Positions 1 through 64,000 of a stretch of DNA of 64,000 bases are shown here, piece by piece. A program made the position numbers and the translations under genes. Numbering within the stretch: the stretch's first letter is position 1; every line of letters begins with the position of its first letter. The stretch is from Mobula hypostoma. Lineage: Eukaryota. The DNA is taken from positions 101,372,001 through 101,436,000 of the forward strand of contig NC_086107.1 in NCBI RefSeq assembly GCF_963921235.1. Reading direction: 5' to 3'. The notes beneath the pieces were generated by a model. That model was not told the DNA's origin. It saw only the letters and a list, made by a program, of their open reading frames with translations, and made no database searches.

Positions 1-129
1 ACTCTCTACTGAGGAGTAGTTTCCACATTCTCCCCGTCACCGTGTGCGTTATTGTCAGTGGTGGAAGCATGGCGGCATTTGCGGGCTGCCCCCAGCGCAC
101 CCTCAGATTGTGTTGGTCATCGGCGCAAA

Positions 130-770
130 CGATGCATTTTTATTTTGTCCGGTGCTCCCACTGCGGCCTCCACTACGTTGGCGAGCCCCGTCGTAAATTG
201 GAGGACCGCTTGGTCGGGCACCTCCCGCTCCACCCGCCAAAAGCGGAGCGTCCCGGTGGGCAGCCATTTTAATTCCGATTCCCATTTCCGTCCCGCCATG
301 TCGGTCCATCAGGCTAGCGACGCGACACTTAATATTTCGTCTGGGCACCCTCAACCTGGTGGCATAATTATCGATTTCTCCTTCCTGTAAAAAAAATCCC
401 ACCTCCCCTCTTCCTTTATTCCCCACTCTGGCCTTCTCACCTGCCTTCCCCATGGGTCCCCCTCCTCCTTCCCTTTCTCCTATGGTCCACTCTCCTGTCC
501 TATCAGATTCCTTCCTCTCCAGCCCTTTACCTTTCCTACTCACCCTGCTTCACCTATCACCTTCTAGGTAGCATCACCTTCTTCCCCTCACAGCCCCCCC
601 CACCTTTTAATACTGGAGCCTTCCCCCCTTCCTTTCCAGCCGTGAAGAAGAGTCTTGGCCCCAAACATCAACTATCCATTGATGCTGCCTGACCTGCTGT
701 GTTCCTCCATCATTTTTGTTTCTGTAACGCTTTGGATTTCCAGCACCTGGAGACTTTCTAGTGTGTACGT
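130..770 (+). mobile_element. Penelope-like element 3' fragment (GIY-YIG remnant, CT-rich region, degenerate hammerhead/tail)
   Basis: Translation HFYFVRCSHCGLHYVGEPRRKLEDRLVGHL resembles the PLE GIY-YIG domain; the downstream tail matches the other PLE copies in the window. Confidence 0.8.
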
Positions 771-1446
771 TTCACTGTGTGTTTTCGGTGTAGGCGTATC
801 AAATAAAGTTAACTTTTATCTTTATTCCAATGTCTACAGTTTTCAAGACTCATCAAATAAATGAGTCATCTCAGTATCCTGAAGGATTTTTATTCTTCGG
901 TTGAGATCCTGGATACAGATTTTCTGTTCTGTCCTGGGATCTTGCTATGCACAAATGCTTGCTGTGTTCCTTACATGCAACTACACATTAAGAGTTCTTT
1001 GTTGGAGTTCTGGCATTGTCAAGTTACGAAAAGAAACAGGGAAAAGTAAGTATTTTACGAGCAGGGCTCAGGGACATAAAACTTAACAGAGCGGAGCACA
1101 GAAGAGTTTCTCCTGACCGTTGATGGCGTCTGTGTGGAGTTTGCATGTTCTCCCCTGTGACTGCATGGGGTTCCTCTGAGTACTGTGACTCCCCCCCCCC
1201 ACGTCCCCAAAGGAGTCTGGGTTGGTAGGTGAATTTTCTGCTGTAAATTACCCTAATCGCAAAGGGTGATAGAATCTGTTCGGAGTGGAAGGGAACAAGA
1301 GGAGAGTATAGAGTGGCTTTGGTGTGAAGGGCATGATATGACACTACAGAGGCATTTTTCTCCAAAGACCTGCTGGTTGGTAGTTAATTGGTCATTGTAC
1401 ATTGTCCCATGATTAGGCGCGGATTAAATTGGGGGATTGCTGGGAT

Positions 1447-1750
1447 GGCATGGTAACATAGTGGTTAGTGCATTGCTTTACAGTAACAGCAACCCAGGTT
1501 CAATTCCACGTCTGTCTGTAAGGAGTTTGTATGTTCTCCCCCTGAATGTGTGGGTTTCCTCTGGGTGCTTCGGTTTCCTCCCACAGTCCAAAGACGTACC
1601 GGTTGGTGGGTTAATTGGTCATTGTAAATTGTCCGGTGATTAGGCTAGGGTGAAATCGGTGATTAGGCTAGCGTTAAATCGGGGGATTGCTGGGCGGCGT
1701 GGCTCCAGGGATGGGAAGAGCTTATTCTGCACTGTATCTCAATTTAAAAA
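1447..1750 (+). mobile_element. tRNA-derived V-SINE (HE1-like); further partial copies at ~1125-1265 and ~1372-1445
   Basis: A/B-box-like TAGTGGTTAG and GGTTCAATTCC, then the V-domain-like core GTTCTCCCC..TGGGTTTCCTCTGGGTGCTTCGGTTTCCTCCCACA. Confidence 0.8.
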
Positions 1751-2785
1751 TATTTTTTTAAGGATGATCAGATTTGTAGCCAGGCAGCTGAATATGAGAA
1801 TTGCAGAAGAGACCCATTCCAACACATGGTGGCTGGTCAAGGTTAGCACAGATGGCATCAGGAAACTCGTATTACGACCTCCTGCAGTCAAGAGACTACA
1901 AGTCCAAACATGCACTGTTATTTAAACTTAAGCGACCTTTGAATTGATGCATTTATTGCCTGCCTAGGTAACAATATCTCCCTGTCAGGAGGACTGGTTA
2001 TTTATTGACATGGTCAGAGTAAGGAAAGGTGATAAGATAATTTTGATGATATGACAAAGAAGTTTACAGTGGATTGTAGCCACATTAATGATTTTACTGT
2101 CGTCATTGCAGGCGGAAATGTAGTAACAACTAAATTTGGTTTCCTGTGGATGTGTTTTCATGCACGGAGTAAGGTGGACAGGGTTGGTGGGTTGTATCTG
2201 CAGCTTGCCGCGTGGGAATGCGACGAAGTGGTGACAATGGAAACTTAGTTCAAAAAGTGGCAGAACTGGAATGTGTCTGGGGTAATTTTCCAGAGCAGTC
2301 TGTTTCTAGTCCATTGAGAAAGGAGGCAATACCGGACCTGATTCTGGGGAAAGGGGCGGAATTGAAACTAGTCTTCCTCCTATCAATTCCTTCCTTGCTT
2401 TGGTCTGCCTGTTCTCCTCCCAGTACACAAAGTTTGAGTGGGACCATTTAGGTGATCTTAACACCATGGGATTCAGGTTAGCTGTAGAGGAGAATAATGG
2501 GCAGCCCAAGCAAGAAAGGAATCAATAGGAGGGAGACCAGATTCAATTGGTGCATCTGACTCAGGTAAAGCAGAACAAAAGTTCTGGGTGAAATGAAGGC
2601 AGAGCAATAGGCTGCCCTTAAGGAAAAGGTCGAGGCATTTTCCGTAGGGAGCAAAGAAATAACAAAAATAAACCCCGAGTTCCTTGGTTAGTAAATGAGA
2701 CACAGAAGAGGACAACGGCCAAGAAAGGGGTGATTATGATGAGCGTCAGGTTGTAAGTGCTGGTGAAAACCAGCTGAATATAAAC

Positions 2786-2865
2786 CAGGGGTTCCCAACC
2801 TGGGGTCCACAGACTGCTTGGTTCATGGTAAGGCTCCATGGCATAAAAAAGGTTGGGAACCTCTG
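2786..2865. mobile_element. hAT-type MITE (80 bp)
   Basis: TIRs CAGGGGTTCCCAACC / GGTTGGGAACCTCTG; 8-bp flanks ATATAAAC / ATATAAAA (7/8 match). Confidence 0.8.
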
Positions 2866-3062
2866 ATATAAAAGGATCAGAGTTGAAGTGGAAATTAAAA
2901 TGAGGGGCAGAAACACAGAATGAGGAAAGGTTAAATGGGAATCCCAAACTGTTCTTAATCTAAAAGAGGACTGCGTGTCTTCATAATCTACAGAATATAC
3001 AGTAAGTAATAGAAGGGCAAGACATTGAGGGTAGACATGGGGACCAGCACATCTGAATTTAC

Positions 3063-3542
3063 ACTGAAGAACTTTCTACAGAGGCACAACTGAGAGCATC
3101 CTGACTGGCTGCATCACTGCCTGGTACGGGAACTGTACTTCCCTCAATCACAGGACTCTGCAGAGAGTGGTGCGGACAGCCCAGCACATCTGTAGCTGTG
3201 AACTTACCACTATTCTGGACATTTACAAAGACAGGAGTGCAAAATGGCCCGAAGGATCATTGGGGTCCCGAGGTACCCCAACCACAAACTGTTCCAGCTG
3301 CTACCATCTGGGAAACAGTACCGCAGCATAAAAGCCAGGACCAACAGGCTCTGGGACAGCTTCTTCCACCAGGCCATCAGACTGATTCATTCTTGCTGAT
3401 GCAACTGTATTTCTATGCTACATTGACTGTCCTCTTATACATACTATTTATTATAAATTGCACATTGCACATTTAGACGGAGACTTAAAATTTTTATTCC
3501 TCATGTATGTGAAAGATGTAAGTAATAAAGTCAATTCAATTC
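3063..3542 (+). mobile_element. Rex1/Babar-type LINE 3' fragment
   Basis: Encodes ESILTGCITAWYGNC..LPSGKQYRSIKART-like C-terminus; ends AATAAAGTCAATTCAATTC; closely similar to 8100-8565. Confidence 0.8.
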
Positions 3543-3596
3543 ACTAAGATCAGATCAGATGCACCTGAGGATATTGGGGGAAATCCACAGAAAAGT

Positions 3597-3972
3597 GTCC
3601 AGGACATCTTCAAGGAGAGATGCCTCAAAAAGGCGGTGTCCATCATTAAGGACCCCCATCACCCAGGACGTGCCCTCTTCTCACTGCTGATGTCAGGAAG
3701 GAGGTACAGAAGCCTGAAGGCACACACTGAATGATTCAGGAACAGCTTCTTCTCATCTGCCATCAGGTTTGTGAATGGACATTGAACCCATGAACACTAC
3801 CTCACCACCTTTTAAGTTTATGTTTTTGTACTACTTAATTTAACAATTTAATGTACTTACTGTAATTCAATTTTTTCCTATATTATCATGTATTGCATTG
3901 TACTGCTGCCTCAAAGTTAATACATTTCACGAGATTTCATGCCAGTGATATTAAACCTGATTCTGATTCTGA
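3597..3972 (+). mobile_element. Rex1-type LINE 3' fragment with (ATTCTG)n tail
   Basis: DIFKERCLKKAVSIIKDPHHPG-like coding remnant; tail AAACCTGATTCTGATTCTGA. Confidence 0.7.
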
Positions 3973-3992
3973 GAAATGATGGGGACCATTGA

Positions 3993-4052
3993 CTAGATTC
4001 TTCAACAGGGCTGATACCAAAGACCTAGATTCTTCAACAGGGCTGATACCAA
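3993..4052. repeat. Local tandem duplication (28-bp exact repeat, period 32)
   Basis: CTAGATTCTTCAACAGGGCTGATACCAA at 3993 and 4025. Confidence 0.9.
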
Positions 4053-4577
4053 GGGAGTCACATACTCCCTTGTTCAGAAAAAAGAGCGAAGAGAAACTGA
4101 GTAAATGCAGGCAGCCAGTTTAGCATCGACGATGGAAAAGCTTTAGGGAGCATTCATCTGGGACACGATTAATAATCACTTGGAGAAAATGGATAAATCA
4201 AGGCAAGCCATCAGTGAATCATTAACAGTAGATCATATTTAACCTGGTTTAGCTCTGGATTTCCAGCACCTTCAGGACCTCTTTAAGCAAATGGATCTAA
4301 AATTTTCCTTGAGGCAATGAATGGAGGTAGTGAGGGTGATGCAGTCAACACATTAAAAGTAGATTTCTAGAAGCCCTTTGATAAGGTGCCACATAACACG
4401 TTTCTCACATGTGACGTAAGGGATGTGGAGGCCTGCTTTAGTAGTTCGCTAAGTAACTGACAACAGAGAGTCTGTGGCAAGTGGTTGTGTTTTGGACTGG
4501 AGGAAATGATCTTGCTGGGCAATAGTTTTCTTTTCTACATTAGTGACTTCCACTTGAGGGTTCAAATCATTACTTTT

Positions 4578-5725
4578 AGAATCAGAATCAGACTTAATAT
4601 CATTCACAAATGTCGCAAGATTTGTTGTTTTGTGGCAGCAGTACATTGCAATACATAAAAGTGCTATAAATTACAACAAGTTATACAATTAAATAGTGCA
4701 GAAAGAGAGCACAACAGTGAGGTCACGTAAATGGGTTGCCCCATTTTCCATTCAGAAATAATAATAGTAAGTACTTTATTGACCCCGAATGGGAAATTAT
4801 TTCGTTACAGCAGCAACATTTGAAAACACACTTAGCAATAATAATAAATAATACTACTACTAATAATATTAATAATGTACAGAATAATAATATGCACAAT
4901 GATAATTTACCAATGTACAATAATAATTTAAGAAATAATAAAACAGAGACTATTGTACTATGATGTGTGTTCTCCTGTCACACAGAGATGAACTGTTGTA
5001 TATGCTTATTGCATTTGGTAGGAAAGATTTTCTGTAATGATCCTTGTGATAGGGGAGCTGAGTGAGCCTGTTCGAAAGGGTGCTCCACTACTAACTCAGT
5101 AGCTCATGGAGAGGAGGTGCCTGATTGTCCATAATGGATAACGGTTTGTTTAGTGACTTCCTCTCCACCACTAACTCAAAAGAGCTTGGGTTGTAGCCAA
5201 GGATGGACCCAGCCTTTCTGATGAGCTTATTTAGTCTTCTTGCATCACCAGCACAGATGGAGTAGAATCTGGCAATGGAGGGGAAGAAGCTGTTCTTAAA
5301 ACGTTCAGTGTGTGTCTTCAGGCTCCCGTATCTCCTCCTTGATGGAAGTATTAAGAAGACAGCACTTCCTGGGTGCTGGTCACCCTTAATGATCGATGCC
5401 ACCTTTTTGAGGCATCACCTTTTGAAGGTGTTCTGGATGCTGGGTAGACCAGCGCCCATGATGGAGCCTGTCGAGTCTGGAACCCTCTGCAGCTTTGTCA
5501 GGTTCTGTAGAGTGGCCCCTCCATGCCAGACAGAGATGCAGCCAGTTAGAATGCTCTCCACAGTACATCTGTAGAAATCTGACAGAGATTTTGATGATAT
5601 ACTCAATCTCCTCAAACCCCTCATGAAATATAGCCACTGTTGTGCCTTCTTTATAATTGCATCAATATGTTGGGCTCAGGATAGATCTAAGGAAATATAC
5701 AGAAACTGCTCATCCTTTCCGCTGA
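4578..5725 (-). mobile_element. Rex1-type 3' fragment containing a nested second Rex1-type fragment (~4757-5258) with an (AAT)n tract
   Basis: Minus-strand ORFs LPSRRRYGSLKTHTERFKNSFFPS and DARRLNKLIRKAGSILG; separate tails at 4578 and ~4757. Confidence 0.7.
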
Positions 5726-5774
5726 TACCACAACCTGTATCATGGACTGTACAGAGTAGAGCGACAGATTGCAG

Positions 5775-6052
5775 CAAGATAGACAATAAACAATAGGTGC
5801 AGGAGTAGGCCATTCGGCCCTTCAAGCCAGCACTGCCATTCACTGTGGTCATGGCTGATCATCCACAATCCAATTCCTGCCTTATCCCCATAACCTTTGA
5901 TTCCGCTATCTTTAAGAGCGCTATCCATCTCTTTCTTGAAAGCATCCAGAGACTTGGCCTCCACAGCCTTCTGGGACAGAGCATTCCATATATCCACCAC
6001 TCTCTGGGTGAAAAAGTTTTTCCTCAACTCTGTTCTAAATGGCCTTATTCCT
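5775..6052 (-). mobile_element. CR1 LINE 3' end
   Basis: FRTELRKNFFTQRVVDIWNAL..FKKEMD C-terminus followed by the CR1 3' UTR (GGCCGAATGGCCTACTCCTGCACC). Confidence 0.85.
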
Positions 6053-6309
6053 TTCCCCTTATTAAGCAGGTGAGTGGTTCGGACAGAACATGGGTGATGC
6101 AGTCTGGCAGGAAGAATGAGGAGAGAGGATATAGAGTGAAGGAAAGTGCTCGACAAGGAGTTCGGGAGCTTGGAATCCAGCTGCATAAATCTGAATGAAG
6201 CAGGAGAGCTTGAGAAAATGATCATAAGTGGTTCTTCAACGGACAGCATAAAATCAGCGAAGTCATGTCGAAACTTTTATGAAACACTGGCCGGGCCTCA
6301 GTTGGAGTA

Positions 6310-7160
6310 TTCAAAATGTTTCATTGTAATATCAGAGAATGTATACAGTATACAACCTGAAAGTCTTACTCTTTGCAGACATCCAGGTAAAACAGAAGAG
6401 AAAAACAACCCAAAGAACGAACAACAGAAAAAGCATTAGAACCCCAAATCCCCCCTGTCCCCCACCCACGCACAAGCAGCAGCAAAGCACGAAGCCCCCC
6501 CTCCCTCCCACCCACTTCAGCAGAAAGCTTCTGCACCTCCCATCCAGCAAAGCCCCCAAAGAGAGGCCATGATCTGCAGACAACAGAAACTATTGTTTAC
6601 CCGACAGTCTGACATGCCACAGGCTCTCTCTCTCTCTCACTAATGAGGGGCAGAGAGGTGTCACCCACTTCACAGCGAAAGGGGAGGCCTGCAAACAGTT
6701 ACTGTTACGGTGTTATGATTTGCCGCATTGCTTTTTATTCCGAGGTTCTCCGACTTGAGAATCGGCAGCAAACTCTCCGTACCATGGAGGGGAAGAGAAA
6801 GGGAGTGATCATTTGAGTACAGAGACCTCCATCAGCTGTATCTGCCGACGTGAAATTCTGGAATCGTTCTCCCATAACATCTCGGTCACCGACACTGGCT
6901 GGGGCCGTGCAGGGTCACACTGCGGAAGCGCACATCTTCCAGGCTGCTCCAGGATATGTCAAAAAAGCAGCTGGTCGGTGAGCTCCAGGAGTGGGATCTC
7001 ATCCACGGTGGAAAAACGCAGTTTGAGTGCATTTGCAAATCAGAGACTTCAACAGAGCCCCAACCATCTTGAAAAGGGAAAAAAAGAGACATTAAAGGGA
7101 GGAATTCAAGCTAATTTCGCAGATGAGCTGGAAGGGGGCAGGCACTTGGTGCCATCTTAT
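6310..7160 (-). mobile_element. Non-autonomous retroelement (~850 bp) starting AAGATGGC with a LINE-like 3' tail
   Basis: GCCATCTT at 7151-7158; tail resembles the Rex-type tails elsewhere in the window; no coding capacity. Confidence 0.5.
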
Positions 7161-7410
7161 CTCTGCCTCCACTTGTGTTCAAATCTGGTCCCTCATTAAC
7201 AGCAAGGATGTGAGTGTGTTACAGAAGCTCCTGAATAGAGTCATGAGAATGCTTCCTGTGAGGCAGGACTGTAGTTATAAGGATAGAATGAAGAGAGCTT
7301 GGAGAAGAGAAGGTGAGAGAAGATCTGACAGAAGAGTATGAAATGAATAGGGATCTGAACAGGAGAAGCTGTTCTCCTTGGTGGAGGGGCCAAGGGTTAG
7401 AGTTCAAGTT

Positions 7411-8565
7411 GTCAAGATGGTGCCACGTACAGCGGATGTGTTGTGAGCTCCGTACCAACTTTACAGTGTACTGCTAATTTCTGCAATTCCCTTCGCATTT
7501 CTTGTTCACATCAGATATGATGGACTAACTCTTCTGAATATTGGGAAGACGGCATTTACCCACAATGTGCCGCCTTTTCTATGGTGGGAACCCCTGTTTA
7601 CGTGATCCATGGGATGTTCATTCATTACGTCACCGCTACCTCGGATGAGGCACCAGAGGTAAGGGAGAAGGGCCGGTGTCCGTGTGAGGATGAGATGGCG
7701 TGCTAATCGGCCGCTGCTCCCTAGCATATTCCTGGCTAACGTTCAGTCCCTGGACAATAAGCTGAGCGAACTGAGAGCTAGAATCTCCTATCTCAAATAA
7801 TAATGAGACAGCCGACAGAGAAGAAGTCATCACCCTGACACGATGTCAAGAAAACAACCTCTCCCTCAATGTCGCAAAAACAAAGGAGCTGGTTGTGGAT
7901 TACAGGAAGAATGGAGACAGGCTAACCCCTATTGACATCAATGGATCTGGGGTTGAGAGGGTGAACAGCTTCAAGTTCCTTGGCATCCACATCACTGAGG
8001 ATCTCACGTGGTCTGTACATATTGGCTGTGTGGTGAGAAAGCATAACAGCACCTCTTTCACCTCAGACAGTTGAAGAAGTTTGGCATGAGTCCCCAGATC
8101 CTAAGGACTTCCTACAGGGACACAACTGAGAGCATCCTGACTGGCTGCATCACTGCCTGGTATGGGAACTGTACTTCGCTCAATCACAGGACTCTGCAGA
8201 GAGTGGTGCGGACAGCCCAGTACATCTGTAGATGTGAACTTTCCACTAATCAGGACAATTACAGCGACAGGTGCATAAAAAGGGCCCGAAGGATCATTAG
8301 GGACCTGAGTCACCCCAACCACAAACTGTTCCAGCTGCTACCACCCAGGAAACGGTACCACAGCATAAAAGCCAGGACTCTGGAACAGCTTCTTTCACCA
8401 GGCTATCAGACTGACTAATTTCTATGCTATATTGACTGTTCTGTCACAAGTACCATTCATTACAAATTACTATAAATTGCACATTGCACGTTTAGACAGA
8501 GACGTAACATAAAGATTTTTACTTCTCCTGTATGTAAAGGATGTAAGAAATGAAAGTCAATTCAA
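7411..8565 (+). mobile_element. Internally deleted Rex1/Babar LINE (5' UTR and endonuclease N-terminus joined to RT C-terminus)
   Basis: Starts CAAGATGG; RPLLPSIFLANVQSLDNKLSELRARISY (~7710-7790) then jumps to ENNLSLNVAKTKELVVDYRK; 3' tail as at 3540. Confidence 0.75.
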
Positions 8566-8854
8566 TGAGGAGGGAGAGAATTAGCAGGATACAACAAGGG
8601 AACTGTCTTTGCCTGCGGGTGCGGAGGAGTCAGGTTCCATCGTGGCCTGCAAGAAGGAACGGGACAAACAAACAGTGGAGAAAGTTTTGCAGGGTTGCGG
8701 AGAGAGAGGCCAGTGAGTTGCTGTGGTAGAGAGCCAGTGCAGACATGACGGGCCTTCTGTTCTGTAACCACTCTGTGGTTCGCTGATAACCAGCCAAGTT
8801 TTCTTGTTTTAGGTGGTCAGGTGATACAGCTGTTCCGACTCCAGTCGTTGCAAG

Positions 8855-9250
8855 ATCCAAGATCCAAGATTCAGGATTACTTATTGGCATGTCTCAGTAC
8901 GCAAGTGTAGAGGAGAACAAAATGATTGTTTCTCCAGGTCCAATGCAGCATAAAAAAACACAATAAGCATAAAGGGCACAATAAAATAAATTAAAAAGCA
9001 ATAAATATAAAAGCAATCCTACAAAGCACAATGTACAAGTAATTGTTATACACATAGGGTGCTTGTGTGTACATAAAGTGACGCTGGGTGATCTATACAT
9101 GGTGGGGATATGGGGTGGTGGGGTGGGTTAATGAGTGGAGGTGTTGATCAGCCTGACGGCTCGGGGGAAGTAACTGTTTTTGAGCCCAGTGGTCCTGGCG
9201 TGGATGCAGTGTAGACCTCTTCCCTGATGGGAGTGGGACAAGCAGTCCGT
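8855..9250 (-). mobile_element. Rex1-type LINE 3' end with (ATCTTG)-like tail
   Basis: PLPSGKR-like C-terminal remnant on the minus strand; CAAGATCCAAGATCCAAGATT tail. Confidence 0.6.
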
Positions 9251-10714
9251 GAGCGGGGGGGGGGGGGGTAGGTTTTGGATTGTTGAATGGTCCCATGCGC
9301 ACCCCCACCCCCGCCAACCGCCCCAGCGGTAAAACCAAGTCCACTGGAATTAACACTTGTGCAGCCCTAACAACTGGACTTCAATATAGGAGAGAGAGTC
9401 AGTTATTTTGTCGTGCGTTTTATGTATAACCGGCAGCAAACTTTAAACTTCTGCAATTGAAACCCCACTGCCTTTAAAAAAAGTTTTGCTTCAGCAGTTG
9501 TCGATTAAACGCTCCATTCCTTTCACCGTAATCTTCAACCAACTCATCCGACCAACAAGAGACTATAAAGAATTTGGAAAATTTCAAGGTAAACCACAAC
9601 TTCTTGGTCTTTAGAAAAACTCGAAGCACCTATAGAAGAGTTCAAATTGCTGGGGCTTGTAGCCTGGGAGCGATAGGACATCGTGCGCAGACTTCCCTTT
9701 CGTGCAGGAAGTTTCAGTGTGAAGGAACAGCGTAGAGACAGGGCTTCTAAAGCGTTTCTGCTTCTGCTGGTTGATCCCAGTTGAAAGTTCCGGGGAATCT
9801 CAATCCTAGCATTGGCTGTAGCTTTGCAAACATCTTCAGCAGGGACTTGATGGTGGCGAGCAGAATGTTCTGCCCGTCCCATTTGTTCTCGCTTTCCTTG
9901 GCTAATTCAATTCAGCGTTTTGCCCATCACACAGGCACAAAGCGTTGGAATCTCTCTGCAGCCGGGCAGCATCTGGGGAGAGAGAAGCAGAAGGACATGA
10001 AGAGACTTAAAACTGAAGCAGTGACTCTGTTCCCCTCTCCACAGATGCTGGCTGACCTACTGAGTGCTTTCTAGTATTTCTGATTCTCTGTCAGGCTTCC
10101 AGCGTGGCTCATCATGCTGGTTTTGGGGACAGCTGATCTATAGGAATAGAAAGAAAGGCCATTCAGCCCCTTGAGTCTATGCTGTGGCCAACCTGAGTGA
10201 AAAATTGCTGGAATGGGAGTTCCCTCCACAGATGCTGCCTAACCTACTGAGTCTTTATGTTTTATTAATCTTAAGCCACTCTATTGTGTACACCTCTCTA
10301 TTTAAGGGCCTACGGGCCTAGAGCACATGGTGGATTTGAGCTGCTTTTGCTGCAGGACCTCTTTATCTTTCCTCATTGAGGCCAAGACAGAGGTTCACAG
10401 TGAAGCCTTTCATGACTGGTAACTCTTCAGCTTGTCCACGGTTGAGAGCCCCTCACCATTTAGACATTACTCTCCCTGGGGTCAGAAGTGGGTACCCTCC
10501 CCTCTGCACTGTGTCATTGTTCCCCTGCCTCATTTACTCCATCGACCCAGAATGGCCGCCAGCTCCCGAACTCACTCATAATCATAGAGAGAGATACAGA
10601 GCGGGGGGCCGATCCTTCAGCCCATCAAGTCTATACTAACCTCATTTTATTCTCCCCAAAGTCCCATCAACTTTCTTCCGTCCTCTCACCCACATGCTGA
10701 TGACCATTTACGGC

Positions 10715-10830
10715 AGCCAATTAACCCCTCGACCTGCACGTCTTTAGGTTGCAAGAGGAACCTGAAGCATGCAGAGGGAACCCACGCGGTCGCAGGGACG
10801 ACGTGCACACTCCACGCAGTCAGCACCGGT
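10715..10830 (-). mobile_element. V-SINE fragment
   Basis: Reverse complement of the V-domain core (GGGAACCCACGCGGTCGCAGGG..CACACTCCACGCAG). Confidence 0.65.
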
Positions 10831-11028
10831 TTGCTGCTGCCTAACCAGTAACAACGGGAAACCCAGATACATGGCTCTCCATTCCTTTGGTCAAATCATT
10901 GATAATCCACAGACCCGGGGGGATGTCTTGCTGAACTAAAACGTTCTAGTGTGGCACAGCACAGAGGCAGGTTCCTCGGTCCAGCATTTCCATGCCCACT
11001 TACACTAGTACAATGCGTCTGCATTATC

Positions 11029-14000
11029 ACAAGACAAAGGAGCAGAAGTAGACCACTTGGCCCATCGAGTCTGCTCTGCAGCTCCCCCATGAGCTAAACT
11101 ATCCACCCATCTAGTTCCAATTTCTGGCCTTTTCCCCATATCCCTTGATACCCTGACTAATTATATAGCTGTCAATCTCCTCCTTAAACACCCTCAATGA
11201 TCGGGCTTCCACAGCTGTATGTGGCAATGAATTCCACAAATCCACAACCCTCTGGCTAAAAAATTTCTTCTCATCTCTGTTTTAACTGGGTACCCTCTAA
11301 TTCTAAGACTGTGGCCTCTTGTCCTGGACTCACCCACCAGGGAAACAACCTTTCCACATCTACTCTGTCCAGGCCTTTCAACATTCGAAATGTTTCTATG
11401 AGATCCCCTCTCATTCTTCTATACTCTAATGAATACAGTCCAAGAGCTGACAAACGCTCCTCATATGTTAGCCCCTGCATTCCAGGAATCATCCTCATAA
11501 GTCTTCTCTGAACTCTCTCCAACATCAGTATATCCTTTCTAAGATAGGGGGCCCAAAACTGCACACAGTATTCCAAATGAGGTCTCACCAATGCCCCATA
11601 GAGCCTCATCAACACCTCCTTACTCTTATACACTATTCCTCTTGAAATGAATGCCAACATAGCATCTGCTTTCCTTACTGCCAATCCAACTTGGTGGTTA
11701 ACCTTTAGGGTGTCCTGCACGAGGACCGCCAAGTCCCTTTGCACTTCCGATTTTTGAATTTTCTCCCCATCTAAATAATAATCTGCCCGATTATTTCTTC
11801 TTCCAAAATGTACAACCGTACATTTGTCAACGTTGTATCTCATCTGCCATTTCTTTGCCCACTATCCCAGACTGACTAAGTCTCTCTGCAGCCTTTCCGT
11901 TTCTTCAACATTTCCTGCTCCTCCACCTATCTTGGTGTCATCCGCAAATTTAGCCACAAAACCATTTAATCCATAATCCAAATCATCGATATACATTGTA
12001 AAAAGAAGCGGCCCCAACACCGACCCCTGCGGAACACCACTAGTAACCGGCAACCAATCAGAATAGGATCCCTTTATTCCCACCCTTTGCTTTCTGCCTA
12101 TCAGCCAGTGCTCCACCCATTTCAATATCTTTCCTATAATTCCATGGGCTCTCATCTTATTAAGCAGCCTCATATGCGGCACCTTATCGAAGGCCTTTTG
12201 AAAATCCAAATACACAACATCCACAGCCTCTCCCTTGTCAATCTTATTCGAGATTACCTCAAAAAATTCCAATAGGTTGGTGAGGCAGGATCTTCCCTTC
12301 ATGAAACCATGCTGGCTTCGGCCTATCTTGTCATGCACTTCGAGGTATTTCATAACCTCGTCCTTGAGGATTGACTCCAATATCTTTCCAACTACCGATG
12401 TCAGACTAATAGGTCTGTAATTTTCTTTTTGCTGCCTCCTTCCTTTCTTAAATAGCGGAACTATATTTGCAACCTTCCAGTCCTCCGGAACCATGCCAGA
12501 GTCTATTGATTCCTGGAAGATCATTTCCAATGCTTCCACAATCTCCAAAGCCACCTCCTTCAGAACCCTTGGGTGCACCTCATCCGGACCGGGAGACTTA
12601 TCTGTTCTTAGTCCACTTAGCTTCCCAAGCACTTTCTCTCTAGTAATCTTGACTGTACCTAATTCTATTCCCTGATACCTCTGGCTATCAGGTATATTGC
12701 TCATGTCTTCCGCTGTGAAGACTGATGCAAAATACTCATTCAGTTCCTCCGCCATCTCTTTGTTATCCATTATAATTTCTCCAGCATCATTTTCAATCAG
12801 TCCCGTATCTACCCTTGTCACTCTTTTACTCTTCATATATTTAAAAAATCTCTTAGTATCCTTTTTTATGTTAATCGCCAACCTCCTTTCATAATTCATC
12901 TTTACTTTCCTAATGACTTTCTTAGTTTCCTTCTGTAAGTTTTTAAAAGTCTTCCAGTCCTCATTTTTCCCACTAATTTTTGCTACCTTGTACGCCATTT
13001 CTTTTGCTTTTATTTCTGCCTTAACCTCTCTCGTTAGCCACATTTGTGCCATTTTTCCATTCATGATTTTCTTTTTTCTTGGAATATATTTTTCCTGCAT
13101 TTTCCTTATTTCTTGTAGGAATTTCATCCAATTCTGCTCTGCCGTCCCTCCATTTAGCTTACTTTTCCAATCGACTTGGACCAGTTCCTCTCTCATACCA
13201 CTGTAATTTCCCCTGTTCCACTGAAATATCGATACACCTGATACCAGCTTCTCCTTTTCAAATTTGAAACTGAACTCAATCATATTATGATCACTACTTC
13301 CAAGAGGTTCCTTTACCTCCAGCTCCCTAATCTCCTCAGGTTCATTACACAGCACCCAATCCAAAACAGCCGGTCCCCTGGTGGGCTTCTGGACAAGCTG
13401 CTCCAAAAAGCCATCCTGTAGGCATTCTACAAACTCCCTCTCCTGAGATCCATTACCTTCCTGACTTTCCCAATCCACTTTCATATTAAAATCCCCCATA
13501 ATTATCTTGACATTTTCCTTCTGACATGCTTTTTCTATTTCCAGCTGCAACTTGTAGTCCACATCCCGGCTGCTGTTTGGAGGCCCGTATAAAACTACTA
13601 TTAGTGTCTTTTTACCCTTGCCATTTCTTAATTCTACCCATAAGGATTCTACCTCTTCTGATCCTATGTCCCTTCTTTCTATTGATTTGATATCGTTACT
13701 TACCATCAGGGCCACGCCACCCCCTTTACCTACCTTCCTATCCTTCCTGTACACTGTGTATTCTGGGATATTCAGCTCCCAATCACATCCATCATTTAGC
13801 CATGACTCAGTGATGGCCACAATGTCATATCCTTTAACCTGCAGCTGTGCAGCAAGGTCATCCACTTTATTTCTAATACTGCGTGCATTTAAGTATAGTA
13901 CATTTAGATCAGTATCTGCTGCCGATTTTGCTATATTTCTATCTTGTAGCAAATTATCCTGTGTATTCACCGGCCTGTCCTTCTTGCCATCTTTGCTGCA

Positions 14001-14158
14001 CAGTATTTTTGACTTATTTCTATTTTCCTCTTCCTCGACCCTAACACCTTGGTTTCCTTCCCCTTGCCAACTTAGTTTAAACCCTCCCTAACAGCTATAT
14101 TAAACAATCCCGCTAGGATATTAGTACCTTTTGGGTTCAGGTGTAATCCATCTTTTTG
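11029..14158 (-). mobile_element. Young CR1 LINE, 5'-truncated within ORF1
   Basis: ORF1 C-terminus QKDGLHLNPKGTNILAGLFNIAVREGLN* (SGNH-esterase-like DxxH) at ~14075-14158; complete ORF2; CR1 3' UTR to ~11030. Confidence 0.95.
11271..13970 (-). pseudogene. CR1 ORF2 (APE endonuclease + reverse transcriptase) with one in-frame stop (11862-11864) and a late frameshift (~11340)
   Basis: Motifs LNARSIRNK, GDFN, SDH, NYRPISLTS, QGSVLGP, FADDTK, LVRPHLEYC; the 702-aa and 190-aa ORFs are in the same frame, 18 nt apart. Confidence 0.93.
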
Positions 14159-17100
14159 GGACCATAGACATGCCTGTTATTTCTCCTCTTTGTACCCGTC
14201 GATGGAAATACACTTGTGTTCAGTAATGGTCTTTTGGAATTTCAGTCTCCTTTTGCTCAATGGGTGAAGCGATATTGAAACTGTGTCTTAGGCAAGATGC
14301 CCAAATGCAATTTAAACTGCAGATTACAAAAGTACGCCGAGGGATTGCGTTTATGTAGCAACTTTAATGGAGGGACTTCTTACACGTGTTACCAACTAAA
14401 TTTGATGAGGAAGCCAGCTAGGAGATCTTACGCCGATGATACTTGGCAGGTTTTACAAGCACCAGTGGAAGACCAAGAGATGGAGATGGAGAGGGTTAAG
14501 GACGGAGTTTGGCCTCTGGGGCTTGGGCTGCGAAAGGACAACCAGAGTACGGGTAGGTTTCAGGGATGGAGTAGGTTACTGAGGTCGACACAGGTTTCCG
14601 GCCTGCTGTCACAGATACCTCAAAGGTCGTAGGAGCTGGAGGAGAGGGTTAAAGAATATATATGAGAAAAACCTGATGTTCCAGCAATTAGTGTTTTCAG
14701 AAGCACCAAATAAATCACTGTGAGCTGTTTACTGAAGGGAATGCCTGGGACTGGTAAATTAATGAGTGTATTCGGGAAAGGTGAGGTTGGCGTTAGGAGC
14801 TCAGAGGCCTGGGATCGGAGAGAGTGATACAATAATGTTAATCCCTAGTATCTCCATGTGTTCCAAGACACAAAGGTGCAATATAAATATTACGGTCTCC
14901 TATTTCCTTGATGTACTGTATAACTGGAGGAGCAGTGGAGGGGCACGTCTGAACAGGCCCAAAAAAAAAAGCAGGACAGAAGAGGGAACATCAAATCACA
15001 GTAATATCTCATATGTCACCTTTGTGGTAAAATACATCTCCCTAACATCAGTTACAAAGCCACCTTAATGCCTACCAAACCCACGAACAGTCGGACTCGA
15101 CATTACTGAAATAATGCAAATATAAACAAAAGATTGTCTTTATGGAAAGCCTTTCACATCTGCCTAACACACCAATGCTCCCTGCAGCCTCTGAATACAC
15201 TTCAAAAGTACTTCAACGCCTTACTGTAGTTAACACAGCAGCAGACTTATGCATGGCAAGCTGCCATGGCTAACAATATTCCTGTGATGGTAATTGGGAG
15301 AGAATTGTCTGGGACACCAGAGAAAGTCCCTTTGCTCATCCACATGTAGGAAGAGAATATTCATTGAATAGACACCAGTACCATAGAATGGAGACCAATA
15401 CTGTACTGTACCTGTCCCATGGGATAGAGCACTGTTGCATACAATTCAATGGAATAGAGGCATGTTCTTAGGCTGGAGAGCACTCCAGTTGTATGGAATC
15501 CTATCTCATTGGAAGGATGTCTGAAGTCATAGTGGAGACCTCTCCCACTGGTTAGGGACCGTCCACAGAAAGGAGATCTTGCCCAACATATTACAACATG
15601 TAATTACCGTTGAATGGACACTGCCTGTAAGATGGAGATTTACCCTGTTCTGTCAAGTTTCACCTATTGAATAAAGATATTTCCAATTGGTTTCTGATAG
15701 GACTCAAACTTATCTCATTGATTGCTGACAGGTCTCCTAGAACAGAGGCTTGTCCCATCGGATGTAGATCAATACCACAGGTCATCTGCCTACTGTGTTG
15801 TAAGGATACATTGCATAGAGTAACAACCTTATCAGTTCAATGACCCATAGGCTGCAGAGAGGGCCCATTGAGTGATGTATCCACAGAAGGGATTACTATC
15901 CCCTGGATGGAAACCTTTCCCAAGAACATCAAGTTCCATTTGGGTAGAGACCCGGCTCACTGGGTTAACACTTATCCTAATGAAAAGGAAACATTTTCCG
16001 TTAGTTTATGATTAACCCTATGAGAATCTGCTGGGTGCAGACCTATGCCACTGAATGGAGAGGTGCTCCAAAGTGTGGAGTGCTGCCCAAATCTGTCCTA
16101 AAGGAAAAAAGACCAAACCATGTTCGGGAGACTTAACCCATTAGATGGGGAGTGGTGGTCCAGGATAGTGATCACGACAGTAGGTAGAAGACCTGCTCCA
16201 TAAGAGAGATGCCTATATGGAAACTAATCACTGGAGTAATCCCACATGGTGCAGACTACATGCATCAGATAGAAACCAATCATATAGAGTGGAGATGGGT
16301 CCGTGAGATGAGACAAATCCCATGAAAAGTGTTTCTATTAAGGAGATACTTTTTCATCAAATATAGAATGATTCCATTTATACAGACTTGTCAATACAAC
16401 AGAGAATCTTGATAAGCTGGAACTCTGTGCATGGGACGTTAGCCCCCCCCCCCCACCAAGTGGTGAAACCTTGCTCTCTATGGGTGGAGACATATCCAAC
16501 AGAAGAACGGGTGTGCAGAATTGAGACAGTCCACTTGAATGGAGGCCTCTCCCATTGGATAAAGGGCTGTCCCATAAGTTGAAGGCCCATCTAATTGAAT
16601 GAACACTTGTCTCAAACACTGGAAGACTTTCACACATGGGGTAGATCCTAGCCTATATAATGGACATCTTTCCCATTGGGTTGAGATATTTCTACAGATT
16701 CCCTCGCCACAGCCCCCTTCCCCTGGGATGTAGACCTGCCCCTGGAGAGATCAGATCCTGCAAGAAAGACCTGCTGCAATGAGAACTGTCCATGTCATGG
16801 AGGTCTTCCAAGAGTTGTAATCTGTTGGTCTCTCCACAGGATATGGTCCTGTCCATCAGAATGAACACTTACCTGTAATGGGTGACCTCTCCCACACAAT
16901 GATGGTCAGTCCATTACGTGTTCACTCATCACAATACAGAAACCATGCCATTGAATTGAAACCTATTCAAGTTGATAGGGAATGGTGTCATAAGACAGTG
17001 ACTTGACAGTGACTCAAATTGGTTCTGCCCATAATAAGCAAACCTGTTCCATTAGATGGAGACCTGTACAAAGGGTGCAGAACTCTGACTGGTTGGAGAG

Positions 17101-18019
17101 CCCTCCCTCTGGACAATGACTATATTAGGGAGGTTTAGCCAACTGGCTGAAGACCTGACACATCAGAAGGAGGCTAACTTGATTGGATGGAGGCCCTTTC
17201 AAAGATTCATCAGTGAGCAGTTCTGAAATGATAGACATTAATCCTACAGAATGTAGACTTGAGTGCAGGATGTAGGCTGATGTAATGATATGGAGACCTG
17301 CTCCATGAGATGGAGACCTACTCATAAATTGTAGACTAACCACACTGGTTGGAAAGCTGTGAAATATTGGAGAATGGTTGATAGATTGGAACTCGCCTGG
17401 AGGACAAGAACCAGTCCTGTTGGAAGAAGACCTGGTCCATGGAGAGATGACATGCTCCATTAGATGAAGTCATCTCTCAGTGGATGCAACCCCTGTCCTG
17501 TAGGATGGACATGCGCTTCATACAATGGGTGCCTGACTGAATGATGAAGATTGGTTCCACTGGTTGGAGAGCAGTGGCTTGAGTGGAGATGAGATCCACA
17601 GGATAACATCTAGGCTCAATAATAAAGACCCATCTCATTGGACAGAGACACAATGATAATGATTATGTTCTGTCCCATTGAATTGTCACTCCCTTGAAGA
17701 TGTAACCTTGTCTGTTTTGGTGGAGGTGTATTCCACCACCATAGAAACCTGTCTGATGAAATAAGGACCTGTCCCATGGGACAAAGACAAATGCCATATT
17801 ATAATGCAGGATGAAGAGTTATTCTTCAGGTAGATGATCTGTCATCTGAGGTAAGAAGAGGATATCTCCTTGAGTCAGAAAGAAGTATCACAGAATGGAG
17901 ATAATCAATCTTATGTTCATGAAACATCTCACTGCATGGATGCCAGTCCAATAAGTTGGAGATCTTTCCCACAGAATGGATATCTGACAATGGGACTGAA
18001 ATATGTTGAGAGGGACTGT

Positions 18020-18160
18020 ACTGGGCAGGTGGTAGAGCTGCAGCAACATAGGGGTTCAATCCTAAACTCGGGTGCTGAATGTGTAGAGTTTACTTGTTCA
18101 CCAGTGTCCACGTGGGTTTCCTCTGGTGCTGCACTTTCCTTGCACATCCCAAACACTGAC
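18020..18160 (+). mobile_element. V-SINE fragment inserted in the 20-bp array
   Basis: GGGTTCAATCC B-box and CGTGGGTTTCCTCTGGTGCT core. Confidence 0.7.
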
Positions 18161-19443
18161 GCGTTATCTGTACCATTGGATGGAGACCTATTCCTCAGAC
18201 AGAAACTTGGAGCTGCCCATCGGATGGCGAGCTTCCAGATGAAAGAGACCTGTAAAACATCTTTGCCATGGGATAGTGACAATCCCTATGGATAAAGGTA
18301 TGTCCAGAATATTATCCTTCAGGATGGAGATCAGACATGTGGAATGGAGATTGGTCCATTGAATAATGAACTAGCCATGGAATCTGTCTTGGAGGGAGAC
18401 TTATTCCAGAGAATGGAGGACAATTCCGCATGATGGAATGCTACAACACATATGCTGCAACATGTAGACCCTGATCATTGGATGGGGGGACCTGTTGATA
18501 GATTGAGTCATTTCTCATCATAAAATGGATAAATCACACAAAAAAAATATCTGTCCCACTTGAAGGACTCATCTCTCAGACGGATACCTGTCAATATGGA
18601 CATGGAACAATCTCACACAAAGCTGATCAAACCCTTTGGAAGGAAGCTTGCCTCACTGATGGGCTTGTCTCTGATTAATAAATCCTAATAATGGAAACCT
18701 GTTCCATTTAATGGAGATTTACCCCATTAAATACAGAGCTGTTCCATTAGTTGGTGATCTCCTGCATAGAAATCTCCTGCATAGAATGGAGGCTTCTCTG
18801 TGTGGAATAAAGTTGTGTCTCAGGGGAAAGAGATTTAGGATACAGACCTGTTGTATGATCTGGCGGAGCTTCTGTTGGACAAAACCCCATCCCACAGACG
18901 TTACACAGGAGACTCCATGGGCATCATTGGGTGGAGATCCCTGCCTCTGATTGAACATCTCTCCATATAATGGAGACCTGTTCCATTCAATTAATATTAA
19001 TCCACAGGTCTGAGATGATAACAGCCCCAGCCCATGGGTTAGGATCTGCCTGTAGAATGTAGAACAATTCCTGAGGATGAAGAACTCTCCACAGGATGAA
19101 AATTAGATGTATAGGATCACATGAAGTGCCTTTGTGAGAGAGAACTTACTATGAATGGAGATCCATAGATTGGAGAATTGCCTTACAAGATGAAGATATC
19201 TATGTGAAGGAGGGCTGCTTCATTGATGGATCTCTGTGAGATAGGGAAGGCACCAATAGCAGAGGATAAAGTCCTATCTACCCTTTCAGATGAAGATCTG
19301 TCTGCTAAGATACAGCAAAACACCATTGGAAAGAGATGTCCCATGGAATGAAGACTTGTTTGTTTGGAAGATGACCTAAGTGCTGAATAGTAACTCATAG
19401 GACGGAGAACTGTGGTCTTGCACTGTGACCAGTCCCCCTACAC

Positions 19444-19523
19444 CAGGGGTTCCCAAACTGGGGTCTACAGACACCTCAGTTAATGGTAGGGGCCCATGGC
19501 ATAAAAAAAGTTGGGAACCCCTG
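19444..19523. mobile_element. hAT-type MITE (same family as 2786-2865)
   Basis: TIRs CAGGGGTTCCCAA / TTGGGAACCCCTG; TSD not preserved. Confidence 0.8.
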
Positions 19524-19804
19524 TATTAGGTGGACAGCTCTCTATAGCGTTGAGGTGAACTGCGCAACGGAGGATAGTATGGTGTGTAGATGCAGAGGAT
19601 GGAACACAATTGGTAGTGGAGAAGGAAGATGATCCAAAGTGTGCAGACCTGTATGTATGAGGAATCCTGATCCACAGCAGTTGGTACTATCCTTTAGGAA
19701 TGTAACAGCTTAATGTCATCCTTCCTATAGCAGGCTGAACAAAACTGAACACCAAATTTGACTTCACCAATGTTTTGGACACTTCTTAGTGTGGCACCTG
19801 TTTC

Positions 19805-22116
19805 CTTTTTTGTAATTTATTTTTTATTGAAGTTCATCATCAAACAAAACTTTCCATAAGATGTATTTCAGATACTGTACATATATATCATATAGTCATA
19901 TTTGTCACAAATCTCCACATAATATTTATCTGAGGTATACACATAGAAAAGAGAGGAAAGAAAGATCAATCGAAAGAAGAAAACTATGTACAAAGTAGGG
20001 AGTGATCTTTTTTTTTTACAACATATTCATTGACATGTGAGAATAAAATCAGGCCTATGAGGTTTTATGTAATTAACCATCTTTCCCATATGAATCAAAT
20101 TGTTCGAACTTATGATTAGCAGATGCTGTTATCTTCTCCATTTTGTAAATGTCCATTGTAATTTCCATCCATACATTTAAAGTTGGGCTCTCCTGTGATA
20201 ACTATTTCCTGGTAAGGGTTTTCTTTACCAGCCACCAGCAGTATATTCATTAAATATTTATCTCTTTTCAACCATTCTTGAGGTATATACCCAAAATATA
20301 TGGTCTTATTTTCTAAGGGTATTTCACATTTAAAGATGTCTTGTAGGGCATTGTGTATCCCATTCCAATAGTCTTTGATAACGGGGCATTCCCAGAAAAT
20401 ATGATAATGGTTTGTATTTTGATTTCCATAATTTCTCCAGCAAACAGGGAAGTTACTATCACAATGGGATTTCTGAGAGGGTGTAATCAAATATCTTACC
20501 AAGTTTTTCCACCCGAACTCCCTCCATTTCTGTGAACTGGTACACTTCCATTGATACCTCCATATTATTGTCCATTCTTCCTCAGAGATCATTATCCCTC
20601 CTTCCTTATCCCATTTTGTTTTAATGTATGAAGTCGAATGTGTTTTAAGATTTAACAAACCCTTATACATGCTTGAAATTATTCTACTACCATTGTCTGA
20701 ATTATATGCTTTTCTAAATAGCTCTATCAAACATGTACTTGCCTTGGTTACATTTTTAACCATCCTATTAACATACTGTCACATCTGTAAATATCGATAA
20801 AAGTCTTGTTTTTCTAGTAAGTGTTTCTCTTTGAGCATTTCAAAACTGAACAGTGTTCCTTCTTTCATTATATTGCAAGTAGGTGTTATTCCTTTAGCTG
20901 TCCAGTCCTTAAATCTAGCATCCAGTTTATTCAGCGTAAAATCCAAGTCATATGCACACCATTTAAGAATTGCAATGTCTCTCTCTAGTTTATATTCTTT
21001 TATAATAGTTTTCCATATTTTAAGAAGCCATTTCACCCATGGGTTATCAATAGTATTTATGTAATTTTGTAGGTTGTTATCAGCCAAAATTGCCTGTATG
21101 GGGATGGAAAGTATCCCCTCCTCAATGTTTTGCCATTGAGGGCCATATGATAGGTTGCACCTGTATATCACATTCTCAACTGTGCTGCAAAATAGTAATC
21201 TGTAAGAGAAGGTAGGCCCCATCCCCCCTTTTCCTTTGCTAATTGCAAAGTTTTGAGATGAATTCTAGGCCTTTTACCTTGCCATATATATCTTGATAGC
21301 ATCTTGTTCCATTCATTGAATTGATTTTGGTTAATCTCTATTGGTAGGGTCTGAAAGAGCTATAGTAGTCTGGGCGGTATATTCATTTTAATAGATTGAA
21401 TCCTTGAACTAAGATAGAAAAGGAATTAGGTTCCGTCTTGTTATATCTTCTTTAATTTTTTTATATATAGGCTGATAATTGCATTCTGATAATTTTGCTA
21501 AATCTTTTGGTGTAATGATGCCCAAATATTTGACAGACTCTGTTTGCCATGCCCAAGGATATCTACCTTCAATTTCTCATGGTGGGCTACAGTTATATGA
21601 AAGTAGTTGGGTTTTATCTATGTTGATCTTGTATCCTGATAATTGGCCATATTGTTCAAAGGATTGCATCAAATTAGGTAAAGAGTATGTTGGTTGCCCT
21701 AGACAGATCAAAATGTCATCTGCGTAACAGGCCAATTTATGTTCTGTCCCTTTAATAGTAATTCCCCTGATATCTTCATTTTGTCTGATGTGTTGAGCTA
21801 ATGGTTCCAGATATAATGCGAAGAGTAGCAGTGACCATACACAACCCTTTCTCATGCCCCTTTCTAGGATAAAACTATTAGATAAATATCCATTGATTTA
21901 AATCCTAGCAGTAGGATTGTCATATAGTGCCTGTATAGTTCTAATAATTGTGTCATGTAGACCAAATCTATGTAAAATTCTGTAAAGAAAATTACAATTA
22001 ACCAAATCAAATGCCTTTTCAGTGTCCACGCTTATCACTACTGCTTAAATTTCACTTTTTATATGATCCATGATGTGAAGTGTCCTTCGCATATTGTCTT
22101 GTGTTTGGTGTTGTTG
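19805..22116 (-). mobile_element. 5'-truncated L1-clade LINE with a 16-bp TSD
   Basis: RT motif [22 protein letters not shown]-terminal CWRN..HIFWECP; A-rich tail at 19805; TSD GTGTGGCACC(T/G)GTTTC at 19789-19804 and 22117-22132. Confidence 0.9.
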
Positions 22117-22236
22117 GTGTGGCACCGGTTTCATAGAATGGAGGTGTGTTCTGAGTCTAAAGATCTGATGTGCAGGAAGCAGACCTCTTTCAATAAGATG
22201 GATATCTGTCCAATAGGATGGAGACCTTAATCATAT

Positions 22237-22520
22237 TGGGGCACTACGGTAGCGTAACAATTAGCTCTGGGCATCAGAGTTTAGAGTTCAACTCCAGCAT
22301 CCTCTGTACATTCTCCATGCATGGGTTTCCTCCGGGTGCTCTGGTTTCCTCCCACAGTCCAAAGGTGTACAGGTAGGTTAATTGGTCATTGTAAATTGTC
22401 CCGTGATTAGGTTCGGGTTTAATTGGAGTTTTCGGGGGTTGCTGGAACGGCGCAGCTTGAAGGGCTGGAAAGGCCGGCTCCACACTTTATTTCTAATTAA
22501 AAAATATAAATCAATAAAAT
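22237..22520 (+). mobile_element. V-SINE inserted in the 20-bp array
   Basis: tRNA-like head, V core and A-rich tail. Confidence 0.8.
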
Positions 22521-24924
22521 ATGATAGTGGCCTGTTCATTGGATGGAGGTGACTCACAGGGCAACCTATCACATTGGACAGAGGCCTGTCCCAAAAAATG
22601 GATGAAGATCTCTCCTTTTGAATGGAATTATATCCATGATGAACACTCATCCAGGGATATGATGAAAATAGGAAAGTGTCTCATAAAATGGAAACCAGTC
22701 CCATAGATTATATGACTAACTTTGAGAGAGAGAGAGAGCTCTCCTACAGGTTAAGGATAGAACCTTTGGAAAGGGACATCTTATTCGATAGAGATCTCTC
22801 ATGGTGGTTTGAGATTTGTTCCTATGATGAAGACCTGTTCCATACAATGTAGATCAGTTTCTTTGTATGTAGGGCAACTAACGTTCCATAGGATGGAAAC
22901 GTGTCCCCATGGAGTGGTAAAGTATTCTTCTGGATAATAACCTCTCATGGAGATCAATCCCATTGGATGCAAAACTATCCAGATGTCAGCATTCCTTTCC
23001 AGGGGTGGTGATCTATTCATAGGATGGAGACCTCACACGAGATGGGGATTTTCCCAAACGTTGGAGACCAATTTATAGGATGGAGAATCATCTGATGCAG
23101 GGAAGCATAGAGTCATCCACAGGATGGTGAAGTTTTCAAAGGATCCAGATCCACTCTGTGATTTCAGTCATGTAGGATAGACTCTTGTATCATTAGATGG
23201 AGACAAATTCAATGGCATTGGGGGCTCTTGAAGATATGAGGAACTATTCATTGGATGATGATGGAAATCTATCCATAAGGTCATTGGAAAATGCCCCACA
23301 AGAGGGACACCTGTTCCATGGGATGAGAACCTCTGCTGTAGGAATGAAGATGGCTGATGTGAAGACCTTTTGCATTGGATAGACAGCCCTGACCAAAATG
23401 CAGCCATTGAGAACTGTCCTAGGATACAAGATATCCTTTTGCATGAAGACATATCTCATGGGGGAAAAGGAAACTCTCTTTAAGTAGATAACTCTCCTTT
23501 AGTCTTAATAGTGGAAATCTGCTTCATTGCATTGGTACGAACTGGACCACAAGATGATTGTTTCCTGCCTTCTGAATTGTGATTTGTCCATCAGAAATAA
23601 TCCATACCCAAAGGGTGAGTATCTATTTGTGGGACAGTGCCTTGCCTCAGACGTTGTAGGCATTTCCCTTTCGAAGATGATCAGTGTCAGAGAACGGATA
23701 TACAGAGATCTGTTCATTGGATTAAGACCTGCCCATTGAATCAAAGGTTGACCCATTAGATGGAGATCAGTCTCAGGATGAAGACCTTTCCCATTATCTG
23801 GAGAATTTTTCAGCTGGTAACAACTTCTCCCTAGGATGATAATCTGTTCATAGGTGGAGATCAATATCAAAGGTTGAAGCCCCTTCCAAGGAATGGAAAA
23901 TTATCCCATAGGGTGGAGACATTCCCATCAAAGGAGAACCAAGCAGGGAGGATATGCAAGTGTGTACAGGAATGAAGACCAGACCCACAAGACCTTTATA
24001 TAAATGGGAGTCATGCCTCATATGATGGAGACCAGTATATCAGATAAAGACATTCCAAAGGATGAGGAACTGTCTAATTGGATGATAGGATGGGAGTTTG
24101 TCCCATTGGATGGAGCTCCCTCCCATGGGATAGCATTTTGTCATATTGAATAAACATTTAGAAGAAGACCTGTTCCATTTTCTAGCATCTCACCCTCTGG
24201 CTGGAATTATTCATTTATACTGCCGTTGCTTCCATTCACCATGGAATGGAAACTCATGCATCTAATGCAGATCCATTGCCTGGATGGAGAACTGTTTGTA
24301 AGGCCGAGAGCTGGGTCAAAGGACGTAATGTCTTTCATTGGATATTGACCTGTATCAGAGGGTGGTGTTCTCCCCCACTGGTGGGAGTTCTGTCCACATA
24401 TTGGAGATTTATTCTGTCCATGAAATTAAGACATCCACCACTAGATGGCATGTGTTCTGTCACTGTTCTAGTAGTGGGGACATCTCCCCTGGTTTCCCAT
24501 GGGATTTTTCTCTGCCGTCCGTGGGAAGGGACCAGTCCCTTTGGAGAGAGATTTTTTAACAAGTTGGAGAGCAATTCATAGGATGGAGAAATGACCAAAG
24601 ATTCAAAACCAGACTTATAGGCAATATGGGGAGTTTTCATGGGAGGAAGGCCTGCCCCATTGAATAAAGATCTGTTCTATCGGATAGAGATGTTCTTCGG
24701 GTGGTGACCCATCTCATATGGGGAAACATATTTATTTCGAAAGGGACATGCTTTGGTTAGAGAAATTTATTCTCATCTCTTATCCAGTCTTACTTAGAGA
24801 ATCAAATAAAATGCAGATGCTGCAAATCTGAAACACAAACAGAAAACACTGGCAAAACTCAGCAAGTCAGGCAGCAGCTGATGAGAGAGAATGAGTATTG
24901 AGCCTGAGGGAGTGCTTTTAATCA

Positions 24925-26243
24925 ATGACACCCCCTCTAAAGAGCGAGGCACTCCCAGTGACCCCCTGTAAGTACTAACATACTCAATGTGACACCCTTG
25001 AAATTTCTCACACACTGCCAATGTACAGTATCTGTGTAAATATTGACATACTTCCGGTGACCCCCTGTGACCACTGACACCATGATCCAATAACCATTTG
25101 TAAATACTGACACACTCCCAGGGATTCATCTGTAAACTCTGACGTGCTGCAGGATGGTGCCCTTTATATACTGGCGAACTTTAATGACTCCTGCAAATAT
25201 TGACACAATCCAGGTTTTTATAAACAGGTATTTATTCAATGTCTGTAACATCACAGTAATACACTATACAATATTCAGGAGCTTATAAAACATACTATTT
25301 ATACTTTCAAATTCAAAAACAATTACTCAAGTCTCTGAGGGGCCCAGAAATCGCACGTTGCACCTGTGGATAATGCACGCTCCTTCTGCAGGGACACCCT
25401 CTTGGCGAACCGCCCCCCCCCCGTGCATACTGACACACTCCTGATGACCCCCACCGACACAGTCCTGATGACTCCCCTGTACATACTAACACAATCCTAC
25501 GTACAAGTATCTGTGGGCGCACCTGGATGACAGACTTGAGACTGTGTACAAGAAGGGCCGGAGTCGCCTCCACTTCCCGAGGAGACTGAGGACCTTTGGA
25601 GTATGCAGGCCTCTCCTTCACATGTTCTACCAGTCTGTTGTCACCAGCACGATCTTCTTTGCAGTGGTGTGCCGGGGCAATGGCATCAACGCAGGTGATG
25701 CCAACAGGCTCAATAAACTGATTAGAAAGGCTGGCTCTGTTATAGGAGTCAAACTGGAGCCTGTGGTAGAACAAAGGACCCTACGGAAAATCCTGGCAAT
25801 TCTGAACAATGTTTCTCACCCTCTGCAGGCCACATTGGCTGAGCAGAGGAGCAGTTTGAGTAATAGACTAAGACAACTGCGATGAGGTCATTCTTACCCT
25901 CGGCCATTAGGCTCTATAATGAGTCAGGCTATAGCAGGGAAGTGATTACCCCCTCTTGTTAGACTGTTTGAGGTAACTTATTTTTTATTCTTTCTTGCTT
26001 CTCTTCTAATATTTGTATATATGTATATCTGTGCACTTGTAATGCTACTGTGACTCTGTAATTTCCTTTTGGATCAGTAAAGTATCTACTTATCTATCTA
26101 TCTATACTGACATACTCCTGGTGATTCCCTGCACACATTGACACACTCTTGGTGACCCCCCTGTACACACTGACACACACCTGGTTAACCCTATGCATAC
26201 TGAACACTCTTTTATGACCCCCCCACCCCCGTACATACTGATA
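24925..26243. repeat. Degenerate ~31-bp minisatellite (~TACTGACACACTCCTGGTGACCCCCTGTACA), split by LINE fragments
   Basis: Units visible at 24950-25210, 25427-25497 and 26104-26243. Confidence 0.75.
25500..26103 (+). mobile_element. Rex1/Babar 3' fragment with (TATC)n tail
   Basis: ORF YKKGRSRLHF..DANRLNKLIRKAGSVIG; closely similar to 28923-29520 in the opposite orientation. Confidence 0.85.
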
Positions 26244-26244
26244 C

Positions 26245-26570
26245 CAGAATCAGGGTTAATTATCGCCAGCATACGTCATAGAATTTCTTGGCTTTGTGGC
26301 AGCAGTGCAATACAATACATGATAAATATAGAAAAAAAGAGTTACAGTAAGTATAAATATGTATATTAAATAGTTAAGTTAAAGTAGGTAGAGCAAAAAC
26401 AGAAATAAATTTATAAAAAGTAGTGAGGTAGTGTTCATAGGTTCAATGTCCATTTCAAAATTGGATGGAAGAGGGGAAGAAGCTATTCCTGAATCGCTGA
26501 GTGTGTGGCTTTAGACATTTGTACCTCCTTCCTGATGGTAACAATGAGAAGAGGGCCCCAGTGACTGGGT
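26245..26570 (-). mobile_element. Rex1-type 3' end ((ATTCTG) tail family)
   Basis: GAGGGGAAGAAGCTATTCCTGAATCGCTGAG.., similar to 62370-62885. Confidence 0.65.
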
Positions 26571-26809
26571 CTAGCTAATGACATAGTCCTGGTCCCTGCA
26601 GTAATTACTAAGACGCTCCGAGTGAGCCAGTGGGAATGCTGTCGCCCCTCCTGAGACCCTGTGCACGTACCTTTGAGGAATGCGGGAAGCATTCATTAAT
26701 TTTCAGAGTGAACACGACTGGTCAACGTCATGAACACCGCGGACAGCAAGATGACGGACAGACATATTTGCAACTAGGGATGAAGGACTTGCTTTAGGAC
26801 TGGGTGAGT

Positions 26810-27180
26810 GGGTCAGACTGACTCTCGGTGGAGTTTAGAAGAGTGACAGGTGATCTTGTTGGGTATTTGACGGAGTGGCTGGTGATGGGTTGTGGCCCTT
26901 GTGGGGAAATGTAGGATTAGTAGGCACCATTTCAAGGGGATCTCCTATTGAAGTGATGATGAGGGATTTTTGGAATGGCTGGAATTCTCTCCTCTGGATA
27001 TCTGTGAATCCTGATTCACTGAATCTATTTAAGGTGGAGATGGAAAGATGATTGTGTGAGGGGGTGGGGAGGGGTCAAGGCTTACAGAGACCAGGCAGGA
27101 CAGTGAGGCCAAGATCGAAACTGGGAACAGCATGGGCTCATGGAGGGGCTGAATGGCCACATTTACTGCTGGTTTTTATT
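26810..27180 (+). mobile_element. Old CR1 3' end
   Basis: GGAGTTTAGAAGAGTGACAGGTGATCTT..GGGCTGAATGGCC, degenerate. Confidence 0.55.
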
Positions 27181-27367
27181 TTCACTGAGACCCAGCAGTT
27201 TTCCCTCTCCCTTCTTCAGGGGCAGTGCCAATTTCCAGAGGCCAATACTCAATACTTTGATTTATAAAGGCCAATGTACCAAAAGCTCTCTTTACGACCC
27301 TATCTACCTGTGACAATGTTTATATTTGAATAAGACTGAGATTTTTGATAAAACACATCTGTGGCTG

Positions 27368-27595
27368 TGAAGCACCTTCAATAACTCCAAAAGACTGAGG
27401 CTGGGTAAAATACTGAAAGGCTTTTATTCGCTGTACAATACGACCTCCACGGTGAGTGTCTGCCCCCGGACTGAGGGGGAGGGGCAAGGCGAAACACCTT
27501 TATACAGGAGTCTGTGGGAGGAGCCACAGGGGCAGTCAGCAGAGGGGCGTGTCCAGACAGTTAACCCAGTTACAACATATATATGGTTTACCACA
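27368..27595 (-). mobile_element. Solo LTR (228 bp) with 5-bp TSD
   Basis: TG..CA ends; TSD GGCTG at 27363-27367 and 27596-27600; minus-strand TATAAA and AATAAA in the expected order. Confidence 0.75.
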
Positions 27596-27719
27596 GGCTG
27601 GTTTGCCATCTTCCACTTTGACAGGCTTGATACTTCATCAGAAACAATTGTTTTAAAAATAAATCATTTACCTTCCCAAATGCTTGTTGTATTCGACAGT
27701 TTTCAGTAACTAGCGTAAA

Positions 27720-28345
27720 AGTTCAAATGGGTCTCAATGTACCTGCCCCTTTCCCAATCTACTACCATTCAGAATCTATCTTTGTTTTTAGAACCGAACT
27801 AAATAACCTAGCAATATCTACCACGCATTTACCCACTCATCCATATCGTCTAAATATCATTTAGATATATATTAAAGATATAATTTAAATAGCTTTTCAC
27901 CCTCATGACAATTTCACAAACTGCCCTGACCTCTCCCCTCGACTTTGTGTACAACACAAACTTGGAAATGTTACATTTAATTCCCTGCTCCAGATCATTG
28001 ACGTACACTGTGAATAACCGGGACACAAGCTCTAATCTCTGCAAAGACCCACTTACCTCTAACAGCCACCAAGAAAAAAGATACATTTCTACCTATTTTG
28101 CTTTCTATAAACTAACCATTTACACATCTGTACGTTATCCTCAATCCCTTTGTTTTAAATCTGCACATTAACTGTGATGTAACATTTATAGCAACAGCGT
28201 TTTGAGAATCCCAAAACATTGTATAAGAAAGGTGTAATGGAGGGATATGGTCCAGGTGGGACTAGGCAGAAAAATGGTTCGGCAACAGCCAAGAAGGGCC
28301 AAAAGGCCTGTTTCTGTGCTGTAATGTTCTAAGGTTCTATGGTTG
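27720..28345. mobile_element. Old CR1 RT remnant (minus) followed by a CR1 3' tail (plus, ~28225-28345)
   Basis: LFTVYVNDLEQGIKCNISKF on the minus strand; GGGCCAAAAGGCCTGTTTCTGTGCTGTAATGTTCTA tail. Confidence 0.6.
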
Positions 28346-28922
28346 GTGCTTTGAATCACTTTGGGAATCAACCCAAAGAATATCCACTCTGGAAAGCTCA
28401 TCAATGGCTGCGTATGTGGAAATGCTCAGCAGCAAGAGTTTTATTTTGTTCTTGTGGTTTAATTCTGCAACTTTACTCCATTGCCACTTATTCATCTGAC
28501 ATCACTCCCCGCTGCAACATCTTTTTTTCATAGCCTTAACCCGCTTGGATAAAGCTTAAACCTCTCAGATGGATTTAGCATGTGGTGATGTTTACAGCAA
28601 AGCTTCTAACAGATCTGTCCAGAAATACCCGGGGTGGCTGGTGCTAATCTGAAGACGCTGTGACAGATGGTCAGAGTCGGCTGCTGGAGGTTGTAACAGG
28701 AAGGAGCCAGTGGACTGGACACTACAGGCACGCATAGAGCAGAAGGAAGTAGCCCTCGTCCACAAATGCAGAACCGATTCAGTTTCACCTTTAACTGCAC
28801 ATCTTTCACTTTTTAATTGAAGTCTGGTAGGGTGCCTAAGAATTTTGCAGAGCACTGTAGTAATTTCATGTATTGCATTGTACTGCTGAGACCAAAAAAA
28901 CCAAATTTCTTGACCTATGTGA

Positions 28923-29760
28923 GATAGATAGGTAGATACTTTATTGATCGAAAGGGAAATTACAGAGTCACAGTAGCATTACAATGCACAGATATACAAA
29001 TATTAGAAGAGAAGTAAGAAAGGATAAAAAAACCTCAAACAGGAGGGGGTCATCACTTCCCCAACTATAGGTTGACCCATTATAGAGCCTAATGGCCAAG
29101 GGTAAGAATGACTTCATTTAGCGCTCTTTGGAACAGTGCAGCTGTCTTAGTCTATTACTAAAAGTGCTCTTCTGTTCAGTCAAGGTGGCATGCAGAGGGT
29201 GAGAAACATTGTCTGGAATTGCCAGGATTTTCCGTAGGGTCCTTTGTTCTGTCACAGCCTCCAGTATATCCAGTTTGACTCCTATAACAGAGCCAGCCTT
29301 TCTAATCAGTTTATTGAGTCTGTTGGCATCACCCATGTTGATGCCATTGCCCCAGCACACCACTGCGTAGAAGATCGTGCTGGTGACAACAGGCTGGTAG
29401 AACATGTGAAGGAGAGGCCTGCATATTCCAAAGGATCTCAGTCTCCTCAGGAAGTAGAGGTGACTCTGGCCCTTCTTATACACAGTCTGTCATCCAGGTG
29501 CATCCCCAGGTACTTGTAGGTCTTCACCACATCTACATCCTCACCATCAATAGTAACAGGGAGCCGTGCAGGCTTTGTCTTCCTATCTCTTTTGTCTTAC
29601 TGATGTTGAGCTGCAGATGATTCAGTTTGCACCATTTGACAAATTCCTCCACCAGGGCCCTGTATTCATCCTCCCGTCCTCCCTTTATACACCCGACTAT
29701 TACTGAATCATCAGAGAATTTTTGCAGATGACATGACTCAGTGTGGTATCTGAAGTCCGA
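28923..29760 (-). mobile_element. Rex1/Babar RT C-terminal fragment with (TATC)n tail, nested in another element's tail
   Basis: SDFRYHTESCHLQKFSDDSVIVGCI..; the host tail resumes at 29761 (TGATAAACCTGATTCTGA). Confidence 0.85.
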
Positions 29761-30077
29761 TGATAAACCTGATTCTGATATGGGTCTCTGTTGTGGACTG
29801 AGAGTGGGAAGGCGGCAGGGAGAGGGGAATCGTGGTTGAGAAAAGAGGATGAAGCAGGACGCACCAGAGAGACATTCTGTAAGGATCAATAAACCAATTG
29901 TCTGTTGTCTCAGGGCTGGATGTGTCTGCACCCACACCACCCCCCTGCTCCTGGCACTCGTTCTCTGCCACCTGTCCCATACCCCTCCCGTGGCACTCCA
30001 CCCTCGCCATTCCCAACATCCTTTACTCTCACCAGGTTTACAAATTGGCTCTTCACACCACATTGACAAATATATCC

Positions 30078-30139
30078 CTGTGCAAACGTCTTAGGCACCC
30101 TAGTCATATATGTGTGCCTAAGACTTTTGCACAGTACTG
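30078..30139. mobile_element. Tc1/mariner-type MITE
   Basis: Inverted repeats CTGTGCAAACGTCTTAGGCAC / GTGCCTAAGACTTTTGCACAGTACTG followed by TA; another right end at ~28832-28859. Confidence 0.65.
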
Positions 30140-30236
30140 TATGTCACCATATACTACCCTGAGATTCATTTTCTTGTGGGCATTTACAGGGGAGAAAAGA
30201 AATAAAATAGAATTTACAAAAAAAACAGAAGAAGAC

Positions 30237-31305
30237 TGTCATGGTCTGGTCCGTGAAGTCCGTATTCTGGTTCACGCTCTGGTCCATCGACCCTTGCTCC
30301 AGGTTCTCCTGTCTACCCTGCTTCTGTTCTTGTTGAGTTCTAATTGAGTCAGCTAATGCTCGTTGGGGCTGGCTGCATGAATACCTTCAGAGACCAGGGC
30401 GTGGCTGCTGGATTGTTCTTGTCCTTACTCCCTGTATCCCTTCCCCTGCCTTCTGTTTCCTGGCCTGAAGCCCTGCCTTGTCTTGCTGGTAACTCTCGCC
30501 TCACCTTGCTTTGCCAGAAGCCTTGCCTTGTCTTGTCAGTAACTCTCGCCTCGCCTGAAGTTCTCGCCTCGCCTTGCTTTGCCTGAAGCCTTGCCTTGTC
30601 TTGCTGGTAACTCTCGCCTCGTCTCGTCTGCAGTCTTGTCCTGGAGCCACCCTGTACCTAGCTCCCTTCCTGTCCCTTGCCTCCGCCCAGGTAAACCAGG
30701 CTGTCTTGCCGTTACCTGCGGTTGGTTCTGTCCCTTCCTGTGCCTTGCCTCCGTCAGGTGGAGTATCGCGCCCTGCCCAGGAGGAGCCTGCCTAGCCTCA
30801 AGCCTGAAGACTCCAGCCTCCTGCAAGCCTCGCCTCAAGTCTCCTGCCTCCAGCCTCCTACCAAGCCTCACCTCAAGTCTCCTGCCTCCAGCCTCCTGCC
30901 AAGCCTCGCCTCTCGTCTCCTGCCTCCAGCCTCTTGCCAAGCCAAACCAAGTCTCTAGCCTCTTGCCAAGCCAAGCCAAGCCTCTAGCCTCAAGCCTGAA
31001 GACTCCACCCTCCTGCCTCCTGCCAAGCCAAGTTTCTAGTCTCTAGCCTCAAGCCTGTAGACTCCAGCCTCGTCCTTGCCTAGTTCTGGGGTCTGAGCCA
31101 GAGGCAAGACCCAGGTTCTGGGTCCTTGTCCAGTCTCTGGCTCGGAGTCCAAGCCCGGGCCCCTAGCTCTCTTGTCCAGTCCTGTTCCAGGTTCCCGGTT
31201 TTTGTGTCCATGTCCTTGCTCTCACCCTGTATCCTAGTCCTGTCCCTAGTACTTCAGTGTCTGTGTCTTGCACTTGGGTCCGTTCCTAGCCACCTCCGTA
31301 TGACA
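30237..31305 (+). mobile_element. Solo LTR (1069 bp) with 5-bp TSD and internal short tandem repeats
   Basis: Termini TGTCAT..ATGACA; TSD AAGAC at 30232-30236 and 31306-31310. Confidence 0.85.
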
Positions 31306-31310
31306 AAGAC

Positions 31311-31835
31311 TGACAAACAACTAACGTGTAAATGAAGCCAAACTGTGCAGACAAATATTATGGAGAACTTGAGTTGTAAAGAGGCCTTAGACTTGAGTCT
31401 GTAGACTGTAGAATCAGTTCAGAGCTGTGGTGATTGAAGTTATCCACAGCTGGCCCAGGAGCCTGTTGGTTAGATGATAAGAACTGTTGCTAAACATGGT
31501 ATTGTGGGACCGAAGCCTTTTGTACCACCTGCCTGATGTTGGTAACGAGAAGAGGGTATGGCCTGGATGGTGGGGGTGACTTTTAATGATGGATGCTGCT
31601 TTCTTGTGGCAAATCTCCTTTTAAATGCATTCAGTAGTTTGGTGGGCTTTGCCTGTGACGGATTGGGCTGCATCCACCACTTTCTGTAGGCTTTCCTGTT
31701 CCTACGCATCGGCATTTCTATAGAAAGCCATGTGGAAACCAGTCAGGATACTCTGCCCCGTGCATCCACAGCAGTTTGTCAAAGTTTTTGGTGACATGTC
31801 GAATCTGTGCAAACTTTTAAGAAAGCAGAGGCAAG
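31311..31835 (-). mobile_element. Rex1-type 3' fragment (host of the solo LTR; continues at ~30140-30236)
   Basis: GATGGATGCTGCTTTC..GTTTGTCAAAGTTTTTGGTGACATG, similar to 52135-52620. Confidence 0.65.
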
Positions 31836-32207
31836 TACAGTCAATGGCCCAGCCCAGAGGTGGTGGATGTGGATGGCTGGGGCTGTATCAGAGTGAGGAG
31901 AATCTGACGCCCGCACGAGGCAGAAAGGAGTCTTACCCTGAACGTGGGGGCACACTGACTTCCCAATACCCCAGTAGTGATTTGGGTAGTGGCAGATCAT
32001 TCAGCACGCTCCAGTGCCCTCCTTAATGCCCATTTTTACTGATGTCCTTACAAAATTAAAGGAGGCTATTTGGCCCATCGAGTTTTTGCTGGCTTACTGT
32101 AATCCCATTTACCCTCCAGTTTCCCCTGAAACCTATTCTCCACACATTCCAAGTTTTCACCTACACCAGGGGCAATTTACAGCTGCCAATTATCCCATCA
32201 ACTCATA

Positions 32208-32495
32208 TGGCCCGATAGTGTAGCGGTTAGCGCAACACTTTACAGTACAGGTGACCTGGGTTCAATTCCCGCCACTGCCTGTAAGGAGTTTGTGTGTTCT
32301 TCCTGTGACCGCGTGGGTTTCCTCCGGGTGCTCCGGTTTCCTCCCAGAGCCCAAAGATGTATTGGTTGGTAGGTTAATTGGTCATTGTCAATTGTCCTGC
32401 AATTAGGCTAGGATTAAATTGGGGGATTTCTGGATGGTGTGGCTCGAAGGGCTGGAAGAGGCTATTCCACATTGTGTCTCAATAAATAAATAAAC
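32208..32495 (+). mobile_element. Full-length V-SINE
   Basis: TAGCGGTTAG and GGTTCAATTCC boxes, V core, (AAAT)n tail. Confidence 0.85.
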
Positions 32496-34321
32496 ACACA
32501 AATAAATATCTTGGTGTGGTGGGATGAAACCAGAGCACCCTGGGAAAGGGCATGTAGTCTCGCAGAGAACATGCGGACTCCACACAGAGGTCAGAATCGA
32601 ACATGGGTCGGGATGGGCCATCTTTTCCACATCAGTCTTCCAGTCAAGACCCATGTGGTTTCAGCACCAGGCATAAGAACACAAGCAAAGTAGGCCACTC
32701 GGCCCCTCAAGTTGCCCTACCATTCAATCCACCCCATGTTTCATCTCCTTGTTCCCCATGGCTCTCAATTTCCCCAATTTTACCAAACTTTATCTCCCTC
32801 CTCTCGAAGTACCCCAAAAGCTCTATTCTCCACAATCTTCTGGGTAGGAGAATTCCAGAGATTCATCGCCCTCCGCAAGAAGAAATTCCTACACAGTTCA
32901 GTTTGAAATAACCGGCCCGAAACTATTGTAGGTTTCCTCATTCGAGGCTCTCCCACAATGGAAATATCTCGATATCCATCCTATCGCTTCACCTCAGGAT
33001 TTTATGTTTCAATAAATTCACCCTCTTATTTTACATTCTGAAGAATAAGATGCTATTTCTTGAGATGCTCATGTCTATAGTCCAGGAATTACTCCTATCT
33101 ATACTTCCTGGTCTGCCTCCATCACTGGTGTATCCTTCCCTGAGCAGAACCTTGCTCAGTACCCCAGGCCTGGTCTCATCAGTAAACTGTACACGTGTAA
33201 CTCTACTTCCCTGGTTCCAGCCTCCAACACCCCCCAACCCCGGATATCACTGGGCAGTTGCACTGTGGATGCGACTGACAACCAAAAAGAAGCCAGTGAT
33301 TCTGCCTACATTGTACCAGTGAAAGCAATGACTACACTTTAAGACATTTAGGACAAGGGTGGATGGGCCATTTGCCCTTCTGCCCTTGCTGGAAAATACC
33401 CACCAGTGCCCTTCTGTGCTCTTTACCCACAGCTCTGTAAATTAGGGTCAAAGTCAAAGAGAAATACATCACAGATACAGGCCCTTCAGCCCAACTAGAC
33501 CATGCTGACCATCCCACCAAGCTAGTTCCAGTTTCCTGTATTCAGCCCACAAACATCCAAGTGTCACCCCCTAAGGTCAATATCCAGCTGCCTCTTAAAT
33601 AACACTTCTGTATCTGCCTCGTCCACTCCCACAGGCAGCTCGTTCTATATACTGCATGAAAAAAAGTTGCCCCTCAGGTCCCTCAGGGGAAATTCTCCCT
33701 CCAGTACCTGCCCAACCACTGCAGACTCTGTTCCCACCTCCCTCTCAGCATTGTCGTCCCCACCACCATAGGTTTTCCTCACACTTTATCCAAAGTCTGC
33801 AACCTCTTCAGGCAGTCACTGGCCCATCCACAAATGGGGTCACCTTTCCCCCAGACCAGCGGCAACCTCGTCCAGCTCTGTCAGACTTCTTTTGCTGTGG
33901 GAGGCGCAGGGGGTGGGGAACTCTGGTTTCTCCTGTCTGAACCTGGAGCTGAAATTCATCTTCCACGGAATGATTTCCCACTACCCACGGGAAACCTCGC
34001 AAAGTTGAGGCGACCAGAAGTGGACACAATAACCACCTGCGCCCTGAGCAGTGCTTTCAGGCAGCTTCTGTGCAACTTCTCTTTTCCATTCTCCTTGTCT
34101 GTGTACGAAGCCCAGGTCCCACACTCTTCCAGCATACAGATCGATGCACAGCTGAGCCCAGGTGGTGGTACGAAGGAGTGAAGCAGTGTGCCAGCGGGAC
34201 CCCAGTGAGTGTATAAGGAGCATGGAAAATGAGCAAAGTACAAGATGCCGGAGAAGCTTCAAAAAAGTTCAAAGATCAAAGTAAATTTATTAACAAAGTG
34301 TGCAAATAAGGATATGTTCCG

Positions 34322-34534
34322 GCCACTGTCTGTAAGGAGTTTGTACGTTCTCCCCGTGACCGCATGGGTTTCCTCCAGGTGCTCCGGTTTCCTCCCACAG
34401 TCCAAAGATGTACCGGTTGATACATTAATTGCTCATTGTAAATTGTCCCGTAACTAGGCTGGGGTGGATTTGGGAGATTGCTGGGTGGTGTGACTCGAAG
34501 GGCTGGAAGATTCTGTTCTGTACTCTATCTCAAT
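34322..34534 (+). mobile_element. V-SINE (head missing), tail interrupted by another SINE
   Basis: V core; tail resumes at 34809. Confidence 0.75.
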
Positions 34535-34808
34535 CTATATGCATCCGTTAGTCTTGTAAGACCATGGATTTGTGCCTTGGAAGGTTTCCAGGGTGCAGGC
34601 CTGGGCAAGGTTGTATGGAAGACCAGCAGTTGCCCATGCTGCAAGTCTCCCCTCTCCACGCCACTGATGTTGTCCAAGGGAAGGGCACTAGGTGTCATCG
34701 CAGAGCAATGTGTGGTTATGTGCACAACACGCTGCCTCAGCTGAGGCTCGAACTAGCGACCTTCAGATCACTAGACCGACGCCTTAACCACTTGGCCACG
34801 TGCCAACA
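34535..34808 (-). mobile_element. Second tRNA-derived SINE family with a 10-bp TSD
   Basis: Minus-strand head TGGCCAAGTGGTTAAGGCG..AGTTCGAGCC; TSD CTATCTCAAT at 34525-34534 and 34809-34818. Confidence 0.85.
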
Positions 34809-35090
34809 CTATCTCAATAAATACATCTAAAAAATACTACCTTGACATTCATTTTCTTGCAGAGATTTACAGGGGAAAACACAGCAAGATGTTTTTTACG
34901 AATTCTAGGCATAAACGAAGATTGATAAAGAACTAATGTGCACTTAGTACAAATAGAAATAACGCCAAGGACAAGAGTTGTAAAGCATCCTTGAAATAGA
35001 GTCTGTGGGTCATAGAAGCAGCTCAGAGTAGAAGTGATTGAAGCTACCAACACCATTTCAGGAGCCTGATTGTTGTAGACCATGGATGAG

Positions 35091-35765
35091 GAGAGGAGAA
35101 GATGGCGACGCGACGCAGCGCGCAGCGGCCACTCCGGTGGTGATGTCTGTTATCTGTCAAGTAGGGTGCTGTGCACAATCCTGATTTGATGGAGGCAGAC
35201 ATGACAGCACAGAGGAACATCTGGTGAAACTTCTGAAATGCCTGCTTCGCTGTCGCTGCTACTGTGTGATCCAGAATCTCCGGAGGGGAAGGCCTCGAGT
35301 CCTCAGCTTTGCTTGTTGCTTGGCGGCTGGGGCTGGAGTCGAAGCGCACGGCAGAGATGGTGCTCAGTGCTCGGTGTTGGAGGGCTGGTCGGAGGCTCGA
35401 AGTTTTCGGACGGAATCAGAGTCGGCTGTGGTCGGGTGCTTCCAGGGTGCTGCATCGGCAAGTTTGCGGCACTGGAGGTTCATGGCAGGGAGAGTTTCCC
35501 CCTTCTACCGTCTGTGTGAGATGATGAGGCTATCGGGGCTTTGAGGCTTTTTTTTACTGTGCCCATGGTCTGCTCTTTATCAAATTACGGTATTGCTTTG
35601 TACTGTTGTAGCTATATGTTATAATTATGTGTTTTTGTCAGTTTTAGTCTTGGTCTGTCTTGTGTTTCTGTGATATCTCTCTGGAGGAACATTGTATCAT
35701 TCTTTAATACATGCATTTCTAAATGACAATAAACGAGGACTGAGTGTCCTCATAATCTAAAAAAA
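35091..35765 (+). mobile_element. Non-autonomous retroelement (~670 bp): AAGATGGCG start, 3' stem-loop, A tail
   Basis: Second copy inverted at 42891-43535; 3' hairpin GAGGAC-TGAGT-GTCCTC; 3'-end fragment also at ~2962-2990. Confidence 0.85.
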
Positions 35766-35804
35766 TGCCATTGGGTCCATGAACCCCAGGTTGGGACCCC
35801 CTGA

Positions 35805-36297
35805 ATTAGAGAAAGGTAGGCAGTAAAAGGGGCTGAGGGAAAGGGATGGAGCAGGTGATGGGTGAATCCAATTCAGGACAGTGACAGACAGATGGAGGAG
35901 GGAAGAGTGGGATTAGTGACGGAGGAAGGTAGGTGATAGGTGGAGCTAACAAAGGGCTGCAGATGATGAATCTGAAAGGAAAGGAAGGTGGGTATTGAAA
36001 CGAAGTAAGGGAGATGGGGAGGACAATGGGGGCAGTGGGAGGAGTCTATGGGTAATGGGCAGGTGGAGTTGGTGGAAAATTGGAAAGGAATAAGGCAATG
36101 TGGCCTGGGGTGACTGTATGAAAAACTGGGCAGATTTGGAGATCACCTCTTGATGCTGTCCGGGCCTCCTCCGTCTTTCAGTCCGGATGAAGGGTCTCGA
36201 TCTGTAACGTCGACTGTCTCTCTCTGCCAGATCGTCCAGCAGTTTGTGCTTTTTCGTTTAGCTCCAGGTTCCCGCATCTGCAGTTTCTTGTGTCTCC
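35805..36297. mobile_element. Old Penelope 3' fragments, head-to-head (minus ~35805-36150, plus ~36150-36297)
   Basis: Purine-rich PLE region, then CAGTCCGGATGAAGGGTCTCGATCTGTAACGTCGACTG and the GCATCTGCAG tail. Confidence 0.6.
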
Positions 36298-37770
36298 GCG
36301 TGGAAAATGAGGCGCCGGTAAGTTTGGCAGAAAGTTTAGTAGACCCGGTGGTATATGGAGCGGTAACGGAGCCCCGGTGACTGACCCGGTGGGTTGATAT
36401 GGAGCGGTGACGGAGCCCCGGTGACTGACCCGGTGGGTTGATATGGAGCGGTAACGGAGCCCCGGTGACTGACCCGGTGGGTTGATATGGAGCGGTAACG
36501 GAGCCCCGGTGACTGACCCGGTGGGTTGATATGGAGCGGTAACGGAGCCCCGGTGACTGACCCGGTGGGTTGATATGGAGCGGTAACGGAGCCCCGGTGA
36601 CTGACCCGGTGGGTTGATATGGAGCGGTGACGGATTCTCAGCCAGTCGAGAGTAACTAGAGAAAGCAGACGGGAAACCGAATGTCGACGTTTCAGGCCAG
36701 AACCCTTCATCTGAAATGAGAGAGTAGACGGGAGATCTCAAAGAAGTGTGGATCGGACTCGGTGTTCTAAAACGAGAGGAGGCAGGGCGCCATCCGTGAC
36801 GAGACAGGGAAACATCCCGGAGGGTTCAGGAGCCCGGGACCGCGACCTGATTGAGTGCATAAACAGTGTGGGAGCGGAGCCGGTGAATTTATCACAAGGG
36901 TCGGAAGACAAGAAAGGGAACGGCCACCCGGTGAGGCATAGTACATCACCTACAGGCCCTTCGGCCCTGCACGTCTATCCTGACCACTGTATCCATCTAT
37001 CACACGCCTTGGCGATTGAAGTATTGGTGAAACCCGGGGGGTTCACTACCAACCTCGACAGATTCAAACTTCTGTGGGATCACCCCTCACCCTCCTGCGC
37101 TCCGTGAAAAACAAACTCAGCTTGCACACCTCTCTCGCCCAGTCACCTTGTTAGTCTTCCTTTCCTTGGACGGGGTACAGGGAAGATTATGTTTATAAGG
37201 AAGGTCGCGAGTTTACAAAATGGGTGGGAATGGAGACCCAGTGACTAATGAAGTCCCAGTGAGATATCAAGCCGCGTCCTTTGTTTTCGGTGAAGTTGCT
37301 AGGACAGGGGAACGAGCGCCCGCTGAGTGCATGGGGAGGGTGGGACAGAGGTCCCGGTAAGGAACGTGTATAATGAATACAACAAGTCTATACGAATTGT
37401 GTGACCGGGACCCTGTGAGTTTATTTTTAAAAAGAGCATAGAAACGGGGTGACAGAGGGTCAGTTAGGAGTGTGGGACCGAGACGAATTTGCAAGAAGAG
37501 TGGATGTTCGTAATGTAATTTGTCAGGTAATGATGCAGGGGGACAGGTCCCGGGGAGATGAGGGTGCGTGGGAACGGGACCCGGCTGAATTTCTGACTGA
37601 CATTGGCGCGGGGTCCCGCTGAGCCTGTAACATCAGGGGACGGGTCCCGGTGAGTTTATTAGGGGCATGGGGACGGTCCGAGGGAGCGCGGGAAATCTGT
37701 GGTAAAGCAGGCGCCGAATCATCAGAATTTCTCAGACAGCCGGATAACCGATTATCGGATTTCACTTCAG
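36150..37770. promoter_or_regulatory. CpG-island-like region
   Basis: By eye, much denser in CG dinucleotides than the flanks, including within old TE sequence; not computed. Confidence 0.5.
36342..36634. repeat. Near-perfect 44-bp VNTR, ~6.6 copies
   Basis: Unit GATATGGAGCGGTAACGGAGCCCCGGTGACTGACCCGGTGGGTT; GGAGCGG at 36357, 36401, 36445, 36489, 36533, 36577 and 36621. Confidence 0.97.
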
Positions 37771-37990
37771 CTACTGTCTGTCCGTAGAGAAAAAAAAAGG
37801 CCCCTTTTTGCCAGTGTTCAGGTAGTCCACCCTGATCTCCATTAGATTTCGTGCTTTTTAAAAATTCTAATGTTGAAAACCTTTCACAAAATGAGACTGT
37901 TCTTAAAAAAAGGAAATGGTGGGAAAAGTGGAGGAAAACGAAGAGTAAGAGACCATTAAAACAAAGAGAAAGACAGTTATAATGTTGCAT

Positions 37991-38141
37991 ACAACAGGAA
38001 TTCTGCAGATGCTGGAAATTCAAGCAACACACATCAAAGTTGCTGGTGAACGCAGCAGGCCAGGCAGCATCTCTAGGAAGAGGCGCAGTCGACGTTTCAG
38101 GCCGAGACGAAGGGTTCACCAGCAACTTTGATGTGTGTTGC
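37991..38141. mobile_element. Penelope 3'-end fold-back insertion with 13-bp TSD
   Basis: Inverted arms GCAACACACATCAAAGTTGCTGGTGAAC / GTTCACCAGCAACTTTGATGTGTGTTGC; TSD TATAATGTTGCAT at 37978-37990 and 38142-38154. Confidence 0.9.
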
Positions 38142-38194
38142 TATAATGTTGCATTCTTTGTTGTGTTTATGTAAGGAGCGTAAGTCACACTCCC

Positions 38195-38592
38195 CAAGAG
38201 GACCACAAGCTTGCGGCTTGGAGGTTTGCGTGCCTCAGTGACCCGGAGGGCTACGTTGGCTGGAGTCAGGGCTTTGTGCTTTGGCTCTTGGTAGGGTCAC
38301 CCATGCCAAACAGGTCAAAGGGTAGAGACCAGACTGCGAGTGGCCCACCGGTCCTCTAGATTCGGGGGTTCAGCTCAGGGTTAACAACCCCGACTGGTCA
38401 AACAAAACTGTTACGGCAACAGCAGTGAGGAGTCCTTCTACATCAGAGTGCGACGGTATTCCCGAGTCTCCACCCGGGACTTGTATGACTGACAGCAGCG
38501 AAAACCGAGAGGAAGCTACTGACACGATGAAGGGAGCCCTGGAACCGCCAGAGATGGACGCCAGTGGCGTAATGGGCGGTGGGTAAGCATAA
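38195..38592 (+). mobile_element. Internally deleted RTE-clade element (5' UTR + 3' end)
   Basis: GCTACGTTGGC..GGTAGGGTCACCCATGCCAAACAGGTC..CCAGAC resembles RTE/Expander 5' UTRs (from recall); ends GGGTAAGCATAAG. Confidence 0.6.
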
Positions 38593-38904
38593 GTTCCGTG
38601 CTATGGGTAAAGTGAACTGAATCATGCAATTTCAGTGTGAATATAATTTCAATGTAGTTCTACAGACCAGAAATACCTACCTAGTTTTTCGGTTTTTACG
38701 TTGTGGTAGTTAATGGGTTAATCCTATGCTTCTCAGTTAGCCGCCCCCACATGGGAGGAGTTCACATATTGTACCTGCAGTGTTATGAATAAAGTTCATT
38801 CAAACATCCTGCGTGCCGCTGTCATCCTCGTGGTCTCTGGACTCTCCCTCATAACGAACGTAACACTTTCTATGCGTGGCTTGTAGTTAATATTTTTATT
38901 GGAA

Positions 38905-39391
38905 ACATAGAAAATAGGTGCAGGAGTAGGCCATTCGGCCCTTCGAGCCTGCACCGCCATTCAGTATGATCATGGCTGATCATCCAACTCAGAACCCTGT
39001 ACCTGCCTTCTCTCCATACCCCCGATCCCCTCAGCCACAAGGGCCATATCTAACTCCCTTTTAAATATAGCCAATGAACTGGCCTCAACTGTTTCCTGTG
39101 GCAGAGAATTCCACAGATTCACCACTCTCTGTGTGAAGAAGTTTTTCCTCATCTCGGTCCTAAAAGGCTTCTCCTTTATCCTCAAACTGTGACCCCTCGT
39201 TCTGGACCTCCCCAACATCAGGAACAATCTTCCTGCATCTAGCCTGTCCAATCCCTTTAGGATTTTATACATTTCAATAAGATCCCCCCTCAATCTTCTA
39301 AATTCCAGCGAGTATAAGCCTAGTCGATCCAGTCTTTCATCATATGAAAGTCCGAGGAAAGACTGGATCGACCAGGCTTATACTCGCTGGA
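38905..39391 (-). mobile_element. Young CR1 3' fragment with an inverted duplication at its 5' end
   Basis: RGDLIEMYKILKGLD..FFTQRVVNLWNSLP; possible TSD ATTGGAA at 38898 and 39392. Confidence 0.85.
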
Positions 39392-39619
39392 ATTGGAAGT
39401 GGAATTGGTTTATTATAGCCACGTACTGAGGTACAGTGAAAAGCTTGTCTTGCATACTGTTGGTACAGATCAGATCATTACATCAGCGTATTGAGGCATT
39501 GCGAGGGACAACAATAACAGAATGCAGAGTGAAGTGTTGCAGTTAAGGTGGGAGTGCAATGCTGGGAGACAATAAGGTGCAAGGTCTTACTGAGGTAGAT
39601 TGTGAGGTCAAGAGTCCAT

Positions 39620-39915
39620 AGCGAGTAGCGTAATGTTTTCACAGTGCCAACTGTTAAGATCAGGGTTCAAATTCCTTCACTGTCTGAAAGAGGTTTGTAC
39701 GTTCTCTTCGTGACAGTGTGGGATTCCTCCAGATGCTGTGATTTCCTGCCACACTCCAAAGATGGACAGATTAGGATTAGTAATCTTGGGCCTGCTGTGT
39801 TGGTGCTGCAAGTGTAGCAATACTTGCGGGCTGCCCAGCACCATCCCCACTGATTTGACTTGACACAAATGATGTGTTTCGCTGTGTGTTTCAATGTAAT
39901 TGTGACAAATAAAGC
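39620..39915 (+). mobile_element. V-SINE subfamily with a different tail
   Basis: GGGTTCAAATTCC, V core, tail ..GTGACAAATAAAG; similar to 57458-57985. Confidence 0.7.
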
Positions 39916-39969
39916 CAATCGTTATCTTCATCTTGTTGTATATCTAACCCTAGAGTGTCTGTCCAGAGT

Positions 39970-41293
39970 AAGACTGGTGGCATTGACCTCCCACATCATG
40001 GAGACCCTGGAGAGACTTGTTCTGGAGCTGCTGCGGCCTATGGTCAGACCACACTTAGATCCCCTCCAGTTCGCCTACCAGCCTCGACTAGGAGTTGAGG
40101 ATGCCATCGTCTACCTGCTGAACCATGTCTACGCCCACCTGGACAAGCCAGCGAGCACTGTGAGGGTCATGTTTTTTGACTTCTCCAGTGCGTTCAACAC
40201 CATCTGCCCTGCTCTGCTGGGGGAGAAGCTGACAGCGATGCAGGTGGATGCTTTCCTGGTGTCATGGATTCTTGATTACCTGACTGGCAGACCACAGTAC
40301 GTGTGCTTGCAACACTGTGTGTCCGACAGAGTGATCAGCAGCACTGGGGCTCCACAGGGGACTGTCTTGTCTCCCTTTCTCTTCACCATTTACACCTCGG
40401 ACTTCAACTACTGCACAGAGTCTTGTCATCTTCAGAAGTTTTCTGATGACTCTGCCATAGTTGGATGCATCAGCAAGGGAGATGAGGCTGAGTACAGGGC
40501 TACGGTAGGAAACTTTATCACATGGTGTGAGCAGAATTATCTGCAGCTTAATGTGAAAAAGACTAAGGAGCTGGTGGTAGACCTGAGGAGAGCTAAGGTA
40601 CCGGTGACCCCTGTTTCCATCCAGGGGGTCAGTGTGGACATGGTGGAGGATTACAAATACCTGGGGATACAAATTGACAATAAACTGGATTGGTCAAAGA
40701 ACACTGAGGCTGTCTACAAGAAGGGTCAGAGCCGTCTCTATTTCCTGAGGAGACTGAGGTCCTTCAACAACTGCCGGACGATGCTGAGGATGTTCTACGA
40801 GTCTGTGGAGGCCAGTGCTACCATGTTTGCTGTTGTGTGCTGGGGCAGCAGGCTGAGGGTAGCAGACACCAACAGAATCAACAAACTCATTCGTAAGGCC
40901 AGTGATGTTGTGGGGATGGAACTGGACTCTCTGACGGTGGTGTCTGAAAAGAGGATGCTGTCCAAGTTGCATGCCATCTTGGTCAATGTCTCCCATCCAC
41001 TACATAATGTACCGGTTGGGCACAGGAGTACATTCAGCCAGAGACTCATTCCACCGAGATGCAGCACAGAGCGTCATAGGAAGTCATTCCTGCCTGTGGC
41101 CATCAAAGTTTACAACTCCTCCCTTGGAGGGTCAGACACCCTGAGCCAATAGGCTGGTCCTGGACTTATTTCCTGGCATAAATTACATATTACTATTTAA
41201 CAATTTATGTTTTTATTACTATTTATTATTTATGGTGCAACTGTAATGAAAACCAATTTCCCCCGGGATCAATAAAGTATGACTATGACTATG
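39970..41293 (+). mobile_element. Young 5'-truncated Rex1/Babar LINE with an open RT frame to the stop at 41152 and an (ATGACT)n tail
   Basis: VALTSHIMETLERLV, DPLQFAYQ, FFDFSSAFNTI, GAPQGTVLSPFLF, KFSDDSA; the N-terminal part of the 430-aa ORF comes from flanking SINE sequence. Confidence 0.92.
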
Positions 41294-42274
41294 TAAACAA
41301 TGTCTTGTGGTCCATCGTATCACTTCAATGCTGCTGGTCCAATTTGGGCCCAGCAATAGCCAGCTGCTCTGGAGGAAAACACAGTGTAGCCAATTCTGGC
41401 TCAAGATGACTTGGACCTCCACATCCCAAGGTCAAAGGCCTTGTGTGCACCACCCACTCTTACAATTCCCTCCCTGGTAGAAATGACTCCCTCAATAAAA
41501 GTGCTGAGCTCTGAGATTTCATCCTTCTTCTCCTTCACCTTAGGCCAAGCTCTTATGCAGATAGAGAGAGTTACACCGTACCAAAGGTTCGAAGATTGAA
41601 AGTTCATTTATTATCAAAGTGCGTATGCAGAATACAACCCTGAGATTCATCTTCCCATAGACAGCCACAAAACAAAGAAAACCATGGAACCTGTTCAATT
41701 CTGCTCAGTTCATTAATCCGCAGGACACTTCCCCCCCCGATGAAAATCACCCGAAATAGCAACAGAAAAGGCAGCGACCAGAAACCAGAAACAAACCATA
41801 ACGTGAACTACGGAGTCTAATCCACAAATCGTAGTGATTAAACCCTTCCCAAGTCCCAGAAACCTGGCACCGTCCTCCAACAGCATCAAGGAGGAGAGAG
41901 CATTTGGACTCGAGACCTTCCTTCAGGAGCAGCAAGGGAGAGGCTGCTTTCGTGCCCTTGAGTTCAATGTCTTCATGTTAATGACGGGGCTCTGATTTGC
42001 ACCAGTCGTACAATGATCCAATCTTATGCTTTCCACATTTCCAAGTACTCCCCTCAGATTCTACCGCTTGTCTACACACAGGGGAGATATACAGCAACCT
42101 GCGAACCCAACTACCTCAGGGGTGTGTGAAGAAACCCAAGAGAAACCACACAGTGACAGGGAGAACGTGCAGACTCCACTCTGACAGCACCCGAGGCCGG
42201 GTTGCTACCAGCGACCCTACTGTGCTGTCCCATCACCAGGTTGAAGTGATTCAGTGGGAAATTTTGTCTGATGG

Positions 42275-42592
42275 CCCTCCTGAAGGATACAGAAGGCTCC
42301 ATCCCAATGAAACTTCTTGCCCTAAAAAATTTTGGTACTTTTTTTCCTTGCTGGCGGTTTGATGTTTATCTTTAGAAGCTTTTTGTATGACGCATGGCTC
42401 TGGGGTTGAACACCTAATGGGGTTCTTTTCTTCCCACTTTTTCTTGCTTAGTAGGGCTTTTCTTCAATCACCAAAATTTTTCCAATCTTTTAAATAATGT
42501 TTTTTTTTCTTGAGTCATTGTAAGTGTTGCTTACTTCGATGTACTCGTGTTAATTTTGGATAATAATAGCAAAAAGATTTGAAAAGAAAGAA
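42275..42592 (+). mobile_element. Probable L1-type 3' end fragment
   Basis: T-rich UTR ending in an A-rich tail AAAAAGATTTGAAAAGAAAGAAA. Confidence 0.45.
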
Positions 42593-42890
42593 ACTTCTCG
42601 CCCTTGTTACCCCTAGACACATTACCAACCTTCCAAGGATTAAGGATCAGACTCCAAGATTTTGTACCACACCCTCATCTAACCTCGGGCAAAATACTTC
42701 AGAGTGAACAAAGAAGTACAGGGTACCATAAAACAGCTGTGGGACGTTGTTAAGGGGGATGGTGACCAGCCTGAGATGGTGGTTCTCAGTGGCACAGCTA
42801 AAACAAGAAATGAGAACCTACACCATGAATTTAGGGAGCTAGGCTGCAGACTGGATTACTTCTCATACCTCATGCTAGTAGTTATAGAAC

Positions 42891-43535
42891 TTTTTTTTTA
42901 GATTATGAGGACACGCAGTCCTCTTTTATTGTCATTTAGTAATGCCTGCATTAAGAAATGATACAATGTTTTTCCAGAATGATGCCACAGAAACACATGA
43001 CAAACCAACTTAAAAACTGACAAAAACCACATAATTATAACATATAGTTACAACAGTGCAAAGCAATACTGTAATTTGATAACAGACCATGGGCACGGTA
43101 AAATCTCAAAGTCTCTCGGAAGTCCCATCATCTCACGCAGACGGTGAACCTCCAGCACCGCAAACTTGCCGATGCAGCATCCCGGAAGCATCCGACCACA
43201 GTCCGACTCCGAGTCCGTCCGAAAACTTCGAGCCTCCGACCAGCTCTCCAACACTGAGCACCGAGCACCATCTCTGCCGAGCACTTCGACCCTGGCCCCG
43301 GCAACAGGCAATAGGCAAAGCTGAGGATTTGGGGCCTTCCCCTCTGGAGATTCTTGATCGCACAGTAGCAGCGGCAGCGAAGTGGGCATTTCAGAAGTTT
43401 CTCCAGGTGTTCCTTCGTGCTTCTCACGGCTGTCTCCATTAAATCCGGATTGTGCACAGCCCCTAGTTAACACATATCGATATCATTCGGAATGGCCGTG
43501 CGCGCTGCATCGCGTCACCATCTTCTCCTCCCTCC
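42891..43535 (-). mobile_element. Second copy of the 35091-35765 non-autonomous element
   Basis: Direct reverse-complement similarity over the full length. Confidence 0.85.
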
Positions 43536-44379
43536 ACAGTCCAGATGAGTGTGACGGTGCAAAAGGAGGGATATAGATTTATGGATTACTGCGTCTGGTA
43601 CATGCTGGATGGGAGCAAGATTTGCAAGTGCTGTTGGGGAAGGTTTAAGCTAATTTGGCAGGGGAATGGGGCCTAGAGTAGAAGTACCTGTACCAGGTGA
43701 CCAACAGCCACATATAGAAGGGAGACTCTGTCATTCCAGTGAACCAAACAGAAATAAATTTGCTAAGTCCTGAAACACAGACTATTCACTTCCCTCCATA
43801 GGCGCTACCTGGCCTGCTGAGTTCCTCCAGCGTTTTGTGTCTGTGTTGCCATAGGTTTGATGAAGCATTTGACAGATTGTGCCCGTAGGTTTAAAACAAA
43901 GAGTTAGGCTGCTGAACTGGGTCTGGTGATTAAAGCGCATGAGGATCTGATATTGCTGGTAATGGAGGCGATTTGGTTGAAAGACGGGTAGGACTGGTAA
44001 CTCTGCATTCCAGGGTAGAGAGGGAGTGGGCGGAAACAGAGGAGGTGAGGTTGCAGTATACAACGAGGTCTTGTCGCTGTGATAGGGAGGGAGGGTTTCA
44101 TGGAAGGTTCTTCAAAAGAGGAGGCTCAGTACCACTGGGGCAGCTTAGTAGAGTAGTGGTTACTGTAAGTGTTGTTACTGCACCAGTGACCCAGGTTCGT
44201 ACAACATAGAACAGCCCCTTCGGTCCACGATGTTTGCTGAAGCACAATAAATTAATAATCAAATGGCCAACTAAAATAATCTCTTCTGCCTACACAATGC
44301 CCATATCCTTCCATTTTCCTCACATTCAGATGCCTATCCAAACATCTCCAAAAAGTCCTTCATGTTTTTAATTTTATTT

Positions 44380-44652
44380 ATCTACTTAGAGATACGACAT
44401 GGAGCAGGCTCTTTCGGTCCAACGAGCTGCCACGTTTAACCCTAGCCTAATCACAGGAGAATTTACAATGGATAATTAACCTGCTAACCGGTACACCTTC
44501 GGTCTGTAGGAGGAGACCAGAGCACTCGGAGGAAACCCACATGCTGATGTGAAGATCACAGAAACTCCTTACAGACGGCGCCGGAATTGAACTCTGAACG
44601 CCAACGCCCCAAGCTGTAATGGCGTCGCGCGAACCGCTACACTACCGTGGCG
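44380..44652 (-). mobile_element. V-SINE
   Basis: Reverse complement of head (GGAATTGAAC, AACCGCTA) and core. Confidence 0.8.
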
Positions 44653-44654
44653 CC

Positions 44655-47600
44655 TGTAGCGTCAGCCTGGCAGCGCATTTCGGGCACCCACCACCCTCTG
44701 AGTAAAAAGATCTTGCTCCTTGCATAGCCTTTGAAATGATCCCCTCTCACATTCTGGTATTAGACATTTCAACTCTGTCAACTCTGTCCATGCATGTCAT
44801 AATCTTATAATCCTCTACCAGATCTGCCCCCAGCCTCCATCGCTCCAGAGAAAGCAACCCAAGTTTGTTCATCCTCTGGTTAAAGCACATGCCCTCTAGT
44901 CGAGGGAGTACCCTAGCAAAACTCTTCTGCACCCTCTTCAAAACCTCAGCACTCTTCCTAAAATGGGGCAACCAGAACTGATGCAAAACTCCAGGTGTGG
45001 ACTAACTAGAGTTTCATAAATCTGCACCATAACTTCATGACCTTTGAACTCAATGCCTCGATTAATGAAGGCAAGCAAGCCATATGCTGCTTTAACAGTG
45101 TACGCTCTATTTACAATTGATCTACCAAGGTGCAACACCTCACATTTGGTCAGGATAAACTCTATCTGCCACTCCTCCGCCATATCCTATATCTTGTTGT
45201 ATTCTTTGCCAGTATTCTTTGACAATAAACTGGACCGGTCAAAGAACACTGAGGCTGTCTACAAGAAAAGTCAGAGCCGTCTCTATTTCCTGAGGAGACT
45301 GAGGTCCTTTAACATCTGCCAGATGATGCTGAGGATGTTTTACGAGTCTGTGGTGGCCAGTGCTATCATGTTTGCTGTTGTGTCCTGGGGCAGCAGGCTG
45401 AGGGTAGCAGACACCAACAGAATCAACAAACTCATTCGTAAGGCCAGTGATGTTGTGGGGAAGGAACTGGACTCTCTGACGGTGGTGTCTGAAAAGAGGA
45501 TGCTGTCCAAGTTGCATGCCATCTTGGACAATGTCTCCCATCAACTACATAATGTACTGGGTGGGCACAGGAGTACATTCAGCCAGAGACTCATCCCACC
45601 AAGATGCAGCACAGAGCGTCATAGGAAGTCATTCCTGCCTGTGGCCATCAAAGTTTACAACTCCTCCCTTGGAGGGTCAGACACCCTGAGCCAATAGGCT
45701 GGTCCTGGACTTATTTCCTGGCATAAATTACATATTACTATTTAACAATTTATGTTTTTATTACTATTTACTATTTATGGTGCAATTGTAATGAAAACCA
45801 ATTTCCCCCGGGATCAATAAAGTATGACTATGACTATGACTATGACCATCTACGCTATCCACAACACCACCAATCTTTCTATCATCTGCAAACTTCCTAA
45901 CCCATCCATCTACATTTTCATCCAGGTCATTTATACGCATCACAAACAGCAGATCCCTGTAGAATACCACTAATCACAGACCTCCAGCTAGAATGAGTTC
46001 CTTCAACTATTACCCTCTGTCTTTTATCAGCAAGCCAGTTCTGAATCCAAATGCTCAATTCACCATTGATTGCTTGCATCTTAATCTTCTGGACGAGTTC
46101 CCATGAGAGACCTTGTCAAGCACCTTAGATAACAGCCACAGTTCTACTTTCAGCAATCACCTATGTCACCTTGTCAAAAAACTCAATCAAATTAGTCCTG
46201 CACAAAGCCATACTGGCACTCCTTATGTAGGGCACGGTTTTCCAAATGCTCACCAACCCTATCCCTAAGAATTCCCTCCGTTAGCTCCCTCACCACCGCG
46301 TGAGACTCACTGGTCTGTAGTTTCCAGGATTATCCCCGTTCCCTTCTTGGATAATAGAACAACATCAGCTACTCACCAGTCCTCTGGGACCTTAATTGTA
46401 GCTCGGGAGAACATGAAGATATTGGTCAAGGCCGCAGTAACCTCTTCACTTGCCTCTGTCAATAACTTGGGGTACAGTATATCGCATCAGGCCCTGGGAA
46501 CTTATCCACGTTGATTCTCTTTAAGAGACCCAACACTATCTCCTCCTTTACTTTGAAATGCCCTGGCATATTAATACTCTTGGCACCTCTCCTTGGTAAA
46601 TACTAATGTAAAGTACTCATTAAGGATCTCACCCACATCCTCCACATCCAAGCAAATGTTGCCCCCTTTATCCCTGAGTCGTCCCACCATCTCCCTAGTT
46701 ATTCTCTTGCTCCTGATGTATGTGTAGAATGCCTTGGGATTCTCTTTAATCCATTTGCCAAGGGCTTTTCAGGTCCCTCCTGGTTTTCCTAACACCCTTC
46801 TCGAGTTCTTTTCTGGCTTCTTTATAATCCTTGTGGACCCTGTTTGAATCTGGCTTCCTAAGGTTTACATACTTTTCCTTTTTCTTCTTGACTAAATTCA
46901 TCACCTCCCTCGACATCCAAGGCTCTCTGACCTTGCCATCCTTCTGACTGGAACACAGCTGCCCTATACTCTGTGCAGTTGGTCTTTGAACACCTTGCAC
47001 ATGTCAGGTGTGGGCTTGCCCAAAATCAGCCGTTCCCAATTAACTCTCCCTAGTTCCTTCCTAGTGCTCTCATAATTTCCCTTGTGCTGATTTAATACTC
47101 TCCCCCAAGGTCCATACTTACCCTTAGCTATAGGCATCTTAAAACTTAAGAAGTTGTGGGCACTGTTCCCTAACTGCTCAACCACTGAAAGGTCGGTCAC
47201 CTCCCCAGGGTCATTACCCACCACCAGGTCCAGTCCTAGCCTTGTTGGACTATCTACATATTGAATTAAGACGTCCTCCTAGAAGCACCTGACAAATTAT
47301 TTCCCACCTAAACTTCTTACACCGAGAAGGTTCCAACTGAGAGAAGTTGAGGCCCCCATGACAACAGCACTATTGTTTTCATACCGGTCCCTTAATCTGC
47401 CTGCATACCTGTTCCTCAGTGTCCCGGTGATTTCGGGGGTCAGAGTGAAATTGCACCTTTCCTAGTTTGGAGTTCTACCCATATAAACTCAGTGGATGAG
47501 CCCTCCGTTATGTCCCTCTGAGTGAAGCTGTGATACTGCCCCTGATTAGTAACGCAATTCCATCCCCCCCCCCAACTTTTTTACCTCCATCTTTATCTTC

Positions 47601-47945
47601 TCTAAAACATCGAAACCCTGGGACATTAGGTACTCATTCTTGCCCCTATCACAGCCAAGTCTCTGTAATGGTCAAAATATCGTAGTTCCATGTACTGATC
47701 CATGCTCTAACTTCATCACCGTTACCCATAATACTCCTAGCATTAAAATACACACACTTCAGACAATCTAATTTTTTTGCCCCTGCCAGTTTTTATTGGC
47801 CGACATCTACCTTCCTCTCCATCCCTGCATGTTCTGACCTGGTACTCTGGTTCCCACCCCTCTGCCAAACCAGATTAAACCCTCCCAAGTGCCACCAGCG
47901 AACCTCCCGGTCAGGATATTGGTTCCCCTCCAGTTCAGGTGCAAC
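44655..47945 (-). mobile_element. Degenerate CR1 LINE spanning most of ORF2
   Basis: Fragments LVSPHLEFC, INDLDENVDGWVRKFADDRKIGG, EPWMSREVMNLVKKK, LGNSAHN; many stops and frameshifts. Confidence 0.85.
45219..45846 (+). mobile_element. Rex1/Babar 3' fragment nested in CR1, near-identical to 40675-41293
   Basis: Direct sequence comparison; (ATGACT)n tail. Confidence 0.92.
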
Positions 47946-47948
47946 CTC

Positions 47949-49115
47949 GAGGAAATCTGCAGATGATTGGCAAAGGGGATATGAGAGGATCATGGGACAG
48001 GAGGCCTAGGGAGAAAGAAAAGGGGGGGGGAAAGCCCAGAGGATGGGCAAGGGGTATAGTGAGAGGGACAGAGGGAGAAAAAGGAGAGAGCGAGAAAGAA
48101 TGTGTGTATAAAAATAAATAACGGATGGAGTACGAGGGGGAGGTGGGGCATTAGCGGAAGTTGGAGAAGTCGATGTTCATGCCATCAGGTTGGAGGCTAC
48201 CCAGACGGAATATAAGGTGTTGTTCCTCCAACCTGAGTGTGGCTTCATCTTTACAGTAGAGGACATGTCAGAATGGGAATGGGATGTGGAATTAAAATGT
48301 GTGGCCACTGGGAGATGCTGCTTTCTCTGGCGGACAGAGCGTAGATGTTCAGCAAAACGATCTCCCAGTCTGCATCGGGTCTCACCAATATATAGAAGGC
48401 CACATCAGGAGCACCGGACGCAGTATATCACCCCAGCCGACTCACAGGTGAAGTGTCGCCTCACCTGGGAGGACTGTCTGGGGCCCTGAATGGTGGTAAG
48501 GGAGGAAGTGTAAGGGCATGTGTAGCACTTGTTCTGGTTACAAGGATGTGCCAGGAGGGAGATCAGTGGGGAGGGATGGGGGGGGATGAATGGACAAGGG
48601 AGTCGCGTAGGGAGTGATCTCTGCGGAAAGCGGGGGGGGGAGGGAAAGATGTGCTTAGTGGTGGGATCCCGTTGGAGGTGGCGGAAGTTACGAAGAATTA
48701 TATGTTGGATCCGGAGGCTAGTGGGGTGGTAGGTGAGGACCAGGGGAACCCTATTCCTAGTGGGGTGGCGGGAGGATGGAGTGAGAGCAGATGTACGTGA
48801 AATGGGGGAGATGCGTTTAAGAGCAGAGTTGATAGTGGAGGAAGGGAAGCCCCTTTCTTTAAAAAAGGAGGACATCTCCCTCGTCCTGGAATGAAAAGCC
48901 TCATCCTGAGAGCAGATGCTGTGGGGACGGAGGAATTGCGAGAAGGGGATGGCGTTTTTGCAAGAGACAGAGTGAGAAGAGGAATAGTCCAGATAGCTGT
49001 GAGAGTCAGTAGGCTTATAGTAGACATCAGTGGATAAGCTGTCTCCAGAGACAGAGACAGAAAGATCTAGAAAGGGGAGGGAGGTGTCGAAAATGAACCA
49101 GGTAAATTTGAGGGC
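47949..49115 (-). mobile_element. Young Penelope-like element fragment (RT C-terminus, linker, GIY-YIG)
   Basis: FFKERGFPSSTI..VPLVLTYHP..HFTCESAGVIYCVRCS; its 3' region matches 50420-50664. Confidence 0.9.
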
Positions 49116-49601
49116 AATTCAATATAACGTCAGACCTCTCAGCAATTGACAAGAGATAAAGAAACAGTAACGTCGATAGATCACAGAGATGGAAATGGGC
49201 AATCTCAGTTTCCCCAATATTAACTGGGATTGCCTGAGTGTGAAAGGTTTAATGAGATGGATTTTTAAAGGTTCTTCCAGGAGAGAAATTTGAGCCAGTA
49301 TTTTGATTGATTTACTGGAAGAATGGCAGTACAAGGCCTTAACCCTGATTAGTAGTGCAACTCCCCCCCCCCCACCACTCTTTTACCTCCCTCTCTATCT
49401 TTTCTAAAACATCAAAACCCTGGGACGTTGAGCACCCATGTTTGTCCCTTCCTCAACCAGGTCTCTGGAATGGCCACAACATCATAGATCCATGAACTGG
49501 TACCACTTGAGTAACAGTGGGGGAGCATTTCAGAGACAACGCGTAAGCTCAGAGATTCTTACGGAAAAGGACAACATGAAGCAGGTACTAAGGTGCTGAA
49601 C

Positions 49602-49701
49602 AACACAGGTCAAAGTTGCTGGTGAACGCAGCAGGCCAGGCAGGATCTCTAGGAAGAGGTGCAGTCGACGTTTCAGGCTGAGACCCTTCGTCAGGACTTC
49701 G
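49602..49701 (-). mobile_element. 100-bp Penelope-derived insert (hammerhead motif + tail) with 13-bp TSD
   Basis: TSD TAAGGTGCTGAAC at 49589-49601 and 49702-49714. Confidence 0.9.
49663..49698 (-). ncRNA. Minimal type I hammerhead ribozyme motif
   Basis: AGUC CUGACGA A GGGU CUCA GCCU GAAA CGUC GACU. Confidence 0.7.
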
Positions 49702-50276
49702 TAAGGTGCTGAACTGGGAAATGGGATGGGTGTGGGTGGGTATGGGTTCTAATATCATAAGACAGGACCAACAACAGTGGACAGGAAGCAACCATTTGCA
49801 TGTAGGTCTACATCCGATGAGTGGGAGTTATTCAAAAATGAAATAACAAGAGATCAGGTCCAACAAGTTCCTTAAGTGTGAAAGGCAGGATCAGATTAAA
49901 GATTAGATTAGCTTTATTTGTCGCTTGCCCTGGAGATCAAAACATCGCATTGTCTTGTGTCAACGAACAGCACCGTCCATGCATTGTGCTGGGAGCAACC
50001 TGGAAGTGTCACCATGTTTCCAGTGCCCGCAGAGCAACCCCACAACTTACTGACCCTAACCGTAAAGTGGGGGGGGGGGGTGTCAGCTGCTTTAAGTTCC
50101 TCAGTGTTATCTGTCCTGGGCCCAGCACGTTTGTGCAATTACGAAGAAAACACGACTGTGCCTCTACCTCCTTAGAAGTTTGCGAAGAATCGACACGGCA
50201 TCTAAAACTTTGGGCAACACACATCAAAGTTGCTGGTGAACGCAGCAGGCCAGGCAGCATCTCTAGGAAGAGGTGC

Positions 50277-50312
50277 AGTGGACGTTTCAGGCCAAGACCC
50301 TTCGTCAGGACT
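50277..50312 (-). ncRNA. Minimal hammerhead motif (one stem I mismatch)
   Basis: AGUC CUGACGA A GGGU CUUG GCCU GAAA CGUC CACU. Confidence 0.6.
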
Positions 50313-51011
50313 AACTGAAGGAAGAGTTAGTAAGAGATTTGAAAGTGGGAGGGTGAGGGGGAGATCCAAAATGATAGGAGAAGACAGGAGGGGGAGGGAT
50401 GGAGCCAAGAGCTGGACAGGTGATAGGCAAAAGGGATATGAGAGAATCATGGGACAGGAGGCCCAGGGAGAAGGAAAAGGGAGAGGGGAGGAGAAAACCC
50501 AGAGGATGGGCAAGGGGTATAGTCAGAGGGACAGAGGGAGAAAAAGGAGAGAGAGAGAGAAAGAATGTGTGTATATAAATAAATAACGAATAGGGTACAA
50601 GGGGGAGGTGGGGCATTAGCAGAAGTTAGAGGAGTCAATGTTCATGCCATCAAGTTGGAGGCTAACTTCCACTAACTTCTCTAACTTCTGGAGACTTCTC
50701 TAACTTCCGCTAATCCCCCACCTCCCCCTCGTACCCCATCCGTTATTTATTTATGTACACACATTCTTTTTCTCTCTCTCCTTTTTCTCCCTCTGCCCCT
50801 CTGACTATACCCCTTGCCCATCCTCTGGGTTTTCCCCCCTCCCCCTTTTCCTTCTCCCTGGGCCTCCTGTCCCATGATTCTCTCATATCCCTTTTGCCAA
50901 TCACCTGTCCAGTTCTTGGCTCCATCCCTCCCACTCCTGTCTTCTCCTATCATTTCCGATCTCCCCCTCCCCCTCCCACTTCCAAATCTCTCACTAACTC
51001 TTCCTTCAGTT

Positions 51012-51047
51012 AGTCCTGACGAAGGGTCTCGGCCCGAAATGTCGACT
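51012..51047 (+). ncRNA. Minimal hammerhead motif (stem III C>U variant)
   Basis: AGUC CUGACGA A GGGU CUCG GCCC GAAA UGUC GACU. Confidence 0.65.
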
Positions 51048-52134
51048 ACCTCTTCCTAGAGATGCTGCCTGGCCTGCTGCGTTCACCAGCAACTTTGACA
51101 TGTGTTGCTTGAATTTCCAGCATCTGCAGAATACCTCGTGTTTACGTCTAAAACTTTGACAAGCTTCTATAAATGTGTAGTGGACAGTATATTGACTGGT
51201 TGCATCAAGGCCTGGTATGGAAACACTAATGCCCTTGAAAAGGAGTGTATATGGCCCAGTCCATCATGGATAAAGCCCTCCCACCATGGAGCACAGCTAC
51301 ACAGAGCGTTGCTGCAGGAAAGCAGCATCCATCATCAGGGACCCCCACCACCCAAGACGTGCTCTCTCCTCGCTACTGCCACCGGGAAGAAGGTACGGGA
51401 GCCTCAGGACCCACCACCACCAGGGTTCAGGAACAGTTATTACCCCCCAACCATCAGGCACTTGAACCATTGGGGATAACTTCACTCAACTTCACTCACC
51501 CCATCATTGAACTGTTCCCACAATCTATGAACTCACTTTCAAGGACTCTTTATCTCACGTTCATGATATTTACTCCTTCTTTATTATTATTATTTCTTTG
51601 TATTTTGTACATTGGTTGTTAGTCCGTGCTGTTGGATGCGGTCTTTCATCGATTCTATTAAGGTTCTAGATTTACTGAGTATGCCCGCAAGAACATGAAT
51701 CTCAGGGTTGTATATGTTGACACATGTGTACTTTGATAATAAATTTACTTTGAACTTTGAAACTCGAGCGCTCCGAGGAAACCCAGGCAGTCACGGGGAG
51801 AACGTACAAATTCCTTACAGACAGAGGTAGGAATTGATCGCTGGAACTGTAAATCGATGCGCTAGCTACTGTGGTATCCTGCTGCCTTGTCCAGGGGACT
51901 TGGTATGTCAAGGGATGTTAAGCGTTAGGAAAAAAATGTAAATAATGCTAGCTAAAGACAATCGAAAAGAGGGAAGGCCCTGCAGAAATATAGAAAGTGT
52001 AGAAGTAGACAAAAATGTAATTAGGTGAAGAAGGAGCTGGCATAATTGAGTAAAATTCAAAGTCTTCTACAAGAACATTCAGGACAGGACCGTAACTAGC
52101 AGAGCCCATCAGACACCAAAATAGCAACTGTTGT

Positions 52135-52620
52135 TCAAAATTGAAAGTAAATGTTATTATCAAAGAACATATATGTCGCCATATAAAATCCTGAGATGAA
52201 TTTTCTTGTGGTAATACTCAACAAATTGAGAGACTAATAACTATAACAGAATCAATGTAAGACCGCCCAGCTAGGGCATTCCCTAGATGAACAGTCCACC
52301 TAGATGCCCAACTCGAGGAGCAGTCTTTGAAAGTGAGTCTATTGGTTGTGGGAGCATTGCAATGATGGGTCAAGTGAAACTGAGTGAAGTTATCCCCTCT
52401 GGTTCAAGAGCCTGATGGTTGAGGGGTATTAACTGTTCCTGAACCTGGTTGTGTGAGTCCTGAGGCTCCTGTACCTTCTTCCTGATGGCAGCAGCGAGAA
52501 GAGAGCTTGTCTTGAGAGGTGGGGGTCCCTGATGATGGATGCTGCTTTCCTGTCGATGTGCTCGATGTTTGGGAGAGCATCACCCGTGATGGACTGGGCT
52601 GTATCCATGGCTTTCTGTAG
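52135..52620 (-). mobile_element. Rex1-type 3' fragment
   Basis: Reverse-complement similarity to 51245-51760. Confidence 0.65.
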
Positions 52621-53204
52621 GATTTGTGTGGAGTGAACAGAAATGAGGTTTGCATGATGCCTTCTTATCTGTATTCATTAGGGAAAAGGACATTGTCATT
52701 TGAAAATTCAAGGGAGCAGGTCAAACAAATTGCAATGAAAAGGAGGAGATTATCTAATATCTGGATAATTTGGATTTGTCAGTCTTAAAGATAAATATAA
52801 TCTCAAGGCCTGGTACAATACTTGTGAGGAAAAGATTGTTGGCCACAGGTAACAGGGGTAAGTCAGGTAATTAGAACACTGTGAGTCTAACATCAGTGGT
52901 AATGAAATTATTAAGTGTTCCAAAAGTATACTTGGAGAAGCAATGTTTAATCAAAGTTTGTCACGATGCTTTGTCAGGAGAGACCCTGTCTGACCAATTT
53001 GATTGACTTTTCCAAAGCGTGGCAGCATGGTTGATGTAGTCTGCTTGGGCTTCAGTAAGGCCTCTGACATGGTTCCACATACAGGACTGGTCCAAAGGGA
53101 AGAACCAATGGGATATAGGGTAAAATGACAAATTGGGTCCAAATTTGGTCATAGCAGGCGGGAGGTTAAGGTGGAAGAGTCACAGGAGACCACAGATAGT
53201 GGAA

Positions 53205-53730
53205 TCTAGAGCTAAAAAGGAAACTCAGCATCTGTGGATGGAATTGGACAGTTGGCACTTCTCACTGAGACCCTACATTGGAACTGAAAGAGTGGAGGTG
53301 AGGGGGAGGGCTGGGACAAGAGCTGGCAAGTAATGGGTACATCTAGGAGAGGAGGGTTGAAGGGCAGATGGGGAGGGAAGGGAGAAGATAGAGGCTGGGA
53401 GGTGATTGCTGGAGACAACAAGGTGCTGTAGAATCTGATAAGAAAGGAAGTTGAAAAGGAACCAGACAAGGAGTGATGCTTGGCAGATGGGAATAGTTGG
53501 GGGGGGGGTGCGGAAGGGGATGGGTGATCCAGTGGTGGGCAGGTGGGGAGGTGAAAGAAACTGTCTGATAGGAGGAGGTTTGGAAAGAAGGGTATGTGTA
53601 AGAGGGTCTGAGCAGATCAGGAGAGAGAAAAGGGGTGAAGAGGAGCAGGCTGCATTAAACTGGAGAACTTAATGTCCACAGCGTCAGGCTGCAGACTGCC
53701 CAGAGGGAATATGAGATGCTGACCCTCTAG
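53205..53730 (-). mobile_element. Old Penelope 3' region
   Basis: Purine-rich tract and GCAGACTGCCCAGAGGGAATATGAGATGCTG, similar to 48190-48230. Confidence 0.6.
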
Positions 53731-53732
53731 TC

Positions 53733-53811
53733 CAGGGGTTCCCAAACTGGGGTCCACGGACCCCTTGCTTATGGTATTGGTCCATGGCATGAAAAAGATT
53801 GGGAACCCCTG
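53733..53811. mobile_element. hAT-type MITE (third copy)
   Basis: TIRs CAGGGGTTCCCAA / TTGGGAACCCCTG; flanks CTCTAGTC / ACCTAGCC. Confidence 0.8.
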
Positions 53812-56800
53812 ACCTAGCCTCACCCTATCATTGGAGAAGGTTTGGAATAGTTTGAGAGCCTGTGACCAGTGTGTTTCACGGGGAACCTTCACCGTTGGCT
53901 TTACACAGTACATTAACTGGGTGAGGATGGAGGAGAAAGGTCACAGATGACATAATAATTGGTGAAATTGTTGATAGCAGAGAGACTAGTCTACAGGGAA
54001 AGAATTGGTTGATAAAATGGACGGAGAAATGGCTGGGGTTTAATCCAGAAAAATGATGGAAGTACATTTCCAGGGAATTGATTGGTACTGACAAACAGAG
54101 GAATCTTGGTCTGCATCTCCAAGATGGTTAAGAAGACATCCTGGATGCTGGATTGTCTGGGGCATAAAATATAAGATCAGGGAGGTTATGGTACGAGTTT
54201 ATAAAACAGTCAGTAGGCCACAGCTGGAGTGCTGTGCGCAGTTCTGATTGCCACGTCGCGGGGAGGACACGGTTGCGTTGAAGAGGATGCAGCAGAGACT
54301 CATCAGGACGCTGCCTGGGGTGGAGTTATGAGGAAAACGTCAGTGCCAGCCTGCTCTTTAAGGGTGGAAGGTCAGGTGCTTTCTCAGGAACCCTGGATGC
54401 CTCATAGACTGGTGTGGCCGTGACCACAGGGAAGTGTACAGAGTTGCGCACATTGTAAAGACCAGCCTCCACTCCATGGGCTCTGTCTACACTTCCCACT
54501 GCCTCAGCGACAGCCACCAGCATCACCAAAGCCCCCATCCACCCTAGACGTTCCCTCTTCTACCCTCTTCCACTGGGCAGAAGATACAAATGCCACAAGG
54601 ACAGGCCCAAGGATAGTTTCTACCCTGCTCTTAACGGACCTCTTGTACAATAAGACAGACTCCTAAACTTACAATCTATCTCATCATTGCCTTTTACGTC
54701 TTATTGTCTGCGTGCACTGGACTTTCTCTCACTGTAACACTACACCCTGTATTTGGTTATCGTTTCGCCGTACCGCCTCGATGTACTGATGTTATTTGCA
54801 TGGATAGCGTGCTCAGTGATGATGATAAAGCAGTTTACTGATTTACCAGCTCAAGGCTCAGGAATTAAGCTCAGGGACACGCATAAATCCAGCAACAAGG
54901 AGCAGGGATTTTTGTAAGCGTTGCGGAGCTGAGATCTTTGTGAGGATTGCGGAGCTGGAGGAGGTTGCAGACTGTGTGAAGGGATCATAGATGGAGATGA
55001 GAATTTTAATATTTTGTAACCAATGTCAGGCCAGTGCCCTCCAGCACGATGCTGGTGAACTGAATATGTATTCACTTTAAAAGACACAGGGTCAGGCACT
55101 AATATTACTTCAGCATATAAAGGTTATTGTCAATTATGTATTAGTCGTCATCCTGACCAGCTTTTCATCAAATCCTTGTGCCAAATACAGCTGACAATCT
55201 AATGCATCAACTCTCACAGAAAAAAAACTCATGGGATTTTGTAAGCAGTGAATTAATGTCAAGTTGACAAAGGCCAGGTTTATTTTTATCCATCAAAGAA
55301 ACAGTGAACAGTGAGCTAACTGGTCAATTCGCCCTGGCTTTGTACGTGTGAGGAGTGATTCCATTCTGTCCAATGTTACACAGAAGTTTTCCATTTAATT
55401 CTCCCTGCCAGATTGGCAATACTTTGGTACACCAGTAGATGTCAGGATTGAGCCCAAATAAGACTCTCGGAACCCTTGGTTACCTTGTCCAGACCTTATC
55501 ACCTACTGCAGAATCATCTTTAGTGATCTTGTGATGTATAGTAGCCTCCAACCTGATGGTACAAATACCGATTTCTCCGTCCGGTAAAAAAAATCCCCCC
55601 CCCCATTCCCCACTCTTCTCCCCTACCTATCATTTCCCCCTGCGTCCCCTCTTCCATCCCTCTCTCCGATAGTCCGCTCTCCTGTTCTATCAGATTCTTT
55701 CTTCTCAGACTTGGCTTCACCTATCACCTTCCAGCTAGCCTCCTTCCCCTCCCCCGCCACTTTATTCTGACATCTTCCCCCTTTTCAAAATCAAATCAAA
55801 TCAAATCAAATTTAATCGTCTTTCAAACCAAGGTGCAAAAACATACACGTGCATTCAAAATAACAAGAAAGGAAACAAAGAACATTGCCATGTAAGTGAA
55901 CAAATTTTTAGACCAAGTTCCTCAACAAACAAGTCCTGCAAATGGCAGTCCGCAGTCCAGCTTGTAATTCCACAGATCCACCACTGGAGGGCAGCACAGA
56001 TGGGAGAGGCCACTACCCCCCTCAACCGAGCCTGGATGCATCGCAAGTCTGAGGACGAAGGCCTAGTCTTAGCTACAACCGAGGTGACACTGCTGCCTCG
56101 CCACCAAACAAGGGAAGCAGGCCTGCGGCGATCAGTGTCCAACATGGACATCAGGCCTGTGGCAATCAGGGCCCAACATGGTCTTGCGACCGCAAAAGAA
56201 ATATCCAAGACGGTCACTCACATTCCACTGCAGGCCAACTCGAAGGCACCAACTCCAGTGCCTCCAAGTAGCACACAGCAGCACAGTCTCCACCCAGGTC
56301 AACTCTTCTGAACGTACAGGCAGCGGCGGGAATTGAACCAGGGTCGCCTGCACCATAAAGCGTTGTGCTAACCACTACGCTACCGTGCCGCCCCAAGATT
56401 CTCCCCAAAGCCCATTGTCTTGTTCAGACCTTGTTCCTTAGTGCCTTGGTGTCCCCCTGTGTTTAGCCATATCCCTATGGGGCCCCATTGGACATTTTAT
56501 TCCGTTAAAGCTAGTGTATGAATGGAAGTTGCCGTTACTTGAGCAGGTGAGGGATCAGGGCTGGAGGGGTGGCAAGCAAGCCCAGTGCGTCAGCGGCCAA
56601 ATGTTTAACTTTAAGGAGAATGGGAACTTCTCTTTCTCGTCTTGCTGAAACACACAGGCCCAGGGGCACTGGGCAGGCCAAGAGAAGATGCTGAGGATGC
56701 AATCTGTGTGGTTCCCCAGACCGATCTTATTGGAGACCGAACTGAGCTCTTCCACGTTTCACGGTGGATGCCCCTTTATGAAGCCAGCACAGCAAAGGAT

Positions 56801-57611
56801 CTTGCATGGAGCTTGTGCTTGGGAACGGGATTCTCGCAATGCCCGTGCCTGTACCTTTGGCCACGGACTATAGATGGGTGGTGATATACCAGTGTCCTGA
56901 TACTCTGCACCTTCACATACTGAGACCCACTGAGGCTGTACGTTATTCTGCAGAGCAGTCCCTGTCCACAACTGCTCACACCTCCTGTGACTGCCGTTCC
57001 TACTGTTGCAGAAAAACAGCCATACCGAGAATCAGCTGCACATTGTTTTCCAGTCACTGAATCCGCCAGCACACTGAGCCTACGCCGGCTTTTGGAATTC
57101 ATCCCTTCAGGCCTGCTCCTTCCCCCACAGCTCTGATGCACTCTTTTACCCTTCAGTAGACACTGACTGACTGCTTCCTCCCGCCCTGTAGTCAGCCAGC
57201 TTCTGGTTATCACCACTGTCTGAGCAAGAGTCGTACAGCCTGCAACAAGGCCCCTTGACCCAACCGCCCCACCCCATCCAAGCTAGTCTCGTTTGCCCGT
57301 GCTTGGCTCATATCATTCTAAACCGTTCCTAGCTGCCTCCAGCAGTCTCTTAAAGGTTGTTACTGCATCTGCCTCAGCCACTTCCTCTGGCAGCTCGTTC
57401 CATGTTCTCACCACCCTCTGTGTATAAGTGGTGCCTCAGACATCCGTCCTACCCTGCACGGTAGCACCACGATTAGTGAAATCGCTGTATAGTGCTGGCA
57501 ATCACTGACTGGGCTTCGATTCCCACCACTGTCTGTTAGGAAATGGTATGCTCTCCCCGTGACTGCGCGGGTTTCCTCCGAGAGCTCCAGGTTCCTCCCA
57601 AAGTCCAAAGG

Positions 57612-57879
57612 AGGAATTCTGCAGATGCTGGAATTTCAAGCAACACACATAAAAGTTGCTGGTGAACGCAGCAGGCCAGGCAGCATCTCTAGGAAGAGGT
57701 ACAGTCGACATTTCGGGCCAAGATCATATCTCCCCCTCCCCCTCCCACTTTCAAATCTCTTACTAGCTCTTCTTTCAGTTAGTCCTGATGAAGGGTCTCG
57801 GCCCGAAACGTCGACTGTACCTCTTCCTAGAGATGCTGCTTGGCCTGCTGCGTTCACCAGCGACTTTTATGTGTGTTGC
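57612..57879. mobile_element. Head-to-head Penelope fold-back insertion with 8-bp TSD
   Basis: Arms ~57640-57724 and ~57795-57879 are reverse complements; TSD TCCAAAGG at 57604-57611 and 57880-57887. Confidence 0.9.
57781..57816 (+). ncRNA. Minimal type I hammerhead ribozyme motif, best-preserved copy
   Basis: AGUC CUGAUGA A GGGU CUCG GCCC GAAA CGUC GACU; predicted cleavage after C57812. Confidence 0.75.
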
Positions 57880-58154
57880 TCCAAAGGCTTACGGTTAGGG
57901 TTGGGATTGTGGCATGCTACATGTGACGAATCTTGTGCTTTGCCTCCTGCACAAGGTACTTTACATGTGTGACAAATAAAACTATTCCTCATCTTTTACC
58001 CAGGTTGAACTTTGCCCTCTCCCTAGTAGGGTCCTGTACCTGAGGAAACTTTACTGAACACATTTAACAAATTTCACCCCATTTAAGCTCTTAGCACTAT
58101 GACAGACCCAGTCTGTACTAATAAAGTTAACACCTCCTACTATAACAAAGTTGT

Positions 58155-59330
58155 AAACACAAGAGATTCTGTAGCTGCTGGTTTGGTCAGGCAGTGTCAA
58201 TGGAGGGGAGTAAATGGAGGGACATTTTAGGCCAGGACTCTTTACCAGGACGGGAAATGAATGGGGGAAGAAACCAGATAAGAAGGTGGAGGAGGGGGAG
58301 AGGAAGAAATTGAAGCTGAAAGGTGATTGGTGAAGCCAGGTGAGGGTGAAGATGGGTGGGTGGGGAAGGGGAGCTGAGAGGTGATTGGCGGAGAAGGTCT
58401 GAAGAAGAAGGAACCTGATAGGGCAGGACAGCGGACCATGGGGGTAGGGAAGGAGGAGGGGCACCAGAGGGAAGTGATAGACAGGTGGGGAGAAGAGATG
58501 AGGAATGATGGGAGCCAGAAGAAGCAATGGAAAAGAAGAGAAGGGGGAAGGGGAGAAATTACTGAAGGTGGAGAAATCGATGCTCGTGCCATCAGGTTAG
58601 AGGGTCCCCAGATGGAATATGACGCGTTGCTCCACCAACCTGAGAGTGGCCTCATTGTGGCAGCGCCAACGTGTTGGAATGGGAATGAGGATTGGAAATG
58701 GTTGGCCACTGGGAAATCCCCCTCCTTGCAGATGGAGCAAAGGTGCTCCACAATGCAGTCCCCGATCTTCTTTGGGTCTCCCCAAGATAGAGGAGGCCGC
58801 ATCGGGAGCACCGGATACAGTAGGTGACCCTGACAGACTCGCAGGTGAAGTGCTGCCTCACCTGGAAGGACTGTTTGGGGGCCTTGGATGGTCGCAAGGG
58901 AGGAGGTGTAGGGGCAGGTGTGGCACTTGTTCTGCCTGCAGGGAGGAGTGCCAGGAGGGAGATCAGTGGGGAGGGACGAACGGACAAGGGAGTCACGCAG
59001 AGAGCGATTCCTGCAGAAAGCAGAGAATGGGAGAGGGGAGGTAAGGATGTGTTCAGTGGTAGGATCCTGTTGAAGATGGTGGAAGCTGTGGAGAATAATG
59101 TGCTGGATGTCGAGGCTTTTGGGAAATTAGGCAAGGACGCAAGGAACTTTATCATTGTCGATGGAAATGGAGGAGATATGGGTTAGCACAGCATCAATGG
59201 AGGAGGGAGGGAAACCCTGAAGAAGGAAGACACCTCAAATGTTCTGGAAAGGAAAGCCTCACCTTCAGAACAGATGTGGGGAGACTGAGGCATGAAGCAA
59301 AGGGGAAGGCACCTTTACAAGTAACAATTG
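58155..59330 (-). mobile_element. Older Penelope-like fragment with GIY-YIG remnant
   Basis: PKQSFQVRQHFTCESVRVTYCIRCSRCGLLYLGETQR. Confidence 0.88.
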
Positions 59331-59874
59331 GCAATGCTGTTAGTCTTGAAACCGTTCCCCTCATATCTGCAGCCTTTGTCCCCACCCCTTGTCCTTGAAT
59401 CAACCACTGTTTCGCACCCACCTCACTGAGGGGTCAGTGGAGGAAAGGGCCTCAATGTCACAGAGAATCTACCCTGGACCCAAATCGTTGACGCAATCAT
59501 GTTGAAAGGGTGCCAATGGCTCCACGTTAGCAGTTCAAGGAGATTCGGTGTGACGCCAAAGACTCTTACACAAATGTGATACGTGTTACTTTGGATTTCC
59601 AGCCCCTACAGATTTCTCATGTTTACCATGTCTTTCCCCAGTGACATCAAGTCGGAGTAGAATCAGGAGGGTGAAAGGGTTAGACTGGAGGCTGACACTC
59701 ACAGTGAGATACTATGAGATCAAAGCCATTCAAGTTCAAGTTCAGCTCCAAGTTTAAAGTCATGAGCCAATGTACCCAGGGCATAAATGCCATGAAAATG
59801 AGCAGCATTGCAAACATAAGTCAACATTAACATAATTTATACATCACATACAAAAATACAGAATAAACTAAACA

Positions 59875-60515
59875 GCACAAATAAGACCATAAGATATAGA
59901 AGCAGAATTTGGCCACTTGGCCCATCGAGTCTGCCCCAACATTTCTTCATGGCCCATCCATTTCCACTCAGCCCCAATGTCCTGCCTCTCCCCATATCCT
60001 TTCATGCCCTGACTAATCAAGAATCTATCAATCTCTGCCTTAAATATATCCAATGACTTGGCCCCTGTAGCTGCCATTGGCAACAAATTTCACAGATTCA
60101 CCACTCCCTGGCAAAAGAAATTCCTCCTCGTCTCTGTTCTAAAAGGACACACCTCTATTCTGAGGCTAATGTCCTTCGGTCCTAGACTCTCCCGCCATAG
60201 GAAACATCCTCTCCACGTCCACTCTATCAAGGCCTTTTAACACTCGATAGGTTTCAATGAGGTCGCCCCTCATTCTTCTGAATTCCAGTGAGTACAGGCC
60301 CAGAGCCATCAAACACTCCTCATATGGCAATCCTTTCAATCCTGGAATCATTTTTGTGGATCTGCTTTGAACCCTCTCCAAAGTCAACACATCCTTTCTT
60401 AGATAAGGGCCCAAAACTGCTCACAATAATCCAAGTAAAGTCCCACCAGTGCCCTATAAAGCCTCAACATTACATCCTTGCTTTTGTATTCTAGTTCTTT
60501 TGAAATGAATGTCAA
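59875..60515 (-). mobile_element. CR1 3' fragment
   Basis: PYLRKDVLTLERVQ..RGDLIETYRVLKGLDRVD. Confidence 0.88.
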
Positions 60516-60885
60516 TGGAGTGAATCACTATCAGAATCAGGTCTCAGTCTTGTACTGTTGCCACAAAACACCACAATTCTTGGACATACATTGCAAATTT
60601 TGTTGTGTTGTGGTAGCGGTACAGTGGAAGACGTAAAAACAAGTATAAGTTACAAATAATAATAAATAAATAAATCAATTGAAAGAAGGATAGAGTTCAC
60701 GGGTTCATAGACCATTCAGAAATCTGATGGCGGAGGGGAAGAAGCTGTTCCTGAAACGTTGGGTGTGGGTCTTCAGGCTCCTGACAAGAGGGAGAGAAAA
60801 GTAGGAATTGATCGGAGGTAGTATCCTCCTCAATGACCATCAGCACAGGCACACTGCTGGTGTTGCTGTACTGCTCTCTATACAC

Positions 60886-61714
60886 TGTTACGTACCCCGT
60901 AACTGGGTTGCCAAACCAGCAGAAATGGATCACTCAGTTGGAGTCTGGATTACTAGAACTAAGAAAGTTGTATTAAAGAAACAAGCAACACAGTAATCGA
61001 AAGGATAATAAATGCAACAGTTCAGCAATGATAGTCACACATGTGCACAGAATTAAGATCACAGCATCAATCAAGCTCTATCGTTGTCTAGGGGTAAATG
61101 ACCAAATTTCAAAGTGACAAAAAGTTCAGTCCAATTTAGTTCAGTTCGCAGTAATCGTTGCCATGGCGATGGACAACGTGGGGGGAGAGAGAGAGAGAGA
61201 GAACGGGAACGACTGATCATTCAGACACGGCTTCACTCACAGACCGGCGATATGGCTCACAGGCAGCTTTCGGGCGGGTCCTTGGTGATGTCACCTGAGG
61301 TCACCGACTGTGACCCCTCCTCCAGATGCGGTCGATCCCCTGCAGTGAACCCGGCACCCAAGCAAGGGCGGACACACACTGGGTTCCCGCTGATCGTACC
61401 TTTCCACCCTGTGCGTTGTCCGATACTTCCCACCGACTCGTGAGAGGCGCACCGCTTCCAGGGTCTCGTTACCTCGGGTGTCGTGTGTGTCCTGCCTTAG
61501 CGAACCAGTCCCTTTTTATCCCCCTGCTGGGGTATTGCCTGTCCACCACTTCAAACAGTTCAGGGTTCAAAGGGGGAGCCGCTGCAGACAGCTCTCTACA
61601 CATCTCCAGGTGCTGTTTCATTGTGTCCCTTATCTCTCTCTTGAAGACAGGTGGCAGACCAACTGCTGATCACACAGGACAGCTAACATCTTATCTATGT
61701 GTATTCTCGTCACA
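60886..61714 (-). mobile_element. Solo LTR (829 bp, Gypsy-like) with 4-bp TSD, inserted in an old Rex1-type RT remnant (~60820-62360)
   Basis: Termini TGTTACG..CGTCACA; TSD ACAC at 60882-60885 and 61715-61718. Confidence 0.8.
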
Positions 61715-62369
61715 ACACATATGATTTTGTGGCTAAGCACAGCTCCAACGCCAGAGCAAATTCACCAATGCCAGATTCCCCAAATAAGCAAATTCTTCAG
61801 TGCCAGGTACAAAAGAACCTCTGATGGATGGATCACAAGTGTCGATGAGTCAGCTTACCAGAGTGAGGTAGGACTCTTGGTTGAGTGGGCTGCCACATCT
61901 ACCTCTCACTCAACGTCAGCAGAACTAAAGGACTGATAGTTAACTTGATGAAGGAGGGCCGACATCTGCCAGTCTGCATTGGGGAGCTGGTGGTGGAGAG
62001 AGACAATAGCTTTAAATTTCAATGAGTTAACATATGAGATGACTTGTCCTGGCCCTAGCTCTAGATACAATCACAAGGAAAGCACGTAAGTATCTTTCTT
62101 AGGAGGTTCAGCTTGTCACTGAATTCTCCAACAAAGATGCTGTAAAAATCATCCTGGATGGTTTACATCATGAAATGTTACAGCATCTCGAATGCACAGG
62201 AATGTGAGAAGCTGCACAGGGTATTGTGCTCTGCCCGGTGCATCACAGGCACATCCCTCCCCACCATCGGTAATATCTACGCGAGGTGCTTCCTTAAGAT
62301 GGCAACATTTATCATCAAAGCTCCCCACCATTCAGGCCGTGCCATCTTTTCCCAGCTCCATCGAGCAGG

Positions 62370-62470
62370 AGAATCAGAATTAGGTTTAATATCCAGCATA
62401 TGTTGTGAAATTTGTTAACTTTGCGGCAGCAGTACAATGAAATACATGATAAATATAGGAAAGAACCTGA

Positions 62471-62515
<45 letters not shown>

Positions 62516-62885
62516 ATTAAATTGTTAAATTAAAATAAAACTGAAACTTAAAAGAAGTCGTGAGGTAGTGTTCATGGGTTCAATATCCATTTAGAAATCG
62601 GATGGCAGAGGGGAAGAAGCTGTTCCTGAATCGCTGAGTGTGTGCCTTCAGGCTCCTGTACCTCCTCCCTGATGGTAACAGTGTGAAGAGGACATGGCGT
62701 AGGTGATGGGGGCCCTTAATAATGGACGCTGCCTTTCTGAGACATCGCTCCTTGAAGATGTCCTGGATACTACGGAGGCCAATGCCCATGATGGTGATAA
62801 CTAAGTTTACAACTCTCTGCAGCTTACTTCAATCCTGTGCAGTGAACCCCCCCCCCCCGCAATACCAGACGGTGATGCAGCCTGT
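62370..62885 (-). mobile_element. Rex1-type 3' fragment
   Basis: DIFKERCLRKAASIIKGPHH..LPSGRRYRSLKAHTQRFRNSFFPSAIRFLN. Confidence 0.8.
62473..62514. repeat. (TG)21 microsatellite
   Basis: Read directly from the sequence. Confidence 0.97.
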
Positions 62886-64000
62886 CAGGGGGTGCAGAAG
62901 CCTGAAGCCCCACACCAACAAGTTCAAGAACAGCTGCATTCCTTCAACCATTTGCTTTCTGAACCAACTGGAAAAATCCTAATGACTGCAGTTTAGATTA
63001 CTTTCCACTAAAATTGACCTATTTTGTTCTAATGTTGTGCTTTCCTGTAAGAATTGTGTATAATTTATCTTTAATTTGTGTCTTTCTTCTGAATCCTCTT
63101 TCTGGTGCTCTTAGCCTGCATCAGTGTCACAGCCACAGAGGTTCAAACAACACACAGAGAGAAGTAATATGACACATTTAAGTTATATAAGACTGTGAAA
63201 AAAACAAGAAATGAGTGGGAAGGCACACAATCAGAGATGCCGAGCATGAAATTGGACCCAGTGGCCTGTTTCTGTGTCATTCAGTTTAAAGAAGAGCAAT
63301 CATTTGGGAGATGTCAGGGCTCCTCCCACGCACTTTTTAAAAAAATCACGGTGGCCCGTGTTGAGGTAGAGGTTTTGGCGGAGGTGGAGCCAGGTGGCAA
63401 AAGGTTACTGGGGGTAGACAGAAATTCATTGAAGCTACAATTAAATTATCCACAACCTTACTGAATTATGAAGAACATTCCTAGCTTATTCATTTCAATG
63501 GCCCCTGGGTATTTTTAAGTTTGATTTTCGTTTGATGGCTTGAGAATTTTTACTTGAGAGCGTTGGAGAATGAAAATTTTAGACTTCTAAGGTTTTAAGG
63601 TTATTTCAACGTGTTTCATGATTCAGTAGCGTTCATGGAATTTCAATGCGTTGACAGTCCCGTTGAACTCAAAGATAATGGCTTAAGAGACGGTCGGAAT
63701 TGTTTTATTTTACACACCAAACATATTCTCTCATGCTGATGAAATGCCTCCCAGGAACGCTCCAACATGGGTTTGAAGTTATTTTGGAAACTTGGATAAG
63801 GTGCCTTCGGGGGCATTCAAGGGCAAAAGCAGCTTTGAAGTAGTTCAGTCTGGGACCTTTGTAGTTAATCTGCACGGCCCCATAGCTCGGATGGGTGTGG
63901 GAGTGGAGAGAGACTGAATCTCCATCAAACCAGTTAAATAAGCCCTGGTATGTATTATGCACAGGACGAAAAGCTGAACATTTAGCGCAGGGATGGGGAG

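Follow-up and report, generated by a model that had tools for sequence, protein, structure and literature searches.

Minimal hammerhead ribozymes in the pseudo-LTRs (pLTRs) of metazoan Penelope-like elements (PLEs) were described by Cervera and De la Pena in 2014 (PMC4209133). In the accessible portions of that paper, these motifs combine the hammerhead core with an extra base between positions 9 and 10.1, a G10.1-C11.1 pair, a palindrome at 15.2-16.2, a helix I of 3–5 bp, and a U-rich 5' flank that belongs to the consensus, and they lie mostly as solo copies or as opposite-strand pairs 100–700 bp apart. They did not cleave as monomers, and cleaved at low levels as dimers. Cleavage by hammerhead dimers is also credited to Lunse et al. 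(2017) in the available text of a review (PMC6765202).

In the excerpts of Craig et al. (2021; PMC8557442) that bear on these elements, the Neptune and Nematis PLEs have a reverse transcriptase (RT), followed by a CX2-5CxxC linker, which is absent in Penelope and Poseidon, and then a GIY-YIG endonuclease with cysteines between the motifs. PLE insertions are described there as 5'-truncated, with an inverted partner copy, an optional tail of 30–40 bp, and a target-site duplication (TSD) of variable length. In the Poseidon element PAc of Anolis, as far as the available text of Frangieh et al. (2024; PMC11167929) goes, the hammerhead lies in the pLTR and requires protein, no reads ended at its site, catalytic mutants had no effect on insertion in vitro, and two tail end points downstream are tied to two internal RT start sites. 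The animal non-LTR retrozymes are short, pLTR-derived, hammerhead-bearing units in head-to-tail arrays, and the accessible part of the preprint that describes them (bioRxiv 10.64898/2026.07.22.740005) includes one chondrichthyan genome, which was positive, and nine frog hammerhead dimers, of which one cleaved and eight did not.

The motif at 57781–57816 on the plus strand of the window (the whole 64-kb stretch of DNA analyzed, in the numbering of which all positions are given) is an ordinary example of the kind described in 2014, sharing the features listed above, and departing from the motifs printed in that source in its helix II, which at 4 bp lies at the short end; a common variant of the family also has a G-U pair at 10.1-11.1. 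The carrier resembles Neptune and Nematis in the order of its RT, linker, and cysteine-bearing GIY-YIG endonuclease, and in the truncation, inverted partners, tails, and TSDs of its insertions, although the window holds no full-length or tandem copy, and the clade is placed by the linker. The pLTR hammerhead with two tail end points downstream is shared with PAc, which lacks the linker, belongs to another clade, and has an ORF that starts inside its hammerhead, whereas the AUG at N7 is found here in one of the four main copies. An ORF beginning at this AUG was ruled out, given the ACG in the other three. Short hammerhead-bearing units derived from a pLTR also recall the retrozymes, but here the copies are truncated insertions, solo or inverted and with TSDs, and no head-to-tail tandem unit with a hammerhead is present among the 20 tandem-repeat rows of the window. 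The best explanation, at a probability of about 0.88, is that the motif is a minimal hammerhead in the pLTR of a Neptune-type PLE, and that the 57781 copy is a truncated insertion, predicted to be folded shut and likely inert.

The hammerhead motif and its copies

Read letter by letter, the motif has the layout given in the initial annotation, that is, a stem I arm AGUC, CUGAUGA, one extra A, GGGU-CUCG-GCCC (stem II), GAAA, CG, UC, and GACU, with every core letter present, and with CUGANGA, GAAA, and UH in type I order. The predicted cut site follows C57812. The heptamer CUGANGA alone occurs at chance level in the window (58 times, against 50.9 expected), while the full descriptor, with a stem I of at least 3 bp and a stem II of at least 4 bp, has three matches in the 64 kb, at 57785(+), 51016(+), and 49694(-); in 100 local dinucleotide shuffles it had 0.02 matches on average and never more than one. 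A check with covariance models, proposed in the initial annotation, returned no hammerhead: Rfam gave 11 weak, unrelated matches in the window, and none in 57740–57890. Matches to Rfam miRNA families at 38025–38140 and 50548–50780 were discarded as inverted repeats of elements. Judged by its sequence, the motif at 57781–57816 is a real minimal type I hammerhead.

An ungapped scan of the window recovered all four copies that had been named as good, with 36, 34, 33, and 32 of the 36 letters alike. Three of these retain the ACGU remnant of the palindromic helix III, which has decayed to AUGU in the copy at 51012–51047(+), 298 nt past an ORF stop (50711–50713). The unpaired base between 9 and 10.1 and the G10.1-C11.1 pair are both present in 57781 and 51012, and a G10.1-U11.1 wobble is found in 49663–49698(-), within a 100-bp mini-insertion, and in 50277–50312(-). 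This last copy does not deserve to be called good: its G1.1 has become C, which breaks stem I at the cut site; with the pair next to this site lost, the copy does not match the full descriptor.

The decayed copies listed in the initial annotation are also present, at 638–673(+), 36180–36215(+), 36682–36717(-), and 58217–58252(-), with 28, 31, 28, and 23 of the 36 letters, respectively, and a further, heavily decayed copy, missing from that list, lies at 53250–53285(-). The copies at 638 and 58217 are each of an older subfamily, and these two and the copy at 53250 all lie downstream of endonuclease remnants, the first 3' of a GIY-YIG remnant at 141–381(+), the second 3' of a PLE ORF remnant at 58567–59275(-), and the third 3' of a GIY-YIG remnant at 53638–53916(-). 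The copies at 36180 and 36682 lie face to face (36180–36717), with no linked ORF remnant, and a 44-bp tandem array (36342–36634; 6.7 copies, 97% identity) is found between them. Half-copies were recovered at 57703(-) and 38087(-), and matches of 21–22 of the 36 letters at 41895(-), 15603, 30257, and 46612 were excluded as doubtful or chance.

The four main copies differ from one another by seven changes at six columns. These differences had been said to favor the N position, loop II, and G-U pairs, with CpG decay as a possible cause of some of them. In fact, all seven fall in CpG dinucleotides, and six are CpG transitions. With 10 CpG positions in the 36-mer, all seven would fall there by chance with a probability of (10/36)^7 = 1.3e-4. 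There is no sign of selection in the differences between these copies, because all seven are at CpG sites. Within the family, 2 of the 40 variant rows listed fall in the motif, which occupies 36 of 453 positions, numbers that say little about any excess conservation of the motif over its flanks.

Carrier element and insertion structure

The 57781 copy is truncated before the ORF, the position of which is known from a sister copy at 50693–51146, 92% identical to it, where the hammerhead lies 298 nt after the stop of an ORF with an RT and a GIY-YIG endonuclease. The proposal that this is a minimal type I hammerhead with a palindromic stem III in a PLE terminal repeat was thus borne out. A broken ORF fragment at 48151–49115(-), with stops and frameshifts, encodes the C-terminal part of the RT, a CX4CxxC linker, and the GIY-YIG endonuclease, and its UTR resembles, at 89–92%, the arms that precede the hammerheads of 50277 and 51012. 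This ORF-bearing copy jumps from mid-UTR to a long tail at 47950–47990 (junction near 47965), its own hammerhead being deleted.

The fragment at 48408–49118 has 14 related proteins among 827 candidates, the best of them 82% (Mobula) and 77% (Hypanus) identical, which makes a ray the likely host, and seven of the eight relatives scanned match RVT_1 and/or GIY-YIG, several of them below the curated cut-off. None of five ORF fragments of the window matched Pfam, and their identity rests on these homologues. Searching with the related proteins by tblastn revealed five PLE regions in the window. The window fragment has the CX4CxxC linker and two cysteines between GIY and YIG, features shared by 9 of the 14 relatives. 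The linker therefore points to a carrier of the Neptune/Nematis type, rather than Penelope/Poseidon, a placement by this motif that spans both Neptune and Nematis; the window does not contain the RT core. Poseidon, the first guess at the clade, was ruled out by the linker. Two public ray gene models, annotated as chitinase domain-containing protein 1 isoform X1 (P0002) and divergent protein kinase domain 1C isoform X2 (P0004), consist largely of the PLE ORF, which represents either exonization or an annotation artefact.

The 57781 hammerhead lies within a 268-bp insertion (57612–57879) bounded by 8-bp target duplications (57604–57611(+) and 57880–57887), recognized as a TSD by position only, given that the 8-mer occurs six times in the window. 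The direct piece, at 57728–57879(+), is a 5'-truncated pLTR fragment with the last ~53 nt of a pyrimidine-rich UTR, the hammerhead, and a short tail of 67 nt past the cut site. Its inverted partner, at 57612–57727(-), begins in loop II, without the CUGANGA, has a long tail of 95 nt past the cut site, and shares about 110 nt of complementarity with the direct piece. The insertion entered a dispersed repeat of family D3/D10, which we take to be SINE-like.

Three other young insertions are bounded by duplications of 12–13 bp. At 50213–51146, a 934-bp inverted pair of truncated copies, each beginning in the last codons of the endonuclease, is flanked by a 12-bp TSD (50201–50212 and 51147–51158), with the short tail on the left and the long one on the right; short tandem duplications of the final ORF codons occupy its center (50662–50713). 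The mini-insertion of 100 bp at 49602–49701(-), with a 13-bp TSD (49589–49601 and 49702–49714), consists of three foreign letters, element sequence from stem I exactly, and a short tail. At 37991–38141, an inverted pair of tails that holds only the 3' half of the hammerhead is bounded by another 13-bp TSD (37978–37990 and 38142–38154), and a 9-nt flipped bit of the hammerhead core lies between the arms at its junction (38087–38141). Overall, TSDs of 8–13 bp flank all four young hammerhead-bearing insertions, every young copy is 5'-truncated, in three of the four, a long-tailed and a short-tailed piece form an inverted pair, and the tails fall into two classes, of 65–68 and 95–103 nt past the cut site.

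By analogy with the published systems, the hammerhead would cleave as a dimer: two hammerheads on a tandem transcript of the parent element would pair via the ACGU palindrome and swap their stem I arms, so that each copy would be cut, after GUC, by the core of the other. Published relatives suggest that this cleavage is probably slow and aided by the protein of the element. The RT would begin copying at either of two points, some 67 and some 100 nt downstream of the cut site, and frequent early stops would then yield the brief direct and inverted terminal fragments, flanked by target duplications, that are observed in the window; this route to them is presumed. Once inserted, the copies would decay at CpG sites.

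The copies of the family are 89–96% alike, and their target duplications are intact, which suggests that the family is fairly young. Contigs matching 50693–51145 number 6073, 6542, 18, and 26,900 in four sequencing runs, none of them recorded as RNA, reaching thousands in three of them. The original description of a recently active ribozyme-bearing PLE family is supported in so far as the family is abundant and fairly young; its present activity is conjectural. The loose contig ends at 51047 are explained by a deletion of 2 nt that the reference copy alone carries.

The window also contains other repeats. Many diverged copies of a unit of roughly 20–42 nt (families D8 and D9) occupy 15360–23930, possibly an old satellite, and a LINE remnant with an RVT_1 match at 21580–21897 interrupts this region. 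Long open frames at 11271–14087(-) (741+196 aa) and 39854–41152(+) (432 aa) are presumably LINE endonuclease/RT proteins.

Conservation across related families

Metagenome contigs were scanned with alignment A1, and the best 80 of 474 relatives were kept. The end of the ORF was located in 52 of these, 13 of which were dropped for having less than 450 nt behind it, leaving 39 evaluable loci. At 11 of the 39 loci, in two families, the strict motif occurs on the sense strand no more than 450 nt past the ORF, and at one of the 39 it occurs on the opposite strand. Relaxing the pattern, in an uncontrolled search, brings in 13 more loci, and the motif is absent from the remaining 15 even then. At six loci (L041, L063, L066, L071, L072, and L075), the relaxed pattern recovered a hammerhead-like variant about 385–415 nt behind the ORF, with a stem II of 3 bp, no extra base, and a different stem III region.

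For the analysis of covariation, 15 of 28 same-geometry matches (excluding 10 duplicates, L065, L075, and L070-) were aligned with the four window copies, giving 19 rows. The stems are paired in 87.9% of the cells, against 72.8% in shuffled alignments, with two-sided changes in 26 cells; none of 500 shuffles reached the observed pairing, and slid controls gave 12–45%. As 11 of the 19 rows are one family, and the core is demanded by the search pattern, the evidence amounts to about five families, across which helices I and II covary in the aligned sequences. Covariation of the stems across families, which had been named beforehand as a test of the ribozyme, was thus found. The extra A, G10.1, C11.1, and the palindrome CGU are invariant in all seven family representatives, and, apart from U16.1, none of these letters was fixed by the patterns.

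The commonest related motif (loci L007/L024) matches, in every letter, the one printed for Acropora digitifera in Fig. S3 of PMC4209133, an element listed as Neptune in Table S1 of that paper, and no cartilaginous fish is found among the 56 hammerhead motifs of that figure. The exact degenerate motif pattern has no match in either viral or metagenome contigs. The G-U pair at 10.1-11.1 accounts for 68% of the summed contig depth in run X1, 58% in X2, 17% in X19, and 8% in X9, with depth being no copy number, and no core position appears among the 40 of 121 variant rows listed, including G12, the CpG partner of the 10.1-11.1 change. This hints that the parent elements tolerated a weaker 10.1-11.1 pair but kept the core.

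Predicted folding, alternative readings, and significance

In read-through RNA, the hammerheads at 57781, 51012, and 50277 are predicted to be fully paired to their inverted partners, with a probability of 0.000 for stems I and II, and 49663 is the sole copy predicted to keep both stems in context (P 0.6–0.8). With 30 nt of native flank, and without the inverted arm, stem I is predicted at about zero in all three copies that have this flank, and the fragment 57765–57835, proposed as an assay construct, is predicted to misfold, its core pairing with the upstream flank. For an RNA that starts at 57777, the stems are predicted at a probability of about 0.9. For the 57781 copy, the predicted energy is -14.7 kcal/mol for the active dimer and -28.5 for the most stable inactive one, in a model that omits the tertiary contacts of the core. 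The 57781 copy is therefore likely inactive, a call that reflects equilibrium folding only.

The initial annotation had also supposed that host transcripts crossing these copies could be cut. In its widest form, this reading has the dispersed copies cutting host transcripts in cis, through distant pairs, or in trans, through abundant family RNA, and so shaping the host transcriptome. The core is intact at 57781, 49663 keeps its predicted stems, the family is present on thousands of contigs, and there are same-strand neighbors at 50277/49663 (614 nt apart, minus) and 51012/57781 (6.8 kb apart, plus). However, host-transcript cutting in this window is unlikely, because predicted folding encloses three of the four copies in long duplexes of inverted repeats, and the upstream flank is also predicted to disrupt the fold. 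The same-strand partners are themselves damaged: the nearest to 49663 is the broken 50277, with its mispaired stem I, and 51012 has a decayed palindrome. The low activity of published dimers (PMC4209133), the failure of eight of the nine frog dimers (bioRxiv 10.64898/2026.07.22.740005), and, for the anole element, the need for protein and the absence of read ends at the cut site (PMC11167929), in the parts of these sources that are available, also argue against it, and no host exon was found by Pfam among the longest 150 of 459 unmasked frames, which gave one RT only, although short exons could escape such a search, and the copies may yet lie in a host intron. We regard the reading as very improbable.

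The least improbable of the alternatives is that the structure serves the pLTR in protein binding or splicing, with the shape of a hammerhead whose cleavage is now irrelevant, the family having been amplified without a working ribozyme. The weakened G10.1-U11.1 pair, which predominates in X1 and X2 and is found in two of the four full window copies, is consistent with this, as are the anole mutants that insert normally in vitro (PMC11167929) and the Naiads, which thrive without hammerheads, according to the accessible text of PMC8557442. It is opposed by the lack of core positions, G12 included, among the variant rows listed, and by the invariance of the extra A, G10.1, and the CGU palindrome in the family representatives, and we consider it unlikely, though less so than the other alternatives. 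A chance resemblance in a repeat, multiplied by its copy number, might be suspected from the chance frequency of CUGANGA, the silence of Rfam, and the fact that the window copies are not independent. The same geometry nevertheless recurs downstream of the ORF in distant relatives, where the stems differ but are compensated, and the motif matches the consensus printed in PMC4209133; this cross-family covariation, together with the position, rules chance out for practical purposes.

There is also a splice-site-like sequence at the edge of the hammerhead. At 57761–57782(+), a branch-point-like heptamer and a pyrimidine tract lead up to stem I, which CAG and TAG adjoin on its 5' side, and pairing between this flank and the core is predicted. 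It is conceivable, though improbable, that the ribozyme is gated by splicing, with a pLTR intron ending at the edge of stem I and its last bases pairing with, and locking, the catalytic core, which splicing, or an RNA start at this point, would unlock. Such gating would also account for mini-insertions that begin exactly at stem I, of which 49663 is one case. The three young copies that retain their native flank have the branch-point-like heptamer and a YAG, the core-flank pairing is predicted at 0.8 in two of these three, and three older copies have a Y-tract and a CAG, the AG of which opens stem I. In the D. virilis Penelope, an intron ends at helix I, and, of 55 published motifs, 26 have a YAG in the flank as printed, by an uncontrolled count made by eye (both from the accessible material of PMC4209133). 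Against this, the U-rich flank already belongs to the consensus of that paper, and the AG is required for stem I anyway. In the related families, YAG is found in one of seven, and a lock above 0.5 in none of the seven, and no GT..AG joint was present among the 15 of 25 joints listed. Loose contig ends before 51012 occur on 48, 54, 3, and 322 contigs (24 of 937 rows listed), and were rejected as evidence of splicing, since their pyrimidine-rich consensus resembles the flank of the older 638 copy, which indicates other subfamilies and possible truncations. The literature searched yielded no publication on this family in rays, although the supplements of PMC4209133 and of the retrozyme preprint may name a chondrichthyan family, and none that joins Neptune, hammerhead, shark, and splice site. 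If splicing did gate the ribozyme, this would link two unexplained traits of the PLEs, their retained pLTR intron and their weak hammerhead.

Under the preferred reading of a hammerhead in the pLTR of a Neptune-type PLE, the 57781 copy alone matters little. The very many near-identical copies in rays, by contrast, represent material for genome-wide tests of the cleavage of PLE hammerheads in vivo.
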